A stretch of DNA of 63,156 nt, taken from the IMG/VR virus record IMGVR_UViG_3300032236_000575, positions 1-63,156 of that record. One strand, 5' to 3'. Shown here piece by piece: positions 1-63,156 of the stretch. This DNA is from a virus. Its lineage: Duplodnaviria > Caudoviricetes. Positions within the stretch are counted from its first letter, which is position 1. Every line of letters begins with the position of its first letter. The translations under genes were made by a program, and so were the position numbers. The notes under the pieces were generated by a model. That model saw only the letters and a list, made by a program, of their open reading frames with translations, was not told the DNA's origin and ran no database searches.

Positions 1-123
1 CGAGGACGGCCTGAGCCAACTTGATGTCGGCAGCCCTGTCGGGACTCTGCTTCGGATCAGCAGCCGCGATCTCTTTCAACAGCGTGTACGCGGCCTCGTC
101 GCCACGGCTGGCAGCCCACTCCA
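1..123. repeat. Terminal direct repeat (assembly circularisation overlap), identical to 63034-63156
   Basis: Exact 123-nt identity between both window ends; a gene reads in frame through the junction. Confidence 0.95.
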
Positions 124-1384
124 CATACTGCGCGTGAGCGAACCCGTCATCGTGGATCGGCAACTCGTGCTGCTCCAGAACAGCACTTTCACCGATGTGC
201 CGGAAAGGTGACTCCGAACTGATCTTGTTGAACAGTGCCCCATGCACCTCGGCAAGGAGTCTGCTGTCCTCTGCACTCATCTCGTCTTGATTGCCTTCCT
301 CGGCCACCGGGGCAAGCGCGGCGGCTGGCGCAGCACCGACTCCCCACTGACCGTAATCACTTGTGTACGAATCGTTTTCATCGCATTGCACGCCACCGAC
401 AGTGACGAACCCGGCGTGCTGGAAAATGTTGATGCGAGGATCAACATTGCTGCCGGACCACGCTTCTGTCTGCCATGCCCATCGCGCTGTCTGATTACTC
501 AGTGCTCTCGACACCGGCCAGTAGCCGCCATAGATGCCGACACGATCGGGACCGAGAACAGAAGCGACACCGCGAAGATAGTCATCGATCTGCGCCTGCT
601 GCTCAGGAGTCGCATCCCAATCAGCACTGAAGTAGATCGGCCTATCAGCAGGACCGTTACACGAACGATGCTGAGCGTCAGCACTTTTCGCATCCTCGAC
701 ACCGGCCACGAACCCACCGAGCATGCGATCGGCAGTTGTCTCCCAGTTCGACACGATCGCCACACCAGCAGCATTCAACTGCGCTGCCTCGTCCGGCAAC
801 AACAACTTACCCGGCAAGCTCGCACCACCATCGGACAGATAGCGGCACACGAACTTGTACCCGGCGTTGATGATGTCGGCACCGTTGATGCGGCCACCGG
901 CATAGTCGATACCGCGAACATCGCTCCCGATCGGACCCGGCAGATACCACCACTGATTCCAGTAGGAGTTAGTCGGCTCAACCGCGCCGGACCCGCGAGT
1001 GCAAACACCGCAGTCACCGTTGTCCTCCATCAGCACACCATCAACCTCGATGTTTGTGTGACTGTATGGACCTCCGCCGCCGTGATGGATCGAAACTATC
1101 GCGACAGCGTCAGACGGAACATCCTGCGGCCCAGCGACATTCACGGTCCCGTAAGGGCCGACAGTGCCTGGACCGGCAATTGGATTCCATGATTCAGTGG
1201 AAACTGGATGACCCCAAGACATGCCATCACCTTTGGTGAGTGCCTCAAGGATCGATCCGACTAGACCCGAGCAGTCAGTGCCATCAGAGAGCGTGTCAGT
1301 CCATGCACCGCCGTAGACGTACTGCTGCCCGAGCCTAGCCTGGAAGATCGACTTCGCCAGTTCCACATTCTGGCGAGGTATCAA
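1..1384 (-). CDS. lysA: Lysin A (endolysin), 5' part: NlpC/P60-like peptidase + DUF1906/GH25-like glycoside hydrolase + C-terminal domain; continues at 63033-62693 (574 aa total)
   Basis: Missed by the ORF track because it crosses the junction. My translation from TTG 1384: MIPRQNVELAKSIFQARLGQQYVYGGAWTDTLSDGTDCSGLV...GIDYAGGRINGADIINAGYKFVCRYLS...PIYFSADWD...VGIYGG...WAWQTEAWS...DYGQW; GGGAG upstream. Confidence 0.9.
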   Translation of the reverse strand, partial: MIPRQNVELAKSIFQARLGQQYVYGGAWTDTLSDGTDCSGLVGSILEALTKGDGMSWGHPVSTESWNPIAGPGTVGPYGTVNVAGPQDVPSDAVAIVSIHHGGGGPYSHTNIEVDGVLMEDNGDCGVCTRGSGAVEPTNSYWNQWWYLPGPIGSDVRGIDYAGGRINGADIINAGYKFVCRYLSDGGASLPGKLLLPDEAAQLNAAGVAIVSNWETTADRMLGGFVAGVEDAKSADAQHRSCNGPADRPIYFSADWDATPEQQAQIDDYLRGVASVLGPDRVGIYGGYWPVSRALSNQTARWAWQTEAWSGSNVDPRINIFQHAGFVTVGGVQCDENDSYTSDYGQWGVGAAPAAALAPVAEEGNQDEMSAEDSRLLAEVHGALFNKISSESPFRHIGESAVLEQHELPIHDDGFAHAQYVEWAASRGDEAAYTLLKEIAAADPKQSPDRAADIKLAQAVL

Positions 1385-1385
1385 T

Positions 1386-1859
1386 CTAGGCTCCCGTCGT
1401 CCCGTCAACCGGCACGGTCGGATCGACCTGCTGCGGAACAGGATTCACCACAGCGGGGATGACAGCCGGATCAACCGGCGCAGGAGCCGAAGGCTCAGTC
1501 ACAGGCGCAGCAGGAGCAGCGGGATCGACAGCAGGAGCCGGAACCTTCGCAGCAGCATCCAACTGCTGAACAAGGTTGTCGAGGCCACTGAAATCAAGGC
1601 TCACTCCCGAGGGCGACTGCAGGAGCCGCTCCTTGATGGTGCTCAGGTCCGAAAGAGCCTGCGCCACATCAGCGTTCAAATGTTCTTGGTCCGACAAAAT
1701 GATCCCCTTTAACTTTCTTGTTTCCCTTACCAGATCAGCCATCTGCGTACACAGAAGACCGAACCTAAACCTGTACTCACTTGTGATCGCCGCGAAATAG
1801 CTCGTCGTCATAAACAACGCGGCAGCAACAGACGCGACAACCCAACACGCATCGCTCAC
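1386..1859 (-). CDS. Hypothetical protein (N-terminal hydrophobic helix, coiled coil, Pro/Ala-rich tail)
   Basis: ORF directly upstream of lysin A; an internal start at SDQEHL with a GGGGA SD is also possible. Confidence 0.6.
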   Translation of the reverse strand: MSDACWVVASVAAALFMTTSYFAAITSEYRFRFGLLCTQMADLVRETRKLKGIILSDQEHLNADVAQALSDLSTIKERLLQSPSGVSLDFSGLDNLVQQLDAAAKVPAPAVDPAAPAAPVTEPSAPAPVDPAVIPAVVNPVPQQVDPTVPVDGTTGA

Positions 1860-1946
1860 ACACTCACCTCAATGCGTAGAACTCGGCGCACAGAAAACCC
1901 CATGCAACCAAAATGATGAAAACCGTTGAAGCGAAAGCCTTCACGG

Positions 1947-2159
1947 TTAGGAACCGGACTCGACAAAGCCCTTGACGGTCTGCTCTGTCTGCTGCTTACG
2001 GGCAGACGCAAGAGCGTTAAAGAAACCACCGGACGATGCCGACGCTTTCTTGATCTTGCCCTGAGCGGTAACACCGGAATTGGTTTCCTGCCAAACGAAC
2101 TCATCGATGTCGTCGTCAAACAGGGTCATATCGTTGTAGATAACAGTGAGCTTCTTCAT
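1947..2159 (-). CDS. Hypothetical protein
   Basis: Start MKKLTV overlaps the stop of the upstream gene, GGAG SD. Confidence 0.6.
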   Translation of the reverse strand: MKKLTVIYNDMTLFDDDIDEFVWQETNSGVTAQGKIKKASASSGGFFNALASARKQQTEQTVKGFVESGS

Positions 2160-2494
2160 TTCCAGTCTCCGTATCGAATCGGGTAGATGTCGATGCATCC
2201 CTTGTCGGTTAGTTGTATTGGATGAGGCAGTTGTCGCTGCCCAGTCATCATCGGCAGAGAGCCGGGTCCATGCAGATAAATCATGTGCGTAAACGTCACG
2301 CCGCCGGGAACCCAAACCACTGCCCTGCCAACAACTTCCGAACCCTCCACAAGCCAATCAATCTGGCCGCGTTCATAGTCGAGAGAGAAAACAGGCTCAC
2401 ACACGGCTTGCGGACCTGGGCCGGGATCCCCAGACGAGAACCCGACATAAACAGGCCACACTTCAGCCGACAAAACGATCTCGCCGCCGCTCAC
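2156..2494 (-). CDS. Hypothetical protein (tail region)
   Basis: AAGGAG SD, GTG start, coupled to the downstream ORF. Confidence 0.65.
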   Translation of the reverse strand: MSGGEIVLSAEVWPVYVGFSSGDPGPGPQAVCEPVFSLDYERGQIDWLVEGSEVVGRAVVWVPGGVTFTHMIYLHGPGSLPMMTGQRQLPHPIQLTDKGCIDIYPIRYGDWK

Positions 2495-2523
2495 GGCAAC
2501 TCCTTCACAGTGGTGGGCAGCAA

Positions 2524-2540
2524 CGTTCCACGATGGAACG
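2524..2540. promoter_or_regulatory. Palindromic operator/parS-like site CGTTCCA-N3-TGGAACG (copy 1 of at least 7)
   Basis: Other copies at 20157, 34722, 40863, 44101 (one mismatch), and with an N2 spacer at 49410 and 53098; mostly intergenic. Confidence 0.65.
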
Positions 2541-2567
2541 ATGCTCGATGAAAGATGCTGCGTTGCT

Positions 2568-2924
2568 TTAGGTTTGCGTGTACGTCGGCGTGACCACGAT
2601 CTGGCCCTGACCCGACATCACAACGCTAGTAATCGATGCGTTATCGATCATGTTCGCCGCGCCGGTAGTCGCAGCGGAAGCAAGAATGATGTAGGTGATC
2701 GTCGCTGCCGGTGTGTTGATCGTGACGGCAGTGCCGGTGATCGCACCACCCGAAGCCGAACCCCACGTCGTCGCCACGCGAGCGTAAGCCGGTGAACCGC
2801 CGGTCACCTCGTTCGACGGCGTGGCAGTCGAGCCGGGGTTACCAGTCGCAAGACCGATGTAAGTGCCGAGCGTACCGTAATACGTCGCCATCGTGTTTTT
2901 AGTGGTAGTGACAGCAATCGCCAT
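2568..2924 (-). CDS. Minor tail protein
   Basis: PSNEVTGGSPAYARVATTW motif typical of small actinophage tail proteins; position. Confidence 0.7.
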   Translation of the reverse strand: MAIAVTTTKNTMATYYGTLGTYIGLATGNPGSTATPSNEVTGGSPAYARVATTWGSASGGAITGTAVTINTPAATITYIILASAATTGAANMIDNASITSVVMSGQGQIVVTPTYTQT

Positions 2925-2951
2925 GTGCGGCAATCCCTTTCGTTGTTGTGT

Positions 2952-3863
2952 TTACTGATAGAAGACGAACCAAGCGATACCACCGGCACCGCTGCCGCCG
3001 GACCCGCCGAAGCCAAGTACGACACCGTCGCCGCCGCCGCCGCCGAAACCGCCGAAGCCGCCAGCACTTGTGCCAGCCGCGCCGCCACAGTTCGAACCTC
3101 CGCCGTGCCCCGCATAGCCAGCCCCGGCAAAAGAACGCCCGTTGTAGTAATAGGTTCCAGGGTTACCGCCGGTTTGCGACGATCCTTGATAAGCGGCTGC
3201 GCCGCCACCACTGGCACTCATTATGCCGCCGATGTAGGTGGATCCTCCGCCCGTAGCCGCTGCGCCACCGCTTACACCACCGGCTCCACCTCCGCCGACA
3301 ACGAACCCAAGAGCAGTGGTTGTCCACGAAATGTGAACTCCGCGTTGGAGTGTGCGTGCGGCCCATCCCCCTGGACCTCCGCCGCCGCCGTTGTTGCAAC
3401 CAGCACCGCCGAACTGCCCACCACCTCCGCCGCCAAGGAAGATCAAGTCGATGTAGTTACACCACCACGGAATGTATAACGTTCCCGATGACGTGCTGCT
3501 TGATCCGCTTGGCGCGACATAAGGGAAACCTGCTGCAGCAGTTAATGTTCCGTTGTTGGAAAGATAACCGTTGGAGTTGTAGCGCATGAGCGTTGTTGCC
3601 CCGAGCGTTCCCTGTCCGTTGTCCGCCGATGCTGCTGAGTAGGAAGAGAACGCGTTAATGCCAGCCGCTGTACCTTGGCCGCTCATCGATGGACTGGCAA
3701 GCCTTTGCATCACCGTCGAGCCTGCCACTGTTCCAGTTCCGGTCAGTGCTGCTGTTCTGTTGTATTGAAGTACGGTGTTTGCGTAGAGCGTGCCGGTTCC
3801 GTTGGCTTGGCTTGAGAAGCCTTGGTAGATGTTGTTGATATTGCCAGTTAGTTTGCCTGTCAA
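2952..3863 (-). CDS. Glycine-rich minor tail protein
   Basis: IPWWCNYIDLIFLGGGGGG followed by a Gly-rich domain, typical of mycobacteriophage tail tips. Confidence 0.8.
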   Translation of the reverse strand: MTGKLTGNINNIYQGFSSQANGTGTLYANTVLQYNRTAALTGTGTVAGSTVMQRLASPSMSGQGTAAGINAFSSYSAASADNGQGTLGATTLMRYNSNGYLSNNGTLTAAAGFPYVAPSGSSSTSSGTLYIPWWCNYIDLIFLGGGGGGQFGGAGCNNGGGGGPGGWAARTLQRGVHISWTTTALGFVVGGGGAGGVSGGAAATGGGSTYIGGIMSASGGGAAAYQGSSQTGGNPGTYYYNGRSFAGAGYAGHGGGSNCGGAAGTSAGGFGGFGGGGGDGVVLGFGGSGGSGAGGIAWFVFYQ

Positions 3864-3869
3864 CGGGTT

Positions 3870-5042
3870 TCACGCAGCTTTTGCTTCTAGTGCGGCGATG
3901 CGCTCCTTTGCCGCGTCAAGTTCAGCTTTGAGATCTTTAATGGCAGCGGTGAGGTAAGGGACAACTCGCGAGTAGTCCACTGTCTGAGGAACAACATTGC
4001 CGTTGGTATCGACGGCATCCTTTTGCCCCATAACCACATGTGGTAGCACATCTTCGATCTCGTGGGCGATGAAGCCAGCATCGGGATCTCGTGCCGCCCT
4101 CTTCCAGTTAAAGGTTACGGGCCGGAGGGCGCACACGTCTTGTAGTCCGCCCGAGATGTCTGCAACGTTTTCCTTGAGTCGGTAGTCAGATGCGCTTTGG
4201 TATGTGACTGTGCTTCCGTTGGTGTAGACCTGGCCGACGTAGAGGTTGCTTGATCCGTAGTAGAAGCCGATCACTCCGCCGGTTGAGTTAACACGATGAT
4301 GCCAACTGGCAAACGATCCATTTGCACTGTCGTAGCAGTGAAAGGAACCGGCGTGATTGTTTCCGACTCCGTACACGTCCAGGGCACTGTACTGATTGAT
4401 GTACACCGTTGTGTTGCCGGATCCATCGATGAAATGCGCTGTGCCGGAACGAAAGTCCATCGTTCCTCTGCCAATCACGCCACTTGTGCCGCCTGACACC
4501 ACAATTCGGCCATCGTAATCAATCAGGGATGGGCCTGAGTTGAAGTCGATGTAGGGCGAGTTGTTGGTTCCGTTTCCAAGGTTGAGAGATCCGCCGTTGC
4601 CGTCACTCAGGGAAGCAATGCTTCCGTTGCTCCATGCGATGGCTGGGTCTGTCAGCGTCTTGCCGTTCAGCTTCGTATCGTTGTACGCCGCTCTCCAGTT
4701 AGCACCATCGCTCGCGAGGAACACTGATCCACCGGCAGGGATCGTCAAAGTTGCGCCATCAACAGTTTGAGATGACGTAGTCGCGATCGTCACCGAGTTG
4801 CTGGCAAGAATGTTCTTCAGCAAGTAGGACGAGGTGTTGCTTACTGCTGTGGGCAAGGTGATGGTTGACGTTGTGTTGATGAGGTAGACGTAGGTTGTGT
4901 TTGCGCCGGATGCCAGTGTGGTTGTGGTTGTGAGAGTTGTTGTGCCGCCGTATTTTACGGATGAGTTGACATCGGTGTTGGTGGCGTTCACGTCCGATGC
5001 GTTTAGCGTGTCGCCTGCTGCAAAGTTAGTTTTCAACGCCAC
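3870..5042 (-). CDS. Tail fibre/spike with C-terminal intramolecular chaperone (peptidase S74)
   Basis: SDYRLKENV...LRPVTFNWK...GFIAHE...VDYSRVVPYLTAAIKDL plus terminal coiled coil. Confidence 0.85.
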   Translation of the reverse strand: MALKTNFAAGDTLNASDVNATNTDVNSSVKYGGTTTLTTTTTLASGANTTYVYLINTTSTITLPTAVSNTSSYLLKNILASNSVTIATTSSQTVDGATLTIPAGGSVFLASDGANWRAAYNDTKLNGKTLTDPAIAWSNGSIASLSDGNGGSLNLGNGTNNSPYIDFNSGPSLIDYDGRIVVSGGTSGVIGRGTMDFRSGTAHFIDGSGNTTVYINQYSALDVYGVGNNHAGSFHCYDSANGSFASWHHRVNSTGGVIGFYYGSSNLYVGQVYTNGSTVTYQSASDYRLKENVADISGGLQDVCALRPVTFNWKRAARDPDAGFIAHEIEDVLPHVVMGQKDAVDTNGNVVPQTVDYSRVVPYLTAAIKDLKAELDAAKERIAALEAKAA

Positions 5043-5075
5043 AGTGATCTCCTAGTGAAATTGTGTTGTGCATGC

Positions 5076-8000
5076 TTATCGTTTGATCTCAACCGAAACC
5101 GCGCCGGGATACCCGTTCGACGCGGTGAGCGTGTTTGCCACTGCACCGTCCGATGTTGTCAGGTCTTTTGTGAGAAGCCGGTATCCCCAGTTTGCAACGC
5201 TGATGGCAGATACCCTTGCCGTGTAACCGGCAGGTGCTGCGTTGAAAGATGGTGCCGCGCCTGCCACTACATAGATGTCCATGAAGTGGAGAACCTGCGA
5301 AGCTCCCGATGTGTCAGACATGGTGATCGCTGGTGCCGTGCATGACGCAGCCTGTGCAGTCGGCTGTGTCGCTGCGCTTCCGCCAATCGGTGATGCGCCC
5401 TGACCCGAGAGCACGGCAACGATCATCTCGCCAGCATTCGTCCATGTCCCGCTGGTGTGGTTCGTCGCCGTCGCCACTGCGTAATACAGCTTCTGATAGC
5501 TGTTCGATTGAATTACTGACCATGTCGGCACTGTCCCTGCAGCGGATGGAACTGTCGGTGTGCTCACGCCAACCGCAAAGATGACGATGATGTCACCGAC
5601 ATTGTGCGAGGGGATGGTGACTGACGTTCCGAACGCACCGTTCGAACCCTTGTACTGCACTGCTTGTTTCGCCGTTGCCGACAGAGCACCAGAGCCAGAT
5701 ACTGCCCCGGCCACAGCCATGCTGGGAACAGTAGAAACCGAAAGCAAGCCGGAACCAGCGAAAGCAACTGCACTGCTGTAGATCTGAGACAGCGATGCTG
5801 TCAGTGCGCCAACACCAGTTTGGATGCCCTGCAGCAGAGGCACATTGATCGAACTCAAGGATCCCGAGCCGGAGAGTGACATTGCATTGCTGTAGATCTG
5901 AGACAGGGCAATCGAGATCGTTCCGATGCCGGACTGGGCATCATTCACGATTGGTGTGACCAAAGCCGACAGGGAACCAGAACCGGATGCCGCCCCTGCC
6001 ACAGCAGCACTAGGAACAGCGAAGGCCGAAAGCAGGCCAGAGCCGGACAGAGAAGAGTACGAAGATATTCCAGAACCCAACATAAGCGGCAAGACATAGG
6101 GGAACTGCGCCGCACTTGCAAATGCCGACAGAGCACCAGAGCCGGATGCTGAACCGGCCACCGCGACGATGGGTGAAGTGGAAGCCGAGAACAAACCAGA
6201 TCCGGCGAAACTGGTTGCCCTGCTGAAAAGCTGTGAAACAACGAAAGCCACTGTGCCAGTGCTTGATTGAGAGTCTTGCAGCAGCGGTGCGCCGGTTGCC
6301 CCGAGAACACCCAAGCCAGAAAGCGACACCACACTGTTGTAGATCTGAGACAGCACAGCAGCGAGAGCACCAACGCCGGACTGAACTTCGTTGATCAGAG
6401 GTGAACTAGTGGCCGACAGAACTCCAGATCCGCTGAGCGAAACGGTTTTCTGATAGATCTGCAGGAGAAGGAACGCGAGTGTGCCAACGCTTGTTTGTGC
6501 ATCGCCAAGTAAGGGCGAGTCGATCGCGTGCAGGCCGTCGAGAGAACTGTCCCAATCAGATGCGTCTAGCTCTCCAGAAGATGTGAGTCTTGCAGCGACA
6601 GAATAAAGTTGGTAGGCCAGGGACGCGAAGGTTCCCTCTCCAGCTTCTGTCGCTTGATTGGCGGAGAACTGGTAGTCGATGGCCTGCAGGCCGTCATTGA
6701 TCGCGGCATCGTAAGTTCCCTCGCCGCTGTAGAAAACGAAGTAGGGGTTTGTCGAGTAAGTCCACGCCGACAAGCCGCTGTAAAGATAACCGAATTGGCT
6801 TGTGTCCTGATTACTGAACGCACCGTTGTTGATGTACGCGACGATGTTGCGAGCTTTGTCATCGCTAGTAATCAGTCCTTGGCCCGACAGCGACACCGAG
6901 GTGCGAGCGATCTGCTTGATCGATCCACTGAAGTTGCCCTGGCATGTGAACTGCGGTGCGCGAGCAACTTCTAACGAATACCAACCATCAGCGAGTGGAA
7001 CAGGTCGCGGAGGTGGATCAACAGACCACTGCCCCGTCTTCGGTTGCTTAACGGGAAAAGGGGCGGCATCCCACGATCCTCCGCTCTGGCAGCTTTCTCC
7101 AACCTGCTGAAGATGTTGCAGCGCAATCTGATACGAGGTCAAACCGTGCATCGGGTCGCCCGGTGGCGGCTGCGTCGGATAGAGAACGTGACCTCCGCCG
7201 CCGTTGCTCAACACATGGCTCGAAATGTAGTTCAGCGTGTCGATGAAGCTCTTCACCGAACCGATGTTTGGTGTCAGCAGAGTAGTGGCAAGCCACTGAA
7301 GCACGTCGGTGCTCGTCGCATACTGAGTGATGAACGCAGCCGCGTTGACAATGTCTTGCCCACCGAGGCTGTCACCAACCCCGGCGATGATCTCGTCCTG
7401 GTTGACGAAGTCCCACATAATGTTTGGTGTGTTTTTCAGTCTGAGCGATTCGGGAAAGCAGCCGTGACCGCCGGTTGTCGATCCCGGTATGTCGATGCAG
7501 CCGGACCACAGAGAACCCGGCCATGTGTGATTCGTTTCCCTGCACGGGTTACCAAAGGTCACACATGTAAGCAGGTCCGCTTGCCTGGATTGCAATGAGC
7601 CATAACGGATCTCATCGATGATCGAAGACATCAAAGCAGCACCCTGCGAGTAGCCGCCCACAGCGAAGGGGCCAGGCTTGGAATTGATCAAATCAATAAC
7701 CACTTGCTTGCCTTGAGCGAGCGACGTGATCATCGGCAGTGCCGCTGCCGGGTAATCGACCTTGATTGCATCCCACAGTTTTGCGTCGAGCATGAAGGGG
7801 AATGGATCGTTTACTGGTGCGCCGTCGAAGGTGAATGTTCTGCCGTCGATGCCAGGGACGAGGATTGTTTGTCCACCTCCGATCTGGCCGTAGCCGGAAC
7901 CGAAGATGTCAAACAAGAACGCCGTTCCCGTCGCATAGTAGAAACGCGGCCTCGACTGTCCGCCATCGCGATTGGGGATGTCGCGAGTCGGAATGTCAGC

Positions 8001-8093
8001 GCGAGTCGAATACCGCGCAGGCTTGATCTGAGGAAGAGGCTCCGCACCGAAGACACCAGGGAAACGAAACGGAAGCAGTAGCTTGTCAAACAT
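5076..8093 (-). CDS. Minor tail protein with N-terminal LysB/cutinase-like serine esterase domain and Ser/Gly repeat stalk
   Basis: DYPAAALPM...GGYSQGA...VTFGNPCRE motifs; repeated SGSGxLSA units; within the tail module. Confidence 0.8.
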   Translation of the reverse strand: MFDKLLLPFRFPGVFGAEPLPQIKPARYSTRADIPTRDIPNRDGGQSRPRFYYATGTAFLFDIFGSGYGQIGGGQTILVPGIDGRTFTFDGAPVNDPFPFMLDAKLWDAIKVDYPAAALPMITSLAQGKQVVIDLINSKPGPFAVGGYSQGAALMSSIIDEIRYGSLQSRQADLLTCVTFGNPCRETNHTWPGSLWSGCIDIPGSTTGGHGCFPESLRLKNTPNIMWDFVNQDEIIAGVGDSLGGQDIVNAAAFITQYATSTDVLQWLATTLLTPNIGSVKSFIDTLNYISSHVLSNGGGGHVLYPTQPPPGDPMHGLTSYQIALQHLQQVGESCQSGGSWDAAPFPVKQPKTGQWSVDPPPRPVPLADGWYSLEVARAPQFTCQGNFSGSIKQIARTSVSLSGQGLITSDDKARNIVAYINNGAFSNQDTSQFGYLYSGLSAWTYSTNPYFVFYSGEGTYDAAINDGLQAIDYQFSANQATEAGEGTFASLAYQLYSVAARLTSSGELDASDWDSSLDGLHAIDSPLLGDAQTSVGTLAFLLLQIYQKTVSLSGSGVLSATSSPLINEVQSGVGALAAVLSQIYNSVVSLSGLGVLGATGAPLLQDSQSSTGTVAFVVSQLFSRATSFAGSGLFSASTSPIVAVAGSASGSGALSAFASAAQFPYVLPLMLGSGISSYSSLSGSGLLSAFAVPSAAVAGAASGSGSLSALVTPIVNDAQSGIGTISIALSQIYSNAMSLSGSGSLSSINVPLLQGIQTGVGALTASLSQIYSSAVAFAGSGLLSVSTVPSMAVAGAVSGSGALSATAKQAVQYKGSNGAFGTSVTIPSHNVGDIIVIFAVGVSTPTVPSAAGTVPTWSVIQSNSYQKLYYAVATATNHTSGTWTNAGEMIVAVLSGQGASPIGGSAATQPTAQAASCTAPAITMSDTSGASQVLHFMDIYVVAGAAPSFNAAPAGYTARVSAISVANWGYRLLTKDLTTSDGAVANTLTASNGYPGAVSVEIKR

Positions 8094-8099
8094 CAGCCG

Positions 8100-10874
8100 C
8101 TACTGATCTACGCCGGACCATTGATTGACAGCCGGTGGTAGTGATTGCTGAAAGTTGAACAGGTTAAAGATCGTTGGGTTGTCCCAGCCGTAACCGGCTG
8201 TCAGGCCCAATCCCCAACCGCGATAGGAATATCCGACAAGCGAACCGGCGGACGATTCAGTGATTTCAGCGACGGGTTGGCTGTTGATCACCACCGTGTG
8301 AGTCCTCGCATTGGAACCCTTCAGCCCGCACAAGTAATTGATCCGCGTTCCAGAACCTGGAATGGGATTTAATCGAGCGGAGTACAGCAGTGTCTCAACG
8401 CCGCCGACGCAGTAGAAGATCTGCAGGGCATCGTTGTTCAGAACGTGTGACGTGATTCGAACTCGGCAGTAGTTCTGGCCGTCATCGGAAACCCTTGCAA
8501 GCAAGTGAACTTCACCGGCCCAACCAAGGAGAGGATCCTGGCCCTGGCTTGACAGAACGATGCTGACGTTTTGGTAGTCAGTGCCCGAATGCGCGTTGTT
8601 TCCAACCCATCTCAATAGGGATGTCTCTGCTGCGTTGTTGGCCGACAGTGTCCAGACCAGATTGTTTCCGTCTGTTGATGGGTATCCTCCGCCGCCGTGA
8701 AGGTAGGCGACTCTGGATACGACAGGAAGCTGCGCCCACGATCCGATGTATGCACCTTGATTGGGCCGGTTGAAGTCATCGAATGCTTGCGCTCCGCCAG
8801 ACTGTCCGGCGAGGATCTGCTGTATCGCTCTCGTGTTACCCAAGATCGCATCGTTCTGAGTCAAGAACGCGTGCTCCAGGTCTGCTTGTTGAAAGTTGTT
8901 GCCCAGGAACGCATTACCGAGAGTGTTGACGATGTTGTCGATCGTGGTTCCGATCGCCGGGACGATCTGTTGTGGAATCGTCGCGAAGAACCCGGCGGGG
9001 TTGGTGAACAGATCGGCAGGGCTGCCCTGCGTTCCGTTCAGCGAATAGCGAAGAGATTGCAGATCATCGTGAACCGTCTTCGTGCCATCGATCGCGTTCT
9101 GCGCGTTGGACACAACGATCCCGAGAGCATCGAACAATGCCTTGAACGCAGTACCAACAACCGGAAGACCCTCAAGGGTTGACACTAAACCGTCAACCAG
9201 ATTGCTCAAGTTCTGCTGAAAGCCAGCAAGGGCGGACTCAAGCCCATTGACCAACGATTGTGGGATCTGACCAGTCTTTGAAAGAGAAAGATCGTCCCAC
9301 CACACGCTTCCACCGTTAGCAATGGATGTCACGGTCAACCGAAGGCGGACAGACTTAACCCCAGTTGGAACCTGGAACGTTCCGCTTAGTTGTCTCCACC
9401 CGCCGTCCGAGGCGGAAGAGGGATCGCTCGCGAGGTCCGGCGTGAGAACGATGTTCGTTCCGTACTCATCGGAGTAACAGGTCAGTCCGACGTGAAATGC
9501 GCCGCTGCCGGTGATCCTTACGCCTGACCACATCAGCCATCCGTGCATCGCCAACTGCTGATTTGGTGTGACGGCGATGAGGTCTGACATCAGATCACGT
9601 TGCGCCGCTTTAGGATCCAAGCGTGCCGCTCCGCCACCATTGCCGGTGTGATCGTGAGTCTGGTCCCAGTTCCAGTATCCGCCGCCGGACAGAGAGTCCG
9701 CAGTGTCGAAGCTTCCGTTGACTAACAAGTTTGGTTGAACGTCACCGATGTGGCTTGCCGGGATCAGTCCGAGAAGGCTTGATGAAAGCTGGCCGTAGAT
9801 GTTCTGCGCCGGTATCAGCGAACCACTCGTCAACAGCCTCTCTGCCCACAACCCAAGAGTCTGAAGGTTACCGCCGCCCTGGCCCGTAAGAGCAAGCACG
9901 AAGTCACCGACGATCGGTATCCCATCGACCCAATGCTGCAGAGCAGTAATGAAATCCGAGATCGTCGGATTCGTAGGCAAGTTCAGATTGAACACCGATC
10001 CAAGATCGCTGACAAAAGACGAAAACGATGTCAGATCAATGCCAGTCAAATTGTGGATCTCATTGGCGATCGAAGAGAACAGTCCACTGACCCACGATTC
10101 GATACCGGCCATGAAGTGCGCGATAGTGAACTGAGTCGGATCGGAACCGAGATTGATACCGAATGCCCCGGCAAGATCGTCAAGGAAACCACCGAAGTGA
10201 GTTACGTCGATGCCAGTCAGGTTCTTGATCTGAAGGGCAACCATCGTGAAGATGTTCTGAACCCAGTTGTTCACTGCCGCGAAAAGCCCTGCGATGGTTG
10301 AGTTTTGAGGCGACAACGTGATGCCAAAGACGGCAGCTACCGTGCGGAGGAAGGCCGGGAAGTTGGTGAAGTCGATCTCGGTGAGAAGGAACAGTTCATG
10401 GACGATGTTGCTGAACAGTCCGCCAACCCAAGTGGTGATCCCGGTGACGAGGCTCTCGATGGTGACTGGTCCCGTTGGCGGAGTGATACCGAACGCCCCG
10501 AGGATCGACGTGATCAGATCACCGAACTTGTTCAGGTCGATGCCGGTGAGATCCTTGATGATCTTGACGACATCCTGAAAAGCCTTACCGGCCCAATCCT
10601 CTAAACCAATAAGGAAACCGTCGATCGTCTTCAAACCGTCTTCAAGAACGAAACCGAAAGCGGCAGCGATCCTTTCGAGGAACTGAATCCACTCGCGCAA
10701 GTCGATGCCAGTGAGTTCTTTAAACGCTTCGATGAAAGCGTCGATCCATGAAAACAGCAGCCGGTCAATGAGATCCGCTTTCTGCTGCGCGAGATCTCCA
10801 GGGTTAAGGTTCGTCCTCTTTTCAAGAGGGTTGTAGTCGATCTTTAGTGGATGAGGATCAAATGCTCTTGGCAT
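8100..10874 (-). CDS. Minor tail protein with carbohydrate-binding-like domain
   Basis: NLLVNGSF...VPTGVKSVRLRL...WWDD motif; helical LTGID repeats; position. Confidence 0.8.
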   Translation of the reverse strand: MPRAFDPHPLKIDYNPLEKRTNLNPGDLAQQKADLIDRLLFSWIDAFIEAFKELTGIDLREWIQFLERIAAAFGFVLEDGLKTIDGFLIGLEDWAGKAFQDVVKIIKDLTGIDLNKFGDLITSILGAFGITPPTGPVTIESLVTGITTWVGGLFSNIVHELFLLTEIDFTNFPAFLRTVAAVFGITLSPQNSTIAGLFAAVNNWVQNIFTMVALQIKNLTGIDVTHFGGFLDDLAGAFGINLGSDPTQFTIAHFMAGIESWVSGLFSSIANEIHNLTGIDLTSFSSFVSDLGSVFNLNLPTNPTISDFITALQHWVDGIPIVGDFVLALTGQGGGNLQTLGLWAERLLTSGSLIPAQNIYGQLSSSLLGLIPASHIGDVQPNLLVNGSFDTADSLSGGGYWNWDQTHDHTGNGGGAARLDPKAAQRDLMSDLIAVTPNQQLAMHGWLMWSGVRITGSGAFHVGLTCYSDEYGTNIVLTPDLASDPSSASDGGWRQLSGTFQVPTGVKSVRLRLTVTSIANGGSVWWDDLSLSKTGQIPQSLVNGLESALAGFQQNLSNLVDGLVSTLEGLPVVGTAFKALFDALGIVVSNAQNAIDGTKTVHDDLQSLRYSLNGTQGSPADLFTNPAGFFATIPQQIVPAIGTTIDNIVNTLGNAFLGNNFQQADLEHAFLTQNDAILGNTRAIQQILAGQSGGAQAFDDFNRPNQGAYIGSWAQLPVVSRVAYLHGGGGYPSTDGNNLVWTLSANNAAETSLLRWVGNNAHSGTDYQNVSIVLSSQGQDPLLGWAGEVHLLARVSDDGQNYCRVRITSHVLNNDALQIFYCVGGVETLLYSARLNPIPGSGTRINYLCGLKGSNARTHTVVINSQPVAEITESSAGSLVGYSYRGWGLGLTAGYGWDNPTIFNLFNFQQSLPPAVNQWSGVDQ

Positions 10875-10883
10875 GCGCTACCC

Positions 10884-11972
10884 CTACGAGTAAGTCGAGA
10901 CAGGCACCACCAGAACAACAAGCTGGGCGTTAGTCGGATCGAAGCTGTACTCACCGATCGCACCATCGTTGTACAGCGAGATGTAAATGTTTCCAGCCGT
11001 GCCCGTGTGATGCGCCGCCACAACAGCTTTCGCATTGTCAGGAGTGATCGCATCAGCCTTGTTGGTTGGCGTTGAGAAGTGCGGCATGATGTTCGCGTAG
11101 TTTGAAATGTTGCCGAAGCCACGAGCGACACGAGGACCGCTCACGGGATCACCGATGGTGACTTCGCAACCAATCGTCAAAGGATCAGTAGTGAGGTCAA
11201 CACCTTGTGCGCGAATGTGACCCCACACCAACGGTTTCCACGCGAACGGTTGAGGTGGAACGGAGAACATGCCGATGTTCTGACGTGTACCGATACCGAG
11301 GTATCCGTTGAAGTTCGCTTCAGGAACGGAGTAGGCGCGGATCGACAACACGTCAAACGATCGAGGAACCCACTTGTTCTGCGATGTAGACCAGCAGATC
11401 GCTTGGCCGTCTTGCGGCGCGGTGGTGTTGTTGTAGTCCGGCGCGGAGCGGATAGCAGCAGCAGTGCCACGAGGACCGCGAATGGACTCGGCATCAAACT
11501 TGATCAACACACCAGGGTTGAGGTCGGTGCCCGACTGCACAACCTCGACAGGGGAAGTCATGCTGTTGTCGGTGACGAGTTGCGTTGAGAAGTGAAGGCG
11601 CGGAACTGGGCCGGGAGGACCGACAGTGCCCATCTGCTTCTGATACCACGTTGTGCCGGACCACATGTAAACCGTGTTGCCGATCCAATAAGCCTTGCCG
11701 ATGTCGGCACTGGTGTTAGTCAGGTTCGTCGGCAGTTGATTCGGATCGGTAAAGTTCGCATCGTATTGCATGCGGACGATCGGTGACGGTTCACCGGGCA
11801 CACCCTGCGGCCCGACGAGCGCATCGAATGTGACGGTGCCGTCAGTGCCGGAAAGTTCGAAGCTTCCTTCGATCGCGGGAGGTGTCGAGCCGTCGCCAAC
11901 AACACCCCAAAAGTGCAGATTGGCGAGCATCGAACCCAGGTAAACCTCATCACCTGTATTCGGTTGTGTCAC
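10884..11972 (-). CDS. Minor tail protein (short collagen-like GPxG motifs)
   Basis: GPQGVPG, GPPGPVP, DIGKAYWIG; GTG start overlapping the upstream TGA. Confidence 0.8.
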   Translation of the reverse strand: MTQPNTGDEVYLGSMLANLHFWGVVGDGSTPPAIEGSFELSGTDGTVTFDALVGPQGVPGEPSPIVRMQYDANFTDPNQLPTNLTNTSADIGKAYWIGNTVYMWSGTTWYQKQMGTVGPPGPVPRLHFSTQLVTDNSMTSPVEVVQSGTDLNPGVLIKFDAESIRGPRGTAAAIRSAPDYNNTTAPQDGQAICWSTSQNKWVPRSFDVLSIRAYSVPEANFNGYLGIGTRQNIGMFSVPPQPFAWKPLVWGHIRAQGVDLTTDPLTIGCEVTIGDPVSGPRVARGFGNISNYANIMPHFSTPTNKADAITPDNAKAVVAAHHTGTAGNIYISLYNDGAIGEYSFDPTNAQLVVLVVPVSTYS

Positions 11973-12466
11973 TTCACATCTCCTTTGCGGCCACTCCACT
12001 CGTAGCCATCGTTAGGGTCCGGCGCGTCAGCGACATTCAACGTCGTAGACACATGCCACCCAGGATTGTCGGGAAGATCCGGCGTTTCCGGCGCACCCAA
12101 CCGCCGCAAAGCTTCTGCTCTCAAATGCGGTGGCAGGCTGTCAATTTCAGCGATCGTCATACTGTGCAAGTTCGCGAGAGGATCGTCAGGCTCATCGACA
12201 TCAACCCACTCAATCGCACCCTCTTGAACACCCTTCGCCACAATCGGACGGGGTTTGATCTGACGCTTCGATGGGTCAATGCGCCAACCACATCGCGCAA
12301 GATGGTAGGCGATCAGCGGAGAGAAGTAGATGAGGTCAACGATGCTGCCGTCTTTCGACACAGGGTAACGAAGATCCGACATCAAAGTCAGTGTGGCAGT
12401 GTCAAACTCGCGAGCCGATTCACCTTCTTCCTCGAAACGGCGGCGCATATCATCAACGATTCCCAA
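11969..12466 (-). CDS. Minor tail protein, DUF2744-like
   Basis: IAYHLARCGWR...IEWVDVDEPD; usual position after the large minor tail gene; start inferred from GAAGGA SD. Confidence 0.7.
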   Translation of the reverse strand: MGIVDDMRRRFEEEGESAREFDTATLTLMSDLRYPVSKDGSIVDLIYFSPLIAYHLARCGWRIDPSKRQIKPRPIVAKGVQEGAIEWVDVDEPDDPLANLHSMTIAEIDSLPPHLRAEALRRLGAPETPDLPDNPGWHVSTTLNVADAPDPNDGYEWSGRKGDVK

Positions 12467-12494
12467 TGTGGGGCATCCTTCAGTGGTGGTGGGG

Positions 12495-14315
12495 TTAGAA
12501 CAAACTCGATGAACCGGCGAACATGCCGAACAGATTCCAGATCCCATTGATCGCCTTCAAGGCCGACAGCACAGGATCCTTCATGCTCTGATCAGTTCCA
12601 ATCGAGATCTCGTACTTCACGGGACTGTTGACATCCCATTGGTACTTCACGCCAGCGACTTGATCGGTGTAGATGACGTTCGCCATCTCAAACCCGACAC
12701 GATCGCCAAGTGTGTAATCGTAGTTGTAGATCCACGGTGCAGCGTTACGCACCGTCGTTTTGTAGCTGGTGTACGCACGCGTTTTCCATTGCGCCGCACG
12801 AAGACTCAGCACACCGCTGATCGTGTACGCAGTCCCTCCGCCGCTGCCGCCCTGTTCAAATTGCTCAAGGTATCCGAAGTCACCGGACGAGATCATGCGG
12901 CGAGGATCGGAGAACCTTTGGTATGCGAAGAACACGTCTGAAAGCTGATCGGTGTACAGGGCATCGAGGCCGGGAGTGCCGGGTACCTGGCCGCTGCCGC
13001 TGTTGCCTTGGAAGAAGTAGAACAAGCTCGACAGTTCCGACAATCCGTACTGCACACCGAAGCGTATAGCGTCATTCAGCCAACCTGGCGAATGTCCGCC
13101 CACAACAACGGTTTTCGCGGTCGCACCGTGAACTGCTCGTTCCGATTCACCGATACCGGAAAGGTCGCCGTCGCGGAAGATGACGTGTGGCTTTTCTGGT
13201 GCTGCTGCGAACCATCGTCTGATGAGTGGGTCTGTTTGGCCGTCGCCGTTGAGATCGTACTCGGGTATCAGCGTGTCAGTAATTAGGTCATCTGCCGTGG
13301 ACGAGATCAGCGAGAGCGGCCCGTCCGCCAGCGATCCAGTCCAACCGTGAACACCCGACTTATCCTCAACCGCAAGGATAATGCAATTACGCTTCGGCAT
13401 GAACATGTCATGCGTAACTTCACCGGCATACTTACCAAGAGCACCGGGCAACAACGTGCCGATGTCGGCAAGCTCAGGATGAGGCGACTCGGTGTCCTCC
13501 CCCGCGATGAACGTATAAGCACGAACGATGCAACCGGCATCCTCAAGAATGCCCTGCGTTGTGGTGTGCATGTCAGACCACCGAGAAGCAAACACCTCTG
13601 TCCGACTTTGATCCACAAAAGGATTAATCCACTGGAACTGAATAGGCCATGCCATCGGATTAATCATCGAGGCCGAGGTGCCCAACCATGCGCCGGGATT
13701 AAAGATGTTGTCCGGTATCGCAAGAACAGGTTCGAACTGCCGCGCCAAGTTCACAATGCCGGAAACAGTGATCGCGGTGCGACAGTTCGCAGGCAGCACC
13801 CACATCTTGGGGAGCTGCAGTTCAGCACCGAAGATCGGATTCGATTGCGCGATAACATGTTTCAAATGCTCGCGGTTATGAATGCACTGCAACTCAATCG
13901 TGTGCAAACCCTCGCTCGATCGCTTCGCATTAACCGTGACAACCTTGCCGCCCCAACGTGTACGCCACGATCGTTGCGTCGGAATCGGATCGATCGTGAT
14001 GTGCAGATCCTGCTCTGCACGCCGGTCATACATGATGAAGTCAGACAGCCAATTGTCCTTGCGGATGACCACGCTTGCGGATCCGCTGTCGGCCATCAGT
14101 TCCTCGCACGAAACGGAAACCTCGTTGCCGATCGTCCCGATGTACTTGTGGTTCTCATCCCACAAACGAATCAGTGGACGCTGGTGCGCGGAGTCGAGAA
14201 GGTTCTTGCGTTTAGCGTTGAGGTATCGGTATGCCGACACTGGGCTGGCCGCAACATCCGGCGAGCTTGCCCTGACGATGTCAGTGGGGTTGAAGCCCGA
14301 CGTTGATGCGCTCAC
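12495..14315 (-). CDS. Minor tail protein (baseplate hub, mycobacteriophage gp28-like)
   Basis: PLIRLWD, RWGGKV, VVGGHSPGWLN, LGDRVGF motifs. Confidence 0.9.
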   Translation of the reverse strand: MSASTSGFNPTDIVRASSPDVAASPVSAYRYLNAKRKNLLDSAHQRPLIRLWDENHKYIGTIGNEVSVSCEELMADSGSASVVIRKDNWLSDFIMYDRRAEQDLHITIDPIPTQRSWRTRWGGKVVTVNAKRSSEGLHTIELQCIHNREHLKHVIAQSNPIFGAELQLPKMWVLPANCRTAITVSGIVNLARQFEPVLAIPDNIFNPGAWLGTSASMINPMAWPIQFQWINPFVDQSRTEVFASRWSDMHTTTQGILEDAGCIVRAYTFIAGEDTESPHPELADIGTLLPGALGKYAGEVTHDMFMPKRNCIILAVEDKSGVHGWTGSLADGPLSLISSTADDLITDTLIPEYDLNGDGQTDPLIRRWFAAAPEKPHVIFRDGDLSGIGESERAVHGATAKTVVVGGHSPGWLNDAIRFGVQYGLSELSSLFYFFQGNSGSGQVPGTPGLDALYTDQLSDVFFAYQRFSDPRRMISSGDFGYLEQFEQGGSGGGTAYTISGVLSLRAAQWKTRAYTSYKTTVRNAAPWIYNYDYTLGDRVGFEMANVIYTDQVAGVKYQWDVNSPVKYEISIGTDQSMKDPVLSALKAINGIWNLFGMFAGSSSLF

Positions 14316-15424
14316 CCGTAAGCCTTTTCGAAACGCTGGCCGACAAGCATCGCCACCGTGCCGGTCGGATCACTATGGAACACTTTGATATTCGCAAGCG
14401 AACGAGGGGGGATCGGAGTGGTGAACCGTCCATAGAACCGCTTGTTAATTGGTTGAGTCGAGTTGACCACGTCACCCAACAAAACCTGCAGCAGTTCACT
14501 GTTACGAAGGATGCGATACAGCAGAGGGTCAACGGGATCCGTTGAGCACGTTAAGGTTCGCGCCATCGGATCTGTATCGACAAGAACGGTGCCGTCCTGG
14601 TCTGTGGTCACCGGCAGAGGGATCATCGCGCCGCCGTTGCCGTCTTGTATCCATGCGCGGCCCGGTGAGGACACGAGGAACTTAGGCCACTCTGCGACAT
14701 CGCCGTGGTTCCATGCCTTCAGCACGCCGGACCCGATGTCATGGCCGGGAACCAATGTTCCGCCCTGGCCTGTCAAGATCTCCGAGAACGTATTCTCGGC
14801 AGCGGCAACAAGCTGCTCCACCGTGTACCAGTTCATCGACGTAGATGCACTGTTAACCCACTTGCTTGCCTTCGTCGCCTTCAGCCAATACGGCTGCAGC
14901 GCAACAACAACCATGTCCCACTGCATGAACCCATCATCAAACGCGACAGGATCAAGAACGAACGGAGTCTTCGGATCTTCAGACAAACGGACACGCAACC
15001 AACGCCACCCGTGGCTACGCGTGTAACAGCCAAGCCATGAGTCCTCTTTGAAGCTCCACGCACGCCACCATCGTTCCTCGATGCGACGGTAGCTCCACAG
15101 CGTGTCAGTCCCGGTGGTGTGGACGTTAACCTGCACACCGATGTTGATGGTGCGTTTCTTCACGTCTGTGCGCTCATACGTTGCGCCGATCTGATACGGC
15201 CCTTCAGACACAAGAGTGTTGAAGGGTAGGTGCATCAGACCAGTGACGTGCTGCGCGAGGGTCACACCCTCTTTTCCGGCGTAATTGCCGGTGAGGTTCC
15301 AGTAGCTGCCGTCAACCCCGATGAGGACGATCTTCGTTTCGGTGTTTTGCCATCTGCGTGGAAGACCGGCGAAAAGCGTTGTGGGAGGTTCTAATCCAGG
15401 CGGAAGACCAGTAGGCAATGTCAT
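14312..15424 (-). CDS. Minor tail protein (distal tail, Dit-like)
   Basis: Directly after tape measure; GVDGSYWNLTG...GWRWLRVRL. Confidence 0.85.
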   Translation of the reverse strand: MTLPTGLPPGLEPPTTLFAGLPRRWQNTETKIVLIGVDGSYWNLTGNYAGKEGVTLAQHVTGLMHLPFNTLVSEGPYQIGATYERTDVKKRTINIGVQVNVHTTGTDTLWSYRRIEERWWRAWSFKEDSWLGCYTRSHGWRWLRVRLSEDPKTPFVLDPVAFDDGFMQWDMVVVALQPYWLKATKASKWVNSASTSMNWYTVEQLVAAAENTFSEILTGQGGTLVPGHDIGSGVLKAWNHGDVAEWPKFLVSSPGRAWIQDGNGGAMIPLPVTTDQDGTVLVDTDPMARTLTCSTDPVDPLLYRILRNSELLQVLLGDVVNSTQPINKRFYGRFTTPIPPRSLANIKVFHSDPTGTVAMLVGQRFEKAYG

Positions 15425-18400
15425 GGACGCGCCACCGGCAATACCTGAGTCTGCGGCACAGCCCTAATCGCATTTGTCTGCGCCGTCTGAGCCTGCTGAG
15501 CCTGCTGCACAGGATCAGCACCCTGAATCACTGCACCGTTGTATTGAGGACCGATGTTGTACACAGAACCTCCGCCGGGTGGGGTTGCAAGATCAGCAGG
15601 ACCAGGAAGAGGACCAGACGGGGCACCGAAAGGACCAGGCATACCGAGACTGGCCGAACCAACAACAGCACTCGGATCCATTTGCTGCTGTTGCGCTTTC
15701 ATCCTTCCGCCTAACTGCTCAGGGATGATGCTCATCAAAGCGGAGCCGCCGCCCTTGCCCGACAGAACGTCGGCAGCACCAGCGAACAACGCTTTCGACA
15801 TCGGGTCAGGCATCATGCCCGAGATGAAGCCGAGGATCCCTGCGGCACCCTTCACGATCGGATTATCAAGAGGGTTTTCGAATCCCGGCGGGAGGAACTC
15901 TTCAGTCACTCCCTTTTGGAAGATTGATGACATCTGGCCGAGATCGGGAATTGCAAATGGGTTGCGGCCCTTGCCATTTCCAGCACCACCGACACCCCTG
16001 CCGTCCATCCCGTACTGAGACTTGTCCTGCCGGTACTGATCCTGATTCAACTTATCGTTCCAGGCATCGTTTGAGTTCTGCAAACGAATCCTATTGCCTT
16101 CCATCTGATACTGAAGATCACCGATCTGAGCCTGCTGATCATCAACAACTTGCTGCTGCGCCTTCAAGTTAGCCTGCGCGTCTTTATCATTCGGATGCTG
16201 ATTCACAATCGCTGCGAGCTTGTCACGAAGAGCCGCTTCTTGTTTCAGCTTTTCATTTAACTGATCAAGATGATGATTCATCTGATCGTATTCTCGGTTG
16301 ATGCCGCGCAACTCGTACTCGTGCTGATTGACTTCTGAAGGCTTCGGACCCCAACCCGTGTAATTGGGAGCAGCATAGGGATTGACTGCGCCCGTGTAAG
16401 GGTTGACCATCGCTGTCGGCAAGTTCGCAAGATCGGGGTTGTTTACCAGATCGGGATTGACCTTTGGCTTTTTGCCCGAACTGGTTTGTGGCATAAGGGG
16501 ATTCGGCATTGCACCAGCCGGGGTAACGGGCGGGGCAGGATTCGGATCGCCGTTCTCGTCATAAGTCGCGCCAGGGTTGCTTGGCAGAACAGGACCGGGC
16601 TGCAAGTCGGCAGGAGTCAACGGCCTGCTGTAATCAGACAGGGCGACTCCACCTGCAGACGTGTTAAGCACTCCCCCGCTGCCGGGATTAAGGCCACCAC
16701 TGCCAAACAATCCGCCACCAAGCTTGCCGTCGGGAGACACCGTGAAAGCGTTTGCTCCGCTTCCGATCATCATGTTTCCCTGGCCGTCGAAACTTATCGG
16801 CACACCCTGTAATGCAAGATGAACGTGACCGCCATTGGAAGGATCCGGCCCGTGCTGCGCCATAAGATCGGAGCCGAAGATATCGAATCCATTACCCATT
16901 TGGCCGTTTTTGATATTCCTTGCGGTGCTGCCAAGGGAATCATTGTGAATAAGTTCAAGGGTCGATGCAACGTTAGCGGGATTGCTTGTCCACCATTGCA
17001 CGAACTTTGCCATGTCGGCAGTAGGGCCGGATATGTCCACTGCGCGGTTCATGCTATGCCAAGCTTTATCAAGAGGATGGCCGACATCACCGGGTTCAAC
17101 ACCTTTACCCGTTGCGCCTTCGCGGTCGGCAGTGATGGAAAGCTTTGTCGCAGTGCTGGAATCAAACACGTTGACCATGTTTTTCATCCAGTCAACGATG
17201 TTGTAGTTCGATCCAGTACCAGGAACAACCGGAGCATTAATGTCAGTCCTACCGGGACCAAGCTCAACGCCCGAACCGGAAGCATACGAACCGGCACCAA
17301 GTCCCATGTTTCCAAAAGCAAACGATCCCGCACCCAAACCAATGGAGGCGGTCAGGTTGTCGAGGGCGGACTTATCGACATCAAGCTTCGCCGGAATGAC
17401 AAGACCATTGCCGTCGCCAATCTGTTTCGGCAAGCTCTCGATTTGATTCTTCGCCGGATCAGTATCTGCGCTAGTTTTGACTTTGTCTTCTTCAGCAGTT
17501 CTCTTGAAGTGTTCGAAAGCTGCTTCGGCACTTTGGAATACGCTTTTGCCGTCATCCCAAGGCGATGCTCCGGTTTTACTTGCATCGGGTGCGATTTGGA
17601 CCTGGCCGTTGCCGAGATCCTTGACAGTGAACCCTCTGTCCTGAAGTTGGCCTTTCTGCGTGTCATCGATGTTTGATGCCTCGATTGACATGCCGTCAGA
17701 AGCCACATGAGCTTTCGACCAGTTCTCTTCGAAGATGCCGGACAACTCGGCAAGGTACTTCATGTTGTCGAAGCCGCCGTCGAGCTTGCCCTTCAGCTTG
17801 TCTACGTTGTCTGCGCCTCTACCGATGCTGTCGCTGAAGTTACTGAAGCTGTTACCGGCATCAGTAAGTCCCTTCAACACGCTGTCGGGAAGGAAGTCAA
17901 AAATGCCTTCGCCCTTGCCGATGTCCTTGAGGATCTCACCGACTTTCCCTGCAGCAGACTGCAAAGCATGCATGACACCCTCAACCATGCCAAACGCTTT
18001 GTCTGCCACTGTCTCAAAGAAACCAACGATCTCTGGCTGATGAGCATGCAACCACGTTGCAAAGTCGGCCAACTTGTCATTGAGAGACTTGACCGCTCCA
18101 CCGGCCTGCCCAAAGAACGGCTCCATCACCGCTTGCGCGATCGAGCCGACGTTCTGACCAATCAGATGAAGTTGACCACCAAGGGTGTCGCCCATGCGCT
18201 CCGCCGCGCCCTGAGCGTGGTTCTGCATCGTTTCGAAATACATTTGAAACGTCACGTCGCCCTTGGATATCAACTCATCCACATCGGACTGACTGATACC
18301 CAGGTCTTCACGCAACCACTGGGAGAACGGAACATTGTTCTCCGCCAACTGAATCAGATCGCGAACAGTCGCCTTGTCACGAGTCGCGGCCTTCGTCATC

Positions 18401-19218
18401 ATGTTGCTGATCTGATCGAAGCCAGCACCACTCAAAGCGGCAACATCCTCGACAGTCTTGGTGTACTTCTGCATCGAAACACCAAGCTGCTCAGGGATTC
18501 CCGCAGCAGCAGCAGCGGCAGCAGGAGCAAGGATCTCAGTGAACGAATACGCAGTACCAGCCGTCGCATCCTGAATGCCCCTAAAGACATCCTTGATCCG
18601 ATCACCAGTCATGCCCAAAGACTCAAGCTTGACTTGCGTGTCCTCGATGACTGACAAGTTCTCAAAACCGGCTCTGATGAACTCACCGACGCTCGTTGCG
18701 ACACCGACGATACCGGCGAACTGAATGAACTGGTTCTTGAAGAACTCGCTGAACTTCGAACCGGCTTCCTTGCCGCCCTCTGCGAACGTCGTCGCCATCT
18801 CTTTAGCTTGCATGCGAGCCTGAAGTTGGTTGCGCTGCATAGCAGTTTGAAGATGCGTTTCAAGAGCCTTGCCCATGTCGGCGGCTTTAGCAGTGAAGTC
18901 CGCACGCATCTCAGACGTGAACTGACCCCACGCTCTGCTAGACCCGGCAGCGTGGCCGATGCGATCCTCGAAAGACTTCCACGAGGACTGCATCTTCTCC
19001 AGTTCAGCTTCGAACTGCGAGTACAAGCCGAGGCCACCGCTTCCGGTGCGCTTCAAGCCTTGCGACATTGCATCGCCAAGCTTCTGTCCGGCACGCTCGC
19101 CGGACTGCTGAGCCTTCGCTTCAAGTTCCTGAAGGTCTTTCGCGACAGCAGACATCGCGCCGCCGTACTTGACGGTCAGTTCGATGTAGCCAGTTGCGAG
19201 CTTTGTACCTTCAGCCAT
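15421..19218 (-). CDS. Tape measure protein
   Basis: 1265 aa, helical and Ala/Gly-rich; LATGYIEL N-terminus; tape-measure N domain (GTAYSFTE); possible C-terminal peptidase motif (HVHLA). Confidence 0.9.
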   Translation of the reverse strand: MAEGTKLATGYIELTVKYGGAMSAVAKDLQELEAKAQQSGERAGQKLGDAMSQGLKRTGSGGLGLYSQFEAELEKMQSSWKSFEDRIGHAAGSSRAWGQFTSEMRADFTAKAADMGKALETHLQTAMQRNQLQARMQAKEMATTFAEGGKEAGSKFSEFFKNQFIQFAGIVGVATSVGEFIRAGFENLSVIEDTQVKLESLGMTGDRIKDVFRGIQDATAGTAYSFTEILAPAAAAAAAGIPEQLGVSMQKYTKTVEDVAALSGAGFDQISNMMTKAATRDKATVRDLIQLAENNVPFSQWLREDLGISQSDVDELISKGDVTFQMYFETMQNHAQGAAERMGDTLGGQLHLIGQNVGSIAQAVMEPFFGQAGGAVKSLNDKLADFATWLHAHQPEIVGFFETVADKAFGMVEGVMHALQSAAGKVGEILKDIGKGEGIFDFLPDSVLKGLTDAGNSFSNFSDSIGRGADNVDKLKGKLDGGFDNMKYLAELSGIFEENWSKAHVASDGMSIEASNIDDTQKGQLQDRGFTVKDLGNGQVQIAPDASKTGASPWDDGKSVFQSAEAAFEHFKRTAEEDKVKTSADTDPAKNQIESLPKQIGDGNGLVIPAKLDVDKSALDNLTASIGLGAGSFAFGNMGLGAGSYASGSGVELGPGRTDINAPVVPGTGSNYNIVDWMKNMVNVFDSSTATKLSITADREGATGKGVEPGDVGHPLDKAWHSMNRAVDISGPTADMAKFVQWWTSNPANVASTLELIHNDSLGSTARNIKNGQMGNGFDIFGSDLMAQHGPDPSNGGHVHLALQGVPISFDGQGNMMIGSGANAFTVSPDGKLGGGLFGSGGLNPGSGGVLNTSAGGVALSDYSRPLTPADLQPGPVLPSNPGATYDENGDPNPAPPVTPAGAMPNPLMPQTSSGKKPKVNPDLVNNPDLANLPTAMVNPYTGAVNPYAAPNYTGWGPKPSEVNQHEYELRGINREYDQMNHHLDQLNEKLKQEAALRDKLAAIVNQHPNDKDAQANLKAQQQVVDDQQAQIGDLQYQMEGNRIRLQNSNDAWNDKLNQDQYRQDKSQYGMDGRGVGGAGNGKGRNPFAIPDLGQMSSIFQKGVTEEFLPPGFENPLDNPIVKGAAGILGFISGMMPDPMSKALFAGAADVLSGKGGGSALMSIIPEQLGGRMKAQQQQMDPSAVVGSASLGMPGPFGAPSGPLPGPADLATPPGGGSVYNIGPQYNGAVIQGADPVQQAQQAQTAQTNAIRAVPQTQVLPVARP

Positions 19219-19226
19219 CTAGGTTG

Positions 19227-19493
19227 TTACCCTTCGTCGTCGGCGTTTTGCCACAACCGATAAAGCTCGGTGATCTGCTTCTGAGGCATGACATCGAAAA
19301 TGTTTGCGCCAGCACCATTTCCATCGAGAGGCCACTTCTCGGGGGAGATCAATCCCCACTCCAGATAGGCCCAAACTTGGGCCTCGATGTTGCCGACGTT
19401 GTGACGCGAGATCCGCCCCGGCGCATCGCCGTAAGGCTTGAACTGCAACTCGACATCTTTACCGTCGATCTGAGTCTTAAACGTAAAAGACAT
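19227..19493 (-). CDS. Tail assembly chaperone (short G-like form)
   Basis: FDVMPQKQITELYRLWQ resembles the actinophage TAC C-terminus; AGAAGGA SD. Confidence 0.65.
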   Translation of the reverse strand: MSFTFKTQIDGKDVELQFKPYGDAPGRISRHNVGNIEAQVWAYLEWGLISPEKWPLDGNGAGANIFDVMPQKQITELYRLWQNADDEG

Positions 19494-19514
19494 GATGGGT
19501 GTCTTCCTTCTGTA

Positions 19515-20156
19515 TTAATGGAATATGTTGTGCAACTTGCGATCCCGTGCAGGATCATTGCGCTCATCGAGGTTGAACACCTCACGCAGCTTGTCAATCG
19601 GAACAGGCTTAACCTTGCTGCCCTTCCTGGCAGGATTCGGCTGCACGCCGGGACGAGGAACACGATCCGGCGGGTTACCGCCCTCCGACGCTGACTTAGT
19701 CTTCGCCCACTGCAGCCAACCCAAGTAATCGACAGCCTCTGCAATGAGCATGTTCGTTTTGTTCCAACCGGCAGACTCAGGATTCGTCGCGGCATACAAC
19801 TTCGAATCAACGCCAATGTGAGAGATGAACACCCACAAGTCACGCCAGTTGAACTCAGGTGAAGGACAATGACGCAAACGAAGACCAATACCTAACAGGT
19901 CGGCTTCTAACGCATCGCTGTGCCTCTTGATCAAAGCGATCATCGACCGCACTTGATTCATCGTCACGGTTGAATCCTTCTCCCACCGTTTAATCAGTGA
20001 GCGGATCTTCCTCATCGGAGCTTCATCGAAAGGCTGCAGATCTATTGCAGCCCAACGCAATATCTGCCACACGTCGCCGGACTCGACAACATCAGCAGGG
20101 ATCTCCGCGAGTGTTTTCAGAGCAACCTTCTGCCCTGTCAATGTGTAGCTGAGCAT
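19515..20156 (-). CDS. Tail assembly chaperone (long GT-like form, encoded without frameshift)
   Basis: ALEADLLGIGLRL...FNWRDLWVFI...LQWAKT...PRPGV typical of the post-frameshift portion. Confidence 0.75.
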   Translation of the reverse strand: MLSYTLTGQKVALKTLAEIPADVVESGDVWQILRWAAIDLQPFDEAPMRKIRSLIKRWEKDSTVTMNQVRSMIALIKRHSDALEADLLGIGLRLRHCPSPEFNWRDLWVFISHIGVDSKLYAATNPESAGWNKTNMLIAEAVDYLGWLQWAKTKSASEGGNPPDRVPRPGVQPNPARKGSKVKPVPIDKLREVFNLDERNDPARDRKLHNIFH

Positions 20157-20172
20157 CGTTCCACGGTGGAAC

Positions 20173-20224
20173 GGTGGTCCGGCCCAAGAACTGTCAACCA
20201 GCAGTCCTCAAAGGCCGGACCACC
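20173..20224 (-). terminator. Strong hairpin after the major tail gene
   Basis: GGTGGTCCGGCC...GGCCGGACCACC 12-bp inverted repeat; no clear U-tract. Confidence 0.5.
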
Positions 20225-20234
20225 TACACCCTAA

Positions 20235-20825
20235 TTACGAACCCGAAACCACACCGTCATCGGTGAAGGTGACAATGTTGTCATTGCCCCGCACCGTTTC
20301 GAATGCCTCAACCATGATCTTGTACTCGATGGTGTCGGTAGACGCGAGCTTGATGTCCGCGACGGTGATGATCTTGCCGTCCGCAATGTAGTTGCGGTAC
20401 TTTGCACCGGACTCGCTGTCATAGGAGTCGATGACCCATGACTGGTGCGGCAGCTTGATCGCGTTCTTGTTGACCTGGATCTGCGTACCGTGCTGGGTGG
20501 TCGCAGGAGTGACGGTCACGTTGCCTGCGCCGAAGACGGCCTTGAGCACGTTGGCGTTGACGGACTCCAGAAGAGTGAACTCGATCATCGAGTTGTACTC
20601 AGTCTGAAGCACTTTCACCACTTTGCCGCCGAAGCTGCGCTTGTAGTCGATCTTGCGATCGTTCTTCTCCACGAAGCCGTCGCGGCCTGCATAGCCCAGG
20701 TCCACCCAGGCAACGCCAAGGGTAGAAGTAGCAGAAGTCGGAGCAGTGGTGCCCAGAGGCGCGACAAAGACCACGCCAGAAGCGAGCGGCTGCCCGGTAT
20801 AAATGTTGGTGACATTGGATGCCAT
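20235..20825 (-). CDS. Major tail protein
   Basis: APLGTTAPT...DLGYAGRDG...FGGKVVKVLQTEY...TLLES. Confidence 0.9.
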   Translation of the reverse strand: MASNVTNIYTGQPLASGVVFVAPLGTTAPTSATSTLGVAWVDLGYAGRDGFVEKNDRKIDYKRSFGGKVVKVLQTEYNSMIEFTLLESVNANVLKAVFGAGNVTVTPATTQHGTQIQVNKNAIKLPHQSWVIDSYDSESGAKYRNYIADGKIITVADIKLASTDTIEYKIMVEAFETVRGNDNIVTFTDDGVVSGS

Positions 20826-20852
20826 TGATGAAACTCCTTGTGAAAGAGAAAC

Positions 20853-21287
20853 TTACGAGCCGATCTGTCGGCTACGAATCAGAATGTCCACGGTCATCTG
20901 TGCGCGTGGAGTGGCCGAGGGATCGGAAGGGTCAGGCCAATAGTAAGGCTCACCGACAACGGTTACATCCCTGAAACCTGAACCCGCCCTGTACATTCCA
21001 TCGATCATGTAGCCGCGAACCATTTCGGCTGTGCGGCACGCCTGCGCCTCTGTTGTGTCATAGCAGTCGATGATGAGGCGGCGCATGGCAAGAACCATGT
21101 TCATCGTGCTGCGTCCCGTTGGGGCACCGCGAACCGTCACCAACCTTGCCGGTCGGGGATTAGGAACCTGCGATGCCACAACGATATCCAATGGAAGTCG
21201 CTGCCGAAGGTAGCGAACACCCACCACGGTTCCGTACTCAAAGAACCCCGTGTCTGGGATGTCAAGTCCGGTAACCGAATCCTTCAT
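20853..21287 (-). CDS. Tail terminator
   Basis: VPNPRPARLVTV motif, position before major tail. Confidence 0.75.
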   Translation of the reverse strand: MKDSVTGLDIPDTGFFEYGTVVGVRYLRQRLPLDIVVASQVPNPRPARLVTVRGAPTGRSTMNMVLAMRRLIIDCYDTTEAQACRTAEMVRGYMIDGMYRAGSGFRDVTVVGEPYYWPDPSDPSATPRAQMTVDILIRSRQIGS

Positions 21288-21571
21288 CGGAGAGCGGCCT
21301 CCACTAAATAGAAGTTGGTAATCAACCTCGCGTAAGCGATGTTGTCCAGCTTCGCCGCCCTGGTTCTCGTAATGACTGTTGCGCGAAAAGCGTGCAGCCT
21401 CAACGGAACTCCTTCGCCAACGGTGTCAACGTCAGCGATATAACCCTGGTTGTCCAGCCCTGCATCAATGTTGCACTTTGCAGCAAGCTCCTGGCATGCG
21501 GGAAGAAGATGCTTATCGACAATCTCTTCCTCGACGCTATGCCACTCACGAGCATGGAACTGAATCCTCAT
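21284..21571 (-). CDS. Head-tail region hypothetical protein (HK97 gp10-like position)
   Basis: Synteny; overlapping start/stop codons. Confidence 0.6.
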   Translation of the reverse strand: MRIQFHAREWHSVEEEIVDKHLLPACQELAAKCNIDAGLDNQGYIADVDTVGEGVPLRLHAFRATVITRTRAAKLDNIAYARLITNFYLVEAALR

Positions 21572-21909
21572 CCCTCAACCCTCTTCAAGATAAAGATGTT
21601 TCCCGGCTGCCAGCGATCGAAACCATGAATCTCAATGTCTCGCCCAGTGATCTCAAACAGCCCTTCCGGCAGGCGGATTCGGTCTTTGATACTCGGTGAG
21701 AAGTCAGGAGGGCACATCAAGAACCCCTCAAGGTGTTCTTCCTTGATGTGGCCGTCCTGCGTCACCATCGAGGTGATATCCCAACCCTGCACGGCAATCT
21801 GAACCGGGGAGGACCATGACTGCACAGCGTTGCCAAGCTCATCAATTCCAGTAGAGGAAAAAGCAAACCAGTCAACGAGATACGGTGCGGGGAAAGAACC
21901 TACGCCCAT
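21568..21909 (-). CDS. Head-to-tail stopper
   Basis: DELGN...W...DRIRLP...FEITG...PG...LKRVEG. Confidence 0.8.
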   Translation of the reverse strand: MGVGSFPAPYLVDWFAFSSTGIDELGNAVQSWSSPVQIAVQGWDITSMVTQDGHIKEEHLEGFLMCPPDFSPSIKDRIRLPEGLFEITGRDIEIHGFDRWQPGNIFILKRVEG

Positions 21910-22631
21910 GAACTATCCGAGAAGAAGCTGGAGTAGTAGTAGTCACGAGATGACATCTGCTGAACAATCATCGGAGGTGCAGGGTATCGATACGAGCGAG
22001 CAACCTCGACATCGTGATCAGTGAACCCTGTGTCGCCGGACGAAACCCAGTCAGCAGTCATCTGACGAAAGTGTCTGGACTGCAACTCTTTTGACTGCCT
22101 GACAGCGGACATCGGATCGACGGTAAGGTTCCTCGCGGCGATGTCGGCCACCGCAGCGGTGACATCCAACGGCACAGCAGTGCTCCACGAATAGTTGACC
22201 TCAGTGAGCCGTCCGCCCATCTGCCAGTAATACCAGTCATCCCATCGCAACCAGGCACCATCAACGTGCCACGCTGGCGCAGTGTCGGGGATGGTGAACA
22301 AGGTGCCGGGATCAACCGGCACCTCGCTACCAGTGATGACGGGAACTTCTAAACTCACTGCGCCCCAACTGAACTGAGGAAGACCCTCAATTGCGATTCC
22401 GAGAATGGTGCTCGGAGCTTCCAAGAGCCGGACTGCACCGGCTTGGATGCGGAACTGGTGAGTGTAAGTCCCTGGAGAGAAGATGCGTTGCGCCTCTAAC
22501 CGGAACCGGCGCGAAACCTTCGCAAGAGTCTGATCCATGCGGATCTTCATCGGCTGCGGAAGCTCGCTAACGTATTGCACGCCAAGCGAATTGGCGACAT
22601 CATTGCCAGTAGCCAGAGGCGGCAACGTCAT
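21900..22631 (-). CDS. Head-to-tail adaptor
   Basis: PLATGNDV N-terminus, VPLDVTAAVADIAAR; follows capsid. Confidence 0.75.
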   Translation of the reverse strand: MTLPPLATGNDVANSLGVQYVSELPQPMKIRMDQTLAKVSRRFRLEAQRIFSPGTYTHQFRIQAGAVRLLEAPSTILGIAIEGLPQFSWGAVSLEVPVITGSEVPVDPGTLFTIPDTAPAWHVDGAWLRWDDWYYWQMGGRLTEVNYSWSTAVPLDVTAAVADIAARNLTVDPMSAVRQSKELQSRHFRQMTADWVSSGDTGFTDHDVEVARSYRYPAPPMIVQQMSSRDYYYSSFFSDSSWA

Positions 22632-22650
22632 CTACTTCTCCTTGAGTGTT

Positions 22651-23484
22651 TTAGCTGCCGCTGACACCGTAGGTGACAACACCCACCGGCTTGACAACTT
22701 TGCCGCCGTACACATGCAGTGAACGGATGCGGTCAGCGAACTTGTCCTGGCTGCGGAGAGCCTCGACCTGATCGATCTGCGACACGAAAGCAGCAGCGCG
22801 AGAGTTGAACGCGATGAACTGCGGAACATCGTTGCTCGGCAGGTGATTCGAAACAACCACCTGGAAGTCGAGCAGCCGTCCGAGAGTCGCGTTACGCAGA
22901 CCCGGCGTGCCCTGCTCGCCCGTGTTCCAGAAGTTCGTCAACTTCGAATCGGCACCCAGGAGGAAGCCTTCGAACTCGGCGTTGACGGCGAGAACACGGT
23001 TGTCCGGCGGCACGTTGTTCTTGTTCAACTGCTTGCGAGCGTCCTTGATGAGATTGAACGCATCGTTGCCGGTGGTGATGCTCGAAACGGAAGTGGTAAG
23101 ACGACTTCCGTTCTGCGCCAGCAGGTTAGCGATGAAGCGGTCGGTGTCGGCCACCATCGCGTAAGCGGCGGCATCGGTGTACGGCTGCAGAGAACCAGCG
23201 GCCTGCGCCCGGTCGATGTCATCGACGTAGAAGTCGATTGACTTCTCCTGGTTGATCAGCAGATCGATGCCGGTGTCGGTGATAGCGTCGGCGGAGGTAA
23301 CTCGACCAGCGGCCTTGTAGTCCTTGACGGTCGGCGCAACCACACCAGTGATCTTCACCGTGTTGCCCTTGGTCGCAAGACCTTCGTACTCGCGGTTAAC
23401 GAGCGACGGGAACACGTTCTGAGCCAGCCACAGTTCCAGCATCGAAGCTGCCCAAAGCTGTGGGATAAAATTAGTGATAGCCAT
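22651..23484 (-). CDS. Major capsid protein
   Basis: MAITNFIPQLWAA...VNREYEG...GNTVKI...LHVYGGKVV. Confidence 0.9.
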   Translation of the reverse strand: MAITNFIPQLWAASMLELWLAQNVFPSLVNREYEGLATKGNTVKITGVVAPTVKDYKAAGRVTSADAITDTGIDLLINQEKSIDFYVDDIDRAQAAGSLQPYTDAAAYAMVADTDRFIANLLAQNGSRLTTSVSSITTGNDAFNLIKDARKQLNKNNVPPDNRVLAVNAEFEGFLLGADSKLTNFWNTGEQGTPGLRNATLGRLLDFQVVVSNHLPSNDVPQFIAFNSRAAAFVSQIDQVEALRSQDKFADRIRSLHVYGGKVVKPVGVVTYGVSGS

Positions 23485-23502
23485 AGTTGGCGAATCTCCT
23501 TA

Positions 23503-24156
23503 CTACACTTGCTTTCCCATGAGAACGTCCAGGCGTCCTTCTTTGTACGCTTTGGTGATCTCATGGGGAGACATATTGTTTAGTTCGTCACGCGACTTGA
23601 TTTGTCCGGCACGTTCGTCGCCCGGTTTGCCGTCGCTGTTGACATTGGATGCTGGTGCCGCGAGCGGAACTCCAGCTTGCTTCACGAACTCCTTTGCCCA
23701 CGAAAGTGCCTGCGTTGCAGACTCTCTCATCGACTCTTCATCGGTGCCTGTGATCTGAGTCGGGGGAACACCTGTTTCTCGGGCGACACGTTCCCGAATG
23801 CGTTCCCTGCGCTCCGACTCGACTTCGGCGCGAAGCTTGTTGACCTCGGCCAACGGATCCGCTTCGCCTTCATCCTTACCGCCCAACTGATCGCGCAAGT
23901 CGCGGAACCGCTTTGCGTCCTCAAGATTCTGCTTCGCTGTGCGTTCCCAATCTCGGGTCTGTTTGCGGAAGTTACGCAGACGCTCAAGTTCATCGCGCTC
24001 TTCGGAAGTCAAACCGGCTTCAGTGTCGGCCTTCGCTTCTAATCGCGCTTCCTCCGTCGCTGCCGGTGTCGAATCAGATTGCGGCGCAGTCTGTTTGGCA
24101 CCCGGCATGTCTAGAGGTGTTGGCGGTGCAGTGTCGATGATTTCGTTTTCGGACAA
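23503..24156 (-). CDS. Scaffolding protein
   Basis: Charged coiled coil with RDWERTAKQN, directly upstream of capsid. Confidence 0.85.
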   Translation of the reverse strand: MSENEIIDTAPPTPLDMPGAKQTAPQSDSTPAATEEARLEAKADTEAGLTSEERDELERLRNFRKQTRDWERTAKQNLEDAKRFRDLRDQLGGKDEGEADPLAEVNKLRAEVESERRERIRERVARETGVPPTQITGTDEESMRESATQALSWAKEFVKQAGVPLAAPASNVNSDGKPGDERAGQIKSRDELNNMSPHEITKAYKEGRLDVLMGKQV

Positions 24157-24227
24157 TGGATTGCTCCTTTAGCATTTCGCTAGAACCCCATTTCGGGGCG
24201 AATCCTGCAGTGTTGCAGGAAGAAACC

Positions 24228-24494
24228 TTATTGCGCTTCAAACATTGAAGCGATCTGCTCGTCTTGGTCCCTCGCGTGGGTGCCGTCGAGCATTCGGGCG
24301 AACTCCACCCGGCAAGCAGCGATATCAACGGGACGCTTCTTCTTTTGCGCCCCAAGGTCATTCAGTGCCGCGATCGTCGGCCCGTCCAAGCCGGTGCATG
24401 TAGGAACCCAGCGACGGTTGCCCTTGACGATGTCATCGAGAAAACGATTGAACGTCCTCATCAATTCAGCACGAGTCGGTGGGCTGAGTTGCAC
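24228..24494 (-). CDS. Hypothetical protein
   Basis: ORF coupled to the upstream small gene. Confidence 0.55.
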   Translation of the reverse strand: MQLSPPTRAELMRTFNRFLDDIVKGNRRWVPTCTGLDGPTIAALNDLGAQKKKRPVDIAACRVEFARMLDGTHARDQDEQIASMFEAQ

Positions 24495-24643
24495 TACTTG
24501 CTTTTCTTCGCCGTCTTCGCAGCGGCCTTGAAGTCTGAGCTTGACGGCGCACCCTTCGTACCTGGCTTACGCATGCGCTCTCCTGATCCGTTCTTGATGC
24601 GCTCTTGCTTTGCGTGGATGTTTGCGTAGAGTCCGTTTGCCAT
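24494..24643 (-). CDS. Small basic protein (49 aa)
   Basis: MANGLYANIHAKQERIKNGSGERMRKPGTKGAPSSSDFKAAAKTAKKSK; AAAGGGG SD. Confidence 0.7.
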   Translation of the reverse strand: MANGLYANIHAKQERIKNGSGERMRKPGTKGAPSSSDFKAAAKTAKKSK

Positions 24644-24654
24644 TGTTAACCCCT

Positions 24655-24852
24655 TTACGGTTGCGCGTCCTCGATGTCGCCCTCGGTGTACTTCACGATG
24701 ATGTAGCCGTCGCCACCGGCCTGCGGAACATAAACGATGAATCCTGTTGGCGCGTCGAGCGTTTCGGCGTATGCCATTGCGCCCTGGAGTGAGTCGAAGC
24801 GGCTGTCTTTGATGCCTTCGAAGTGTGTTTGAAAGTAGTGGATTGTGTTCAC
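24655..24852 (-). CDS. Hypothetical protein
   Basis: GTGA overlap with the upstream gene. Confidence 0.55.
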   Translation of the reverse strand: MNTIHYFQTHFEGIKDSRFDSLQGAMAYAETLDAPTGFIVYVPQAGGDGYIIVKYTEGDIEDAQP

Positions 24853-27800
24853 TTCTCACCCGGCACAAGCTGGAAAGTTCCCCGACGCAAAGCGCGAGAC
24901 TTCTGCGGTATGTAGAACTCGGGATTACCAGCAGGTTCTGCTTTGATCTGGCTACGCGGAACATCAAGTGAGACAACAGAACCCGAATCACCGGCATATG
25001 CCCTGGCGCGGTTCAGGTCCGTAGTAAACCATCCTCCATTTCCGGGAAGCCAGCTCTGATCGGTGACGATCTTGTTGGCATTCTCGGCATTGGTGCCGTG
25101 GTAAACGGTCACAAGATTGCCTTTATCTGGAGCTTCCGCAGTGCCGACAGCAGTAGGCGCGAACTTCGCCTCAATCTTCGAAACCTCTGCAAGAGTCTCA
25201 GCCTTGATCGCGTCATAGCTCGAAAGATCGTTGATGTATGCGACAGAACCCAACGGGCCGACAACATGAACCCACGGGATCGCCTGAACTGAAGACGTAT
25301 CCATGCCCCGCTCTTTTGCAACTCGCTCAAGAACTTCCGCCATGCGCTTGTAGCCGACAGGATCGTTCACCTTGTTTACGGTACGCGCATAGGTACGCAT
25401 CTGCTCCGCAAAACCTTTGTCATCGGTGTGCAACATGATGCGAGCAACCCAACGATCCGTTGTGCCCCTCATGTAGTCACCGGCAGCGTTCGCGGCGAAG
25501 TCAGCAGGCTTCGGAGCGGTAGTCGCATTGGAACGAAGATCAGCCACGCCACCGAGAGGATTCTTCATCGCCCTCATGGCCTTATCGACGTGGAAGTCAT
25601 ACCCCGTGTCGCTGCCGGTCAACTCTTTGTACTTCTTCGCGTACTCCTTGCGAAGTGAGTAATCATACGAATTGAGAGGAACAAAGTAGGGCCGAGAGCC
25701 ACTGCCGTCCAACCACTTTCGAACACCGATGAGGTTACCGGCCCACTTGTTGTTCTCAGACCAGGCGGCAATAAACGATGCAGCGAGATCCCTCGTCAAA
25801 GGGATACCCCACTCCTTCTGAAACTGTTCGCCGTACTTCTCGACAAACGTGTCACACATCTTCGTTAAGTCGGGATACCACTTCGCGCCAAGCTCTTTTG
25901 CCCAAGGCTCAGAAGCGTCGAGAGCGGCTTTCCAGTTGTCCTCAAGAACCTTGTAGCCGTCTTTCTCAAGCTGCGCCCATGTCGCAGCGACATCGACTTT
26001 CTTGACGAGACTCTTCTCGCCAGTGTCCTCGTCCTTGATCTCCATCATCTGGAACGTGCCGTCAGCGTTCATCTGATAGATCGGTTTGACCTCAGTGCCC
26101 TCTTTGATGCGAGCCTCAACAGATCCGAAACCGCGAGCCTTCTCGCGAGCCTTGATCTCTTCTTCTTTTTCTTTGGCGATTCTCTTTTGTTCTTTTTCGG
26201 CAGCCCTAGCCTCGCGAGCGGCAGCCTTTGCCTGCTTCGCGGCCTCTTTGTCATCCGCTGCTTTCTGCTTCGCCTTAGCGGCATCGAGGCGCGACTGTTC
26301 CTGAGCGTCAACGGTTTTCGATGGCTGCACACCAGCGGACATCACCCAACCGGGCTTAGTCACCTTCGATGCGGCAGCTTTATCTTTTGAGGCATTGACC
26401 ACAAGCTCGTACAATGCCTTCTCTGCAGAGTTGGCGGTGGCCGGATCAGTCTCGACGTGAGCGAACGCTTCTGCGACGGCTTCTGTCGGGTTAAGGGCAC
26501 CGAAGTCATCGAAGCTGTATGCCGACAGCTTTGACTTCATCCAATCTTTGAAGCCGTCCGCTGTTGCGCTTCCTTCGGCTTCTTTCTCGTAAACAGTCTT
26601 CAGTGTGTCGAGGCACTTCTGGCTTGCTTGGTATCCGCCAGTTGCGTCCATGCCGTGCCCGAACTCGTGCGTGACAATCGTTGTCGCAGCATCACTTCCA
26701 TCTTTGGGAGGGTGATAGCCAACATCGATCGCGTGCTGATAGCTCTTCTCTAGTGTCTTGCCGTCCGCGAAACGATCTTTATCCAAACGGATCTCGGTTG
26801 CAGTCATGTCGCGATCCATCGCAAGACCCGCTTGCCACACATCGGTTTCCGCATAGCGGTTCGACGTGCTCAATCTCTTGGTTCCCGATACTTCTCTGAT
26901 GTTGGCTTGCGGATACTTGTCGAGAAGGTCATCGACTGCTCTTGCCGCCGACGTTGCCGGTCCAGTGTCAGCAATCCAATACGTTGGGAACTCGACATCA
27001 AGTTTCGGGTGCCGCGCCTCTAACTGCTTCGCAGTGCGGATGGGGTTGTCATAGTTCTGTATGTCGCCGGGTTGGGGCTTGAGCCACGAATCGTCAGGCG
27101 GCACATAGTTTTTCGGGTCGAACCCGACTCGCATCTCAACACCGGGAACGATCGTGTATTCGGGGATCTTCCGGTCTGCGCCGGACGCAGCGGCAGGCGG
27201 AACGTACTCTTGCAGTGATTCCTGACGAACAGTAAGAAGGGTGACGCTTCTGTCGTTTGGGCCGGGAGGACCGGCGACAAAATCTCCATTTACATCTATG
27301 CGTGCAAGCGGATCGATGTTAACGATCTTGAATGTGCCGAATCCGACACGCTCGTAATCACCGCCCTCAATCGAGGTGACCTTTGCGCCGGACTCAAGTT
27401 TTAAGACAACGGGCTTGCCGCCGCTTGGGTAGTCCTTCGAAACCCAACCGAAACTGCTTTGACCGATCGCATAGGACTTGGCATCTTCGGGAACAACGGC
27501 GAAAGATGAAGCAGGAATGGATAACTTGCCGCCAACCTTTAGCTCATCAATATCGGACTGAGTCATTCCGATTCCGCGATACAACTCCTGCTCAGTCGGC
27601 TTTGCATAGATTGCACGAGCAGCGATCTCTTTGCCGACAAGATGGAGTTCTTCGGGAAACGTAGAAGTATGAAGATCGGAAAGGCTTACAAACGCGGCTT
27701 TTTCTTTATCGGTTAAACCCGAATATCCATGAAGCTGAACATCTCTGACACCTTCGCGCATTGCTTGCTTGGTTTCATCGAAGTCGCCCGATGTCCATCG

Positions 27801-29315
27801 ATAGTTGATGTCTTGTCCAACTTCAACGAACTTCGATGGCTCTGCGACTTTTGGTCCGGTCCACTCAAGCGGCTCATCTACGGCTTTTGATGCGACTGAA
27901 CGTATTTCAGATACGCCGCCCTGGCTTCCGCCTTGATCTGTTCCTTCGATTTTCCTGCGGTACTGATCATTAAGATCGGACGCTTTGCCGAGCTTCGTGT
28001 ACTTGCCTTCTTCATCTATCGTCCCAACGTCGATCGTGTTGAAGTTGCTCAGATCGAAGACCGCAAGCTGCTTCGCTTTCTGCGCCTGCGCGATGGTCTT
28101 CTCGTCCGGCGTGCCAACCTTCGACACATCCATGTACATGTTGCCGTCTTCACTACTCAACCAGAGGCCCAGGTGATTACCCGGTTGTGAAAGCAACTCG
28201 TAGTGATCATCGATGTACTTGTCGATGTCTTCCGGCTTGAAGTCCTTCATCGGGATCGGGAACTCAGTGTCCTTACGCGGAGCAAAAGCAAAGCCCTCGT
28301 TAGGCTGCTCACCGGCAAGGTTGATCGTGATGCCTTCGTTCCTGACAGCGGTGTCGTACACGTTCTTGACGTAGGCCGAATTAACCTGCTGTGCAATCTC
28401 ATTCGGCCCAGTGAAGTCCTGGCTTCGCCATGTAAGCATCGGCCCGATCTCGCCGTGCTCGCGAACCTGAATCAGATCCCGATAATCCTGCGGAGAAGCA
28501 TCGTCCTCGTTGAGCTTGGCGATGTCTTCCTTCTGCAAGCCGTCCGGCGCAGGAGGATCAAACCCTTCATCGGCCTGAGCCTGCAACTCGTGCTGCTCAA
28601 GATCCTCGGGGTTATCAATGATCTCGATGTCGCACGAACAGTTGTCATGTATCGGCATCAGTTCGTTCGTCGCGTAGATATCCGACGAAGCGATCTCACA
28701 AAGCTCGCAAGGATTTGAGCTTGTCGGCACGCGCCGGTAAAACTGAACCTTGCTCTTCCGCATCGACGCTTGCGCTTGGCGGACCTTCGCCATTTGAATG
28801 TCAACGCCGACAAGCGAATTGAGCCGCCGTAAACCCTTCTGCACTGCCCTGGCCCTGGTGTCGCCATCAGCAACGGCCTTGGCAGCTACGCGATAAGGTC
28901 TGGCGTACTCTTCGGCCTTTGAGACACCGTCACGATCAAAGATTGAAGGGTCAAGCTTTACCGGCCTCTCGCCGGTCTGCTTTGCAACCTGACCCGAAAT
29001 GTAGTTCGCCACAACAGTTTGAGAAGCCTCAACAATGTTGCTCAGAACCTCGGTGGAACCGCTCTCGACAGCAGAGGCAATCGCCTCGTCCACACCGTCG
29101 TCAGCGTTTACTGTTGCGAGGTACACCGCTGCTGCGCGTGCGCGAGCCTGCCGGATCAGTTCGCGAGAGAACTGCAAAAGGTCAACGCGGTCGCGAACCT
29201 CGCTGCGCTTTTCAAAGAAGCCTTTTTCCTCGATGTCCTCAAGTACGCCGCGCTTTTTGAATGACAGATCGATAGCAGGTGGATCGAAACCTTCAGAGTC
29301 GAAGGGTGATGTCAC
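24849..29315 (-). CDS. Capsid maturation/MuF-like head protein fused to several effector domains (ART-like, zincin metallopeptidase, glycosylase-like, ART-like)
   Basis: Position portal+1; CELC...IHDNCSC; LYRG...SSF...YE; HEFGH...EAVAEAF; WYP...DRWVAR...VQAIPW; VYHGT...FTTD...AYA...EF. Confidence 0.75.
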   Translation of the reverse strand: MTSPFDSEGFDPPAIDLSFKKRGVLEDIEEKGFFEKRSEVRDRVDLLQFSRELIRQARARAAAVYLATVNADDGVDEAIASAVESGSTEVLSNIVEASQTVVANYISGQVAKQTGERPVKLDPSIFDRDGVSKAEEYARPYRVAAKAVADGDTRARAVQKGLRRLNSLVGVDIQMAKVRQAQASMRKSKVQFYRRVPTSSNPCELCEIASSDIYATNELMPIHDNCSCDIEIIDNPEDLEQHELQAQADEGFDPPAPDGLQKEDIAKLNEDDASPQDYRDLIQVREHGEIGPMLTWRSQDFTGPNEIAQQVNSAYVKNVYDTAVRNEGITINLAGEQPNEGFAFAPRKDTEFPIPMKDFKPEDIDKYIDDHYELLSQPGNHLGLWLSSEDGNMYMDVSKVGTPDEKTIAQAQKAKQLAVFDLSNFNTIDVGTIDEEGKYTKLGKASDLNDQYRRKIEGTDQGGSQGGVSEIRSVASKAVDEPLEWTGPKVAEPSKFVEVGQDINYRWTSGDFDETKQAMREGVRDVQLHGYSGLTDKEKAAFVSLSDLHTSTFPEELHLVGKEIAARAIYAKPTEQELYRGIGMTQSDIDELKVGGKLSIPASSFAVVPEDAKSYAIGQSSFGWVSKDYPSGGKPVVLKLESGAKVTSIEGGDYERVGFGTFKIVNIDPLARIDVNGDFVAGPPGPNDRSVTLLTVRQESLQEYVPPAAASGADRKIPEYTIVPGVEMRVGFDPKNYVPPDDSWLKPQPGDIQNYDNPIRTAKQLEARHPKLDVEFPTYWIADTGPATSAARAVDDLLDKYPQANIREVSGTKRLSTSNRYAETDVWQAGLAMDRDMTATEIRLDKDRFADGKTLEKSYQHAIDVGYHPPKDGSDAATTIVTHEFGHGMDATGGYQASQKCLDTLKTVYEKEAEGSATADGFKDWMKSKLSAYSFDDFGALNPTEAVAEAFAHVETDPATANSAEKALYELVVNASKDKAAASKVTKPGWVMSAGVQPSKTVDAQEQSRLDAAKAKQKAADDKEAAKQAKAAAREARAAEKEQKRIAKEKEEEIKAREKARGFGSVEARIKEGTEVKPIYQMNADGTFQMMEIKDEDTGEKSLVKKVDVAATWAQLEKDGYKVLEDNWKAALDASEPWAKELGAKWYPDLTKMCDTFVEKYGEQFQKEWGIPLTRDLAASFIAAWSENNKWAGNLIGVRKWLDGSGSRPYFVPLNSYDYSLRKEYAKKYKELTGSDTGYDFHVDKAMRAMKNPLGGVADLRSNATTAPKPADFAANAAGDYMRGTTDRWVARIMLHTDDKGFAEQMRTYARTVNKVNDPVGYKRMAEVLERVAKERGMDTSSVQAIPWVHVVGPLGSVAYINDLSSYDAIKAETLAEVSKIEAKFAPTAVGTAEAPDKGNLVTVYHGTNAENANKIVTDQSWLPGNGGWFTTDLNRARAYAGDSGSVVSLDVPRSQIKAEPAGNPEFYIPQKSRALRRGTFQLVPGEK

Positions 29316-30889
29316 CTACCGCCACCGGGCTGAGTACCGCCCATAGAAGTGATCGCCTTGGGCGCATTCTGCGAACCACCTAGCTGCTTGGGTTGAGGCT
29401 GCTGGCCGGGAATCGAACCCTGTTGCGCCCCAGGTGAATCGGATCCGACAACGATGCGCTCCTGAACCGTGTTGGGTATCGGTGCCATCGATGCCGCGAG
29501 CAGAGCCTCGTGCGCTCGATCCAGTTCGTCTTGAGCGATCTGATCCGGCGAGTAGCCGAGAATGTTGCGCTGAATCGATCTCCACGATTCACCAGAGTTG
29601 TGCGCCGCCAACGCAGCCTGGTACTTCTCAGCAGTAGTAATGCGGTCAACCGGCTCAAAAGAAACCTCAAGAGCCTCATCATCTTCAATCGTCTTGCCGT
29701 CGAGGCGCACGGCCAACTCCATGCACTGCTCGATGCCCCTCTTCGCTTCCTCAAGACGATCCGAGCAACGGAAGTAATGACCATTGCCAGTCTCGCGAGC
29801 ACCCTCGGCAGACGTGTTCGTGTTGTCCGGCATAAGCATTGGAAGAGGCGTGCGAGTAACGGCAGACAACTGACGGATGTCTTCTTTGTTGGCATTCAAG
29901 ATGCCTTGCAGATCGATCGGTGTGGACTCCCAAAGGTCAAGTCCCTCAGGCAGATTCCACAGCACGCCGGGAGCCGGTGCGAACACCTTCGTGTAATCGA
30001 TCATGTTTCCGTCAGCGTCACGTTCCGGCAGCATGCCACCCGTGATGGCACGCTGCCGGAAAGCCTGCACGGCGGAGATGCACAACCGTTCAAGGATTCC
30101 TGCGTTGATGCGGTTGATGAGGTCGATGTGTGTTTCGAAGTCGCCGTGTCCGCCGGGGTTGTTGTAGACGATGACCGGAATGGGTTGCGTTACACCAAGT
30201 TCAGACGTTCCACCGGGCTGGCCTTCTTGCGTCCACGCGCCTTCTGCGAGGTTGACAAGCCACTTGGACGGGATGATCTTTTGTTCGATCTTTGTGTAGG
30301 TTGGCCGGACGAACTGCTGCCATCCTTGCTTTGTCCACACGATTGCGTAGTCGCGAGCTTCCTCGGCGTTACGCCAAACACGCATGGCCGCATTGGGTTT
30401 CCAATGCTGAAGAGGATCGGTGACAACGATCATGGTTTCCGGTGAGTCAGCAGTGACAACAACACCGTCATCTCCGCGCCACACAGTCAGGTATGACTGC
30501 CCGAAAGTTAAGCCCTGGCGCATCCATGACTTAAACACTGACTGCATGCGGTTCTCGCGCCAGATCTTTTGCGCCGACTTGGCCGGGTCTGATTCGTTGT
30601 CTCCGCCGACAGTGATGCCGTTGGGTACCATGCGATCGACAACGCTGTCAATGATCAGTTGACCCCAGTTGGTGCGTGCGCGGCGTTGGAACATTCTCCA
30701 CGCTTCCGCTGTCTCCCTTGACATTTCGGGCAGCGGGGCATCCCCATCGACGTATGAGCGCAGGGTGAGGACACTCATGCGCCGGGTGTCCATCCTTCTC
30801 GCAAGAACACGCAACCATTCGAATGGCGTTTGCGGAGGGATAGCCACCCCAAGGCTGTCAGTACGCAGAGGGGGAATCGGTGATGTCAT
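29312..30889 (-). CDS. Portal protein
   Basis: ARTNWGQLIIDSVVDRM, QAFRQRAITG, LGYSPDQI; SPP1-like portal after terminase. Confidence 0.9.
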   Translation of the reverse strand: MTSPIPPLRTDSLGVAIPPQTPFEWLRVLARRMDTRRMSVLTLRSYVDGDAPLPEMSRETAEAWRMFQRRARTNWGQLIIDSVVDRMVPNGITVGGDNESDPAKSAQKIWRENRMQSVFKSWMRQGLTFGQSYLTVWRGDDGVVVTADSPETMIVVTDPLQHWKPNAAMRVWRNAEEARDYAIVWTKQGWQQFVRPTYTKIEQKIIPSKWLVNLAEGAWTQEGQPGGTSELGVTQPIPVIVYNNPGGHGDFETHIDLINRINAGILERLCISAVQAFRQRAITGGMLPERDADGNMIDYTKVFAPAPGVLWNLPEGLDLWESTPIDLQGILNANKEDIRQLSAVTRTPLPMLMPDNTNTSAEGARETGNGHYFRCSDRLEEAKRGIEQCMELAVRLDGKTIEDDEALEVSFEPVDRITTAEKYQAALAAHNSGESWRSIQRNILGYSPDQIAQDELDRAHEALLAASMAPIPNTVQERIVVGSDSPGAQQGSIPGQQPQPKQLGGSQNAPKAITSMGGTQPGGGR

Positions 30890-31006
30890 CTACTTGACGT
30901 TGATCGCATTCTGCGGCGGGATCACGAGATCCTGCCCCTTCTTGCATGCCGTCAGGCCGCCGACGAGGGCGATCGAAACGGCAAGCACCGCAACAGTTTT
31001 CTTCAT
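30890..31006 (-). CDS. Small lipoprotein (38 aa)
   Basis: MKKTVAVLAVSIALVGGLTACKKGQDLVIPPQNAINVK; lipobox LTAC; GAGAGG SD; fills the terL-portal gap. Confidence 0.7.
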   Translation of the reverse strand: MKKTVAVLAVSIALVGGLTACKKGQDLVIPPQNAINVK

Positions 31007-31018
31007 TGGAAGTACCTC

Positions 31019-32656
31019 TCAGTAAAGGCGGCGAGGTGCGCCCACTTTGCCTTTCGGGCGTGCGCCCTCGGCAAGGGCATCAAGCCTTGCTTGCCATGAC
31101 AGGTTCGCCGCCATGCATGCGTCGAACTTGTTGAGTAGTTGGCCGTCCTGCTTTTGCAAGATCCACAACGGTTGGCCTTCATCGTCTGTGATCTTTAAGT
31201 CTTTTCGACCGGCGTGGCCGATATGGCGCACAAGTTCCTCGCGCTGAGGACCGACAAACGAAATCTGATGTCCCTCAATGGCTTCCGCAAATGCGCGAAC
31301 CATGTAGGCCGCTGGCCTCTGCCGGTTCGTCCACCACTCCACCACTTGGTCAGGCCACCGTCCGGCCCAACTCGCAACGGCTTCAACCCAGTAGGGAGGA
31401 TCGCAGTACGCTCTCCACACTTCGTAGTCACGCATCAGTTGGGCGAACATCTCATCGACTTCGAAAGCGTCGATTTCCCACTCTTGTGCGTCCTCGGGAC
31501 GCTCCCATAGAGCGACGAGTTGCTGCTTGCCGGTGTCGATCTCGGTGATGACGAGTGCTGTTGCGTCTTTTCTTCTCGCGCCGTCGAACCCGATGGTGAC
31601 GAATGAGCCTTTTTCGATGATGTCATCTCGTACAAGGCTTTTGACGGTGTTCATGTTGTATGCGCCGGACCCTGATTTGCGCCAGCGGTTGAGGTAGACG
31701 CGTTCCCAGTACATGCGGTCGATGCCGATGCGATCGTAATCCCTTGCGATACGGTCGAATTGGCCTAAACCCCATTCACCGATGGGTCCGGTCGCGTCAG
31801 CGATGGCTTCTATTCGCTTTTCGAGTGTGTCGAGATCCCGGTGCTCGTCACCGGCCCATCGGGCGAAGAAGAAGAACGCTTTGTTGTCGAGTTTCCCTTC
31901 AGCGATGGCCTCGGCTTCTGCTCGCACGTCCTCTTCGATGCTGCCCTGACCAAGGTTTCCGGCAGTCGAGGTGTACAAGGCCCACGGCGATTCCATCTGC
32001 CTCTTCGGCAGGTTCTGCAACATCGTTTCGTGAGCATGCTTCTCGCGAGGAAGTACCAGTCGGTGAGGCTCATCGAAGTGCTGGAACGTAGTTCGCGCAC
32101 CATCGCGAGTGTTTGGCGCATTTGAAACAGGAACTGCCATACCATCATTCGTTCCCGATCGACTTAAACGGACAATGCGCTCTTTCGAGCAGTCGAAGAG
32201 TGCCGCATCGGGTGAGTGCTGAATGATGTAAGTGAGAACACCGAAAGCAAGTTCCATAACCTGCTCTTCTGCTGCCGCCATCATCGGGATGTACGGTGCC
32301 GGAACCGGCCTGCCGACAGGCTGTCCGTTTTCGTCCCAGCCGTCGAAGCGCACAGGTGCCTCGGGATGCAATTCGCAGAACGTAACCCAAGCCGCGAACT
32401 CGGTCTTAGCCAACCCTTTTCGCAACTCGACAGCGCAACGCTCATACACTCGGTTCCCCTCAAGGGGATGCCCCTTTGGGTACACCTCGTACATGCGGTA
32501 GATGAACATCCGCTTCTCGTCATCGAGGCGTGCCGGTTGCTCTTGCAAGCTGCCGGGTCCGAAAACGCATCGGTCTTCGATGAAGGCGCACACTTGAGGG
32601 CCGAGAGTGGGATTGAGCGACTTCGCGTCAGGTCGCGGAACAATCAATGTCGCCAT
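31019..32656 (-). CDS. Terminase large subunit
   Basis: PTLGPQVC, RKGLAKTE Walker A, FDEPH Walker B, GFDGARRKDATA nuclease motif. Confidence 0.95.
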   Translation of the reverse strand: MATLIVPRPDAKSLNPTLGPQVCAFIEDRCVFGPGSLQEQPARLDDEKRMFIYRMYEVYPKGHPLEGNRVYERCAVELRKGLAKTEFAAWVTFCELHPEAPVRFDGWDENGQPVGRPVPAPYIPMMAAAEEQVMELAFGVLTYIIQHSPDAALFDCSKERIVRLSRSGTNDGMAVPVSNAPNTRDGARTTFQHFDEPHRLVLPREKHAHETMLQNLPKRQMESPWALYTSTAGNLGQGSIEEDVRAEAEAIAEGKLDNKAFFFFARWAGDEHRDLDTLEKRIEAIADATGPIGEWGLGQFDRIARDYDRIGIDRMYWERVYLNRWRKSGSGAYNMNTVKSLVRDDIIEKGSFVTIGFDGARRKDATALVITEIDTGKQQLVALWERPEDAQEWEIDAFEVDEMFAQLMRDYEVWRAYCDPPYWVEAVASWAGRWPDQVVEWWTNRQRPAAYMVRAFAEAIEGHQISFVGPQREELVRHIGHAGRKDLKITDDEGQPLWILQKQDGQLLNKFDACMAANLSWQARLDALAEGARPKGKVGAPRRLY

Positions 32657-32672
32657 TGGTGGTGTTTAGCGA

Positions 32673-33149
32673 CTATACGACGTACAGGCGCGGATCGGTT
32701 TGCGGCTCAACGGGATTCGTCGCTGCCGGTTGGCCGGAACGCCGCCGACGTTCGCCCTCGTCTTTCGCCTTTTCGGTGTTTTCGATCGTCCATTCCAGAC
32801 GGCGACGATCGAGCGGAGTCAGGCCGTAGTCCTTCTGAGCCAGCCGCACTTCGGCGTGCGACTTGTCAGATGGTTTGTGCCAGAACGCGTCCACGAGGTG
32901 CGCGAGCCGGTACAGGCCATGAATGTCGGACGGGTGATATTCCTGCGCCATCGGTGAAGGCCACAGATCTTCCCACCATGCCACCGTTAACGGGTGCCAG
33001 GGGATGACCTCGCCTTCTTCATCGAGGCGATCTGGTAGCGGCGGGATCTCGACATCGCCTTCTGGTTCAGTGAGAGTCGCACGCGTGCTTGTCTTGTTCG
33101 TTCGCGCTCTAACACTTGCGTGTTTCGGCGCAGGCCCACGTCCAGCCAT
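32673..33149 (-). CDS. Terminase small subunit
   Basis: MAGRGPAPK...WHPLTVAWWEDLW.SP...YGLTPLDRRRLEW. Confidence 0.9.
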   Translation of the reverse strand: MAGRGPAPKHASVRARTNKTSTRATLTEPEGDVEIPPLPDRLDEEGEVIPWHPLTVAWWEDLWPSPMAQEYHPSDIHGLYRLAHLVDAFWHKPSDKSHAEVRLAQKDYGLTPLDRRRLEWTIENTEKAKDEGERRRRSGQPAATNPVEPQTDPRLYVV

Positions 33150-33207
33150 GCCAAACTCCGTTTCGGAAGATCAATCGGCAAAGCCATTGCGGCTCAACCG
33201 AATACGT

Positions 33208-33495
33208 TTAGCGGACCACCTTGCCGTAGCCGCTTCGGTCGGAACCCTTGTCGCCCTCGGACTTCGTGGAGAACTGAGATGCGCCCATCGACATGCCGTA
33301 TCCGCTGCGATCGGAACCCGGCTGCCCGTGCTCAAACAGATCGTCGGCCTGGTCGGCATCCTCGGCCATGTAGCCGCTGTCGTCGCCGCCGACGCAGATG
33401 CCGCCCTGACCCTGCGAGGTCGCACCGACGTACCTGTCCTTGCCGCTGGAGTACATCGAGGTGTCTTCGGTGTTGTCTCCGACAACATTGCTCAT
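33208..33495 (-). CDS. Hypothetical low-complexity protein
   Basis: GAAAGGGA SD; internal GSDRSGYG repeat. Confidence 0.55.
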   Translation of the reverse strand: MSNVVGDNTEDTSMYSSGKDRYVGATSQGQGGICVGGDDSGYMAEDADQADDLFEHGQPGSDRSGYGMSMGASQFSTKSEGDKGSDRSGYGKVVR

Positions 33496-33511
33496 GGTTT
33501 ATCCCTTTCGA

Positions 33512-34015
33512 TTAGGCCCACACGAAACCGCTGCCTGGGCCGCAGTACGGAAGACGCTGAAGTGACGGCGACGTGATCGACACCGTCGATGAAGTGGCGG
33601 GTGCTGCAAAGCCAAACGGCTTCAAAGTTCTTGGCTTACCGGCGTAGACAACGTCGGTGAACTCGACATCCCACACGAGGCCGGTGGTGATGCCGCTCGC
33701 GGTCAACGCGGTGGCAACCGGCGCAGTGTTGGCGAGAAGCTGAATCCCCTCGGTGTCACTGCGGTTAATGGTCACCAGCTTGCCGTTGGTGATTCTTGCT
33801 CTAATCTCAGCTAGCTCAATGCCGGTGTCGAAAGTGCCTGTGCTGGTGGTCAATTGGGGGATGTAGAGGGTGTAGTTGGGTGGCACTCGCGGGTAGAAGT
33901 TCACGAATGCGGTGAAGGTGTTCACGTCCGGCGTGCCGGATGTCTGCGCCGGATCCGGTGCCTCGATGTCTTCCCAATATCCGGTTGCTGTGAAATAGAC
34001 GAGAGTGTTTGTCAT
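33512..34015 (-). CDS. Hypothetical, probably virion-associated protein (paralogue of 34016-34483)
   Basis: Shared LVYFTATG.W, FYPRV, RARI..G.LV, WDVEF..V.YA, PFGFAAP. Confidence 0.7.
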   Translation of the reverse strand: MTNTLVYFTATGYWEDIEAPDPAQTSGTPDVNTFTAFVNFYPRVPPNYTLYIPQLTTSTGTFDTGIELAEIRARITNGKLVTINRSDTEGIQLLANTAPVATALTASGITTGLVWDVEFTDVVYAGKPRTLKPFGFAAPATSSTVSITSPSLQRLPYCGPGSGFVWA

Positions 34016-34483
34016 TTAGCGGCCTTTGTAGGAAAGACGGGACAGTTGCGGCGAACTGATATCGACAGTGGCTGCAGTGCTTGGCGCGGCAAAACCGAAG
34101 GGCGGCAACGCACTTGGCTGATTGGCATAGGTGACGTTGATGAACTCGACATCCCATTTAAGGCCACCGCTGAAGCCGATCGCGGCTAACGCCGCCGACA
34201 CTGCCGAAGTCGATGCGAGCAGAGGCACGCCTGTCGCTGATGTGAAGAACATGTGAGACATCGGGACTAGGTGTCCTCCGCTGATGCGTGCTCTCACTGT
34301 GCTGAGTCGCACTGCGGTGTTGAAGAGGCCCATCGCTGTCTTCAGTTGCAGGACATTGAAAGTCGATGACACTCTTGGGTAGAACAGGACCGTTGCTTCG
34401 TAGCGGCTGTCCCATGTGCCGGTGGCGGTGAAGTAAACGAGTGGGTTGCCTGCCGAGCCGGTGCCGCCGGTTGAGCCAGTCAC
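34016..34483 (-). CDS. Hypothetical, probably virion-associated protein (paralogue of 33512-34015)
   Basis: Same motifs as its neighbour. Confidence 0.7.
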   Translation of the reverse strand: MTGSTGGTGSAGNPLVYFTATGTWDSRYEATVLFYPRVSSTFNVLQLKTAMGLFNTAVRLSTVRARISGGHLVPMSHMFFTSATGVPLLASTSAVSAALAAIGFSGGLKWDVEFINVTYANQPSALPPFGFAAPSTAATVDISSPQLSRLSYKGR

Positions 34484-34656
34484 CTAGCTTTCGGCTTCGG
34501 GTTGAACTTGCTGGTGATGTCATCGATGATGCGCTGCGCCACTCCCCCGGCCTGCGCGGAGATGTGGTCAGTGATGGACGGCATCTGCTTGACCACTTCC
34601 TCGGCAACCCTGGCAGCGATGACGAGTGCGATCCTGTCGAGCAGCTTGCTGAACAT
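34480..34656 (-). CDS. Small hypothetical protein
   Basis: MFSKLLDRIALVIAARVAEEVVKQ; AAGGGAG SD. Confidence 0.65.
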   Translation of the reverse strand: MFSKLLDRIALVIAARVAEEVVKQMPSITDHISAQAGGVAQRIIDDITSKFNPKPKAR

Positions 34657-34789
34657 GTTGTCTCCCTTGATGATTGGCCGATGGCCTGAATGTTGCTGGG
34701 CTGCAATGCCGTTGGCTTCAACGTTCCATCGTGGAACGGTGCCACCGCGAGCGGCCAAAATGCTTCTACCTGCGCGAATGGGGTGCGGC

Positions 34790-34890
34790 CAAATTGGGAG
34801 ACTCGTAGCCATCAGACTTCGCTGCCCTGGCCGTTTGCAGCGTTCGGGGCGGGAGGGCACCCCATACTCCCCCTCGGTATGCGGGGAAAT
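34790..34890. other. Putative cos/genome-end region
   Basis: Non-coding gap between HNH and the pre-terminase genes, with G/C runs; HNH plus this terS type implies cos packaging; exact overhang not determinable. Confidence 0.4.
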
Positions 34891-35326
34891 GCTTGCGACA
34901 TGAACGATCCGGCGATCTACTCTGCGATGTGTATTGCCGTTTGTAGCAAGGCTTTTAGGGTGGTATTGCAAAGGGTTGCAACGCTTTTCGCGATTGCTTG
35001 CGAGGATGGTGACCATCCCGATCGGGCTTGTGAGATGGGCAAGCGGACCCGTTGTTTCGACAATGCGAAACCCAACGTCACGTTGTCTCTTGTTACTGGC
35101 TTGCCCATCCCGAAAGATGATGATGAGCATCGAGGGAGCCTACGCTCTACCTGTACTCAATCTTGTTGCGGCACAACGCTTTTCGGATGGGCATCTATGA
35201 AGGGTTGCGTGGTGATCGAGGTGATCGAGGTGATCGTTATTGCTAACGCTCAGCGTTAGTACTCGACGGCGCATCAACCAATCCTGTTGCAGCACAACAC
35301 TATTCATATGCCATGCTGTGGGATGG

Positions 35327-35746
35327 TCAGCACCTATCGTTGCGGACACTACCTATCTGGCGTTCAACTCTTACGCCGTGGCCTTTGGCGGCATGTCCTT
35401 CGGCACTACTCTTGCGTGCGTGGCACGCTCGACATGCGGCCTGACAGTTGCCCAATCCATACCCAATCTGATTGTCAACTCTATCTAGGTCCGTAGCAAT
35501 TCCTAGGCAGATATTGGGGATGGCTATTTCGCAGCGTCCGCCTGCTCTGCTGAATACCTTCTGGCGCAGGGTCTTTCGAGTCTTGTTGTTTGTTCTGTCC
35601 CACGAGCTTCCGGTGTTTGACCATGCTCGATAGTGGTTTGGGCAGTAGCGTGCTTCGCTGTCATGGATCAGCGCGGAGCATCCCTGTTGATTGCAGATCT
35701 TCGGTGCTCTCGGCACTTTCGCCCTCTTTGTTTTGGACAGACTCAT
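35327..35746 (-). CDS. HNH endonuclease (terminase-associated)
   Basis: PRAPKIC...C...YCPNH...CEIAIPNIC...NCQAACRACHARKS. Confidence 0.85.
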   Translation of the reverse strand: MSLSKTKRAKVPRAPKICNQQGCSALIHDSEARYCPNHYRAWSNTGSSWDRTNNKTRKTLRQKVFSRAGGRCEIAIPNICLGIATDLDRVDNQIGYGLGNCQAACRACHARKSSAEGHAAKGHGVRVERQIGSVRNDRC

Positions 35747-36002
35747 CCAAGGACAAAGCTATCACATGTGAATGTGGATCTTCGGTAGTCGAATGTTGTT
35801 GCTGGTCAACAAGTTTCGAAACCCACTTGTCCCTGACCATCACATAGGACACCGGAGAGAAGTAAGGGTCGCTGTGCGCCAAAGGATCGATGATGATCTT
35901 GGCCTGTATCCAACCGTTGTGGATTGACACCACTTCTCCACGGCACTCGATGCCGTCCCACATGACGATCACATCGTCGCCTGGACTTACATGCGAACCC
36001 AT
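35661..36002 (-). CDS. Hypothetical protein
   Basis: SPGDDVIVMWDGIECRGEV motif seen in small mycobacteriophage proteins near HNH. Confidence 0.6.
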   Translation of the reverse strand: MGSHVSPGDDVIVMWDGIECRGEVVSIHNGWIQAKIIIDPLAHSDPYFSPVSYVMVRDKWVSKLVDQQQHSTTEDPHSHVIALSLDESVQNKEGESAESTEDLQSTGMLRADP

Positions 36003-36646
36003 CTTGCCGTCCACACCTTTCTTTGTCCGTAGTCCCACGCCACCCGGCCCTTCTCGCGGATCTCGCCGTCAGGATGTTTGACGATGGTCGGTACATCCAT
36101 GTGGTCAACGATCGAGGGATGCGAGTACCAGCATTCAACAGAGTTGCTCTGAGAAAAGTATCGTATCGCGTCATCGATCGGCAGCGAGCTATCACGAGTG
36201 ACGAAGTCGAGCATGTTGTGAATCATGTTGCCGCGCATGCAGATTGCGACACCGTGAAGGACCGCTTCGCTGACGATCCATGATGCGTCTTCTGCCCTTG
36301 CTTTGCCGACTGCTTGTGCGACTCGTTCTTGCCAGTGTGGTGGTCTTTTCTGGCCGAGATACAGCGATGCCAGCGATGCCTCGTATGGCAGCGAATCAAA
36401 CGCGGCCTGAGCCTGCTCACGAAAACCATCCTGAACAACAGCGTCATCCTCAAGAACGATCGCCCACTCATTCGGTTCAGTGATCTTCGCCAGCCTCGAC
36501 CACACTCGATGATGATTGACCTGTGGACCGTAGTGCCCTTTGTCCACAGAGCAGCACTCCGCGTGAACCTTACGGATCAGCTTGTCCGCTAGCCTCACCC
36601 TCGAAATGTGCGCCACTACACCTATCTTCACGTTCACTCCACTCAA
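35987..36646 (-). CDS. Glycosyltransferase (GT-A fold)
   Basis: IGVVAH..R, NH.RVW, VLEDDA, SLYLG, PSIVDHMD. Confidence 0.8.
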   Translation of the reverse strand: MSGVNVKIGVVAHISRVRLADKLIRKVHAECCSVDKGHYGPQVNHHRVWSRLAKITEPNEWAIVLEDDAVVQDGFREQAQAAFDSLPYEASLASLYLGQKRPPHWQERVAQAVGKARAEDASWIVSEAVLHGVAICMRGNMIHNMLDFVTRDSSLPIDDAIRYFSQSNSVECWYSHPSIVDHMDVPTIVKHPDGEIREKGRVAWDYGQRKVWTARWVRM

Positions 36647-36739
36647 GTATCAGTTTGTTGTTGCCGACAGCGATTACCATGTACACGTTGTGTTCTTCGA
36701 TGACATCGATGGCCGCAAGGACAAGCTTTTCTTCGATTC

Positions 36740-36919
36740 TCATGTCAATCTCGTTGTTGGTTCTGACCTCGACGCTGCCCAATGCGTAAGGCAATCGAGA
36801 GTGCAAACATGCGCGATGACGCTGTCGCGATCCGACACCGTGATGAACCCGCACGGCAGATCAGAATCAACCCTCTGCCACGAATCGCATCCCTCTCTGT
36901 CGCAGTGATGCGCGATCAT
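36740..36919 (-). CDS. Small Cys-rich hypothetical protein
   Basis: CDREGC...HVCTLDCL; ATGA overlap. Confidence 0.55.
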   Translation of the reverse strand: MIAHHCDREGCDSWQRVDSDLPCGFITVSDRDSVIAHVCTLDCLTHWAASRSEPTTRLT

Positions 36920-38325
36920 TTGTGCGCCCACCAAGCATGCTCATCGGCCTTGACATTGAACTTGAACAACGTTGCGACTTGCGGACCCGTTAGATGCCAC
37001 GGGAAATGTTCGTAGACAACATAATTGAAGAACGCCATCTCGTGCATCGAATCGGCTTGTGGATACATCTGCCACATGTCGATCATCATCTTGCACAGCT
37101 TCTGCAGTGTTGCCCTGTCTCCGCCGACAACACCGGGGTTGAGAAGCATCGAATGCTTGTTGTCTTCGATCCATTGCGCTATCGCTGAACCGTGCTGCCG
37201 GATCCACGGGATACCAACGGGTTTCGGTTCCCATCCGCAGTACAGCGTCCCTGGCCTCATCGAGGTGAACGGGTTGTTGAGCATGCGAACGTCGGTGGCA
37301 TCGACAAGCCACGCGTAGCCGACTTCGGGATGGTCGCGCAGCCACATACTGTAACTGATCCAACGCTGTTTGTACGCCGGTTCATTGGTGGCATCGACCC
37401 ATTGAGCATGATCATGTGCAAGACAGTCAGTGATGATGACAAACCTTGCGTCACCGAGCGATGCTTCAAGAGGTTCGATCGCTTTGAGGTCCGCTCTCCA
37501 CTTCTGACCTCGTTGAGGATCATCGACACCGTTGAAGTACGAGGTGAGGACAACGTTGTACGGTGTGCGGTATTCGATGTAATCGGTTGTGTTCCAGTAC
37601 TTTTCGCGCAGGCCGATGTTGCGCTGCAGCATGAGGTCACGATCTTTTGATGTGAAGCTTCTTTTGACCGATTGATGTTCGTCTGATGCGTAGAACAATC
37701 CTGCGCTGTCGCAGTCTTGGTGGACGAAGGTGGTGAAGCCTGCGTTCCAGATCCGGCGTGACCATTCGGCGTGTTCCTCCATGCCTTTGCCGAAGTCAAG
37801 TCTCATGCCGCCGACACGCTCGATCACTTGCCGTTCCGCGTACAGCATGCAACCCATTGACCATCCGTATGCGGTGATCTTTGAGTCGAGGTACAGCACA
37901 TCCATTTTGGGCACTGATCCGCCGTCGGAGAAGTGTGTCCAGCAGTACTGCAGGTGCGGTTCTTCTGATTCGATATAGGGCTTCCACCATTGGTTGCCTT
38001 TGATTGGCCTGGTGTCGTCATCGAGCAGGAAGAGGTGATCAACACCAGCGTCCATCAATAGCTCGATGCAGCGGTTCTTGGCTGCCGGAATGCCCTGTGC
38101 GACTTCGTTTCTCACCACCGTGATCGGGTGGTGCGTGGTGAAAGGCTCGTCGCTGCCGTCATCGACCACAAAGACTGGGGCGGACGATGGGATGGTTTCG
38201 AGGACGGCCTCGACGGTTTCAAGGCATTCCTGCTTCCTGTTGTGAGTGGTGATCGCTACACCGAACTTGTGTTTCGCGCTGTTCTTGGGAACGTAGGGGA
38301 TGCCGTCGATCGTGACTTCCATCAT
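36916..38325 (-). CDS. Glycosyltransferase family 2 (two-domain)
   Basis: AITTHNR, VVDDGS, GIPAAKNRC, FLLDDD; second domain VDATDV...LLNPGVVGG. Confidence 0.9.
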   Translation of the reverse strand: MMEVTIDGIPYVPKNSAKHKFGVAITTHNRKQECLETVEAVLETIPSSAPVFVVDDGSDEPFTTHHPITVVRNEVAQGIPAAKNRCIELLMDAGVDHLFLLDDDTRPIKGNQWWKPYIESEEPHLQYCWTHFSDGGSVPKMDVLYLDSKITAYGWSMGCMLYAERQVIERVGGMRLDFGKGMEEHAEWSRRIWNAGFTTFVHQDCDSAGLFYASDEHQSVKRSFTSKDRDLMLQRNIGLREKYWNTTDYIEYRTPYNVVLTSYFNGVDDPQRGQKWRADLKAIEPLEASLGDARFVIITDCLAHDHAQWVDATNEPAYKQRWISYSMWLRDHPEVGYAWLVDATDVRMLNNPFTSMRPGTLYCGWEPKPVGIPWIRQHGSAIAQWIEDNKHSMLLNPGVVGGDRATLQKLCKMMIDMWQMYPQADSMHEMAFFNYVVYEHFPWHLTGPQVATLFKFNVKADEHAWWAHK

Positions 38326-38702
38326 GGCTTTCTCCTGTTTCGTCTTTTAGCTTCGTACTCAATGCAGTCACCGACGTTGAAGCGAAGCTTGCCTTCGATC
38401 GTTTTGGATCTGATGTGGTTGCGTTTCGCCCACATGTAGATCGATCCGACAGGCACTCCGATCAGTTCAGACATCTCCGGTGCTGTGTGCCAATCGTGAA
38501 CGCGCAGAGGCTGATTCGATGGGAACACCCACAGTTGTTGCAGCTTGCGCCATGAGTCATCGAGGTCGCACAGTGCATCGAGTGGACTGAGGAACTTGCC
38601 GGACAGGATGCCGTGGATCAGTTCTCGGTATGAGATGGCGACACGTTTGGCTCTGTCTTCTCGCGAGTCACCGGGCCAGGGCCATTCAGTACTTCCAGAC
38701 AA
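38322..38702 (-). CDS. HTH DNA-binding protein
   Basis: WPWPGDSREDRAKRVA; TAPEMSELIGVPVGSIYMWAKR. Confidence 0.75.
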   Translation of the reverse strand: MSGSTEWPWPGDSREDRAKRVAISYRELIHGILSGKFLSPLDALCDLDDSWRKLQQLWVFPSNQPLRVHDWHTAPEMSELIGVPVGSIYMWAKRNHIRSKTIEGKLRFNVGDCIEYEAKRRNRRKP

Positions 38703-39030
38703 TGCTGAGTCCTGTTCGTTCCGCGACTCTGGCCGCGATCATGCGATGCCACTTCGCTGGCATGCCATCGACAAGATCAACGCAATCATCCTGCGGGGCA
38801 ACAACATACGGCAAACCGCCATCGATCTTCGTCAACTGAATGGTCAGAGCACTCACGAACCTGTGTGCATGCTCAACCCATTGCCCGATCGCGTGCTCCG
38901 CAGCAACGGGGATCTTGCTGCCCTCTTCCCAACGCTTCACGGTGCGCTCAGTGACATCGAACTGCGATGCAACCCATTTGCGGTCGAGGCCGAGGTACTC
39001 GCGCCAGCACACGAACTCTGCCGGTGTCAT
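38686..39030 (-). CDS. XRE-type HTH protein (DUF1870-like)
   Basis: MTPAEF..WREYLGL...WVA..FDVTERTVKRWEEG. Confidence 0.75.
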   Translation of the reverse strand: MTPAEFVCWREYLGLDRKWVASQFDVTERTVKRWEEGSKIPVAAEHAIGQWVEHAHRFVSALTIQLTKIDGGLPYVVAPQDDCVDLVDGMPAKWHRMIAARVAERTGLSIVWKY

Positions 39031-39203
39031 CGGATGACCGATGGGCCGCGCCAACGATTATCGTGCTTGTTACGCCACTTGACGTACTGCTTGGCTTCCT
39101 TCTTGCTGTAGAACACTGCGACGATGCGTGCTCTGCCCTCGTCAAAGATCTCGTATGCTTTCTGATCTTCGACTTGCAGCTTCCACTCATCGAAAAACCC
39201 CAT
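39027..39203 (-). CDS. Small hypothetical protein
   Basis: MGFFDEWKLQ; CAGGAAG SD. Confidence 0.5.
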   Translation of the reverse strand: MGFFDEWKLQVEDQKAYEIFDEGRARIVAVFYSKKEAKQYVKWRNKHDNRWRGPSVIR

Positions 39204-39223
39204 CGTGTCTTCCTGTTTGTCGC

Positions 39224-40135
39224 TCACGCAAGGATCTCCTTCAAAACCATTGTCACAGCCCATGATTCGATGACCGACAGTTCGTCGCGGTCGAGGTCAG
39301 CGATCTTCTTGACCTTTGCGAGTTTCTCTTCCGCTTGTGTGAGCTTCCATTGAGACTCGGCATAAAGCCACTGCAGCACTGCGTGTTCCTTTCGTCCGAT
39401 GTCTTCCACGAGAAGAGAACTGAGCCAGTGGTATTCAGACTCTGACCATTTTCCGTTACAGGAGGTGCATGTCACGTCCGTGCTGCCGTTGTCGATGCCC
39501 AGTGTTCTTCTGCCGCATCCGATCACGGGGCACGGCATCGCAAGTCGCGTCCGCTTTTCAGTCATTCCCAAAGCGGCATCGATGCGTTGGTGAACGATGA
39601 CCGCCGCGACTGCTGCCTCGACACCGTCGATCTCTTTCTTCGTGGCGGTTGAGCCGGATGAGTCCCACGTCTTGGCCTCGATCGGGTCTGCTGCGATGAG
39701 CTTGTCAATGTTGTTGGGCAGCAGCGTCTTTGCTTGCTCGATGCAGGGCCAGTTGACCACGGGAAAGCCTTTGGCTTTTTGTCTTTTCTGCGGCCTCACT
39801 CCGAGCTTTGCGGCCACCAGGGCGACAGATGTTTCGCAGTTGTGTGCGAGCATGTCTTGCAGTTCGATGACGGTGGCGTTGAGGGGCATCGGTGGTGTCG
39901 GCGTGCCGGACACCTTCGTCCCTTCTGCTTTCTCGACTTTGTCTCCGATCGCGGCCTGCAAGGCGCGGTAATCGTCTGACGCTCTGCGGTAGGCCGACGC
40001 TACTGCTGTGCAGCATCGGTCGCAGAACCCTCGCGGTTTTTCGATGGTGGCCGGTTCGAACTTTCCTGTTGTCTGATTGCGAATCTTGTTGCGGCACAGC
40101 TTTTTCATCGAGCATTTGTGCTGCTCATCGCTCAC
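39224..40135 (-). CDS. Hypothetical zinc-binding protein
   Basis: FCDRC, CPVIGC, CTSC; GTG start overlapping the upstream stop. Confidence 0.7.
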   Translation of the reverse strand: MSDEQHKCSMKKLCRNKIRNQTTGKFEPATIEKPRGFCDRCCTAVASAYRRASDDYRALQAAIGDKVEKAEGTKVSGTPTPPMPLNATVIELQDMLAHNCETSVALVAAKLGVRPQKRQKAKGFPVVNWPCIEQAKTLLPNNIDKLIAADPIEAKTWDSSGSTATKKEIDGVEAAVAAVIVHQRIDAALGMTEKRTRLAMPCPVIGCGRRTLGIDNGSTDVTCTSCNGKWSESEYHWLSSLLVEDIGRKEHAVLQWLYAESQWKLTQAEEKLAKVKKIADLDRDELSVIESWAVTMVLKEILA

Positions 40136-40371
40136 TGTGTTCGCCTTTCGATTTCGCGGTTGATGTAGAACACGGCTTTTCGGAGATCCTCGATGGCCTT
40201 GCCTTTGAGGTCGGCACGCCAGATGTATTTGATGGCGTTGCCGAGGTTGAAGTTGAAATGCTCTGTGACGGCGATGCATTCGATGCCGGATGGGTGCGAT
40301 GTGTAGTGGTTGGGATGTTTGACGGGATCTGATGGTTTGGATGGTCCGTCGATGGAGTCATCGAATGTCAC
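40132..40371 (-). CDS. DUF3310-family protein
   Basis: DPVKHPNHYT...IECI...FNLGNAIKYIWRA..K...EDLRKAVFYI. Confidence 0.9.
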   Translation of the reverse strand: MTFDDSIDGPSKPSDPVKHPNHYTSHPSGIECIAVTEHFNFNLGNAIKYIWRADLKGKAIEDLRKAVFYINREIERRTQ

Positions 40372-40754
40372 GCGTGTTCTCCGAGGATTCGTTGTGCTGG
40401 TGGGTTGTTGAGGTATTCGACTGCGCGTAGCAGGGCGGCTTGGTCATAGCGTCCGATGACGATGGTGTTGCACGTTGTGCAGAGCAGTCCTCGCACTTTG
40501 CCGGTTGCGTGATCGTGGTCTACTGCAAGCCTTTTCGAGATCCCTTTAGCTTTGTGGCAGATGACGCAGAGTCCTCCTTGACCGGCGTAGAGAAGCTCGT
40601 ACTGGTTTGCTGTGATGCCGTAGGTTTTCTCGACGTGTTTAGCGTGCGCTAAAGCCTTGCGCTGTTTGACGATTGTGCGCCAGCATGTGGCGCATCGTGG
40701 TCCTGGCTTGTCGAGCTTGCGTGTGGTGGATCCGCAGTCTTTGCATGTTTTCAC
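40368..40754 (-). CDS. Recombination endonuclease VII
   Basis: YGIT..QY..L..GQGG.C.IC...LAVDHDH.TGKVRGLLC..CN. Confidence 0.9.
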   Translation of the reverse strand: MKTCKDCGSTTRKLDKPGPRCATCWRTIVKQRKALAHAKHVEKTYGITANQYELLYAGQGGLCVICHKAKGISKRLAVDHDHATGKVRGLLCTTCNTIVIGRYDQAALLRAVEYLNNPPAQRILGEHA

Positions 40755-41026
40755 GATCCGCGCCGCATGATTCTGTCGATGATGTCGAACGCTTTCCAGA
40801 TGCCGCCGTACTCGATGTCCCATTCACCGATGTCGAGGTCTGCTGTGTGTTGCTCTTCGGTTCGTTCCATTGTGGAACGGTGCTCGTGATGGGTTGAGCC
40901 TTCGCAGATGTCTGTGGGCAGGCCGTGCCAATCGTGGCCGCATCCTCGACATCGTGGGAATGCTCTGTTGCGGTATCGGCCTGAGAGGTCGATGTCGTCA
41001 GAATGGTGGTCGCTCGTGTTGCTCAT
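40751..41026 (-). CDS. Hypothetical protein
   Basis: CRGCGHDWHGL motif; start uncertain. Confidence 0.5.
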   Translation of the reverse strand: MSNTSDHHSDDIDLSGRYRNRAFPRCRGCGHDWHGLPTDICEGSTHHEHRSTMERTEEQHTADLDIGEWDIEYGGIWKAFDIIDRIMRRGS

Positions 41027-41390
41027 TGTTGAATGGCTCTCTGTTGTCGATTAGCGATGTGCCCCAGGTCTTTTCGACTGCTTCTCCTTGCCATTGGACT
41101 TCGCAGTGGTGGCTTGAGTAGATGTGGCCGTACATCGGGTAACCGGCTTGAATGTGTGCTGCCCTGCGCCTGAATGGCATTGATCGTCCGAATCCGACTT
41201 CGTAGGTGTGCAGGTTGCACAGCAGGGCCACCGCTTCGCCTTTGAGGGTGAGTGGGTGTGGGTCGAGGCGGGTTGGTTCGCCTTTGATGTAGCAGAACCA
41301 CACGTCTTCGTTGCACAACCGGCACGCTGATTTTGTGGGTTTGGTTGTCTCTTGATGGATGGGTGGGTTTTGCGTTTTCGTTTTACTCAT
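40998..41390 (-). CDS. Hypothetical protein
   Basis: Start MSKTKT; CRLC...RLDPHPL...HHC. Confidence 0.6.
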   Translation of the reverse strand: MSKTKTQNPPIHQETTKPTKSACRLCNEDVWFCYIKGEPTRLDPHPLTLKGEAVALLCNLHTYEVGFGRSMPFRRRAAHIQAGYPMYGHIYSSHHCEVQWQGEAVEKTWGTSLIDNREPFNNEQHERPPF

Positions 41391-41553
41391 CGAGCAGTTT
41401 TTCGAGTGATTCCGCGATGCGGACCAACGCGTAGCCGCACTCATCGAGTGCGAGTGAGATCTCTTTGATGTCTTTGCTCATCGAGGTGATTTGTGTTTCG
41501 GTTTTGATGATCGATGAGGTGATGTCGGTTGTTTGGAAGTGGTCGAATGACAT
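41383..41553 (-). CDS. Small coiled-coil protein (56 aa)
   Basis: MSFDHFQTTDITSSIIKTETQ...; AGAAGGA SD; not in the ORF track. Confidence 0.55.
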   Translation of the reverse strand: MSFDHFQTTDITSSIIKTETQITSMSKDIKEISLALDECGYALVRIAESLEKLLDE

Positions 41554-41624
41554 GGGTGAATCCTTCTGTCTAGCAATGTGTTTGGTGGACGCTCAGCTAC
41601 TCAGGGTTTGTTAAGGTTGGTTCT

Positions 41625-41830
41625 TGGTGTGCCACTGGTGTGCCTGGAGAGCTTGGTTTGGCACACCAGGGACATCCGGCGCATCGGAGGGTCGATTTTG
41701 ATCGCTGGTGTGCCACTGGTGTGCCATTGGTGTGCCAACTGGTGTGCCAACCCTTTTTGCAGGTCAAGCTCTGTTGTGCCTGGTGTGCCAAACCGTGTAT
41801 TGGGAGAGTGTGTTTTTCACTGGTGTGCCA
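41625..41830. repeat. Iteron array TGGTGTGCCA, putative replication origin
   Basis: Perfect copies at 41625, 41706, 41717, 41728, 41740, 41781, 41821; one mismatch at 41636; inverted at 41659; directly downstream of primase-helicase. Confidence 0.75.
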
Positions 41831-41893
41831 ACCCCTGAGAGGAACCTTTACTGCCCATGAGCGGTGGCTGAGTGGCACAGCAGCGTTGGCCGG

Positions 41894-44017
41894 TCAAGCT
41901 ATCCCCCAGTCAGGTTGCGTAGCAATCTTTTTCACGGCGGCTTGCATGACCTCGTCCGGCAGCTTCCAGAACGCTTTAGCGGGGTACTCGCGAAGCTCCT
42001 GAATGATCTTGAGCTTCTTCGCTGCTCGATACAGTGTGCGCCGCGAGATGTCCGCGTCGGTCTTCGCGTCTTTGACTGCGTCGGTCACGCGCACCCACGG
42101 GCCGTTCATCGCCAGATAGTCTTCAAGCCACTGCGCTGCAGCGTCCTGCTTGCCGCCCATCGTGATGTCCGAATCCTGGTCCGCCAGCATCGCATCCGCC
42201 GCCGTCAGATCAGACAAGCCAGTGATGTTGAAAGCAGCGACTGTCGCTTCCTCACCGCTGTCTGTCGGCACTGTCGCTTCGTTGATCTCGTAAGTCACCG
42301 ACAGGTCTTCTCTGCCGGTTGAGTTCTTGACTTGAGACATGATGCGGACACCTTGCTTGTCCTTGACGAATCCGAACACTGCTCGTGCGATCTCACCGAA
42401 TGCGCTGCTGCCGTTGATGGCTGCGACGAGGTCGGTGTTGCCGGACTTGTTGAGGTGGACAACGCCGATGACGATGCCGTCGATGGCTTCTGCGATGCGT
42501 GCCCACGGTTCAAGGTATGACCGTGTCTCGTTGTTGCGGTTGATGTCCGCCGTCTGCGAGATCGTGGACATGATCGGATCCACGATGACCACTCGGACTG
42601 ATTTCTCTCTGAACTCTTTCGCGAGGTCGATCTCGTATCGAGTGGAGATCAATCTTGTCGGGTTGTCTTGATCGTCAAAGACATTGGGCAGCATGATGCG
42701 GTCGCAGTCTGCGCCAACTGCGTCGAATGATGGCTTGATGACGTAGCGGTGTGATTCTTCTGTGGCGATGTAGGCGACGTTGACGGGCTTGCCGAAGAGG
42801 CATCCTGGTATGCGTCCTGTTGAGTAGCCTGCTGCGAACCATCGTGCAGCGGTTGACTTTCCGGCTCCTGGCCGTCCTCCGAAGAGCACCATTGTTCCCA
42901 GTTGGATTCGGCCTGCCCCGGCGTAGTCCCATGCCCATGTCGGCGCAGCGGACGAGATAGCCGATGCGGGGATGAGACTCACGCGGCCCGTACTGCCCTC
43001 TGTGTGCCCTTCTGAGCCGTTTTCCGCTGTTCTGGGTGTCTGTGCATGGTCAGGCACTAGTGAGAGGATCTGCGCTGTCGGGTTGGACTTCTCCAAGCCC
43101 TTGCTGACCTTCTCGCGAATGTGGTTGGGCTGCTTGGTTTTCGCTTGCCCTACTGCCCAGGAGAGGATGCCTTGAAACTCGGCTTGCGCTGCCTGCTCTG
43201 AGAGCTTGCGGCCAGCATCGCCAGTCTCGATCATCGACTGCACGAACTGCTCTCGCAGGATGTCCACGGCATCGCGTGCAGGGAAGTATCCGGCCATCGC
43301 CTCTTCCAAAGCTGCGGTCAGGATCGACACCATCGCATCGTGGCGAGAGTCGAGCCTTTCCACTTCTGCTGTGAACTTGCGTGTCCATGTCGAGAGAAGG
43401 CGCGTGTTCTCAACTCCTGTCGCCCCTGCGACGAACTCGTACACTTCGGCATCGGTGGCTGCGCTTTCGGGTTGCTCTGTGTCGGTGAGCTTTTCAGCGA
43501 TGTCGTCTGGCAGTTCCGGTACTTCGCCTGTGACGATCCATCGGTACTCTCCGCCATCGGGATGCACTGTTGGTTGCACGATGATCACGCCACCGGCACC
43601 GCGCACGTCGAGGCCCATTCCGGCCAGCCCACCTTTGCCGTTGCCGATCCTGCGGCCTTCCGGCATGCGGAACAGGTAGTGCCCACGTCCTCCGCTGTTG
43701 GGACGTGTCTGCTGATACGGTGCCCCTGATTGAATCATGGTGTGCCACAGCCACTCTGGAACGAGGTTTGTTTTGTCCACGTCGAGTGCGATGAGGCCGG
43801 ATCGCCCAAGGTCGAACGCGATGCCGTCGCCGCTCCCGGCGAACCACGCGACTAGCTGCTCAGGGTCACGGGTGGACTTGTCTTGCCATCTGTCACCGAC
43901 TCTGCTGCCGGGATGTTTGGTTCCCGGCTTGACGGGCAGGACGTAGATCCCTGCGTTGGCGTAGATCGCCGCTGCTGTGAGGTTGTCGCAGTCATCACCG
44001 ATCTTGGGGATGATCAA
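41894..44017 (-). CDS. Bifunctional primase/polymerase fused to AAA_25/RecA-type helicase
   Basis: VLPVKPGTKHP, IALDVD, GRGHYLF, LDVRG.GG..IVQPTVH; GRPGAGKST, VVIVDP, VHLNK, GSSAF. Confidence 0.9.
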   Translation of the reverse strand: MIIPKIGDDCDNLTAAAIYANAGIYVLPVKPGTKHPGSRVGDRWQDKSTRDPEQLVAWFAGSGDGIAFDLGRSGLIALDVDKTNLVPEWLWHTMIQSGAPYQQTRPNSGGRGHYLFRMPEGRRIGNGKGGLAGMGLDVRGAGGVIIVQPTVHPDGGEYRWIVTGEVPELPDDIAEKLTDTEQPESAATDAEVYEFVAGATGVENTRLLSTWTRKFTAEVERLDSRHDAMVSILTAALEEAMAGYFPARDAVDILREQFVQSMIETGDAGRKLSEQAAQAEFQGILSWAVGQAKTKQPNHIREKVSKGLEKSNPTAQILSLVPDHAQTPRTAENGSEGHTEGSTGRVSLIPASAISSAAPTWAWDYAGAGRIQLGTMVLFGGRPGAGKSTAARWFAAGYSTGRIPGCLFGKPVNVAYIATEESHRYVIKPSFDAVGADCDRIMLPNVFDDQDNPTRLISTRYEIDLAKEFREKSVRVVIVDPIMSTISQTADINRNNETRSYLEPWARIAEAIDGIVIGVVHLNKSGNTDLVAAINGSSAFGEIARAVFGFVKDKQGVRIMSQVKNSTGREDLSVTYEINEATVPTDSGEEATVAAFNITGLSDLTAADAMLADQDSDITMGGKQDAAAQWLEDYLAMNGPWVRVTDAVKDAKTDADISRRTLYRAAKKLKIIQELREYPAKAFWKLPDEVMQAAVKKIATQPDWGIA

Positions 44018-44050
44018 AGTTGGTGTCCAATCTGGTAGATGCTTTGCAAG

Positions 44051-44096
44051 AAATGAAAAGTGCCGCCCTGCACCATGTTTCGGCGCAGGGCGGCAC
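44051..44096 (-). terminator. Intrinsic terminator
   Basis: GTGCCGCCCTGC...GCAGGGCGGCAC stem followed by a U-rich tract on the minus strand. Confidence 0.65.
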
Positions 44097-44126
44097 CCAC
44101 CGTTCCTTTATGGAACGATGCCGTCG

Positions 44127-44660
44127 CTAGCTCTTGGCAGCGAGGTTCGCGAGAGCGGCACGCGCCTCCGGTGAGAGGTCACTCGGCATGGCCTGCTGAG
44201 TTCCGTTGCCGCCGTTGAAGAAACCGGCTGACGCATTTGGCTTCTGGTAGTCGGCAGAGAACGCTTTCGGCGGGTTGAGTGCCGGGTTGGTGCGCTCTCC
44301 GTATCCGGTGAACGTCAGGGTGAGCTTGCCGCCCACCTCGATCGCGCTGGCGTTGGCACGCGTGAGAGCGTCTTTGACGGCCAGACGCTGACCGTAGGTG
44401 GAGATCCACACGCTTCTCTGACCGCTGTCTTCGGGGTTGGCCGGGTCACGCAGATCGGTCTGCACCGTCACCACCAACACCTTCTTCGGGTTGCCGTCCT
44501 TCCATGTCACCACATCTCCGGTGAACGGGTCGGTTGCATCGCGCACAACCGGCTCAGTGGTCACCGTGCCGGTGATCGTGGTTCCCACCTCGCGGAAGGG
44601 GAAGTACGGTGCGCCCGTACCGCCGGACCCGAAGAAGAACTCACTCGATTCGTTGGACAT
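44127..44660 (-). CDS. Putative ssDNA-binding/recombination accessory protein
   Basis: F..VG.TI.G, W.DG.PK..LVVTVQT, GG.LTLTFTG; between exonuclease and primase. Confidence 0.6.
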   Translation of the reverse strand: MSNESSEFFFGSGGTGAPYFPFREVGTTITGTVTTEPVVRDATDPFTGDVVTWKDGNPKKVLVVTVQTDLRDPANPEDSGQRSVWISTYGQRLAVKDALTRANASAIEVGGKLTLTFTGYGERTNPALNPPKAFSADYQKPNASAGFFNGGNGTQQAMPSDLSPEARAALANLAAKS

Positions 44661-44744
44661 ACTGCTGCTCACCTTTCAGTGAATGTTGTTGGCGCACATC
44701 GGGATTGATGTCACGCCTGTTTTTCCTTTGAGGCCGTTCGCCTC

Positions 44745-45038
44745 TTAGGTCTGTGTTCCGCCGGACGCGTTGGCGTACTGGCGCAGAACGGACATGTTCT
44801 CGGGGCAATAGCTGCTGACAGCGTCCACAATGAACGTCGCAGCCTGCTTCGCGGTGAAGCCGTTCTTGAGAAGGATGCTCACGTCGCGATCGACTTGCTG
44901 CACGGTGGGATTCGCGTCGAGTCCTTCGCACAGGGCTGTCGCTGCTTGATCGTAGATGTCGGCGTGTGCCGGTGCAGCGAAAAGCGTTGCCGCCGTGACA
45001 GTTACGGCAGCGATGATGGCTTTTAATCCGATTCTCAC
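44745..45038 (-). CDS. DUF732-like secreted protein
   Basis: Signal peptide AAPAHA-D, LCEGLD...AVSSYCP. Confidence 0.75.
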   Translation of the reverse strand: MRIGLKAIIAAVTVTAATLFAAPAHADIYDQAATALCEGLDANPTVQQVDRDVSILLKNGFTAKQAATFIVDAVSSYCPENMSVLRQYANASGGTQT

Positions 45039-45215
45039 TGTCGCCACCAAACAGTGTGAATCAGCATTCCCGCAATCGCGCCGAACGCGACTATCGACCA
45101 GAACAAGTTGGTCATTCTTCTTCTTCCTCCCGTTCGTATTCGTCCTCATCGATGAGGTCTGATTCAGTCAGTTCCACGATCTGGTTTTCGGCGTGACTCC
45201 ACCGAATCCATAAGC

Positions 45216-46025
45216 TCATTTCTTCTTCTTTCTGTCTCGATGTGCCGGGTCGAAACCTTCTCCGTTGCATGCAGCCGGATTGCTATGTCCTTCAGCGTCT
45301 TTCGCATACCAAGGGCAGAAAGCGCAGTCAGTGTTCACCCTCGGAATGAGATTGAGGTTGGCGATGTTGTGTTCGATCTGCAGTTCGTCGGCAAGCAGGA
45401 TCATGGAGTCGAATCGTGAGATGGCTTGTGCCGCTATGGTTTCTGAGTAGTCCTCGATCCACAGGTGGCTTCCGGCGAGCGTGCCAGCGCGGGGCAGGAA
45501 CCAGATCCCGACGTGATCGACTTGCTTGCCTTCGTTGGCGTATCCCTTGCCGTACAGGTGCGCTTGTGTGCGGTATGTGCCGGATGGTCCGTTCTTGCGG
45601 TACTTCGTCATCGCCGTGGTGCCGGGGAACTTGAAGTCGATGACTGTGTTCGTCTGTGTGTCGAACAGGTCGCATGTTCCGGCCAGTCCGATAGCGATCT
45701 CCACTCGATGCTCGCTGATCCACCGCTCCGGTTCACCGGCCTCAACTCTGCGCGAATTATCAAGTGCCAGTGCGTCTTCCAAAGCTCGATGCGATGCCAC
45801 TCCAATGTAGGACGGCAGTGGATCGAACTGTGGGTTGACCGGCTCAAGATCGAGCAGTGCGCTGATGAGATGCCGTGGACACGGGTGTCCAATCTGCGAC
45901 GGCCCAAGCGTGACCTGCTGATGCCGTGGATGAGATGAATGATGTTGACGCAGCACTGCTTTGAGGTCTTCGATGAGTAGGTCACCGACGCTGAAGTCGA
46001 GGAATGTTTCTTGCGTGTCAGTCAT
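45216..46025 (-). CDS. Cas4-like PD-(D/E)XK exonuclease
   Basis: LGPSQIGHPCPR, GTCDLFD...VIDFKF, QAHLYG, CAFCPW. Confidence 0.9.
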   Translation of the reverse strand: MTDTQETFLDFSVGDLLIEDLKAVLRQHHSSHPRHQQVTLGPSQIGHPCPRHLISALLDLEPVNPQFDPLPSYIGVASHRALEDALALDNSRRVEAGEPERWISEHRVEIAIGLAGTCDLFDTQTNTVIDFKFPGTTAMTKYRKNGPSGTYRTQAHLYGKGYANEGKQVDHVGIWFLPRAGTLAGSHLWIEDYSETIAAQAISRFDSMILLADELQIEHNIANLNLIPRVNTDCAFCPWYAKDAEGHSNPAACNGEGFDPAHRDRKKKK

Positions 46026-46543
46026 CGGTGTCTTTCTTTTGGTAGGAAGTGCATCCGCACGGGATGACGAGTGCGCCTGTCGGGTGTTCGTTGCTGATGT
46101 TTTCGCCCGGTGTTGGTGTCACCATTCGACAGCAGCAGGATTCTCCGCTTGTGTGGTGCCATTGAGGGTGGCCGCATGTGTTACAGGCCGAGATAGTCGA
46201 ACCAGTCTTCTGTGTAGTCATGCCCTGCCTTACTGATGTTGAAGCGTTGAGTGAAAGCCACTGCATCGCAATGCGATTCGAATGATTTGGTGTACGCCCA
46301 TGTGCCTTGCAGGTACAGGTCGGTGACCCATTTGCACGGCCCGTACTCGTCAACTGCTGTGAACGGTCGCTCTTTCCAGATGTGCCATCGCACGCGTCTA
46401 TCCGGCGTAGTCATTGCACTCGCAGTAGAACTCGCCGTCGAAGTGAAAGCACTGAGCCTCTTTCGCCCACTGATCCTGTTTCCATCCTTCGGAAACGAGG
46501 GGCAGAAAATGATCACCTTCTGCGTGCCTGCAGATCTGGCATG

Positions 46544-46831
46544 TCATTGCTTGTCGCAATCGCAATCGCATTCGTCCTCGTAGCACAAGCCTTCGTATGC
46601 GTTGAGCAGAAGACGTTCCCAGTCGGCTAGAGGTTCGTCTAGCGGTTCGCCGTCTTGCTCGACTTTTTCCCACAAGCCTCGACGGCCAACTCGGTAGCAG
46701 TCACCATTGTCCTTGTACCACAGCGTGCCGATCGGAAGTTGGCGTGGCAGTGCATCTTTCGGTTGCGGGTCGAGCACCTCGATGATCTCGTTGAGGATGC
46801 CTGCGGCCAGCTTGCGAAGCTCTCGGATCAT
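46544..46831 (-). CDS. Hypothetical protein
   Basis: ORF in a dense cluster of small minus-strand genes. Confidence 0.5.
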   Translation of the reverse strand: MIRELRKLAAGILNEIIEVLDPQPKDALPRQLPIGTLWYKDNGDCYRVGRRGLWEKVEQDGEPLDEPLADWERLLLNAYEGLCYEDECDCDCDKQ

Positions 46832-46931
46832 CGGATCGATCCGATGAACGCGTACATCACGGCCTCGATGACAACGTAGATTCCGACGATGAAAGCCGAC
46901 ACGATGAGTGCGGCTGTTAACTTCTCACGTT

Positions 46932-47159
46932 TCATTTCTTGCCTTTCTTCTTGTCTTGCGCTGCTCGCCACTCGGATACGCGAGTGGCAGCGGTGTTCCA
47001 CGATGAGATCTCGCCGTCGAGGTACTGGCCGAGAAGGGCGAGCTTGTAGCGCACCTCGATGACGATCTCGGAGTATCGAGGATCACCGACAACGAGCGGT
47101 TCCAAACTGATGTGTATGTCGCGCAACGCTTTTCGAATCTCGTCAAGACTCGTCGTCAT
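46932..47159 (-). CDS. Hypothetical protein
   Basis: GAGGA SD before MTTSLDEIRK. Confidence 0.5.
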   Translation of the reverse strand: MTTSLDEIRKALRDIHISLEPLVVGDPRYSEIVIEVRYKLALLGQYLDGEISSWNTAATRVSEWRAAQDKKKGKK

Positions 47160-47361
47160 CGTTGTCCTCATCGTCAAACGGAGACATCACGCCGTCCGGT
47201 GGGATCTCCCTGCCGTAGTGCTCAGCGCACGTCGAGTACCTGCCGACATGCCGTCCTTTTATCGACACATCGCTGTATGCGATGGCGTGGGTTAGGGGCA
47301 GGCCGTCGAGGATGCAGTAAGTACACCAATGTTCTGGTGTGCATGCCGGTTCGCAGTTCAC
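47143..47361 (-). CDS. Hypothetical Cys-containing protein
   Basis: CTYC...CAEH; GTGA overlap. Confidence 0.5.
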   Translation of the reverse strand: MNCEPACTPEHWCTYCILDGLPLTHAIAYSDVSIKGRHVGRYSTCAEHYGREIPPDGVMSPFDDEDNDDDES

Positions 47362-47684
47362 GATGACATCTCCGAGATGCGTTGCCGTGCAAGCCGATAC
47401 ACGCCAGCGACGAACACCGAAAGCAGATCGCTGCTGATCCCGCCGTTGTTTTTGATGGCATCATCGAGTCCGATGGTAAACGCCGTGAATCCTTGAGCGT
47501 CATCGAACTGCCGATGTGTCGGCCTTGCGTTGATGTCTCTTATCAGCCGGTCAACGAGCTTGTCCAGTTCGTCGCGTGCTCGCGAATAGGCTTGATCCAT
47601 GTGTGCAACCCACGTCGCCCAACGCTCTGGGCTTTCTTGGGCGACTCTCTCCCACTGAGGTGGGAAGTCACTATTTGACACCGG
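47358..47684 (-). CDS. Hypothetical protein
   Basis: Helical ORF, start approximate. Confidence 0.5.
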   Translation of the reverse strand, partial: PVSNSDFPPQWERVAQESPERWATWVAHMDQAYSRARDELDKLVDRLIRDINARPTHRQFDDAQGFTAFTIGLDDAIKNNGGISSDLLSVFVAGVYRLARQRISEMSS

Positions 47685-47925
47685 CTTGCCACTCCGTTGG
47701 ATACCGTCGCCTCGTGCCGCCGCCCTCGCGCTTCTCGATGCGGCAGAACTGACCCAAAGCGTTGTCCCATCGCACAATTGGAACCGTGCGATTCAGGACA
47801 GCGTCATGCGATTTAGGTTTGCGGAGCCATCGAGGTGAGCCGATTCGCACACGCTGAAGCAGTGCCGTCCTGATGCGGAGAACGTCGATCGTTTTCTCCA
47901 TGTCTTCGTATGCGTGCTTGCTCAT
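47671..47925 (-). CDS. Hypothetical protein
   Basis: ATGA overlap with the upstream gene. Confidence 0.5.
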   Translation of the reverse strand: MSKHAYEDMEKTIDVLRIRTALLQRVRIGSPRWLRKPKSHDAVLNRTVPIVRWDNALGQFCRIEKREGGGTRRRYPTEWQAGVK

Positions 47926-48227
47926 AGTTTGGCCTTGTTGGTCATGGGAGGGTCGATGATCTTCTCGGGTCCGAGCACGATCGGAACGAAGGGATCGTCG
48001 TCTTCGTACTCTTCTTCGTACTCTTCTTCGTCTTCGTACTCTTCGTCTTCGTCATCGAACTCGTCGTCGTCATCGAACTCTTCTTCGTCGTCGTCATCGA
48101 ACTCGTATGACGGGAAAGGCTCTTCGTGAACCCATCCGGCGATGACGAGGTTGTCGCTGTACCAGATCTCGATGTAGGGCGGTTCGTTGTCCCGATACTT
48201 GATCGTGACTCGTGGTGTTTTGTTCAT
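47922..48227 (-). CDS. Highly acidic small protein
   Basis: FDDDDEEEFDDDDEFDDEDEEYEDEEEYEEEYEDDD encoded by tandem repeats. Confidence 0.7.
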   Translation of the reverse strand: MNKTPRVTIKYRDNEPPYIEIWYSDNLVIAGWVHEEPFPSYEFDDDDEEEFDDDDEFDDEDEEYEDEEEYEEEYEDDDPFVPIVLGPEKIIDPPMTNKAKL

Positions 48228-48616
48228 TCGGCTTTCTTTCTCTTGTATCTCTCGCGGTCGGAGTGCGACTTGCAGTGACGGCAGATCTCGTACTGCTTGC
48301 CGTTTGGGTAGTCCTTGGTCATCACGTTGTCTGGTGACATCTCGTGTAATCCGTTGTTGCACAATCGAAACGGCGGCTGGTTTGTCCAGTCTGGTATCGC
48401 CGCGAGCGGTTCTACTTGTTGCTTGAAGATGTAGTAGCTCGTTGTCTGCTCGTTGATGCGGAGCAGCATGGCGATCTCTGGAACTGTTCTGCCGTCGCGG
48501 AAGTGCATGATCTGAGTGGCGCGGATGATGTCGGCCCTGTTGGCACCAGGCACTGGAAAGCGTGCGACGAGGGCATCGACTACTAGCTCGTCATAGTGCC
48601 GGTTTGGGTCGAACAA
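48224..48616 (-). CDS. HTH plus zinc-binding protein
   Basis: TVPEIAMLLRINEQT; CNNGLHEM.PDN...CRHC. Confidence 0.65.
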   Translation of the reverse strand: MFDPNRHYDELVVDALVARFPVPGANRADIIRATQIMHFRDGRTVPEIAMLLRINEQTTSYYIFKQQVEPLAAIPDWTNQPPFRLCNNGLHEMSPDNVMTKDYPNGKQYEICRHCKSHSDRERYKRKKAE

Positions 48617-48945
48617 ACCTGCAACCCTCGCTCTGTTGCGTAGCGGTGCGCTCGCCTACACGAGTAGCACGGCTGTTTTCTCTCGCGAACGTGTCTCTGA
48701 TAGCCCACCTCTGTGCCGTGAGGAAAGACATCTTGAGGATCTACCAAGCTGTCGAGTTTGGTTCCGGCCCAAACGCCATGCGTTGCACCGACTCTCGTCG
48801 CGTACTCACCGCATTGCTGCATCACAGGGCAGCGTGAGCAGATCAGTCGCGCTTCAGCGCACTGCTCCGACTGCAACGTTTGAGGGAACCACAACTCGGG
48901 ATCCGCCTGAGCGCAGAGTGCCTCGTCCATCCATTCGTCTGCCAT
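48583..48945 (-). CDS. whiB: WhiB-family transcription factor
   Basis: WMDEALCAQADPELWFP...ICSRCPV...C...HGVWAG. Confidence 0.95.
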   Translation of the reverse strand: MADEWMDEALCAQADPELWFPQTLQSEQCAEARLICSRCPVMQQCGEYATRVGATHGVWAGTKLDSLVDPQDVFPHGTEVGYQRHVRERKQPCYSCRRAHRYATERGLQVCSTQTGTMTS

Positions 48946-49036
48946 CAGAACCACACCATCGTTGTCATCACTGCAAAGCTGATGGACAGCAGTGCGATGC
49001 GTGCGGCGATTTCTATTGCGTGCCAATCGGTTTCGT

Positions 49037-49237
49037 TCATGCTGGTGGCTGTGCGGCCTTTCTGAATTGTTTGATCGCCTGGAGCCTCGCGTGCCTGTTG
49101 GACGGCGAGTGACTGCACGTCACGGTCTTGCCGGTGAGTCTGTGCTTGAAGGCGGCGTGGCCTCGGCCATTGATGCCGACGTATTCGAATCCGAGATCTT
49201 TTGCGATGCTTGCCAGTTCGCGGACGTTGCGGTTCAT
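49037..49237 (-). CDS. HicA-like protein
   Basis: MNRNVRELASIAKDLGFEYVGINGRGHAAFKHRLTGKTVTCSHSPS; 66 aa, basic, G.GH motif. Confidence 0.65.
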   Translation of the reverse strand: MNRNVRELASIAKDLGFEYVGINGRGHAAFKHRLTGKTVTCSHSPSNRHARLQAIKQFRKAAQPPA

Positions 49238-49380
49238 CAGTGGTTGATGACCATCAGTGCGATGTTGGCGAGTGTGAATGCGGCGAAGATCGATATGACG
49301 ATCGCGCCTACATGAGAATGCAGTGCGGACATGCATGAGACACCGGCTAGTGCGCCGGTTGCGTGCGTCGATGTGGACAT
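49237..49380 (-). CDS. Small membrane protein
   Basis: GAAGGGAG SD; C-terminal hydrophobic helix. Confidence 0.5.
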   Translation of the reverse strand: MSTSTHATGALAGVSCMSALHSHVGAIVISIFAAFTLANIALMVINH

Positions 49381-49494
49381 CGACTTTCTCCCTTCTCTGG
49401 TTGGTACACCGTTCCAAATGGAACGATGCAAAAAACACGCTCTGACCTGCGTAAACGTCGCCGGCGAGAGGTGTTGTCCTACAACGAAATTGAG

Positions 49495-49574
49495 TGGAGC
49501 AGACGAGAATCGAACTCGCGTCCGGCCAGGTCCGCATGCGGATTTCATCTAGCCGTCGAAACCATCCCTGCCCC
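49495..49574 (-). ncRNA. Mini-tmRNA: tRNA-like domain only, no tag reading frame
   Basis: GGGGCAG/CTGCTCC-A acceptor stem with G3.U70; tmRNA-type GGTTTCGAC D-region; GGCTAG/CTGGCC helix; GGAC-GCGAG-TTCGATT-CTCGT T arm; 80 nt. Confidence 0.85.
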
Positions 49575-49588
49575 TTGCCAATAAGCAA

Positions 49589-49646
49589 GGCTCGCCCCGC
49601 CGCTCAACCTGCGGATTGGAGGACGCAGGGAACAGCGGGGCGAGCC
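49589..49646 (-). other. Two-stem hairpin just upstream of the mini-tmRNA; minus-strand loop UCCUCCAAUC
   Basis: GGCTCGCCCCGC/GCGGGGCGAGCC outer stem, CCTGCG/CGCAGG inner stem. Confidence 0.65.
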
Positions 49647-49738
49647 AGCTTGTCTCTATTCAGTTGTAGGCCAACGGTTTACACGTTGTGCCCCGACTCA
49701 GCAGGTGGGAGGTGGGCCTGCATGAGCCTGTCTAGCTT

Positions 49739-50404
49739 CTACTTGATTGCACCGATGACCTTGAACACCGAAAGCACGTCAGACCATGCGCTTTTGATGT
49801 CCTTGATCGACTCTTTGATGTCACCGGGGTTGATGTCGGCATCGAAGTTGTCACCATCGAATGCCTGCTCCAGAGCATCGGCTGCGGCACGAACGGACTT
49901 GTATGCCTTCTCCAGTGCCTTGCGCTGATCGTGGTACTCGGTTGCGTCTTCGGCCTCGATGTAAGGCTCTTCCTTGTCCTTCTTCTTGAACGTGCGCCCG
50001 TCAGTCGAAACGGTGTCACCCTTCTCGACATCGACAAGATCGCGGTTGACAGTGCCGACACCGACACCGAGCACTGATGCGATCGATCGTTGCGAGATCC
50101 CCTTGCCGGACATCATCGCGGCCATCAGCTTTCGCTCTGCTGTGTCTGACGGCGCGATCTGCACTGCATCGGAGAAGTAGTCGCTGATGCTGTTGTATCC
50201 GAGAGCGAGATGGATCTCGCCCTCGGCAGCTTGAGCCATCAGATCGAACAACGTTGACACACCGTTGCTGATGCTGTCGCTGGCCGATCGGATCTTCTTG
50301 TCGAGCGACTTGGCTTGCGTCTTGTTCAGTTGCGTGACGATCTCTGCTTCTACGATCGTTGTTTCCACGATCGCGATCTCGTTGCTTTCTACTGCTGCGG
50401 TCAT
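49739..50404 (-). CDS. HTH DNA-binding protein
   Basis: GISQRSIASVLGVGVGTVNRDL. Confidence 0.75.
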   Translation of the reverse strand: MTAAVESNEIAIVETTIVEAEIVTQLNKTQAKSLDKKIRSASDSISNGVSTLFDLMAQAAEGEIHLALGYNSISDYFSDAVQIAPSDTAERKLMAAMMSGKGISQRSIASVLGVGVGTVNRDLVDVEKGDTVSTDGRTFKKKDKEEPYIEAEDATEYHDQRKALEKAYKSVRAAADALEQAFDGDNFDADINPGDIKESIKDIKSAWSDVLSVFKVIGAIK

Positions 50405-50476
50405 AGGTTGCGCTTTCGGTTGATGTTGTGTGTGACCGTATTCAGTTGTTTTCCTGTCCCGATCGTATGGGCCGGG

Positions 50477-50818
50477 TTAGGTCTGTGTGTGCAGGCCGCG
50501 CATGATGTTGCGGACTGCTTGCTCCCCTGTCGGGTCTGCATAGGTGATGACTGTGTGCAGATCTCGCAGTGCCCTGGCCGCGATGGCGCGGTCTGCGCTG
50601 CTGTTGATCTCGTTGTGTAAGTGATGCCAGAACATCAGCCAGCTTCCTGCGCTGAAGTGTTGGGTGAACTTGACCACGATGCGGTTGTGCCGGTTGGCAC
50701 CCCACGGCAGTTCGTAGTGAGCGACGAACTCGCGCACGAATGCCAGTAGCTCTTTGGTCTGTGGAGGGGAAGTGGATACCCCTGCTGCTGCGGTCGCGAA
50801 GGCGGTCAGGTCGGCCAT
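50477..50818 (-). CDS. Hypothetical protein
   Basis: Start MADLTAF overlapping the xis end. Confidence 0.55.
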   Translation of the reverse strand: MADLTAFATAAAGVSTSPPQTKELLAFVREFVAHYELPWGANRHNRIVVKFTQHFSAGSWLMFWHHLHNEINSSADRAIAARALRDLHTVITYADPTGEQAVRNIMRGLHTQT

Positions 50819-51042
50819 CGGCTGCCATCTGTGGGAGTGATCCCGAATTGTGTTCTGGCATCGAAGATGTCGATGGCGCGTGCGATGTCGATGTCGGTGA
50901 AACGCCATCTGCCTTGGATCTTCCGCGCCGGTATGACACCGTCGCGTGCTTGGGCTTTAAGCCATCGAGCCGAGCGTGCTCCGAGCATGACGGTAGCTTC
51001 GTCTGCATCGTGCGTGTGGGGATGGCTTGGGCATACCAACAA
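50806..51042 (-). CDS. xis: Excisionase / MerR-like HTH protein
   Basis: DADEATVMLG...WL...ARDGVIPARKIQGRWRFT; next to integrase; TTG start uncertain. Confidence 0.75.
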   Translation of the reverse strand: MLVCPSHPHTHDADEATVMLGARSARWLKAQARDGVIPARKIQGRWRFTDIDIARAIDIFDARTQFGITPTDGSRWPT

Positions 51043-51348
51043 CTCCCGGCACCTACCTAACGGGGTAAATGCCCTGGGGAAAACGAAAGATCTGCCAGCT
51101 ATAGCTGCAGGCCAGCAAGCGGAAAAGGGTGACGATGTCACCGGGTATGACTGCTTCTGAATGCCGTTGCGCTAGAGCGTGATTGGCGAATCTCCCCTCG
51201 TCACCAGGAACAACTGATCTCCAGTGACCCAGGTTACACAAGGCTGAACATCGCGCAACCGGCAGCACCGCACTTACAGGAAACTCACAGGCATGCAGAT
51301 GACTACCACACTATGCCGACAAAAAGATCAGGTGCGAGGAAACCTCCG

Positions 51349-52431
51349 CTACCCGAACATCCTCTCAATCGCACTCACTGCCGGATCATCACCCTCGGGA
51401 CCGAGATGGCCGTACACACCGAACGTTGTCCGAATGTCGGTGTGCCCCAACCGTTTCTGAATCACCAAAGGTGGAACACCGGCAGCGATAAGCCACGAAG
51501 CGTGAGTGTGCCGAAGATCGTGGATACGGGGTTGACGGTGCGCCGGTAGGCCCGTGCGCTTCATCGCCGGATACCACACGTTCGTGCGGAACGTGCCAAT
51601 CCTAATCTGATCACCGCGAGTGTTCGTGAACACGAAAGGCTCAGTAAGACAGAGCATTTCGAGTAAGTCTTTGCGGATCTTGATCGTGCGTATCGACTGC
51701 GGTGTCTTCGTCGGGCCGCTGCGGTAGCCGCTCTGACCTCGCCGGAAGCTCTTGTTAATCCTGACCGTGCAGTTGTCGATGTTCACGTCAGCCGGTGTCA
51801 ACGCCACCGCTTCGCCGAAGCGCACGCCAGTCTCGGCCAAGAACGTCACCAACGTCTTGTAGTGATCCGGTATCGCATCGAGAACCTTGCCGAACTCATC
51901 ACGCGAAAGAAACACCGGCTCCGCCGTTTTCGACGTGCGTGCGATCTTCACACTCTTGGCCGGATTCGCGTTCATGTCACCGCGATCGACAGCGACGTTC
52001 AGAGCAGCCGACAGAAGACCGTGCCGGTTGGCGATCGTCTTGCTCGACACCGTGCCCTCTTGAGCTAGCACCCACCGTTCCACATCGGAACGTTGCAACT
52101 CCCGCGCCGGGATCTTTCCGATGCTTGGCCGGATGTCCTTACGCAGGATCGTGCGGTACTCATCGCGAGTGTCTTCATTGATGCCCGTGCGGTCCTCGAT
52201 GTACCGCTCGACCATGTCAGCCACTGTGGCGTTATTGCCCCTTCTACGCTCCGCTGACTGACGAATAGCGTCCAGGGCACCACGAGCACCCAACGTCTTG
52301 ATCAGATCCGAAAATCGTTCCGCCATATCCATAGTCGGGAACGTGGTCGATGACTCGCGCCCCTCGATGCGATAGCGAACATTGAATGTTGTTGTGCCGT
52401 CTTTGCTGCGGTGGACCCGTATGGATGCCAT
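51349..52431 (-). CDS. int: Tyrosine integrase
   Basis: TGVRFGEA (R), KTPQS.R (K), HDLRH, RLGH...TT.GVY catalytic residues. Confidence 0.97.
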   Translation of the reverse strand: MASIRVHRSKDGTTTFNVRYRIEGRESSTTFPTMDMAERFSDLIKTLGARGALDAIRQSAERRRGNNATVADMVERYIEDRTGINEDTRDEYRTILRKDIRPSIGKIPARELQRSDVERWVLAQEGTVSSKTIANRHGLLSAALNVAVDRGDMNANPAKSVKIARTSKTAEPVFLSRDEFGKVLDAIPDHYKTLVTFLAETGVRFGEAVALTPADVNIDNCTVRINKSFRRGQSGYRSGPTKTPQSIRTIKIRKDLLEMLCLTEPFVFTNTRGDQIRIGTFRTNVWYPAMKRTGLPAHRQPRIHDLRHTHASWLIAAGVPPLVIQKRLGHTDIRTTFGVYGHLGPEGDDPAVSAIERMFG

Positions 52432-52442
52432 GTGTACCTCTG

Positions 52443-52653
52443 TGTGGATAGCGGTGTGGAAACGATGTTTCTTGTCGCTTTTATCCCCTGCGAACTGCAG
52501 TTTTTAGTGGAGCTGCCGGGAATCGAACCTCGCACCTAACAGCGATGTTTTTGCAGGTAGAAGCCACACTACACCCCTCGCAACACCACTGCGATATCCA
52601 CATGTGTGCCGATGCGAGCAGGGACGATGCACATCGATGTGGATATATCCACA
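52443..52653. repeat. Putative integrase arm-type sites TGTGGAWA flanking the attP core
   Basis: Copies at 52443, 52455, 52595 (inverted), 52638 and 52646 (palindrome TGTGGATATATCCACA). Confidence 0.55.
52507..52529 (-). other. attP core matching the 3' end of an actinobacterial tmRNA (ssrA) gene
   Basis: Minus strand GGTTCGATTCCCGGCAGCTCCAC (T loop plus acceptor 3' strand), 75 nt upstream of int. Confidence 0.85.
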
Positions 52654-52748
52654 CGCGATCCCTGGCACCTACGAGTTTGCTTGCGCCCCTTCATCATTGG
52701 AAGTCGCAGCAATGTTCCTGGGAAAGCAAAGCAATTTGTGTTGGTGGT

Positions 52749-52775
52749 TTGACATCTCGCAAACGCGGGTAGTAT
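52749..52775 (+). promoter_or_regulatory. Rightward SigA-like promoter
   Basis: Perfect TTGACA at 52749; TAGTAT at 52770 (15-nt spacer, short) or TATCAG at 52773 (18-nt). Confidence 0.55.
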
Positions 52776-52782
52776 CAGCATT

Positions 52783-52857
52783 GCCCAGGCGATCTCCCCT
52801 CGTGGGCCAGTGTGAACAACTGATCTCCAATCATGGTGTTAGCAAGATCGCCTGGGC
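52783..52857 (+). ncRNA. Candidate antisense small RNA
   Basis: 13-bp perfect closing stem GCCCAGGCGATCT/AGATCGCCTGGGC; inner arm with loop TCTCCAA, complementary to the early-gene RBS. Confidence 0.6.
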
Positions 52858-52871
52858 CTACACTTCATCGG

Positions 52872-53051
52872 ATGAGCGACATCTGCCCTCGCTGCGGCGA
52901 GATCATCGACGGCTATCCGGCCCTCTCGCGAGTAGACAACAAGACCAACATCTGCAGCCCGTGCGGCATGCGAGAAGCGTTGTGGGACTTCGCGCATCGA
53001 GACACCAATGACCCCATGCCGCCGGTTGACCGGCCAATCGAAACTACATAG
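52872..53051 (+). CDS. Small zinc-finger protein (only credible plus-strand CDS)
   Basis: MSDICPRCG...YPALSRVDNKTNICSPCG.REA. Confidence 0.75.
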   Translation: MSDICPRCGEIIDGYPALSRVDNKTNICSPCGMREALWDFAHRDTNDPMPPVDRPIETT

Positions 53052-53070
53052 AAAACCTATGTATTAGGTT

Positions 53071-53131
53071 AAAAGAAAAGGGAGGTCCGGCGAGCAGCGT
53101 TCCATCTGGAACGAACCCACCGAACCTCCCC
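53071..53131 (-). terminator. Intrinsic terminator ending the early operon
   Basis: GGGAGGT.CGG...CCG.ACCTCCC stem; AAAAGAAAA on plus gives a U-tract on minus. Confidence 0.7.
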
Positions 53132-53139
53132 TATTCGAA

Positions 53140-53493
53140 TTAGCTTGGCGCGTAGAACTTTCCGATCATCGCCTCGATCATCGGATCGATCGACTTCGCC
53201 TCACCCTCGCTGTCCGCTCCTCCAGTGACGATCACCGTTCCAGAGAGCGTGTCTCGTCCGGCTGCCTCGGGCTGCAAGAAGTACCACAGAGCGGTGGCGT
53301 TCCTGTTGACCGGCAGACCCTCGATCTTGCCCTCTTCGTTGCACCACATGGTGACGTTGCTTGCCGGGTAGATGGCCTCAAGCCATCCTCCGACAGTGGT
53401 CTTCATTTTCTGGTACTCGGGCCGTTCCCACTCGGTGATCTCGATGTCTCCATCGACGGGGATGACAGCGACTTTGATTGTCTTGCTTGCCAT
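53140..53493 (-). CDS. DUF3846-family protein
   Basis: VGGWLEAI...MWCNEEGKIEGLPVNRNAT...L.G.VIVTG. Confidence 0.85.
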   Translation of the reverse strand: MASKTIKVAVIPVDGDIEITEWERPEYQKMKTTVGGWLEAIYPASNVTMWCNEEGKIEGLPVNRNATALWYFLQPEAAGRDTLSGTVIVTGGADSEGEAKSIDPMIEAMIGKFYAPS

Positions 53494-53581
53494 TTCGATT
53501 CTCCAATCATTGGTGTTTGCGCGGAACTGAATGTTCCAGTCGGCACACCGGGCGGTGAAACCCGATGTGCCGGTGCAGCAT

Positions 53582-53998
53582 TCAGTGCTGTACTACGTCG
53601 GCGTTGCGATACCGCCGCCCAACTGCAAGCAGAAACGCAACCTCCCTCGCATCAGCGACAGAATCACTGTATGCAATTACGCGGAAGTCATCGCGGCAAT
53701 CTTCGATCTGAACGGTGCCGTTGGCACCAGTAGCGAGCATGAAGCCCTCACCCTGGTCGAAGATGTAACAGTCACGGCAGATCCGCTCATCATTCTTGTA
53801 GAAGTAAAGCGGAGCATGATCGCCGCACTCACCGCAACCGTTGTCACAGTTCCTGCCGTCCAAAGCAAACGGATGCGTTGTATGGCAGTCAGGGCACCAG
53901 TACGGCTCTGCATCCGCACGCTGCTCTGCGTACATCTGCTCTGCCGACATGATCGGCTCTCCAGCCTCGTTGAGGTACTCGTTGACACCAAGCATCAT
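53582..53998 (-). CDS. Hypothetical Cys-rich protein
   Basis: GGGGAGGTG SD; CPDC, CGECG, CRDC. Confidence 0.65.
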   Translation of the reverse strand: MMLGVNEYLNEAGEPIMSAEQMYAEQRADAEPYWCPDCHTTHPFALDGRNCDNGCGECGDHAPLYFYKNDERICRDCYIFDQGEGFMLATGANGTVQIEDCRDDFRVIAYSDSVADAREVAFLLAVGRRYRNADVVQH

Positions 53999-54087
53999 CG
54001 AACACCTCCCCTGAGCATCAGAGCCAAGATGAACAGTGACCATACCGGCGTGAGAGCCAGCGAGGCCATGATCTCGTTCTTCTTCAT
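53995..54087 (-). CDS. Small membrane peptide (30 aa)
   Basis: MKKNEIMASLALTPVWSLFILALMLRGGVR, directly after a start-associated sequence; ATGA overlap. Confidence 0.65.
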   Translation of the reverse strand: MKKNEIMASLALTPVWSLFILALMLRGGVR

Positions 54088-54173
54088 TGTGATCTCCAAT
54101 CATGTTGTGTTACAGCGAGTCTGAGTGACTCAGCCAGCGCACAGGCCCGAAAGACTGTGCGCCGGAGCGTGAC

Positions 54174-54536
54174 TCAGTACTCCAGGTGCGAACCGTAGCT
54201 GCTGAAGTAGCGTTGCTCTGCAGCGACTTCGGCCTCGTACATGGCCTTCTGTTCTTCGTGCCAGTCGAGCTTCGCCAGCGTTTCCGCATCGACCTGGCTG
54301 CGATCGACTTCGTCAACTACGTTGCGCCCGTGGCACTCTTCGCAGGTCTTGTCATACATGCCTGAGCGGTAGTCCTCTGCGAAGTCGGGATCTTCATCGA
54401 AGTAGCGGTTGGGTACGCCGTTACTGAAGATGTCTTGAGTGCCGCCGCCGTTGCATGTTGGGCAGACGATCCTCACGCTGGGCAGGCGCAGTTCTTCCTG
54501 TCCGCCGTCTTCGGTGTCGATGGTTATCTCGATCAT
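54174..54536 (-). CDS. Hypothetical zinc-finger protein
   Basis: CPTCNGGG...CEECHG; AAGGGAG SD. Confidence 0.75.
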   Translation of the reverse strand: MIEITIDTEDGGQEELRLPSVRIVCPTCNGGGTQDIFSNGVPNRYFDEDPDFAEDYRSGMYDKTCEECHGRNVVDEVDRSQVDAETLAKLDWHEEQKAMYEAEVAAEQRYFSSYGSHLEY

Positions 54537-54838
54537 TTTGATTCTCCCTTGCTCTCAAGAACATTCGCCAAAGCGTCAACGAAACCGTTCTCCCATTCCT
54601 GGGCGACTTGCCGTGCATGCAGAACTGATTCAACCTCGCGGTACAGCATTGCTCGATCTTTGTTGATCGGGCATGCCGGTTGACGAGGATTCATCGCATA
54701 CACCTTGACGATTCGGTCTGGCTCGATGAGGTGTTCCTCGCCGGTCATGTCGAGCGTGATGTATGTAGCTCCGATGCCCTCTGCACGCTGTGCGCGTTTC
54801 GAGCCGTCTGGAAACATTGTGTCCCAGTCGAGTGTCAT
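54533..54838 (-). CDS. Hypothetical protein
   Basis: Start set by the start-associated sequence. Confidence 0.7.
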   Translation of the reverse strand: MTLDWDTMFPDGSKRAQRAEGIGATYITLDMTGEEHLIEPDRIVKVYAMNPRQPACPINKDRAMLYREVESVLHARQVAQEWENGFVDALANVLESKGESK

Positions 54839-54928
54839 GTGATCTCCAATCATTGTTGTGTTGAGACTGAGTAGCCTCACCCGCATGCATCGGCCCGAAA
54901 GACGATGCAGCGGAGCGGAACTCAGGCT

Positions 54929-55312
54929 TTAGCTCGCGATGAGCTTGGCCGTATGCGACAGCTTTGTAGCCGCCCACGTCCACTTGTGATGATCTGCAAG
55001 ACCGAGATCCCGCAGCACGCTCAAGCGGCTGCTCGCTGCGCTCTGAGAAATGTTGAGCAGCGTTGCAATGCCACGCGAGGTGATGCCATCGGGAAAAGCC
55101 TTGAGGACTTCAAGGGCTTCCAGATAGATCGTTCGCACGGGGATCATGCGCTGATCGTCGTCGCCGCCGGAAACAAGCTCCAGGGCGAACGGCTTCGACT
55201 CGGGAGCATCGTCCTTCTTGGTTCCCAGGTCGATCATCGAGCAGAGAGCGGAAAGCTCTTCAACGGTGTCAGTGCTTACTTCGATCCCGTTGATGTTGAT
55301 CTTGTATGACAT
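54929..55312 (-). CDS. Winged-helix HTH protein
   Basis: GITSRGIATLLNISQSAASSRLSVLRDLGL. Confidence 0.8.
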   Translation of the reverse strand: MSYKININGIEVSTDTVEELSALCSMIDLGTKKDDAPESKPFALELVSGGDDDQRMIPVRTIYLEALEVLKAFPDGITSRGIATLLNISQSAASSRLSVLRDLGLADHHKWTWAATKLSHTAKLIAS

Positions 55313-55397
55313 CTGATTACTCCAATCATGGTTGATGTGAGTCTGAGTGACTCAGCCAAACCACAGGCACCGAAGTGACTGTGGCCTGGAGCGTGAC

Positions 55398-55655
55398 TCA
55401 GACAGAATTGCTAGACCACTTGATGACCGCGAACTGCGCGATCACGGCGAGATCCTTTTCGAACTCGATGCTGTCATCGATGTCGAAGGAGAGATCCGCG
55501 ACTTGATGTTCATTTTCCGAGAGGGCGAAGGTGGTGCCCTTGGAGTGAGCCTGCGGCCAGCCGCGATTGACCAACGCAGCCTCGATGAGGTCGCGGTAGT
55601 CGATCGCGTCGGCTATGGGAGGAACCTGTGCCTCGACGTAGACACTTGTTGTCAT
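55398..55655 (-). CDS. Hypothetical protein
   Basis: Start set by the start-associated sequence. Confidence 0.7.
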   Translation of the reverse strand: MTTSVYVEAQVPPIADAIDYRDLIEAALVNRGWPQAHSKGTTFALSENEHQVADLSFDIDDSIEFEKDLAVIAQFAVIKWSSNSV

Positions 55656-55752
55656 GTTTCGATCTCCAATCATTGTTGTGATGTGAGGTGAGTACCTCAC
55701 CCAACGCACAGACCCGAAAGCCTGTGCGCTGGAGCGGAACTCACATCCCTAC

Positions 55753-56394
55753 TCAGGACTCGTTGACATCAGTGATCTCGTAGTCATCCCAGTAGTAGGT
55801 GTCGATGTTCTCAGTGACATAACTCGACGTATCGTTTTCCACGATGTCGCGAGCGGCATCCTTAGACGATGCCTCGACTTCGAACTCCACGTCATAGGTG
55901 ACTCGCACGGTGACGTTGTAGGTCCGCTTCAGACCGTCCAGGCCAAGGCCCGTCAACGCATCGTGCAATTCATCCCACTCGGCGGACTCATCATCGAGGT
56001 ACTGTTCCGCGTATTCGCGCAGAGTGCTCTGCACGTTGTTGCGGAAGGTCCGCAGATCATTCTCTGCCTTCTTCGCTACCTGCGAATTGGCCTGAGACAG
56101 AATGCATTTGTCTCCGAACTTCTCCAGCAGATCGATGACAACCTCGTTGTTGGTGACATCGGCTGAGCCGTCGAAGTTCTTCGACACGCGCCACTGCGAT
56201 TCGTCATCGACCGGAACGTAGTTGATTGACTTCGTTGTCTGGTTGTAGACGATGCCGGACCTTGTCTCACCGTCACCGACGTGGACGATCTTGCCGGTCC
56301 AGTAGCCGGTCACATCTTCGCCTCGTACCAACCGGGCACCAACGGGAAGACCGTCGATGACCTGAGCGAAGGTGGTGGTGGTGGTGATACTCAT
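55753..56394 (-). CDS. Hypothetical acidic protein
   Basis: Start set by the start-associated sequence; C-terminal Y.V.V....EVEA.S...A motif. Confidence 0.75.
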   Translation of the reverse strand: MSITTTTTFAQVIDGLPVGARLVRGEDVTGYWTGKIVHVGDGETRSGIVYNQTTKSINYVPVDDESQWRVSKNFDGSADVTNNEVVIDLLEKFGDKCILSQANSQVAKKAENDLRTFRNNVQSTLREYAEQYLDDESAEWDELHDALTGLGLDGLKRTYNVTVRVTYDVEFEVEASSKDAARDIVENDTSSYVTENIDTYYWDDYEITDVNES

Positions 56395-56486
56395 TTGATT
56401 CTCCAATCATGGTGTTTCGGGCTGTCGATTGAGCAACCCACTCAGCGCACAGACCCGAAAGCCTGTGCGCTGAAGTGCTGTTCAAT

Positions 56487-56939
56487 TCAGTGTGAATCGA
56501 TCTGCAAAAGGTGAACGCCGATGTCATCGTTTTCGAGAACTTCGATCGCCATCTGTTCCGGCGTGTACTCGTTCTCGTAGCCGTCGCGAAAGCCTGCGTC
56601 GGCCAGATCGCTGACACCGATGCCGTACTTACGCATCAGAACAGCGTTCACTTCTTCCATCCATTCTTCAAACGAAGTGTCGGACGCTCCGATGTAGCGC
56701 AGGTACAGAACCCCTTCGCGCACTGCGGCGCGATACTCTCCGCTGTGCAGTGGATTGGTGCCGCCCTTGCCTACGTTGATGGCAGACGCGTACTGATACG
56801 CGGTGCTTTTCGTCAGCTTCGCCGGATAGCGTGCCCAAGTCATCGGTTTCGCTTTCAGCTTTTCGGCAAGTTGCGATGACTGATTAACCCTTCCGCGCTT
56901 CTTCGATGCGGGAAGTTCGTCAACGAAAGTGAGCTTCAC
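56487..56939 (-). CDS. Hypothetical protein
   Basis: GTG start after the start-associated sequence; FVDELP...YRAAVR.G.LY.RY.G. Confidence 0.75.
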   Translation of the reverse strand: MKLTFVDELPASKKRGRVNQSSQLAEKLKAKPMTWARYPAKLTKSTAYQYASAINVGKGGTNPLHSGEYRAAVREGVLYLRYIGASDTSFEEWMEEVNAVLMRKYGIGVSDLADAGFRDGYENEYTPEQMAIEVLENDDIGVHLLQIDSH

Positions 56940-57031
56940 TTTTGATCTCCAATCATGTTGTGTGTTTGAGCCTGAGTGACTCACCCAACGCACAGACCGT
57001 TAAAGCCTGTGCGCTGGAGCGTGACTCAGAA

Positions 57032-57613
57032 TCACTTGTACTGCGTAACCTGCAGTCGATCGCCGTACTGAACCACGGCGATAAGCTCGCCGCTTTCATC
57101 AAGAAACTTCGACTTGAAGTCGGTGCCCTCGTTGCCGGTGTCATCGACCTGGAACACGATCACTTCACCAACCCTGGCAGCGTTTAACGCTCCCTGAATG
57201 ATGTCGCCCTCGTGAATGTCGAACGCCGGAACTGAACCCGTCGTCGGCCACAGGAACTCGTAGTGCTTACCAAGCGACTCCACGTCATACACGTCAGTGT
57301 TGATATGGAACCACTTGATGACTTCCTGCTTGCGGCCATGAAGCTCAATCTCTTGGATCTCGGCAGTGAACACTGCGTTGATCGCATCAGCGAGATCGAT
57401 CTTGTTCCTGACGGCCCACTCGGCATCGGGGAAGTAGTTGAGTACATCCCACGTCAGTTCGCTGTACTCGCTGTCGCTCTCGCGAGACTTGCGTCGGCCT
57501 GCGTCATCGACATCGATGTAGGCATCCGTTTCCCTGATGTGCGCCACGTCTTTGTGGAACGTGTGGCTCGTCAGGTACGAGATGGCATCGGTGCCAGTAA
57601 CGGTCTTGCTCAT
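57032..57613 (-). CDS. Hypothetical protein
   Basis: Start set by the start-associated sequence. Confidence 0.75.
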   Translation of the reverse strand: MSKTVTGTDAISYLTSHTFHKDVAHIRETDAYIDVDDAGRRKSRESDSEYSELTWDVLNYFPDAEWAVRNKIDLADAINAVFTAEIQEIELHGRKQEVIKWFHINTDVYDVESLGKHYEFLWPTTGSVPAFDIHEGDIIQGALNAARVGEVIVFQVDDTGNEGTDFKSKFLDESGELIAVVQYGDRLQVTQYK

Positions 57614-57702
57614 GTTGATCTCCAATCAATGTGTGTTGCGGAACTGAATGTTCCATAGGCGGCAGGGACTGTTGCGCCCCTGCCGCCGCGTGCAGCATTC
57701 AG

Positions 57703-57900
57703 CTATGCGGGTTGGAAGTTGAAGTACACCCTCGGTGAGTGTGTGAACTTCAGCGAGCCGGTGACACCGTCAGACTTGCGTTTGACGGCGACGAACGGAG
57801 CCATAAAACCTTGCACCACAAAGTCGCGTTGCAATGTTTCGGTGTCCCACGTTTCGCCTTCGGGCACGCTTCCATCGCTGTAATCGTGAACGTGAATCAT
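57703..57900 (-). CDS. Hypothetical protein
   Basis: WDT..LQRDF.VQGFMAPFV.V.RKSDG..GSL.F.HSPR.YF. Confidence 0.75.
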   Translation of the reverse strand: MIHVHDYSDGSVPEGETWDTETLQRDFVVQGFMAPFVAVKRKSDGVTGSLKFTHSPRVYFNFQPA

Positions 57901-57992
57901 TGAATGATCTCCAATCATTGGTGTTGTTTGAGTCTGAGTGACTCACCCGCATGCACAGGCATCGATGTGATGACTGTGCAGCGGAGCGCGAC

Positions 57993-58298
57993 TCAGGCTT
58001 GTCCGTAGATCGCCGCTACGATCTCGTCGCTGCTCTTCCCCGCGAGCAACATGTCGCGGATCTGAGCTTCTCTCTCCTCGGCCCTGGCATGCACGGCAGC
58101 GTTGTGCGCCGCCGTCTGCTGGGCACGCTGGCACACCGGGTAGTGCGGCCCGATTGCTTTGCCGTTTGCGCGGCCCTTAGTGCCAACCTGAGCGACGTAC
58201 CACTTGCCGTCCTTGCGTTGTTCCCAACGCACCTCGCGATCACCGCAGTCGCGGCACTCGTATCGGTTGCGGTCAAGCTTCTTCAGCTTCGACTCCAT
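57993..58298 (-). CDS. Hypothetical zinc-binding protein
   Basis: CRDCG...W...GKWY...H...C. Confidence 0.7.
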   Translation of the reverse strand: MESKLKKLDRNRYECRDCGDREVRWEQRKDGKWYVAQVGTKGRANGKAIGPHYPVCQRAQQTAAHNAAVHARAEEREAQIRDMLLAGKSSDEIVAAIYGQA

Positions 58299-58379
58299 GA
58301 TGAATCTCCAATCTGAGTTGTATCGATTGAGCAACTCACCCAACACACAGGCATCGCTGTCTGTGTGCTGGAGCGAAGC

Positions 58380-59234
58380 TCACTCGTCTTCGGCTTGCTT
58401 CCTGCTTGGCCGTCCGGCCTTCAGGATCTTGTTCACAGCGGCGAACACTTGCCGGATGTGCTTGTCTTGAACCTTGTCCTCATCGCCTGTCTGAGACAGC
58501 CAGTTCTGGATGTAGGCCCGTGACTCGGCAGCGTTCCAGTCGAGCAACTCGACTTCGTTCGCGATCAAGTACGCGACGGCCTCTGCCTGAAACTCGTGTA
58601 TCCCACGATGTGTCTGATACTCCGAAAGATTCTCTTTCGTTGTATGACCGAGAACGATGTGCGCGATCTCGTGGAACACCGTCTTCCAGGGATGCACAGC
58701 GACAGGGTTGATCGCGAACTTGCGATCGATGCTGTAACCCTGCGTGTTGCCATCGAGATGCTTGAAAGCAACCTTCGTGATGTCCAGTTGCTTCAGAGCA
58801 AGATCGAGATCCCAGTTGGGGATCTCAGGCCACTCGATCTCATCGCCGTCAGTCTGCGAGTAACCAAACACGGTTGCACGCGGCTTGAAGCCGATGAGGA
58901 TGCGTTGCTTCTTGCCTTGCTCATCGAGCAGAGGCTTACCGTTCTCATCCTTCTTGTCGATGATGAGAGGGTGAAGCACCGTCTTGGCTTTCTCGCCCTT
59001 ACGCACCTGCCGATCGAACTTCGTCTTCCAGAAGCCGTAGGGACCGATAGGTTCGTTCACACCTTGCAGCATGAGCCAGATCATGTTGGTGAACGAATAC
59101 TCGTAGAAGCGGCTGTAGGTGTCGCTCATCTTGCCGGGAGCTTTGAGTGCTTCCTCGATGAGCTTCCGCATATCAACCTCGGGAACGCTTGCGCGTGCCG
59201 TCTGCGTCTTGCGTGTCTTCGTGGCTGTAGCCAT
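58380..59234 (-). CDS. ArdC-like ssDNA-binding/antirestriction protein with zincin domain
   Basis: F.EYSF.N...L..Q, Y..WK...RQVRKGEKA, VF..SQT.G, HEIAH..L.H, E..AE.VAY, S..YI..W. Confidence 0.85.
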   Translation of the reverse strand: MATATKTRKTQTARASVPEVDMRKLIEEALKAPGKMSDTYSRFYEYSFTNMIWLMLQGVNEPIGPYGFWKTKFDRQVRKGEKAKTVLHPLIIDKKDENGKPLLDEQGKKQRILIGFKPRATVFGYSQTDGDEIEWPEIPNWDLDLALKQLDITKVAFKHLDGNTQGYSIDRKFAINPVAVHPWKTVFHEIAHIVLGHTTKENLSEYQTHRGIHEFQAEAVAYLIANEVELLDWNAAESRAYIQNWLSQTGDEDKVQDKHIRQVFAAVNKILKAGRPSRKQAEDE

Positions 59235-59712
59235 GTTGATGATCTCCAATCATTTGTGCCGTGAGCAATGCGGCTCTGATGCTCCGAAGCACCTTGCAAC
59301 ACGAATGCTGCAAGGCGATCGGTTCGCCAGAGAAACTGACAAACGAATGATTGGATTGGAGTTAAAGGATTCTGATTCAACCGCTACCTACACTGACCGG
59401 CCACAGTTATGACGATGTGTCCATCGTGTGCGCGAAGCACTCATGTGGTCTTACGGACGCGACTCGATTGCGTGAGTCGCACTTACTCTCGGGCGGGAAA
59501 CTCGCGAACCCTTGTATTGCACAGCACGGCCCATCGGATGCCTGGGTCTTATGTGTTGTCAGCAGTTGCTAAGCGATGGCTTCTGGGCCGGTCTTGTGAA
59601 CCGGGTGCTCCCGCGCCGGACGCACGCGATGCTGTTGTCCGCTCGACCGGCCTCCCCCTGCCGGGGGAATGGACCCGCTTTCGCTTCGGGCCGGTGGGTT
59701 GAGCTTCGCTCA

Positions 59713-59745
59713 ATCCTAGCACCCGGCACCTACAGCAACCAAGCA
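59713..59745 (-). promoter_or_regulatory. Possible leftward early promoter (extended -10 TGCTAGGAT)
   Basis: TTGGTT-N18-TAGGAT with TG extension; weak -35. Confidence 0.35.
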
Positions 59746-59883
59746 AAAAGATGGGAGCCTCCCAAAAGAGACTCCCAAATAGGCCATACGCTGGGCTTTT
59801 AGCCCTCCGCAAAAGGTGCCGGTAACCCTAAAGGCTAACGGCTCATATCCACATTTTCCACACTTTCGATCATGGACTAAAAC

Positions 59884-59936
59884 GAAATGCGTTGCGCTGC
59901 AATGGCTTTCATAACCACTGCGGCGCAACGCATTTC
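59884..59936 (-). terminator. Long hairpin directly after the exonuclease stop
   Basis: GAAATGCGTTGCGC...GCGCAACGCATTTC, then CGTTTT on minus. Confidence 0.65.
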
Positions 59937-59937
59937 A

Positions 59938-60702
59938 CTACAGAGCAGCAGATGTCGCTGCTTGAGATGACTTCACTTCTCTGCCCCACTTGCCGCAATC
60001 CTGGCACTGGAACCGGCGATACGTCCTCGTCGCGGACACCTGAACACCGCGCCACTGAATCGCCAAAGAGCTACAGTTCGAACAACAGATAAAAGCTGAA
60101 TCCTGTTGGAACGCAGCAAGATTCAAACCCTGAACCCAAGGAAGCATCTTGAAAAAGACGCGTTCCGTGAGATCCACGTCAGCCATGTTGTACTCCTGCA
60201 TGAGCCGCCGAGCATCTGAAAGTTCTTGTCCTGCAGCGTATCTCAGCTTGCGCCACAGATCGCCGCCGCCGGTTTCAAGTTTCACTCCGCAGCCCAATTG
60301 TTGAGCTACATAGTTCAGCCGGTTCGACATGTACTTGAAGTTCCTCTTGGCCGTGAGCATGAGATCGATGTCCTTATGGGGCGACGGTGGCCTCATCTCA
60401 AGCTCCGCCATCGCGGTCCTCAAGTGAGGACAGTCGAAGCCCTTGCTGTTCCAGCCGACGATGTAGTCGGCCTCATCGAACACCTTGTGCGCTTTCTCGA
60501 TCATCGCCTGGTGTCCACCTCGATCCCACTCCGCGTGGAAGTAGGTCTTGTCCTCACCAAGCCACTTGTATGCAAAGCAGATCGTGCGAGGCTTCTCAAC
60601 GATCTGATTGGGCTGCAGCCACGAGTGCTGCTTCAGTTCCCAGATGCCATCGACTACGCCGGATTGGCGTTCGATGTCGAGCACGCAGATTCGTGCCGTC
60701 AT
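59938..60702 (-). CDS. DnaQ-like/RNase H-fold 3'-5' exonuclease with C-terminal zinc ribbon
   Basis: VLDIE, VGWNSKGFD, DIDL, YN..DV.LTE, CSNC...CQDCG. Confidence 0.9.
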   Translation of the reverse strand: MTARICVLDIERQSGVVDGIWELKQHSWLQPNQIVEKPRTICFAYKWLGEDKTYFHAEWDRGGHQAMIEKAHKVFDEADYIVGWNSKGFDCPHLRTAMAELEMRPPSPHKDIDLMLTAKRNFKYMSNRLNYVAQQLGCGVKLETGGGDLWRKLRYAAGQELSDARRLMQEYNMADVDLTERVFFKMLPWVQGLNLAAFQQDSAFICCSNCSSLAIQWRGVQVSATRTYRRFQCQDCGKWGREVKSSQAATSAAL

Positions 60703-60722
60703 GCGGACCCTTTCCGTAGGGG

Positions 60723-61181
60723 TCAGTGCAACTTGTTCAGTGTTCTTGCGATCTTCTCTGTCTTCACAAGTGCGCGACAGTCCATGTATACCAACGTGCC
60801 GGTGAAGATCGCGGCAGCGATAACGATCGCCGCCGGATAGATGTGATAGTCACCAGTGCTCAATCTGAAGATCGTGTACGTCGTCAACGCGGTGAACTGT
60901 CCGAGGTCTGCTGCGAGTCGAAGCCAGAAGCCTCGATAGCGCACTGCTCCGCATCGATGCCGGATGAGATGCGATGCCAGTAGTGCAACCGGCGGACTGA
61001 TCAGTGACAGGCCGAGCCACACCCATTCCACCGTTCCGCCCGGTGTGTCCGTTGTTTCCGGCGGGATGTTCTCAAAGTCGCCCAGGCACAGCAGTACGAG
61101 TGCGGCAATCCATGTGGAGATGTACAGCAGAGGTTGCCATGCAAGATCAATCGTCTGCCGGTGCTCGCGAAGTCTGAGCAT
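60723..61181 (-). CDS. Multi-pass membrane protein (lysis cassette)
   Basis: About four hydrophobic helices. Confidence 0.7.
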   Translation of the reverse strand: MLRLREHRQTIDLAWQPLLYISTWIAALVLLCLGDFENIPPETTDTPGGTVEWVWLGLSLISPPVALLASHLIRHRCGAVRYRGFWLRLAADLGQFTALTTYTIFRLSTGDYHIYPAAIVIAAAIFTGTLVYMDCRALVKTEKIARTLNKLH

Positions 61182-61474
61182 TAATCTGTCCTCCTTGATA
61201 TGCGGCGCAGTTCGTCGCCGTCCATGCGTCCGGCTAGGAAGTCATCGACAGCGTCGGTGATGTCTTCAAGCTCGCCACGAAGCTTGCGGTTTTCCTCATC
61301 GAGGTTTCGGTTCAATCGTGAAACTCTTTCTGCAGCCTCAACCAAAAGATCAGCGGCCATCGCCCTGGCAGCACCACGCGAAGACCGTGCTGAAATCACG
61401 GCTGCGACAACAGCACCAAGACCGGACCCCACACCGGCATAAGCAAGAGCTTGTACTGTTTCGCTAGCTTTCAT
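61181..61474 (-). CDS. Membrane protein with coiled coil (lysis accessory)
   Basis: N-terminal TM helix plus coiled coil, after lysin B. Confidence 0.7.
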   Translation of the reverse strand: MKASETVQALAYAGVGSGLGAVVAAVISARSSRGAARAMAADLLVEAAERVSRLNRNLDEENRKLRGELEDITDAVDDFLAGRMDGDELRRISRRTD

Positions 61475-61502
61475 TCACACTGCACTTTCCGATAGAAGAT
61501 TG

Positions 61503-61550
61503 AAGGGGCGGAACCGCAAGCGGCCCACCAACGCTCGCGGTCCCGCCCTT
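61503..61550 (-). terminator. Hairpin after lysin B
   Basis: AAGGGGCGG...CCGCCCTT-type inverted repeat. Confidence 0.5.
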
Positions 61551-61569
61551 AAACCAAATGAAAGCCCGT

Positions 61570-62352
61570 TCAGGCCACAGGAGTCATCTCGCCCAAGCGC
61601 GACAGATACTCAATCGCAGGTCCGATGTCATAGTTGATGTGCTGCAGAGTCGGCGGTCCCGATGCGTAAAACTTCAAAGCATCGAACACGGCGAACACCA
61701 TTGCCGGAATCTCTTTCAATGGACTCTTCACCACTTCAAGAATCTCACTCGTCAAACTGCCTGTGCCGAACCACTTTTCGAACACCACGTTGTAGATCGC
61801 TGTGATGTCGTCACCGGCATCCGAGAGCGGAGTGTCGGTGTACATGTCGCCGGGATGAGCGAAGTCAAGCTGACGCGGATCAGTGTTCACGAACCTGTAC
61901 GGTGCGATGCCCCGCCCGGTCGGCATCGGCCAACCAAACATTGCATTCCCGTTAGCGACATTAGCCTCGCGGCAAGGGTTGCCGAAGGTTACGGTGCACT
62001 TCCACGAAGGCATGTAAGCCTCAAGATCGCCACCCGGCAACATCATCTGATAGATGTGATACCAGACGATCGCTGACTGAGAGTAGTAAACACCGCACCA
62101 CTCTTCACTCGGATTGCGAAGCTTGATCAACCGGACATGCTCTGCCACACCGGCATTCACCGACTTGTCCATCGGGTACGGCGCGGCGGGGTAGGCCACA
62201 GGCTGATGGAACCAGTGCCTATCCCCTACCGCCCTGCCGATGTCTGCCGGTGGGCCGGACCAGCAGTCCGCTCCCGTCCCTGGCATCGTGTAGATGGTGC
62301 GAACAAGGTTGCGCCTGCCATCGAGCGCAGCCTTGACATCCCACCAACTCAC
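61570..62352 (-). CDS. lysB: Lysin B (cutinase-like esterase)
   Basis: PGTG, YPAAPYPM..SV..G, YSQ, VTFGNP.R, GRGI, GD.Y, H..Y. Confidence 0.85.
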   Translation of the reverse strand: MSWWDVKAALDGRRNLVRTIYTMPGTGADCWSGPPADIGRAVGDRHWFHQPVAYPAAPYPMDKSVNAGVAEHVRLIKLRNPSEEWCGVYYSQSAIVWYHIYQMMLPGGDLEAYMPSWKCTVTFGNPCREANVANGNAMFGWPMPTGRGIAPYRFVNTDPRQLDFAHPGDMYTDTPLSDAGDDITAIYNVVFEKWFGTGSLTSEILEVVKSPLKEIPAMVFAVFDALKFYASGPPTLQHINYDIGPAIEYLSRLGEMTPVA

Positions 62353-62706
62353 CTACTGCCCCGGCTGAGTTTCGTTGATGCCCAACGCTTTCCGCACCTC
62401 GTCAGCAGGCTTACCCTCAACGAGAACGGCGAACAAACCTGACAGCATGTGCAACACGGTTTGGCCGTGATACTTCTTCGTCAGGATCTCCGCGAGCACG
62501 GTCAGTTGATCCAACCGGCTTGGACTCCACCACACCTCACCGGGCTGATGATTCGGATCAGCACCGGCATGGCGGTTCACCCAAGGATGACCGAGATCCC
62601 AGTCCTGGTACATCGTCACGCCGGACCACGGCAGAGGCGGATAGTTGGGCTGGTTAGGATCTCGACCGTCAAGCTGGCCGCGCACCTCGTCGTCAGGAGT
62701 TGCCAT
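62353..62706 (-). CDS. Hypothetical protein in lysis cassette
   Basis: Between lysin A and lysin B; GAGGA SD. Confidence 0.65.
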   Translation of the reverse strand: MATPDDEVRGQLDGRDPNQPNYPPLPWSGVTMYQDWDLGHPWVNRHAGADPNHQPGEVWWSPSRLDQLTVLAEILTKKYHGQTVLHMLSGLFAVLVEGKPADEVRKALGINETQPGQ

Positions 62707-63156
62707 TAAGTGTGTCCTCTACAGTTGCAATGATCGGCTCGTTCTTAGTAACGAAAACCGCTGCGCCAGTGAGGAAAGCGATCACAGCACCAATCGCATT
62801 GTCCCAACCGGCAGGAAGGTGACCACCGAGCATCGACTGCGAAGTCGCCAAGAATGTCGCAAGTCCGCCGCACAGCGCGACGATCGACTTCGCGTACTCG
62901 ACTGGCCTCATGTGCAGAGGGCTGCGAAGACGAGTACCCGAAACAGGCTGCACCGCAACACCTCCCGGCACCGCAGAAGCCGACACCGCAGCCAACGTCA
63001 CCGGCTTCGTGTTGTAGACGGCGTTCACCCTGTCGAGGACGGCCTGAGCCAACTTGATGTCGGCAGCCCTGTCGGGACTCTGCTTCGGATCAGCAGCCGC
63101 GATCTCTTTCAACAGCGTGTACGCGGCCTCGTCGCCACGGCTGGCAGCCCACTCCA
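62693..63156 (-). CDS. Lysin A 3' part ending in a holin-like two-TM domain
   Basis: In frame with 1-1384; YAKSIVALCGGLATFLAT...AIGAVIAFLTGAAVFVTKN. Confidence 0.85.
   Translation of the reverse strand, partial: EWAASRGDEAAYTLLKEIAAADPKQSPDRAADIKLAQAVLDRVNAVYNTKPVTLAAVSASAVPGGVAVQPVSGTRLRSPLHMRPVEYAKSIVALCGGLATFLATSQSMLGGHLPAGWDNAIGAVIAFLTGAAVFVTKNEPIIATVEDTLNGNS
63034..63156. repeat. Terminal direct repeat, identical to 1-123
   Basis: Exact match. Confidence 0.95.

Follow-up and report, generated by a model that had tools for sequence, protein, structure and literature searches.

Trans-translation is the main bacterial ribosome-rescue route, and to our knowledge the dealings of phages with it have hardly been explored, a few full-length phage tmRNAs and the single case of mycobacteriophage DS6A apart. 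The stretch of DNA analysed here in full (63,156 bp, hereafter the window) is a complete virus record with direct terminal repeats and a G+C content of about 56%, with genes mostly on the minus strand. It raises the question of whether a small tmRNA-like RNA encoded downstream of its integrase gene is a gene in its own right or a leftover of integration into ssrA and, if a gene, what an RNA without a message might do for a phage. Matches to PHROG families, comprising terminase, portal, capsid, tape measure and 'minor tail proteins' of the mycobacteriophage type, as well as two cutinase/lysin-B-type proteins, WhiB, an exonuclease, a primase/polymerase and a tyrosine integrase, show the predicted gene content of a siphovirus of mycolic-acid actinobacteria. 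The capsid gene shares 78-80% nucleotide identity with a set of Mycobacterium smegmatis phages. Integrase relatives in genome contigs were limited to four weak matches of 23-27% identity, and no close phage relatives were found in viral contigs via the 221-aa ORF located upstream. Judged from the attP core and the phage gene content only, the host would be Mycobacterium-like.

Anatomy of the RNA and its relative in phage DS6A

A sequence-only reading of this stretch had proposed an 80-nt tmRNA reduced to its tRNA-like domain at positions 49495-49574, and had named a search with the Rfam tmRNA model among the checks. In a search with this model, the minus strand at 49492-49574 matched RF00023 with 59.4 bits (gathering score 47, E 1e-20), which is the sole Rfam match above gathering in the 63,156-nt window. 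The alignment runs over model positions 1-374, with 302 central consensus positions replaced by 11 nt. A covariance model built from 30 sequences of the family described below (R1) scored the same RNA at 84.8 bits (E 2.4e-16) and found no second match in the window, while ARAGORN predicted no tRNA or tmRNA gene and no tag peptide in the window, and the permuted-tmRNA model gave no match there. The parts of the element are as follows.

49492..49574, minus strand: TLD-only (tag-less) tmRNA gene (RF00023; R1, 84.8 bits; 78.6% identity to the DS6A homologue)
49568..49574, minus strand: 5' strand of the acceptor stem, GGGGCAG, with G3 opposite U70 (pairs with 49496-49502)
49556..49567, minus strand: D region without a D stem, GGAUGGUUUCGA (aligned to the conserved tmRNA consensus GGaUUCGAC)
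49523..49555, minus strand: helix 2a, 7 bp (49555-49549 with 49529-49523), around an A-rich bulge and the cap hairpin (MFE fold)
49531..49542, minus strand: cap hairpin U-CCG-CAUG-CGG-A (fold and comparison with DS6A)
49503..49519, minus strand: T arm, 5-bp stem with the loop UUCGAUU (Rfam alignment and fold)
49495..49502, minus strand: 3' strand of the acceptor stem, CUGCUCC, and the discriminator A at 49495 (sequence and Rfam alignment)

The features of a tRNA-like domain are thus present in the form of a 7-bp acceptor stem (49574-49568 with 49502-49496) containing G3.U70, the discriminator A and a T arm with the GUUCGAnUC loop, and the alignment to the Rfam consensus adds the stemless GGnUUCGAC D region and the GAC/GGA(C) step. 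The D region reads GGAUGGUUUCGAC and supplies the G-A for the tandem G.A/A.G step with which helix 2a begins; GGAC is present as well. The cap, with 3-4 bp and a CAUG loop, sits where tmRNA has helices 2b-d, four pseudoknots and the tag frame. The resume codon, tag frame and stop codon are absent from the RNA, as they fall within the 302-position deletion and 80 nt leave no room for them, and pseudoknots PK1-PK4 and helix 5 are absent as well, the fold giving one small hairpin in their place. Since the discriminator is directly followed by CUC at 49494-49492, CCA is not encoded, and the mature RNA is probably 49574..49495 with CCA added after transcription. The span given by the earlier reading proved exact from the first base to the discriminator, on the minus strand, and so did the parts that it had listed, namely an Ala-type acceptor (G3.U70, A73), a tmRNA-specific D region, a helix 2 capped by a tiny hairpin, an intact T arm (49519-49503), and the lack of pseudoknots, tag ORF and encoded CCA. 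The whole corresponds to the DS6A-type architecture of about 80 nt, in which helix 2a ends in a short hairpin and, apart from the tRNA-like domain, nothing else is present. At the level of alignment and predicted fold, the window RNA is confirmed as a genuine tmRNA reduced to its tRNA-like domain.

With the canonical one-piece tmRNA (RF00023), the window RNA shares the GGGG start, G3.U70, GG..UUCGAC, GGAC, the GUUCGAuUC T loop and the CUCCA end, whereas the resume codon, tag frame and stop codon, helix 5 and PK1-PK4 are missing from it; as 11 nt stand in for 302 of the 374 model positions, it is unable to act as the messenger in trans-translation. The tmRNAs of Bxz1-like phages, PegLeg, Kumao, Pseudomonas phage SM1 and Xanthomonas phage Rb1 are likewise phage-borne and of ssrA type and often lie beside tRNA genes. 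However, these full-length or two-piece molecules are 403-407 nt long or permuted, keep the messenger part and score only 25-34 bits with R1. tRNA-Ala, which is charged by AlaRS, has G3.U70, A73 and the T arm in common with the window RNA, which differs from it in having neither anticodon arm nor D stem, and tRNA-Ala genes reach 35-41 bits with R1 as compared to 84.8 bits. An identity as tRNA-Ala was rejected, since ARAGORN called no gene and the best Rfam match within the tRNA clan was tmRNA.

When 501 nt around the RNA were compared by blastn with 50,697 phage records, only DS6A was retrieved, in three records (two genome copies and one old fragment). The DS6A copy is 78.6% identical to the window RNA over 83 nt (E 4e-8 in a blastn search of 2.3 billion bases), and it is entered as 'Mycobacterium phage DS6A (TLD only)' by Hudson, Lau and Williams (2014) in the part of PMC4131195 that treats it. 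The similar reduced RNA that the earlier reading had named for DS6A is hence real. The passages of the same source on this RNA state that a molecule similar to it, chargeable or not, strongly inhibited tmRNA, perhaps via SmpB titration. The 2025 tmRNA database paper, in its passage on the DS6A form, gives inhibition of endogenous tmRNA in E. coli, a heterologous test, and names DS6A there as the sole phage example, though RefSeq viruses were processed (PMC11915505).

The DS6A RNA (tmRNA Website tmID 11587, 'Phage__Mycobacterium.9') measures, like the window RNA, 83 nt as matched, and both show the same order of parts, with a G3.U70 acceptor, a stemless D region, helix 2a, a CCGCAYGCGG cap and the T arm, followed by the discriminator A and an unencoded CCA. 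It scores 81.0 bits with R1, against 84.8 for the window RNA, and 43.2 bits with the Rfam tmRNA model, which is under the gathering score. The 21% of positions that differ are mostly compensated pairs: DS6A has C-G for the acceptor pair A6-U of the window RNA, changes on both sides of several helix 2a pairs, and A-U in place of the cap-flanking U-A. The D region is UGGUGGUCGAC in DS6A and UGGUUUCGAC in the window. Both phages are temperate and of mycolic-acid bacteria, and they differ in the location of the RNA, since the DS6A copy, which is unannotated, lies between gp33 and gp34 (the DNA polymerase III beta gene) and begins 10 nt past the gp33 stop, after the lysis genes, whereas the window copy follows a large hairpin, 1.8 kb downstream of the integrase. 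In blastn searches, no nucleotide similarity was found between the rest of the two genomes. By sequence and predicted structure, the window RNA joins the kind already published from DS6A and is a second, independent actinophage example; taken by itself its significance is modest, as a real feature of a kind already in print.

The gene order on the minus strand is attP core, integrase, three small ORFs, a 17-bp hairpin, a 5-bp hairpin and the RNA gene, followed by a terminator-like hairpin, a 47-aa hydrophobic ORF, a 66-aa ORF, WhiB and the replication genes. The RNA gene is immediately flanked by the following elements.

49654..49675, minus strand: leader arm of a 22-nt inverted repeat (82% complementary to 49473-49494)
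49589..49646, minus strand: G+C-rich 17-bp hairpin directly upstream of the RNA (inverted repeat, 88% complementary; fold)
49473..49494, minus strand: trailer arm of the 22-nt inverted repeat, just after the RNA (pairs with the leader arm)
49430..49453, minus strand: terminator-like hairpin with a TTTTTT tract after it, located 40 nt past the RNA (sequence scan)

The 22-nt repeat brackets the 17-bp hairpin together with the RNA gene and may serve as a processing stem; such leader-trailer pairing was not seen around the DS6A copy. A 261-nt fold of this region reaches -117.3 kcal/mol (z -5.57), which none of 200 shuffles equalled. The upstream 17-bp hairpin could be either a terminator of the upstream ORF without a U tail or a part of the precursor. 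No sigma-70-like promoter was found in 48800-50500, and the gap between the hairpin and the first base of the RNA is too short to hold one, so that the RNA is probably transcribed from a start further upstream. Among sequencing runs matched to 48000-51000, none was of RNA, the sole match being a DNA run that may stem from the source sample.

The ssrA attachment site and the question of a remnant

A phage that recombines with ssrA could carry pieces of this gene for trivial reasons, and the relation of the RNA to the attachment site of the window phage bears directly on this. Two features define the site.

52507..52529, minus strand: attP common core, corresponding to the ssrA 3' end from the T loop to the discriminator, 23 nt (Rfam; identity to phage Marshawn)
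51349..52431, minus strand: tyrosine integrase, 360 aa (PHROG 1 integrase, E 1e-78)

The core falls in a weak Rfam tmRNA match at 52505-52577 (12.8 bits), 75 nt upstream of the integrase start, and is identical in 23 of 23 positions to a site located 88 nt upstream of the integrase gene of phage Marshawn. The two integrases, both of 360 aa, are 44% identical (151/346), and beyond the 23-mer the regions upstream of them are unrelated. Marshawn uses the tmRNA-overlapping attB-9 of M. smegmatis, according to the part of PMC10865867 that lists attachment sites. With a 71-nt attP query, 237 phage records were matched, 195 of which are Mycobacterium phages. Given the core shared with Marshawn and this prevalence of Mycobacterium phages, the window phage has its integration site, almost certainly, at the 3' end of an ssrA gene of Mycobacterium type.

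Over its 3' part, the RNA agrees with the 23-nt attP core at 19 positions, so that the two form direct repeats 2.9 kb apart flanking the integrase gene. Two of the four differences are both sides of a single T-stem pair, which is G-C in the core and A-U in the RNA, and the other two are also in stems, paired with the RNA's own 5' half. The divergence would in addition guard against deletion by recombination between the repeats. A non-functional remnant, be it a piece of host ssrA taken along by faulty excision and shortened by deletion or a decayed second att site, could draw on the integration of the phage into ssrA and on the occurrence of ssrA fragments in prophages, probably via imprecise excision, as described in a passage of PMC9004378. 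Against such an origin, an att core needs the 3' end only, whereas the RNA has the 5' acceptor strand and the D region joined to it in register, and all four of its differences from the phage's own core lie in stems and are still paired. The same architecture and length recur, moreover, in DS6A, a tRNA-Lys integrator, and in at least 153 distinct viral sequences with compensatory changes, and the RNA is absent from all four other ssrA-core phages examined. The marks of an att fragment, which would be a 3' part only, lying beside the integrase and identical to attB, are not found in the window RNA, which is separated from int by 1.8 kb and from the true attP core by 2.9 kb. A decayed or broken remnant is accordingly very improbable, and faulty excision as its source is virtually excluded; the view of the earlier reading that the RNA is not an att remnant holds, on account of its 5' half, the compensated differences, the distance to attP and the covarying family.

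The earlier reading had further regarded the RNA as notable in a phage that integrates into ssrA. The ssrA-type attP is indeed present, but the link does not extend to other phages: R1 found no family match in any of the four other phages with the same attP core (Marshawn, LilSpotty, Wee and Niklas), with DS6A at 81 bits as the control, and the integration site of DS6A is tRNA-Lys-CTT according to a table in PMC10865867. The association with ssrA integration is therefore not general.

A family in uncultured phages with covarying structure

Relatives of the RNA were collected by three pattern scans of IMG/VR viral contigs, each taken as far as about 120 stretches, and the resulting counts are lower bounds. 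Scans 1 and 2 were anchored on D-loop and T-loop motifs and retained only candidates with at least six of seven acceptor pairs; scan 3 used the cap hairpin and the T loop as anchors. After filtering, scans 1 and 2 yielded at least 122 candidates, 92 of them unique, of which 82 start with GGG and resemble the window RNA; the remaining 10 were discarded as chance matches in coding DNA. With R1, 83 matches of 50-92 bits were obtained at the 82 source loci, and 82 matches of 58-92 bits at 96 new loci of scan 3. Five further R1 matches of 26-28 bits in the source loci are tRNAs according to ARAGORN. Altogether the family comprises at least 165 copies at no fewer than 164 loci, with at least 153 distinct sequences, whose G+C content ranges from 44% to 77%. 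Length is confined to 78-85 nt in 81 of the first 82 members (one has 69 nt) and to 79-84 nt in 84 of 90 cap-anchored candidates. Among the matches listed, the nearest family member to the window RNA has 75% identity and the median is 63.5%. Many members have the same CCGCAYGCGG cap, and 22 of 82 encode CCA.

On these loci ARAGORN missed every short form and made four long 'tmRNA' calls, all four of which are contradicted by Rfam. A tRNA gene lies within 300 nt of 48 of the 165 copies, and several copies are inside tRNA arrays, one of them flanked by tRNA-Arg and tRNA-Lys in an array with 21 tRNA genes, a setting that fits processing by the tRNA machinery. Clustering of neighbours over the first 111 loci revealed no general protein partner of the RNA; one group of related phages among them has a shared synteny with a YqaJ exonuclease, an HTH protein and WhiB. 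An SmpB gene was found in none of six phage records, including the window and with three of the six complete, and the partner must therefore be host SmpB. In a sample of 151 Actinomycetota genomes, with 30 candidates scored per genome, no family-type match was obtained, the single match of 41.5 bits being tRNA-Ala. Among cultured phages, blastn with the window RNA and two other members, a weak tool here, returned DS6A as the only short form, the other matches being the 3' ends of full-length or permuted tmRNAs. A widespread phage family of TLD-only tmRNAs was not encountered in the main texts of the open papers searched. Taken at sequence level, this new evidence indicates that tag-less mini-tmRNAs are common in uncultured phages and missed by ARAGORN.

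Covariation was counted over four helices (21 pairs) on three alignments, the 30-sequence seed (A4) and two model-aligned sets (A5 and A6).

A4: paired cells 96.8%, shuffled 68.8%; covariation score 0.736, shuffled 0.153
A5: paired cells 96.5%, shuffled 67.3%; covariation score 0.714, shuffled 0.150
A6: paired cells 98.7%, shuffled 72.5%; covariation score 0.662, shuffled 0.138

When the partners were slid by 1-3 columns, only 38-54% of cells paired and the covariation score did not exceed 0.146. Changes on both sides occur in 15 of 21 pairs in A4, 17 in A5 and 14 in A6, the last count being equalled in 59 of 500 shuffles and hence not significant. These figures lean towards structure, as candidates were filtered on the acceptor, alignments were fitted to the model and the search patterns contained motifs of the RNA; by construction, the cap helix is invariant in the scan-3 set, and part of the conservation likewise follows from the patterns, which contained the D loop and T loop in scans 1 and 2 and the cap and T loop in scan 3. 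Helix 2a and the T stem are outside this selection, yet all or nearly all of their pairs covary, with six of six modelled pairs of helix 2a changed on both sides in both A5 and A6 and four of five T-stem pairs covarying in the family. In the cap-anchored set, where the D region was unselected, GG-U-U-U-C-G-A-C is conserved at 67-99% per position and GGAC at 79-98%, and GG..CGAC is exact in 66 of 90 candidates.

The pair G3.U70 and the discriminator A73 are the established identity set for alanyl-tRNA synthetase. In the family, G3.U70 is found in 30/30 sequences of A4, 86/88 of A5, 70/71 of A6 and 83/90 cap-anchored candidates, and stays near-invariant while acceptor positions 4-7 vary freely. 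The discriminator is A in all 82 members from scans 1 and 2 and in 86 of 90 cap-anchored candidates. This near-invariance argues that the family RNAs are charged, and it suggests that alanylation matters and that the RNA may be more than a passive sponge. Taken together, the covariation and the retained bases indicate that both the structure and the alanine identity set are under selection in the family.

Proposed function, alternatives and the HicA-like neighbour

As to the function, we incline, with somewhat better than even confidence, to a functional TLD-only tmRNA gene whose product would be an alanine-chargeable ligand of host SmpB in competition with host tmRNA. An RNA without a message would compete with host tmRNA for SmpB and stalled ribosomes. 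In this sequence of events, the RNA would be made together with the genes near the integrase or shortly after them, undergo tRNA-like trimming and obtain its CCA from the host enzyme. It would then be charged with alanine by host AlaRS via G3.U70 and A73 and bound by host SmpB via the conserved D loop and the GAC/GGAC elbow, so that proteolysis tagging and normal rescue would be blocked or short-circuited during phage gene expression. For the window RNA, we infer its processing, charging, binding of SmpB and effect on trans-translation. The reading as a decoy is partly supported, by homology and by the passages citing inhibition of tmRNA by the DS6A-type RNA. However, as inhibition without charging is stated in the passages of PMC4131195 on this molecule, a pure decoy leaves the near-invariant G3.U70 unexplained, and so well conserved an alanine identity speaks more for ribosome entry than for titration alone.

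The same conservation is an argument for a tag-less form of rescue, in which alanyl-RNA and SmpB would enter the stalled ribosome and accept the nascent chain, and the peptidyl-RNA would be released or hydrolysed untagged, thereby freeing ribosomes and leaving the (phage) protein unmarked, as a service to the phage of the sort suspected for jakobid mitochondrial tmRNAs. Titration would not need an alanine identity that stays near-invariant while the rest of the acceptor covaries, and many copies are found in tRNA arrays of phages supplying translation parts. Message-less tmRNAs are known from jakobid mitochondria and from two plastids (Mallomonadaceae), as given in the relevant parts of PMC11915505 and PMC3590771, and the former, where it discusses the mitochondrial form co-occurring with SmpB, argues that it helps with incomplete mRNAs. 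Compared by description, these organellar RNAs are like the phage RNA reduced to about the tRNA-like domain and without a tag frame, whereas they replace the resident tmRNA and use a dedicated imported SmpB. The phage RNA is in contrast an extra copy that meets an intact host tmRNA, and for this reason competition is expected. Moreover, the sole experimental statement, in the passages of PMC4131195 and PMC11915505 that concern DS6A, is inhibition of tmRNA, and no release mechanism for a peptidyl-TLD was found in the literature read. Tag-less rescue is for these reasons the less favoured account and appears unlikely.

Viewed across the family, the mini-tmRNAs might constitute a widespread and old class of phage RNA, kept alanine-chargeable for the control of host ribosome rescue and spanning temperate actinophages and phages with tRNA arrays over at least 153 distinct sequences, a generalization that we put forward tentatively, as possible but with less than even confidence. 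If true, it would represent a general device of takeover or counter-defence at the level of translation, missed by the standard tRNA and tmRNA finders. Since the reduced form is common in uncultured phages, the use of a message-less tmRNA by phages is testable with many natural variants, and the family RNAs offer natural, compact candidate ligands of SmpB and AlaRS as tools.

The neighbourhood of the RNA gene brings in another possibility, centred on the following ORF.

49037..49237, minus strand: 66-aa HicA-like protein with an mRNA-interferase fold (Pfam, AF2, Foldseek)

This ORF is co-oriented with the RNA gene and lies 255 nt downstream of it. It matches Pfam HicA_toxin with 26.3 bits (E 8e-6), just below the 27-bit cut-off, and 13 of 17 of its small homologues match the same family at E<0.01, three of them above the cut-off. 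The AF2 model (pLDDT 82.5) has the order alpha-beta-beta-beta-alpha, and in Foldseek, HicA from a solved HicAB complex takes the first two places with probabilities of 0.99 and 0.98, at weak E values of 0.04-0.08. A word-index protein search with the ORF gave no match, and its PDB sequence matches, which are summed weak repeats in polyubiquitin, were dismissed as an artefact. No HicB partner was recognised.

The review PMC11594946, in its section on HicA, states that the E. coli toxin brings about the cleavage of mRNA and tmRNA, and the RNA might on this ground be linked to counter-defence or to a toxin. It would then be a decoy for immunity proteins that read tmRNA or tRNA shapes, such as the SmpB-like domains of CoCoNuT systems or tRNA- and tmRNA-cutting nucleases, or a partner or decoy substrate of a HicA-like RNase. 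Besides the HicA-like ORF on the same strand and the missing HicB, the presence of SmpB-like domains in predicted RNA-targeting restriction systems, reported in the pertinent passage of PMC10542128, speaks in its favour. This case is purely circumstantial, and it is weakened by the rarity of the neighbour, as a HicA-like ORF is present at only two of the 164 TLD loci in the DNA examined, the second one being 3.2 kb off and on the other strand, and none lies beside the DS6A copy. In addition, the first 111 loci have no shared protein partner except for the synteny in related phages. A role in counter-defence or with a toxin is therefore improbable, more so than tag-less rescue. Under the tentative family-wide view of control over host ribosome rescue, one possible use would be to stop tagging and rescue when phage or host RNases, for instance the HicA-like neighbour, create message-less ribosomes. 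As a side observation, the proximity of the HicA-like ORF to the RNA gene is suggestive for the window phage itself.

ARAGORN calls and sequence records of mini-tmRNAs

A mini-tmRNA is a tmRNA gene reduced to its tRNA-like domain (TLD). The published TLD-only RNA of phage DS6A has no feature in the RefSeq/GenBank record. At four related viral loci (L165, L223, L028 and L270) ARAGORN called long 'tmRNAs' of 324-530 nt, whose tags are implausible and whose 3' end is that of the mini-tmRNA. These long forms were rejected, as Rfam supports only the short 80-85-nt form there.

DS6A locus, 3000-3082 (NC_023744 28478-28560): published TLD-only RNA

Relatives in other viral contigs

A minority variant of the D region, found at five loci (L298, L289, L310, L300 and L287), carries GGUUAGCC or GGUUUAGCC in place of GGUUUCGAC, and at all of these except L287 it is accompanied by GUAC instead of the conserved 3'-side GGAC, a possible case of concerted change in the G.A/A.G step opening helix 2a. 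One contig (L150) holds two mini-tmRNA copies spaced by 1.2 kb, and in another (L063) the gene (2458-2538) sits between the tRNA-Arg and tRNA-Lys of a tRNA array, with similar placement among tRNA genes also observed in L113, L216, L227 and L004. At L165, a Pistol ribozyme lies about 105 nt upstream of the mini-tmRNA (5905-5987).

L150, 5-84, plus strand: mini-tmRNA copy 1, 50.5 bits
L150, 1317-1395, plus strand: mini-tmRNA copy 2, 61.2 bits
L063, 907-2979: array of 21 tRNA genes
L165, 6093-6154, minus strand: self-cleaving ribozyme of the Pistol class, 51.9 bits in Rfam against a gathering threshold of 34.5

Surroundings in the window

In the window, a 22-nt inverted repeat encloses the mini-tmRNA gene and a 17-bp hairpin upstream of it, and the 261-nt fold of this region has a z-score of -5.57. 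This repeat may serve as a precursor processing stem; unlike the window copy, the DS6A mini-tmRNA is not bracketed by one. On the same strand, 255 nt downstream of the RNA gene, lies a HicA-like ORF with a borderline Pfam match and HicA chains as top fold matches, for which no HicB partner is recognisable.

49473-49494 and 49654-49675: inverted repeat, arms 82% complementary
49037-49237, minus strand: HicA-like ORF, 66 aa, mRNA interferase fold

Attachment site and large ORFs

Repeated TCCACA and TGGATAT motifs (within 52432-52700, minus strand) flank the attP core to its left and right and may constitute arm-type integrase sites; phage Marshawn, whose core is identical, has similar ATCCAC repeats upstream of its integrase. 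Two other large window ORFs were recorded.

24849-29315, minus strand: 1488 aa, head-maturation-protease/MuF-like and zinc-protease-like regions
5076-8093, minus strand: tail protein, 1005 aa, with an endolysin-type domain

Follow-up and report, generated by a model that had tools for sequence, protein, structure and literature searches.

A promoter-like site facing a complement of a repeated start-associated motif in a phage genome: a candidate antisense leader

Genomic setting of the locus

The window analysed in the present study is the whole of a 63,156-bp virus record, which is complete and carries direct terminal repeats at its ends; the G+C content is about 56% across the window. The large terminase is 63% identical to mycobacteriophage terminases, e.g. 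those of Ardmore and Wee, and the WhiB and DUF732 domains encoded by this temperate phage suggest an actinobacterium as its host. Almost all genes are carried on the minus strand. Read along this strand, lysis genes (endolysin, 62352-61570), an exonuclease gene (60702-59938), terminator hairpins and a gap of about 500 nt precede an operon whose genes share a 13-nt start motif; this operon is followed by its terminator, the intergenic element under study (52749-52857), attP and the integrase gene int (52431-51349), an excisionase-like gene (xis, 51045-50806), and regulators and replication genes.

A close relative with the same arrangement was found neither in the phage collection nor in IMG/VR, the GTDB genomes or metagenome contigs. 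The nucleotide search of the phage collection with the region around the element gave no match. In IMG/VR, a 14-mer pattern gave single chance matches only, the DUF3846 protein of the operon matched 51 distant loci, none of which shared the motif, and the zinc-ribbon protein described below matched two loci with a different context; the integrase and the ArdC-like protein, the latter used alone or as a two-row alignment, had no matches there, and the matches to two patterns of the intergenic element, 1 and 16 in number, showed no BLAST similarity and are ascribed to chance. Among the GTDB genomes the integrase found just four remote matches (23-27% identity), and a two-part DNA pattern had no matches in metagenome contigs.

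The operon, its start-associated motif and the intergenic modules

The operon was delimited by mapping of motif copies and open reading frames (53140-59253, minus strand). Its approximately 14 genes span 59234-53140, and 11 of them are led by the 13-mer, referred to here as the start-associated motif (SAS). The products include an ArdC-N-like protein, a DUF3846 protein and a winged-HTH protein, and no antirepressor family was detected among the 12 operon products scanned. Sequence and predicted fold show an intrinsic terminator at the operon end on the minus strand (hairpin 53131-53080, T-run 53079-53070); on the plus strand this hairpin has no T-run.

With up to two mismatches allowed, the 13-mer was matched 12 times in the window against 1.9 matches expected, and none of 100 shuffles reached 12. 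Ten of these matches, scored on the plus strand, fall between 52822 and 59253 (seven exact including the one in the element, one with one mismatch and two with two mismatches), while the remaining two lie outside this interval and look like chance. Two further copies, diverged by small insertions or substitutions, were recognised at 55329-55317 and 58315-58303. In total 12 motif copies, all in one orientation, were thus assigned: seven exact, three with one or two mismatches and two more diverged. All are confined to 52822-59253, away from the structural and lysis genes. The 11 gene-linked copies are located on the minus strand at 59253-59241, 58315-58303, 57918-57906, 57629-57617, 56956-56944, 56410-56398, 55673-55661, 55329-55317, 54853-54841, 54103-54091 and 53510-53498, and they head open reading frames of 30-284 aa. 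The sequence GGAG is found 5-9 nt before a start codon in 11 of the 12 copies, with ten ATG and one GTG starts. A first-pass annotation of this DNA had counted six early genes with an exactly complementary ribosome binding site (RBS) and five with a nearly complementary one, and the same numbers, six exact and five near copies at starts, were obtained here. The 13-mer can itself be drawn as a mini-hairpin, in which UGAU pairs with AUCA around a UGGAG loop, and in variant copies, as read from their sequences, the extra bases fall in the loop and the stem is kept.

The gaps between the operon genes measure 81-97 nt and are built as a repeated module, which opens with a hairpin and a small palindrome and leads through a CA-rich tract to the 13-mer and the start codon. 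Eight such modules of about 80-97 nt were aligned (54088-58379, minus strand), and two modules of a second type were placed at 57702-57614 and 53585-53494 on the same strand; 10 of the 11 gene-linked motif copies follow a hairpin-bearing module. Compensatory changes were observed in 9 of 19 predicted pairs of the module hairpin over the eight copies of the window, and in 10 of 17 pairs when seven copies from relatives were added. Pair cells are standard in 247 of 255 cases on the operon sense strand versus 222 of 255 on the other strand, and due to this G-U bias towards the sense strand the module hairpin is regarded as an RNA structure of the mRNA. The supposed shared RBS is the 3′ end of a structured intergenic RNA module of about 90 nt. 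A promoter inside the modules, as proposed for the ESAS of Adephagia, was considered and rejected, since the modules show no −10-like hexamer on reading.

Promoter-like site and hairpin of the element

The element begins with a promoter-like site on the plus strand, found by reading of the sequence: TTGACA, which the first-pass annotation had named, at 52749-52754, a 15-nt spacer and TAGTAT at 52770-52775, from which an RNA start near 52783 may be inferred, as it was there. An exact TTGACA followed by TAnnnT at a distance of 15-19 nt occurs only at this site in the window, on either strand. Sites with at least 5 of 6 positions of the −35 hexamer and TAnnnT number two, whereas 40 dinucleotide-level simulations of the window gave 13.9 on average and never fewer than 5; the genome is otherwise strongly depleted of sites of the TTGACA/TAnnnT type. 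A consensus promoter scan with spacers of 16-18 nt missed the site because its spacer is 15 nt long.

From 52783 onwards the plus strand can form a 75-nt hairpin (52783-52857), the perfect 13-bp closing stem of which (52783-52795/52845-52857) was recovered by the inverted-repeat search as well as by folding, in agreement with the earlier description. The window has two perfect inverted repeats that reach 13 bp or more and enclose no more than 80 nt; in a set of 100 first-order Markov simulations the average was 0.13, and 13 simulations contained one. For the 75-nt plus-strand RNA a folding energy of −34.1 kcal/mol (z = −3.94) is predicted, which none of 200 shuffled sequences matched. The hairpin also folds on the minus strand (−39.7 kcal/mol, z = −3.55), and since the stem consists of Watson-Crick pairs throughout, with no G-U pair, the fold gives no hint as to the strand in use.

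The exact reverse complement of the SAS 13-mer (anti-SAS, 52822-52834, plus strand; motif search) is located within an inner hairpin (52815-52842) of the minimum-energy fold. That the core of this sequence sits in the loop of an inner arm had been seen before and holds; the loop, previously given as 7 nt, is reduced to the 5-nt anti-Shine-Dalgarno core CUCCA, as one more pair closes in the minimum-energy fold. The unpaired probability is 0.5-0.97 over most of the anti-SAS 13-mer, and the TTGACA/TAnnnT site lies 40 nt upstream of it. Read as a motif copy, the element copy is oriented like every other copy and heads no real gene; its 13-mer has no mismatch, and about 20 nt agree with the extended consensus. 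It shares only these approximately 20 nt with the intergenic modules, and the module hairpin is missing. On the minus strand it is followed by no more than a TTG and 13 codons (ORF 52819-52775). Its position beyond the operon terminator (hairpin 53080-53131), where it heads just a 14-codon minus-strand ORF, was also confirmed. A 70-aa minus-strand ORF at 52569-52781 was rejected as a gene, as it crosses the promoter-like site and attP arm repeats.

Neither a terminator nor a T-run was found after the 75-nt stem on the plus strand. The discrete small RNA postulated in the first-pass annotation is not supported, and as no terminator follows, the structure is most safely described as a 5′ leader, namely that of the zinc-ribbon mRNA; a separate 75-nt RNA is conceivable, though not indicated. 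The proposed role in lysogeny or immunity likewise found no support, as nothing beyond its position links the element to either. Judging from the position of attP, the element would lie in an integrated prophage about 240 bp inside one end and point inward.

Zinc-ribbon gene and partial relatives

A gene for a 59-aa zinc-ribbon protein with two CxxC pairs (52872-53051, plus strand; assigned by ORF and homology) starts 15 nt past the 75-nt hairpin. The ATG at 52833 was rejected as its start, as no Shine-Dalgarno sequence precedes it and the homologues start a few residues before the first CxxC. Besides the protein itself, 17 homologues (76-47% identity) were aligned, with 18 invariant columns, and 130 relatives were confirmed in metagenome contigs; no Pfam family was assigned at E <= 0.01. 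Because this conserved plus-strand gene follows and no other promoter is visible, plus-strand transcription through the anti-SAS is likely, and the hairpin would then likely form the very 5′ end of a transcript that runs into the zinc-ribbon gene.

Among the 80 metagenome loci with a zinc-ribbon gene that were retained, three (L189, L190 and L191; G+C content 62-63%) resemble the window in the nucleotide sequence of the intergenic modules, and the ArdC-like protein of L190 is 47% identical to that of the window. In all three the zinc-ribbon gene is placed inside the operon, in the same orientation and right after another gene, and the opposed arrangement of the window is therefore regarded as derived, possibly recently. 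The sequence beside their GGAG is loose, the strict 13-mer is missing, and no anti-motif or reverse copy was found within the up to 6 kb seen of each locus (the L190 contig, 9.8 kb in length, was partly seen). From these sequences, both the strict motif and the opposed copy appear peculiar to the lineage of the window, as would be expected if label and reader had evolved together and, equally, after a recent rearrangement.

A partial second copy and the attachment site

The repeat search revealed a partial second copy of the element interior between int and xis (copy B, 51185-51223, plus strand), which is 84% identical to the element over 42 nt and includes exact blocks of 16 and 12 nt. The likeness between element and copy B extends over about 40-95 nt, and weaker similarity may reach the promoter region. 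Copy B contains neither the right arm of the outer stem nor the 5′ half of the motif; its minus strand reads GGAG, 5 nt, TTG and a 13-codon ORF. As the right arm is missing there, the 13-bp stem is taken to have arisen only in the context of the element. Element and copy B form direct repeats that bracket int and attP, and such an arrangement suggests a recombination junction.

The attachment site attP (52433-52660) was recognised by its core and flanking repeats. With its T-loop and acceptor (52529-52508, minus strand), the core looks like the 3′ terminus of a tmRNA or tRNA gene: a weak tmRNA-like match at the attP core, with 12.8 bits and E = 0.071 and thus under the gathering score, was the sole Rfam match at E <= 1 in the interval 50800-60000, and ARAGORN found no whole tRNA. 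The TGTGGATAT repeats that flank the core at 52443, 52594, 52638 and 52645 are probably integrase arm sites.

Predicted pairing with the operon starts

Opening of the anti-SAS 13-mer in the leader is predicted to cost 3.3 kcal/mol. Pairing energies were calculated in windows and corrected for accessibility, in place of a whole-length duplex prediction that had returned uninformative long duplexes. For the 11 SAS-led starts they range from −7.8 to −21.1 kcal/mol, ten of these starts reaching −13.2 kcal/mol or lower, and for 24 control starts of the genome from +2.4 to −7.5 kcal/mol; this contrast is partly circular, as complementarity itself defined the element, and what it shows in the model is that neither partner is buried. 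The folding and interaction check that had been suggested for the anti-motif separated the 11 targets from the 24 controls in terms of these predicted energies.

Folding additionally indicated that the untranslated sequence ahead of the first operon gene contains a stretch similar to the anti-SAS (59343-59361, minus strand). Its predicted 10-bp pairing with the first SAS is present in the minimum-energy and the centroid folds (z = −3.2), and the plus-strand 10-mer at 59346 is the sole plus-strand copy in the window. The operon leader may thus hold a second anti-SAS acting in cis, which is put forward as a lead only.

Reverse motif copies in Cluster K mycobacteriophages

The first-pass annotation knew of no actinophage system in which one small RNA governs a standardised RBS; a standardised start motif as such has been described in actinophages, namely the SAS and ESAS of Cluster K mycobacteriophages in 2011 (PMC3203893). 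In that account the Cluster K SAS is a 13-nt sequence with 11-19 copies in one orientation, located 3-7 nt before the mostly ATG starts of non-structural genes only, and upstream of many copies lies an extended element (ESAS) with an imperfect inverted repeat (PMC3203893). Their role was still called unknown or ill-defined in papers of 2024-2025 (PMC11373665, PMC12699233). As far as these sources state it, the authors left the choice between an RNA and a protein partner open, favoured DNA-binding proteins for ESAS and saw little support for ESAS RNA pairing, promoters being proposed later (PMC3203893, PMC11373665). A reverse SAS site is mentioned in the 2011 description for K1 phages only (PMC3203893). 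In the literature searched, no antisense or small RNA is linked to SAS or to actinophage RBSs, and the supplementary Cluster K SAS tables may list reverse sites.

In Anaya, the single reverse SAS was located in the 385-nt non-coding gap between gp96 and gp97, just after a terminator, and folding predicts a long hairpin there (z = −3.99), whose apical loop of 10 nt holds this anti-SAS. The hairpin region is conserved in 138 records and its stem is kept in the 10 phages sampled, with 149 of 158 pair cells standard on the anti-SAS (rightward) strand compared with 130 of 158 on the other strand. The anti-SAS loop has at most two mismatches in 6 of these 10 phages. It shows about four mismatches in Ekdilam and Amgine, the former of which still has 12 exact SAS, and is absent from Keshu and SirPhilip. 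The support of Cluster K for an antisense reading is therefore mixed.

Proposed mechanism and alternative explanations

It is tentatively proposed, as the favoured explanation and yet one that falls somewhat short of probable, that the plus-strand leader or a short RNA derived from it acts as a trans antisense regulator of the 11 SAS starts. The transcript would start near 52783, pass through the anti-SAS hairpin and continue into the zinc-ribbon gene, and the leader, or a short RNA derived from it, would find its partners for trans pairing at the 11 SAS-led starts of the minus-strand operon, which converges on it. Both RNAs can present mini-hairpins, that of the targets being UGAU[UGGAG]AUCA and that of the regulator UGAU[CUCCA]AUCA, and contact would therefore begin loop to loop; pairing could then spread to 13-21 bp over the Shine-Dalgarno sequence, block ribosomes and possibly invite cleavage of the duplex. 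Motifs, hairpin, complementarity and downstream gene are established from the sequence, and accessibility and energies by prediction; promoter activity, RNA ends, co-expression with the targets and repression are inferred in this scheme. In its favour, the copy is preserved over about 20 nt without a gene, it sits 40 nt past a promoter-like site and inside a perfect stem that begins at the predicted +1, and the Cluster K reverse SAS in a conserved hairpin loop may offer an independent parallel. The conserved gene on the same strand, the stem arm that copy B lacks, the predicted energies and the second anti-SAS in the operon leader also speak for it. Conservation of the 13-mer beyond GGAG, which is not kept in L189-L191, moreover indicates a sequence-specific partner in the lineage of the window. 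Against it stand the 15-nt spacer, the missing terminator, a stem that is neutral as to strand, an orientation that a leftover start would also have, the duplication around int-attP, the relatives without an anti-motif and the mixed picture in Cluster K.

Several of these points would be expected if the element were a relic within a leader, in which case promoter and hairpin would only express and stabilise a moron-like zinc-ribbon mRNA and the pairing would be incidental; the SAS copy would be a leftover operon start that was captured when int-attP and the inverted zinc-ribbon gene recombined in. This explanation, a serious one that is nevertheless judged somewhat doubtful, draws its main support from the direct repeats that flank int-attP with a repeat boundary inside the motif, and it agrees with the orientation of the copy, which is that of the operon, with the zinc-ribbon gene of the relatives inside the operon and without such a leader, and with a stem that no terminator follows. 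A stem that starts at +1 is a known way of stabilising an mRNA, and the stem of the element could serve in this manner. A relic should decay, however, and about 20 nt of the copy are without mismatch, against an identity of just 84% between the element and copy B; the right arm of the stem was added only at the element, and if the RNA is made, an accessible complement of 13-21 bp to 11 starts is hard to keep inert. The 13-mer might alternatively be read, as RNA or DNA, by a phage or host protein, be it a translational repressor or activator or a stoperator-like block, with the twelfth copy as an extra site that might, for instance, regulate the region of the zinc-ribbon promoter or titrate the protein. 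Twelve asymmetric intergenic sites in one orientation that are conserved beyond the Shine-Dalgarno core, the winged-HTH protein encoded in the operon and the preference of the Cluster K authors for DNA-binding proteins at ESAS, as stated in PMC3203893 and PMC11373665, would suit such a protein. This is nonetheless clearly unlikely, as no candidate protein is tied to the 13-mer, the fixed distance of 5-9 nt to the start codons argues for a role in mRNA, and the 13-bp stem and the opposite-facing promoter are left unexplained.

A function on the minus strand is regarded as very improbable. There the SAS would translate the 14-codon leader peptide and the hairpin would be a processing or attenuation signal upstream of int, on RNA that comes from terminator read-through or from a start to the right of attP, and integration would cut this signal from int. 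The 5-nt distance from SAS to TTG is within the range of real starts, copy B repeats the order of GGAG, 5 nt, TTG and a 13-codon ORF, the hairpin folds on this strand too, with the energy and z-score given above, and the attP core lies between element and int. On the other hand, minus-strand transcription would meet a strong terminator before it reached the element, the two short ORFs agree neither in frame nor in the sequence of their middle part, int has its own AGAGG ribosome binding site and no minus-strand promoter was seen. A small share of the probability falls to none of these four explanations.

The trans antisense reading has consequences that depend on how far it is carried. In its widest form, which must be called unlikely, SAS would be address labels for phage RNAs in two unrelated actinophage lineages, with anti-SAS hairpins as master translational switches for the entire set of accessory and early genes. 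In each lineage, the phage of the window on the one hand and Cluster K1/K5 on the other, a hairpin loop in a non-coding stretch would hold a single reverse complement of the motif used there, and the cis anti-SAS of the operon leader would provide control at a second level. If true, this would explain why the motif is conserved beyond the Shine-Dalgarno core, a question open since 2011. A phage RNA with the complement of the motif is in any case a concrete and testable hypothesis for SAS function, and the Cluster K hairpin makes it testable in Mycobacterium smegmatis with existing phage engineering. One RNA that controls many unrelated gene cassettes via a standard RBS would, if the antisense reading is true, be of interest to phage and synthetic biology. 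If it is false, the locus still shows a second independent SAS-like system with RNA-structured modules and a recombination junction around an int-attP cassette. Antisense control of RBSs and standardised start motifs in actinophages are known already; new, if borne out, would be a single RNA addressed to a standardised start motif, of which the literature searched contains no description.

Comparison with known systems

The c4 RNA of phages P1 and P7 is a structured RNA of the immI operon whose loops pair with the ribosome-binding region of the target and thereby block translation; it is cut from the leader of the operon that it controls and acts on one ribosome-binding region upstream of an antirepressor gene. 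The CI RNA of P4 silences phage genes by pairing with repeated complementary boxes, is processed from a leader transcript and causes premature termination of transcription, with two boxes in one leader. Both had been named as established analogues in the first-pass annotation, and the comparison does not carry over to the architecture, since the element lies on the opposite strand and beyond the operon terminator and is not built alike. The element is similar to c4 in that a loop is complementary to the RBS region of the targets, here as an exact 13-mer complement with the CUCCA core in the loop. It differs from c4 in its own promoter-like site on the opposite strand beyond the operon end and in the 11 starts that it addresses; the anti-SAS-like stretch at 59343-59361 in the operon leader is closer to the c4 layout. 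With CI it would share that an RNA, not a protein, pairs with repeated complementary sequences, but the targets here are 11 translation starts spread over 6 kb. RegA and RegB of T4 are proteins that bring about a collective shut-off of early genes via translation start regions, RegB by cutting within GGAG. The proposed collective control of early genes at translation starts is similar, whereas an RNA would act here instead of proteins, and T4 is not known to have a counterpart of the standardised extended motif.

Among actinophages, abundant small non-coding transcripts from an early lytic promoter at the genome end have been described for Cluster A mycobacteriophages (PMC5712189). They are comparable as small non-coding actinophage transcripts, and they differ in that complementarity to RBSs is not reported for them in the available text of this source (PMC5712189). 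The closest resemblance is to the Cluster K system. Both phage groups have a 13-nt asymmetric motif in at least 11 copies and one orientation just before mostly ATG starts, which includes the Shine-Dalgarno core, is conserved beyond it and is restricted to non-structural genes, and in both an extended inverted-repeat element lies upstream of many copies and one copy lies off a gene start. The motifs themselves, ATGATTGGAGATC here and GGGATAGGAGCCC in Cluster K, are unrelated, and the phages have no homology at the DNA level. Furthermore, the upstream element of the window is an RNA hairpin with compensatory changes, and its odd copy has the same orientation as the rest and faces an opposing promoter-like site, unlike that of Cluster K. 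Due to the different motif and the lack of a nucleotide match, the operon motif is considered an analogue of the Cluster K SAS and not a member, and it is a second, independent SAS-like case.

Promoter-like sites and a probable terminator in the window

Sites resembling sigma-70 promoters, counted as a -35 hexamer matching in at least 5 of 6 positions together with TAnnnT, were strongly depleted over the whole window, with 2 occurrences versus 40 simulations that averaged 13.9 and never gave fewer than 5. The other promoters of this phage are therefore of a different type or hidden. Besides the 13-bp stem of the hairpin holding the anti-SAS (the reverse complement of SAS, the start-associated 13-mer of the early operon), the window has a single perfect inverted repeat 13 bp or longer. 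It is located 3′ of the exonuclease gene (59884-59936; 14 bp, 25-nt loop) and is probably a terminator.

RNA elements of the SAS operon

The gaps between genes of the minus-strand SAS operon carry a structured RNA module of about 90 nt, which is repeated, occurs in two types (53494-58379, minus strand) and is common to the window and metagenome contigs of 62-63% G+C. Compensatory changes occur in its hairpin, and the G-U pairs there are biased towards the sense strand; the module may be a site of mRNA processing or stabilisation. Three partial metagenome contigs of a related phage lineage (L189, L190 and L191) have the same intergenic hairpins as the window together with a loose ribosome-binding region, and all three carry the zinc-ribbon gene within the operon, oriented the same way. 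The untranslated region ahead of the first gene of the window's operon contains an anti-SAS-like stretch (59343-59361, minus strand), which is predicted to form 10 bp with the first start motif; the pairing would constitute a cis-acting translational lock.

Integration cassette and other loci

Direct repeats of about 40 nt (51185-51223 and 52788-52829; 84% identity, with exact blocks of 16 and 12 nt) bracket the integrase gene and attP, and this arrangement suggests that recombination brought the integration cassette to this site. Within attP (52433-52660), the core resembles the 3′ end of a tmRNA gene and is surrounded by three exact copies and one near copy of TGTGGATAT, which are likely arm sites of the integrase; a fourth exact copy is located upstream of the SAS operon at 59845-59853. 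Just downstream of the primase-polymerase gene there is a 12-nt word, TTGGCACACCAG, and after it the reverse complement of this word in four tandem copies at 11-nt spacing (41658-41750), an array that may represent an iteron-like origin. An ORF on the minus strand (49037-49588) gave a weak HicA-toxin-like match in its C-terminal part (E = 7e-5, below the Pfam cut-off), and a WhiB-like gene (48583-49026) adjoins it.

Comparison with Cluster K phages

Cluster K1 phages possess a single reverse-oriented SAS, which lies in a non-coding gap; the locus in Mycobacterium phage Anaya is at positions 31850-31905 of L178 (about 59849-59904 of the record), and some annotations draw a hypothetical protein over it. 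The SAS occupies the apical loop of a hairpin that is conserved and in which the G-U pairs favour the strand carrying the anti-SAS.

What the first reader, a model, noticed from the sequence alone, without database searches (positions are those of the whole stretch)
53527..58382. Ten covarying hairpins divide the operon into gene cassettes
Seen: each junction has outer stem UGAGU/ACUCA (or CUGAAUG/CAUUCAG in two copies), a conserved asymmetric internal loop (CGCU opposite GUGAG/CUGAG in most), and an inner stem whose sequence varies while pairing is kept. G.U pairs and several UUCG-containing loops favour folding on the mRNA strand. In five copies the upstream UGA stop is part of the outer stem; the others start within ~8 nt of the stop. 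There are no U-tracts. Established analogues: T7 early RNase III sites and integron attC sites. Inference: a new structured RNA family for mRNA processing, stabilisation or antitermination, possibly also serving as recombination joints for cassette exchange.
Basis: partly seen in the sequence, partly recalled or inferred. Interest (0 to 1): 0.85.

Follow-up and report, generated by a model that had tools for sequence, protein, structure and literature searches.

The report
Repeated RNA hairpin junctions, phage operon
In an uncultured temperate phage of actinobacteria, every gap between the genes of one accessory-gene operon holds the same module, a long RNA hairpin followed by a fixed ribosome-binding motif, which most likely cuts or stabilises the messenger RNA and standardises translation starts.

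Summary
Ten ~60-nt hairpins lie on the minus (mRNA) strand between 53527 and 58383. They fill all 10 non-overlapping junctions of a 13-gene operon that has U-tract terminators at both ends. A covariance model finds exactly these ten in the 63-kb genome. Of 24 pairs, 14 show compensatory changes. G·U cells outnumber A·C cells 26 to 7, and the sense RNA is the more stable strand in 9 of 10 copies.

It follows every hairpin after a 12-19 nt CA-rich linker and sits 1-4 nt before the start codon.

In layout the closest known thing is the SAS/ESAS pair of Cluster K and EF actinobacteriophages, whose function is unknown. A Cluster K control showed no sense-strand bias and carries a -35-like hexamer; this element does neither. 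In likely mechanism the closest analogue is the T7 early RNase III site.

No Rfam family matches. Outside the window I found one clear copy (L039) and one probable copy (L081). The integron-like recombination idea is not supported. No RNA data exist, so cleavage remains an inference.

The parts
58327..58383 (-). h10 hairpin between g1 (ArdC-like, 58380-59234) and g2. Its SAS-like 13-mer is at 58302-58314 and the start codon at 58298.
   Evidence: 69.3 bits; MFE -34.5, z -5.6; UGA stop 58380-58382 lies inside the outer stem.
57934..57996 (-). h9 hairpin between g2 and g3. SAS 57905-57917, start 57900.
   Evidence: 66.7 bits; MFE -35.2; UGA stop inside the stem; SAS is an exact match.
57644..57702 (-). 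h8 hairpin (CUGAAUG/CAUUCAG type) between g3 and g4. SAS 57616-57628, start 57613.
   Evidence: 47.9 bits; MFE -40.3, z -7.1; SAS exact.
56972..57029 (-). h7 hairpin between g4 and g5. SAS 56943-56955, GUG start 56939.
   Evidence: 78.7 bits; MFE -36.1, z -6.4; SAS exact.
56429..56485 (-). h6 hairpin between g5 and g6. SAS variant 56397-56409, start 56394.
   Evidence: 69.6 bits; MFE -34.2; geometry.
55688..55744 (-). h5 hairpin between g6 and g7. SAS 55660-55672, start 55655.
   Evidence: 77.3 bits; MFE -37.7. About 95% identical over the stem columns to the L039 copy, by my count of 3 differences on the alignment.
55343..55401 (-). h4 hairpin between g7 and g8 (weak winged-helix match). SAS variant 55316-55328, start 55312.
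   Evidence: 68.5 bits; MFE -36.5; UGA stop inside the stem.
54867..54925 (-). h3 hairpin between g8 and g9. SAS 54840-54852, start 54838.
   Evidence: 65.6 bits; MFE -30.3, z -3.1; SAS exact.
54121..54177 (-). h2 hairpin between g10 and g11a (a 30-aa hydrophobic peptide, 53995-54087). SAS 54090-54102.
   Evidence: 76.8 bits; MFE -32.7; UGA stop inside the stem; small ORF.
53527..53585 (-). h1 hairpin (CUGAAUG/CAUUCAG type) between g11b (53582-53998) and g12 (DUF3846, 53140-53493). SAS variant 53497-53509.
   Evidence: 63.7 bits; MFE -36.9, z -6.4; UGA stop inside the stem; DUF3846 2.8e-23.
59240..59252 (-). SAS 13-mer before the first gene g1, with no R1 hairpin upstream. It closes a ~500-nt untranslated leader (59235-59750).
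   Evidence: Exact match; sequence context.
52821..52833 (-). Orphan SAS 13-mer downstream of the operon terminator, with no convincing gene behind it.
   Evidence: Exact match; context read.
59752..59777 (-). Canonical intrinsic terminator with a U-tract, upstream of the operon.
   Evidence: Terminator scan; fold -18.7 kcal/mol followed by UCUUUUUGCU.
53071..53130 (-). Canonical intrinsic terminator that ends the operon, followed by UUUUCUUUU.
   Evidence: Fold -44.3 kcal/mol, z -6.8; sequence.

Best explanation
The ten elements are the structured half of a repeated intercistronic RNA module. In order, the module is:
- the stop codon of the upstream gene, lying in or just before the outer stem;
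- a hairpin of about 24-26 pairs with conserved non-canonical positions;
- a 12-19 nt CA-rich single-stranded linker;
- a 13-nt motif, TGATTGGAGATCA, that holds the Shine-Dalgarno core;
- 1-4 nt, then the start codon.

The module sits at every non-overlapping junction of one 13-gene operon of accessory genes. The first gene looks like the anti-restriction factor ArdC. The operon belongs to a temperate actinobacteriophage and is presumably transcribed as one RNA between two U-tract terminators.

Most likely mechanism (inferred): the hairpins act on the transcript, not on DNA. The host's double-strand-specific RNase III cuts at or near the conserved internal loop. The hairpin would then stay as a protective 3' end on the upstream cistron. 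Each downstream cistron would receive the same short leader and the same ribosome-binding motif, so every gene is expressed from a standard junction whatever the coding sequence is.

Shown here: the fold, the covariation, the strand bias, the register with stops and starts, the lack of promoter and terminator signals, and the operon limits.

Inferred: transcription as one unit, cleavage, the nuclease, and the effect on stability and translation.

My odds are about 0.6 that it is a post-transcriptional RNA element of this kind, and about 0.35 that RNase III cleavage in particular is the mechanism.
For: Structure:
- Ten of ten copies fold into the same shape, with z-scores of -3.1 to -7.1.
- 14 of 24 pairs have changes on both sides, against 6.1 expected (0 of 500 shuffles reach it); with the L039 copy added the count is again 14 of 24.
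- Loops vary (UUCG-containing, GCGA, 5-6 nt) while the stems stay paired. That fits a helix-reading factor rather than a loop-binding one.
- Non-canonical positions are kept while their neighbours covary. The bulged U at column 56 is present in 11 of 11 copies. Columns 13 and 58, left unpaired in the model, hold a purine in every copy: G in 10 of 11, and A in 8 and G in 3 of 11. Columns 10-62 do not form a standard pair in 8 of 11 copies.

Strand:
- 26 G·U cells against 7 A·C cells of 264.
- The sense RNA is more stable than the antisense in 9 of 10 copies.

Placement:
- All 10 non-overlapping junctions of the operon carry the module. The 2 junctions without it are 4-nt gene overlaps.
- The spacers are only 81-97 nt and are filled by hairpin plus leader.

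Not a promoter: no sigma-70-like site on the minus strand anywhere in 52500-63156.

Not a terminator: no U-tract follows any hairpin, whereas the operon's two ends have hairpins with U-tracts.

Anatomy compared with T7: the T7 intergenic regions where I recall the RNase III sites to lie fold into lower stem, internal loop and upper stem. In two of them the upstream UGA stop lies in the lower stem, and the T7 early operon also starts with an anti-restriction gene.

Relatives:
- L039 carries one copy (72.6 bits) between genes with no detected similarity to any window gene, followed by that lineage's own leader motif.
- L081, whose exonuclease subunit is 37% identical, carries a 32.5-bit copy with the same outer stem, an unrelated but paired inner stem, a linker, GGAGAGAUCA and a start codon.
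- L061 and L039 place tRNA-like structures at the equivalent position. That points to RNA processing at these junctions as a lineage habit.
Against: - No RNA evidence of any kind. No RNA run holds the sequence, so no transcript end, cleavage site or operon transcript has been seen.
- The predicted chance that the GGAG core is unpaired ranges from 0.17 to 0.82 across copies. A simple 'keeps the ribosome site open' role is therefore not evident.
- The lower stem and internal loop are conserved in sequence well beyond what a generic double-stranded RNA substrate needs. The L039 copy is about 95% identical to h5 by my count, while the shared exonuclease gene gives tblastx pieces of about 61-69%. 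That suggests sequence-specific recognition by an unknown protein, or recent transfer.
- One exact 13-mer (52821-52833) has no gene behind it. A pure ribosome-binding role does not explain this.
- In Cluster K phages the layout-equivalent ESAS is now read as a promoter plus operator (PMC11373665, passages).
- The covariation comes from 10-12 related copies, mostly in one genome.
Confidence: 0.55

Rival explanations
1. An uncut RNA element for translation handling. The hairpin stays intact. It blocks exonucleases and isolates each ribosome-binding motif from upstream coding sequence. Because the stop codon sits in its base, a terminating ribosome melts the lower stem and frees the downstream Shine-Dalgarno core. 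That would couple translation of neighbouring genes.
For: - The stop codon lies inside the outer stem in 5 of 10 copies and 0-8 nt before it in the rest.
- A short CUC or UUCC right after the stem (8 of 10 linkers, my reading) is complementary to the GGAG core. It pairs with the core in the MFE folds of h3, h4 and h5.
- The 13-mer can form a 5-7 bp mini-hairpin with GGA in the loop.
- The strand bias and covariation listed for the main reading apply here too.
Against: - The proposed anti-Shine-Dalgarno pairing is only 3-4 bp and absent in h6.
- Its covariation could not be tested.
- A hairpin of -30 to -40 kcal/mol is far more than coupling needs.
- There are no ribosome or RNA data.
Confidence: 0.15
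2. DNA-level regulatory sites like the Cluster K ESAS. Each junction would be a promoter and/or an operator for a dimeric phage regulator, for example the weak winged-helix candidate g8. Each gene would then be its own repressible unit.
For: - The layout equals SAS plus ESAS (PMC3203893, passages).
- ESAS in Adephagia is read as a SigA-like promoter with an inverted-repeat operator (PMC11373665, passages).
- The lower stem holds the near-palindrome CTGAGTGACTCAG on the DNA.
- An orphan 13-mer exists without a gene.
- g8 gives helix-turn-helix matches, all below the Pfam cut-offs (MarR_2 25.6 bits against 27).
Against: - No promoter-like site at any junction.
- Compensatory changes in a variable inner stem are not expected for a protein-read palindrome.
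- G·U cells outnumber A·C cells 26 to 7, and the sense strand is more stable in 9 of 10 copies.
- In the Cluster K control (Anaya) the ESAS palindromes carry TTGACA, and the antisense fold is the more stable in 6 of the 7 sites I classed as ESAS by eye.
Confidence: 0.1
3. Factor-dependent pause or termination signals read through by a phage antiterminator. Under this reading the hairpins meter how far transcription runs into the operon.
For: - They are strong hairpins at every junction of one operon.
- Some authors hold that actinobacteria use terminators without U-tracts; this is recalled, not checked here.
Against: - The same phage uses ordinary U-tract terminators at the operon's ends.
- Ten serial terminators would silence the distal genes.
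- No antiterminator was recognised among the operon's proteins.
Confidence: 0.07
4. Recombination joints or a small mobile element. The repeats would exist mainly because they mediate gene-cassette exchange (integron-like) or spread by themselves (REP- or MITE-like).
For: - The L039 copy sits between genes with no detected similarity to any window gene, yet is about 95% identical to h5 by my count.
- Only 1 of 12 operon proteins queried has a homologue in the 143 fetched loci searched, so the gene content is fluid.
- An actinomycete genome (G095) carries about 16 places (32 BLAST rows counting both strands) of an unrelated 76-nt hairpin repeat, so such dispersed repeats exist in the host phylum.
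Against: - The integrase is not an integron integrase (61.6 bits against 265).
- All copies have one orientation and a fixed register with stop codon and ribosome site. A self-spreading element would not keep that.
- No target duplications or variant gene orders were seen.
- Homologous exchange at repeats may still happen as a by-product.
Confidence: 0.07

Closest known systems
Start-Associated Sequences and Extended SAS (SAS/ESAS) of Cluster K mycobacteriophages and Cluster EF Microbacterium phages (PMC3203893, PMC7302621, PMC11373665, PMC12699233; passages read)
   Same: - A 13-nt asymmetric motif with the Shine-Dalgarno core flanked by short inverted ends: GGG...CCC in those phages, TGAT...ATCA here.
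- The motif lies a few nt before start codons, in one orientation and in about a dozen copies.
- It is confined to non-structural genes with unusually long spacers.
- An imperfect inverted repeat lies directly upstream.
- The host phylum matches, and Cluster K is likewise temperate with tmRNA-site integration.
   Different: - No sequence similarity to either published motif.
- The inverted repeat here is a hairpin of about 24-26 pairs, not two 15-17-nt repeats.
- It shows compensatory changes and a sense-strand G·U bias, whereas Pope et al. saw no support for RNA pairing.
- My Anaya control showed no sense bias and found TTGACA inside the repeats.
- No promoter-like hexamers here.
- Here the module fills every junction of one operon.
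RNase III processing sites of the phage T7 early operon (R0.3, R0.5, R1, R1.1, R1.3; names, positions and biology recalled, not annotated in the record fetched)
   Same: - Repeated hairpins at successive gene junctions of a polycistronic operon that starts with an anti-restriction gene.
- The shape is lower stem, internal loop, then upper stem with a variable loop.
- The upstream UGA stop lies in the lower stem in some copies.
- No U-tract follows.
   Different: - The T7 hairpins fold at -18 to -26 kcal/mol within 69-86 nt intergenic stretches, with upper stems of 9-13 bp. Those here are about 57-63 nt at -30 to -40 kcal/mol, with upper stems of about 15 bp.
- T7 has no fixed ribosome-binding motif after each site.
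- The host is different.
- Cleavage is untested here.
REP/BIME-type intercistronic hairpins that stabilise upstream mRNA in enterobacterial operons (recalled)
   Same: Repeated GC-rich hairpins in intercistronic spacers, which can protect the upstream cistron from 3' exonucleases.
   Different: REP elements are chromosomal, number in the hundreds, occur in both orientations and are tied to a dedicated transposase. These are phage-borne, face one way, and are locked to stop and start codons.
Integron attC sites (features recalled)
   Same: An imperfect hairpin with conserved outer arms, unpaired conserved bases and a variable inner part, one per promoterless gene.
   Different: - No integron integrase is present.
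- The outer arms are CUGAGU/ACUCAG, not the attC core sites.
- The favoured strand is the mRNA sense strand.
- Each hairpin is coupled to a ribosome-binding motif.

Membership tests
SAS/ESAS of actinobacteriophages | A conserved asymmetric 13-nt motif holding the Shine-Dalgarno core, a few nt before start codons, in one orientation and many copies | tested here: met
   12 matches with up to 2 mismatches against 1.68 expected (0 of 100 shuffles reach 12). The 8 matches with up to 1 mismatch are all on the minus strand. GATTGGAG is invariant in the 10 junctions. The motif ends 1-4 nt before the start.
SAS/ESAS of actinobacteriophages | [quoted passage not shown] | tested here: met
   All near-exact copies lie between 52.8 and 59.3 kb. 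Spacers are 81-97 nt. Structural genes lie at about 5-32 kb.
SAS/ESAS of actinobacteriophages | An imperfect inverted repeat immediately upstream of the SAS | tested here: met
   Present at 10 of the 11 gene starts that carry the 13-mer. It is much longer than the published 15-17-nt repeats.
SAS/ESAS of actinobacteriophages | Sequence agrees with the published consensus (Cluster K or EF SAS; subcluster repeat consensus) | tested here: not met
   The motif here is TGATTGGAGATCA. The published ones are GGGATAGGAGCCC and GGGAAAGGACCCC. The Anaya repeats read are unrelated in sequence.
SAS/ESAS of actinobacteriophages | The repeat contains SigA-like -35 and -10 hexamers and behaves as a DNA palindrome (no RNA-type compensation) | tested here: not met
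   No promoter-like site on the minus strand. 14 of 24 pairs are compensatory. G·U 26 against A·C 7. In Anaya the repeats hold TTGACA and the antisense fold is the more stable in 6 of the 7 sites I classed as ESAS.
T7-type RNase III processing site | A hairpin of about two helical turns with an internal loop, at a gene junction of a polycistronic phage operon | tested here: met
   24-26 pairs per copy, with a conserved internal loop. The operon is bounded by terminators.
T7-type RNase III processing site | Cut by RNase III in vivo and in vitro | not testable with these tools
   No RNA run holds the sequence. Enzyme assays are needed.
Integron gene cassette / attC | An integron-type integrase next to the array | tested here: not met
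   The integrase at 51349-52431 scores 61.6 bits on TIGR02249 (cut-off 265) and 26.2 bits on NF011946 (cut-off 435). It is a generic phage integrase by Pfam.
Integron gene cassette / attC | Cassettes vary in order and presence between relatives, with breakpoints at the sites | tested here: inconclusive
   Only 1 of 12 operon proteins queried has a homologue in the 143 loci searched. No relative is close enough to compare gene order. The contigs laid show no variant.
Intrinsic (rho-independent) terminator | A GC-rich hairpin followed directly by a U-tract | tested here: not met
   None of the ten is listed. What follows them is CA-rich. The true operon ends do show U-tracts.
Any Rfam 15 family | A match to a curated covariance model | tested here: not met
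   The whole window at gathering score gives only a tmRNA-like hit elsewhere. The stretch 53000-59900 at E<=1 gives 0 matches.
REP/MITE-type dispersed repeat | Copies in both orientations at unrelated intergenic sites | tested here: not met
   10 of 10 copies face one way inside one operon, in fixed register with stop and start.

The most novel reading that the evidence does not exclude
This actinobacteriophage lineage may use interchangeable structured-RNA 'punctuation marks' between accessory genes. Long hairpins would be made for RNase III, and tRNA-like minihelices for RNase P or Z. Each is followed by a lineage-specific fixed ribosome-binding leader. Any newly acquired gene would then be cut out of the operon transcript and translated from a standard part. 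This would be a natural counterpart of the insulator parts of synthetic biology and of mitochondrial tRNA punctuation. The shared junctions would also serve as the homology through which genes are swapped between phages. It would also mean that the SAS/ESAS puzzle, open since 2011, has an RNA-level answer in at least some phages.
Probability: 0.2. Interest if true: 0.8.

Novelty: new variant of a known kind. Interest (0 to 1): 0.55.

Why it matters
SAS/ESAS-type repeats have been catalogued in actinobacteriophages since 2011 without a known function. The passages I read lean towards DNA-level promoters and operators.

This element has the same layout but carries clear marks of RNA structure: compensation, G·U strand bias, and conserved non-canonical positions. 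It occupies every junction of one terminator-bounded operon. That makes it a clean, short and portable test object of about 90 nt. The question it can answer is whether such phage junction repeats act by mRNA processing and standardised translation.

If they do, it explains how phages express long strings of unrelated small accessory or anti-defence genes evenly. It would also give a ready-made intercistronic part for actinobacterial genetics.

If the element proves to be an ordinary RNase III site, it is still a new RNA family, absent from Rfam.

Tried and rejected
- RNA expression data: no RNA holder is listed for 53000-59500. Laying the three DNA contig sets gave one identical contig, which may be the source, plus 18-39-nt stray matches. 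No joints or variants appeared.
- More family members by DNA pattern in IMG/VR:
  - 37 loci, of which only L039 is confirmed by the model;
  - L039 only;
  - (CUGAAUG type): 0 loci;
  - (leader plus 13-mer): 23 loci, each with a single chance 13-mer and 0 model hits;
  - 1 extra locus at 10.6 bits;
  - 6 loci with 0 model hits.
- JGI metagenome scan: 3 loci, none real. The best, at 26.4 bits, lies among tRNA genes.
- GenBank phages by blastn: no match. Plasmids: one chance hit at E = 0.8. Megablast of the 6-kb region against phages: none.
- All 80 loci around exonuclease-subunit relatives were scanned with the model. Only L081 matched, at 32.5 bits.
- 151 actinomycete genomes: 3 had hits of 27-31 bits, which look like generic GC-rich hairpins. 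Three further genomes gave nothing.
- The ArdC-like protein as a query for related loci found none.
- Ribozyme or other known RNA: no Rfam match. The shape is a plain hairpin.
- ssDNA promoter of the plasmid leading-region kind: considered because the operon encodes ArdC-like and DUF3846 proteins. Rejected because the fold favours the sense strand, not the template strand, and the virus is a tailed dsDNA phage.
- Host identification from the attachment site: the 34-nt stretch had no exact match. This is only weak support.
- Earlier findings of this scan were not open.
- Supplementary figures of the SAS/ESAS papers, which hold the site alignments, could not be seen. They may bear on how much hairpin potential other ESAS have.

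Full report
**What the window is.** The 63,156-nt window is a complete IMG/VR virus record with direct terminal repeats.
- Almost all long ORFs lie on the minus strand.
- PHROG scans identify terminase, portal, major head protein, tape measure and tail proteins at about 5-32 kb. They also identify a primase/helicase, a DNA polymerase exonuclease subunit (59938-60702), an endolysin and a tyrosine integrase (51349-52431).
- The portal protein matches 547 phage records. The ten named host groups (542 records) are all actinobacterial, and the best identity is 51%, to Mycobacterium phages such as Fruitloop and Ardmore.
- Exonuclease-subunit relatives at about 49% identity are Mycobacterium phages.
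- Next to the integrase lies a tmRNA-3'-end-like stretch. A 25-nt form of it occurs mostly in Actinomycetota genomes.
- I therefore treat the virus as a temperate actinobacteriophage with about 56% G+C.

**The observation.** Reading 53000-59000 shows that the genes are on the minus strand and that each spacer contains a long inverted repeat.
- Folded as minus-strand RNA, the ten spacers give the same shape. MFE is -30.3 to -40.3 kcal/mol and z-scores are -3.1 to -7.1.
- The common architecture is as follows (alignment and column counts):
  - an outer stem of 6-7 pairs, CUGAGU/ACUCAG-like in eight copies and CUGAAUG/CAUUCAG in h1 and h8;
  - columns 10-62, which do not form a standard pair in 8 of 11 copies, mostly C·C or U·U by my reading of the alignment;
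  - two pairs that covary (A-U, C-G, G·U);
  - columns 13 and 58, left unpaired in the model, which hold a purine in every copy (G in 10 of 11; A in 8 and G in 3 of 11);
  - an invariant C-G pair;
  - an invariant bulged U (11 of 11);
  - an upper stem of about 15 pairs whose sequence varies;
  - a variable loop, UUCG-containing in five copies and GCGA in one.
- A covariance model (R1) run over the whole window with filters off finds exactly these ten at 47.9-78.7 bits on the minus strand. The same places score 18.4-36.4 bits on the plus strand. Nothing else exceeds 17.6 bits.
- On the MAFFT alignment, 14 of 24 pairs change on both sides (6.1 +/- 1.8 in shuffles, 0 of 500). 87.1% of cells pair, against 75.5% shuffled and 29-51% with slid partners.
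- Adding the L039 copy gives 14 of 24 pairs again, and 29 compensatory cells.
- Caveat: the copies are paralogues and the structure came from these sequences, so the controls are generous.

**RNA or DNA.**
- In the consensus structure, 206 of 264 cells are Watson-Crick and 26 are G·U. Only 7 are A·C, which would be G·U on the other strand.
- The sense RNA is more stable than the antisense in 9 of 10 copies; h9 is the exception.
- A palindrome read by a protein on double-stranded DNA should show no such bias and no compensated variation of its inner half.
- As a control I took the Cluster K phage Anaya. It has 16 plus-strand SAS sites. Its ESAS palindromes contain TTGACA. In 6 of the 7 sites I classed as ESAS by eye, the antisense fold is the more stable.
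- The window's elements therefore behave differently from the published ESAS.

Each hairpin is followed by three things in order:
- a 12-19 nt CA-rich linker;
- a 13-nt motif, TGATTGGAGATCA, in which GATTGGAG is invariant in all ten;
- 1-4 nt, then the start codon.

The motif has 12 matches with up to 2 mismatches, against 1.68 expected (0 of 100 shuffles). The 8 matches with up to 1 mismatch are all on the minus strand between 52.8 and 59.3 kb. Two exact copies have no R1 hairpin. One precedes the first gene of the operon (59240-59252). The other is an orphan at 52821-52833 with no convincing gene behind it.

**The operon.**
- Upstream, after the exonuclease gene, lie two hairpins followed by U-runs (59884-59936 and 59752-59777), then a ~500-nt untranslated stretch.
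- Downstream of the last gene lies a -44.3 kcal/mol hairpin followed by UUUUCUUUU (53071-53130).
- Between these limits are 13 genes:
  - g1: ArdC-like; the ArdC N-terminal domain scores 23.5 bits against a cut-off of 22.6, and a PHROG anti-restriction family matches at 4.8e-13;
  - g2-g7: small proteins of unknown function;
  - g8: helix-turn-helix matches, all below the Pfam cut-offs;
  - g9 and g10: overlap by 4 nt;
  - g11a: a 30-aa hydrophobic peptide, overlapping g11b;
  - g12: DUF3846 (2.8e-23).
- All 10 non-overlapping junctions carry the module. The 2 junctions without it are the overlaps. Spacers are 81-97 nt and are filled by the module.
- No sigma-70-like promoter is found on the minus strand in 52500-63156.

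**Elsewhere.**
- Rfam has no match.
- IMG/VR pattern scans followed by model scoring give one clear further copy, L039 at 72.6 bits. By my count on the alignment it differs from h5 at 3 of 57 stem columns.
- tblastx found no similarity between the genes flanking the L039 hairpin and any window gene. The shared exonuclease gene gives pieces of about 61-69% identity.
- The L039 copy is followed by that phage's own leader motif, CAACACAATTGGAAGGGA, which occurs three times in L039 and two or three times in L061.
- Among all 80 loci around exonuclease relatives, only L081 (37% identical) matches, at 32.5 bits. It has the same CUGAGU/ACUCAG outer stem, an unrelated paired inner stem, a 14-nt linker, GGAGAGAUCA and a start codon.
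- Nothing convincing turned up in GenBank phages, plasmids, the JGI metagenome scan or 151 actinomycete genomes.
- Only 1 of 12 operon proteins queried has a homologue in the 143 fetched loci searched (g6 in L061, 33%).

**Junction structures in relatives.** L061 (three copies) and L039 (one copy) carry a tRNA-like element in the same position, between a stop codon and the leader motif.
- It has a 7-bp acceptor-like stem, an inner arm, and a 5-bp arm with a UUCGACU loop stacked on the acceptor strand.
- 3 of the 5 pairs in that arm show compensatory changes among the four copies.
- ARAGORN (run on L061) and Rfam (L061 and L039) do not call them.
- The window has an 83-nt tmRNA-like acceptor/T-arm domain without the coding part, lying in a 357-nt spacer.
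- This suggests, by inference only, that structured substrates of host RNA-processing enzymes at gene junctions are a habit of this lineage.

**Mechanism.** I commit to a post-transcriptional RNA module.
- The operon is read as one RNA.
- The hairpins are recognised as helices with a specific internal loop, most simply by host RNase III.
- Cutting near the loop would leave the hairpin on the upstream cistron and a uniform leader with the 13-mer on the downstream one.
- The T7 early operon is the model. Its intergenic stretches fold into lower stem, internal loop and upper stem, with the UGA stop in the lower stem of two of them, and the operon begins with an anti-restriction gene. That these stretches hold the RNase III sites is recalled, not annotated in the record.

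Points against this reading:
- There are no RNA data at all.
- The GGAG core is predicted unpaired with probability of only 0.17-0.82.
- Sequence conservation of the lower half exceeds what a generic RNase III substrate needs.
- The orphan 13-mer is unexplained.
- Cluster K ESAS is currently read as promoter plus operator.

The rivals, with my odds and their tests, are listed in the Rival explanations section: an uncut insulator or coupling device, DNA operator or promoter, factor-dependent termination, and recombination joints.

**Comparison with known systems.**
- In layout the module is a SAS/ESAS pair, as described for Cluster K and EF actinobacteriophages (passages of PMC3203893, PMC7302621, PMC11373665 and PMC12699233).
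- It fails the sequence feature and the promoter/DNA-palindrome feature of that family.
- In likely action it resembles T7 RNase III sites, but cleavage cannot be tested here.
- It is not an attC site: the integrase scores 61.6 bits against 265.
- It is not an intrinsic terminator, not an Rfam family, and not a REP/MITE-type repeat.
- Literature searches for such hairpin-plus-RBS junctions returned only the SAS/ESAS papers. I read passages, not whole papers, and supplements were closed.

**Verdict.** This is a real, non-random, strand-specific RNA structure family coupled to a fixed ribosome-binding motif. It is a new variant of the SAS/ESAS kind of phage junction repeat, and unlike the published examples it carries clear RNA signatures. 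Its function is inferred, not shown.

Noticed in passing
window 49492-49574 (-): An 83-nt tmRNA-like element scores 59.4 bits on Rfam tmRNA (gathering score 47). It has the acceptor stem and T-arm, but 302 model positions, including the coding part, are replaced by 11 nt. It lies on the sense strand in a 357-nt spacer (49381-49737), after a long hairpin. ARAGORN calls nothing here.
   Followed up: partly
window ~52505-52545 (-): A tmRNA-3'-end-like stretch lies about 75 nt upstream of the integrase gene and is probably the attP core.
   Followed up: partly
window 52821-52833 (-): An exact copy of the 13-nt motif lies downstream of the operon terminator, with no hairpin and no convincing gene; at most a 14-codon frame follows it. 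On the other strand it abuts the ATG of a 72-aa ORF (52833-53051).
   Followed up: no
L061 ~18452-18528, ~17802-17878, ~15052-15128 (-); L039 1362-1436 (+): tRNA-like junction elements (7-bp acceptor-like stem, inner arm, 5-bp arm with UUCGACU loop) lie between a stop codon and the leader motif. 3 of the 5 pairs in that arm covary among the four copies. Neither ARAGORN (L061 only) nor Rfam calls them.
   Followed up: partly
window 53995-54087 (-) and 53582-53998 (-): The ORF listed as 53582-54103 is really two genes. One is a 30-aa hydrophobic peptide behind the 13-mer. The other is a 138-aa protein with its own GGGGAGGTG ribosome site, and its ATG overlaps the peptide's TGA.
   Followed up: yes
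window 59235-59750 (-): A ~500-nt untranslated, GC-rich, structure-prone stretch lies between a U-tract terminator and the first gene of the operon. It presumably holds the operon's promoter and regulatory leader. No sigma-70-like promoter was found in it.
   Followed up: no
L081 13155-13218 (-): A probable distant member of the hairpin family (32.5 bits) occurs in a phage whose exonuclease subunit is only 37% identical. It has the same outer stem and a different paired inner stem, followed by GGAGAGAUCA and a start codon.
   Followed up: partly
G095 (unnamed actinomycete genome), e.g. L277-L280: A 76-nt hairpin repeat occurs at about 16 places (32 BLAST rows counting both strands) at 88-100% identity, dispersed over two contigs. 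It is a REP- or MITE-like host element that scores 28 bits on the phage hairpin model.
   Followed up: partly
window 24849-29315 (-): A 1488-aa protein combines matches to head-maturation-protease/MuF-like families, a zinc-finger protease family and further domains of unknown function. It is a large polyvalent protein next to the portal gene.
   Followed up: no
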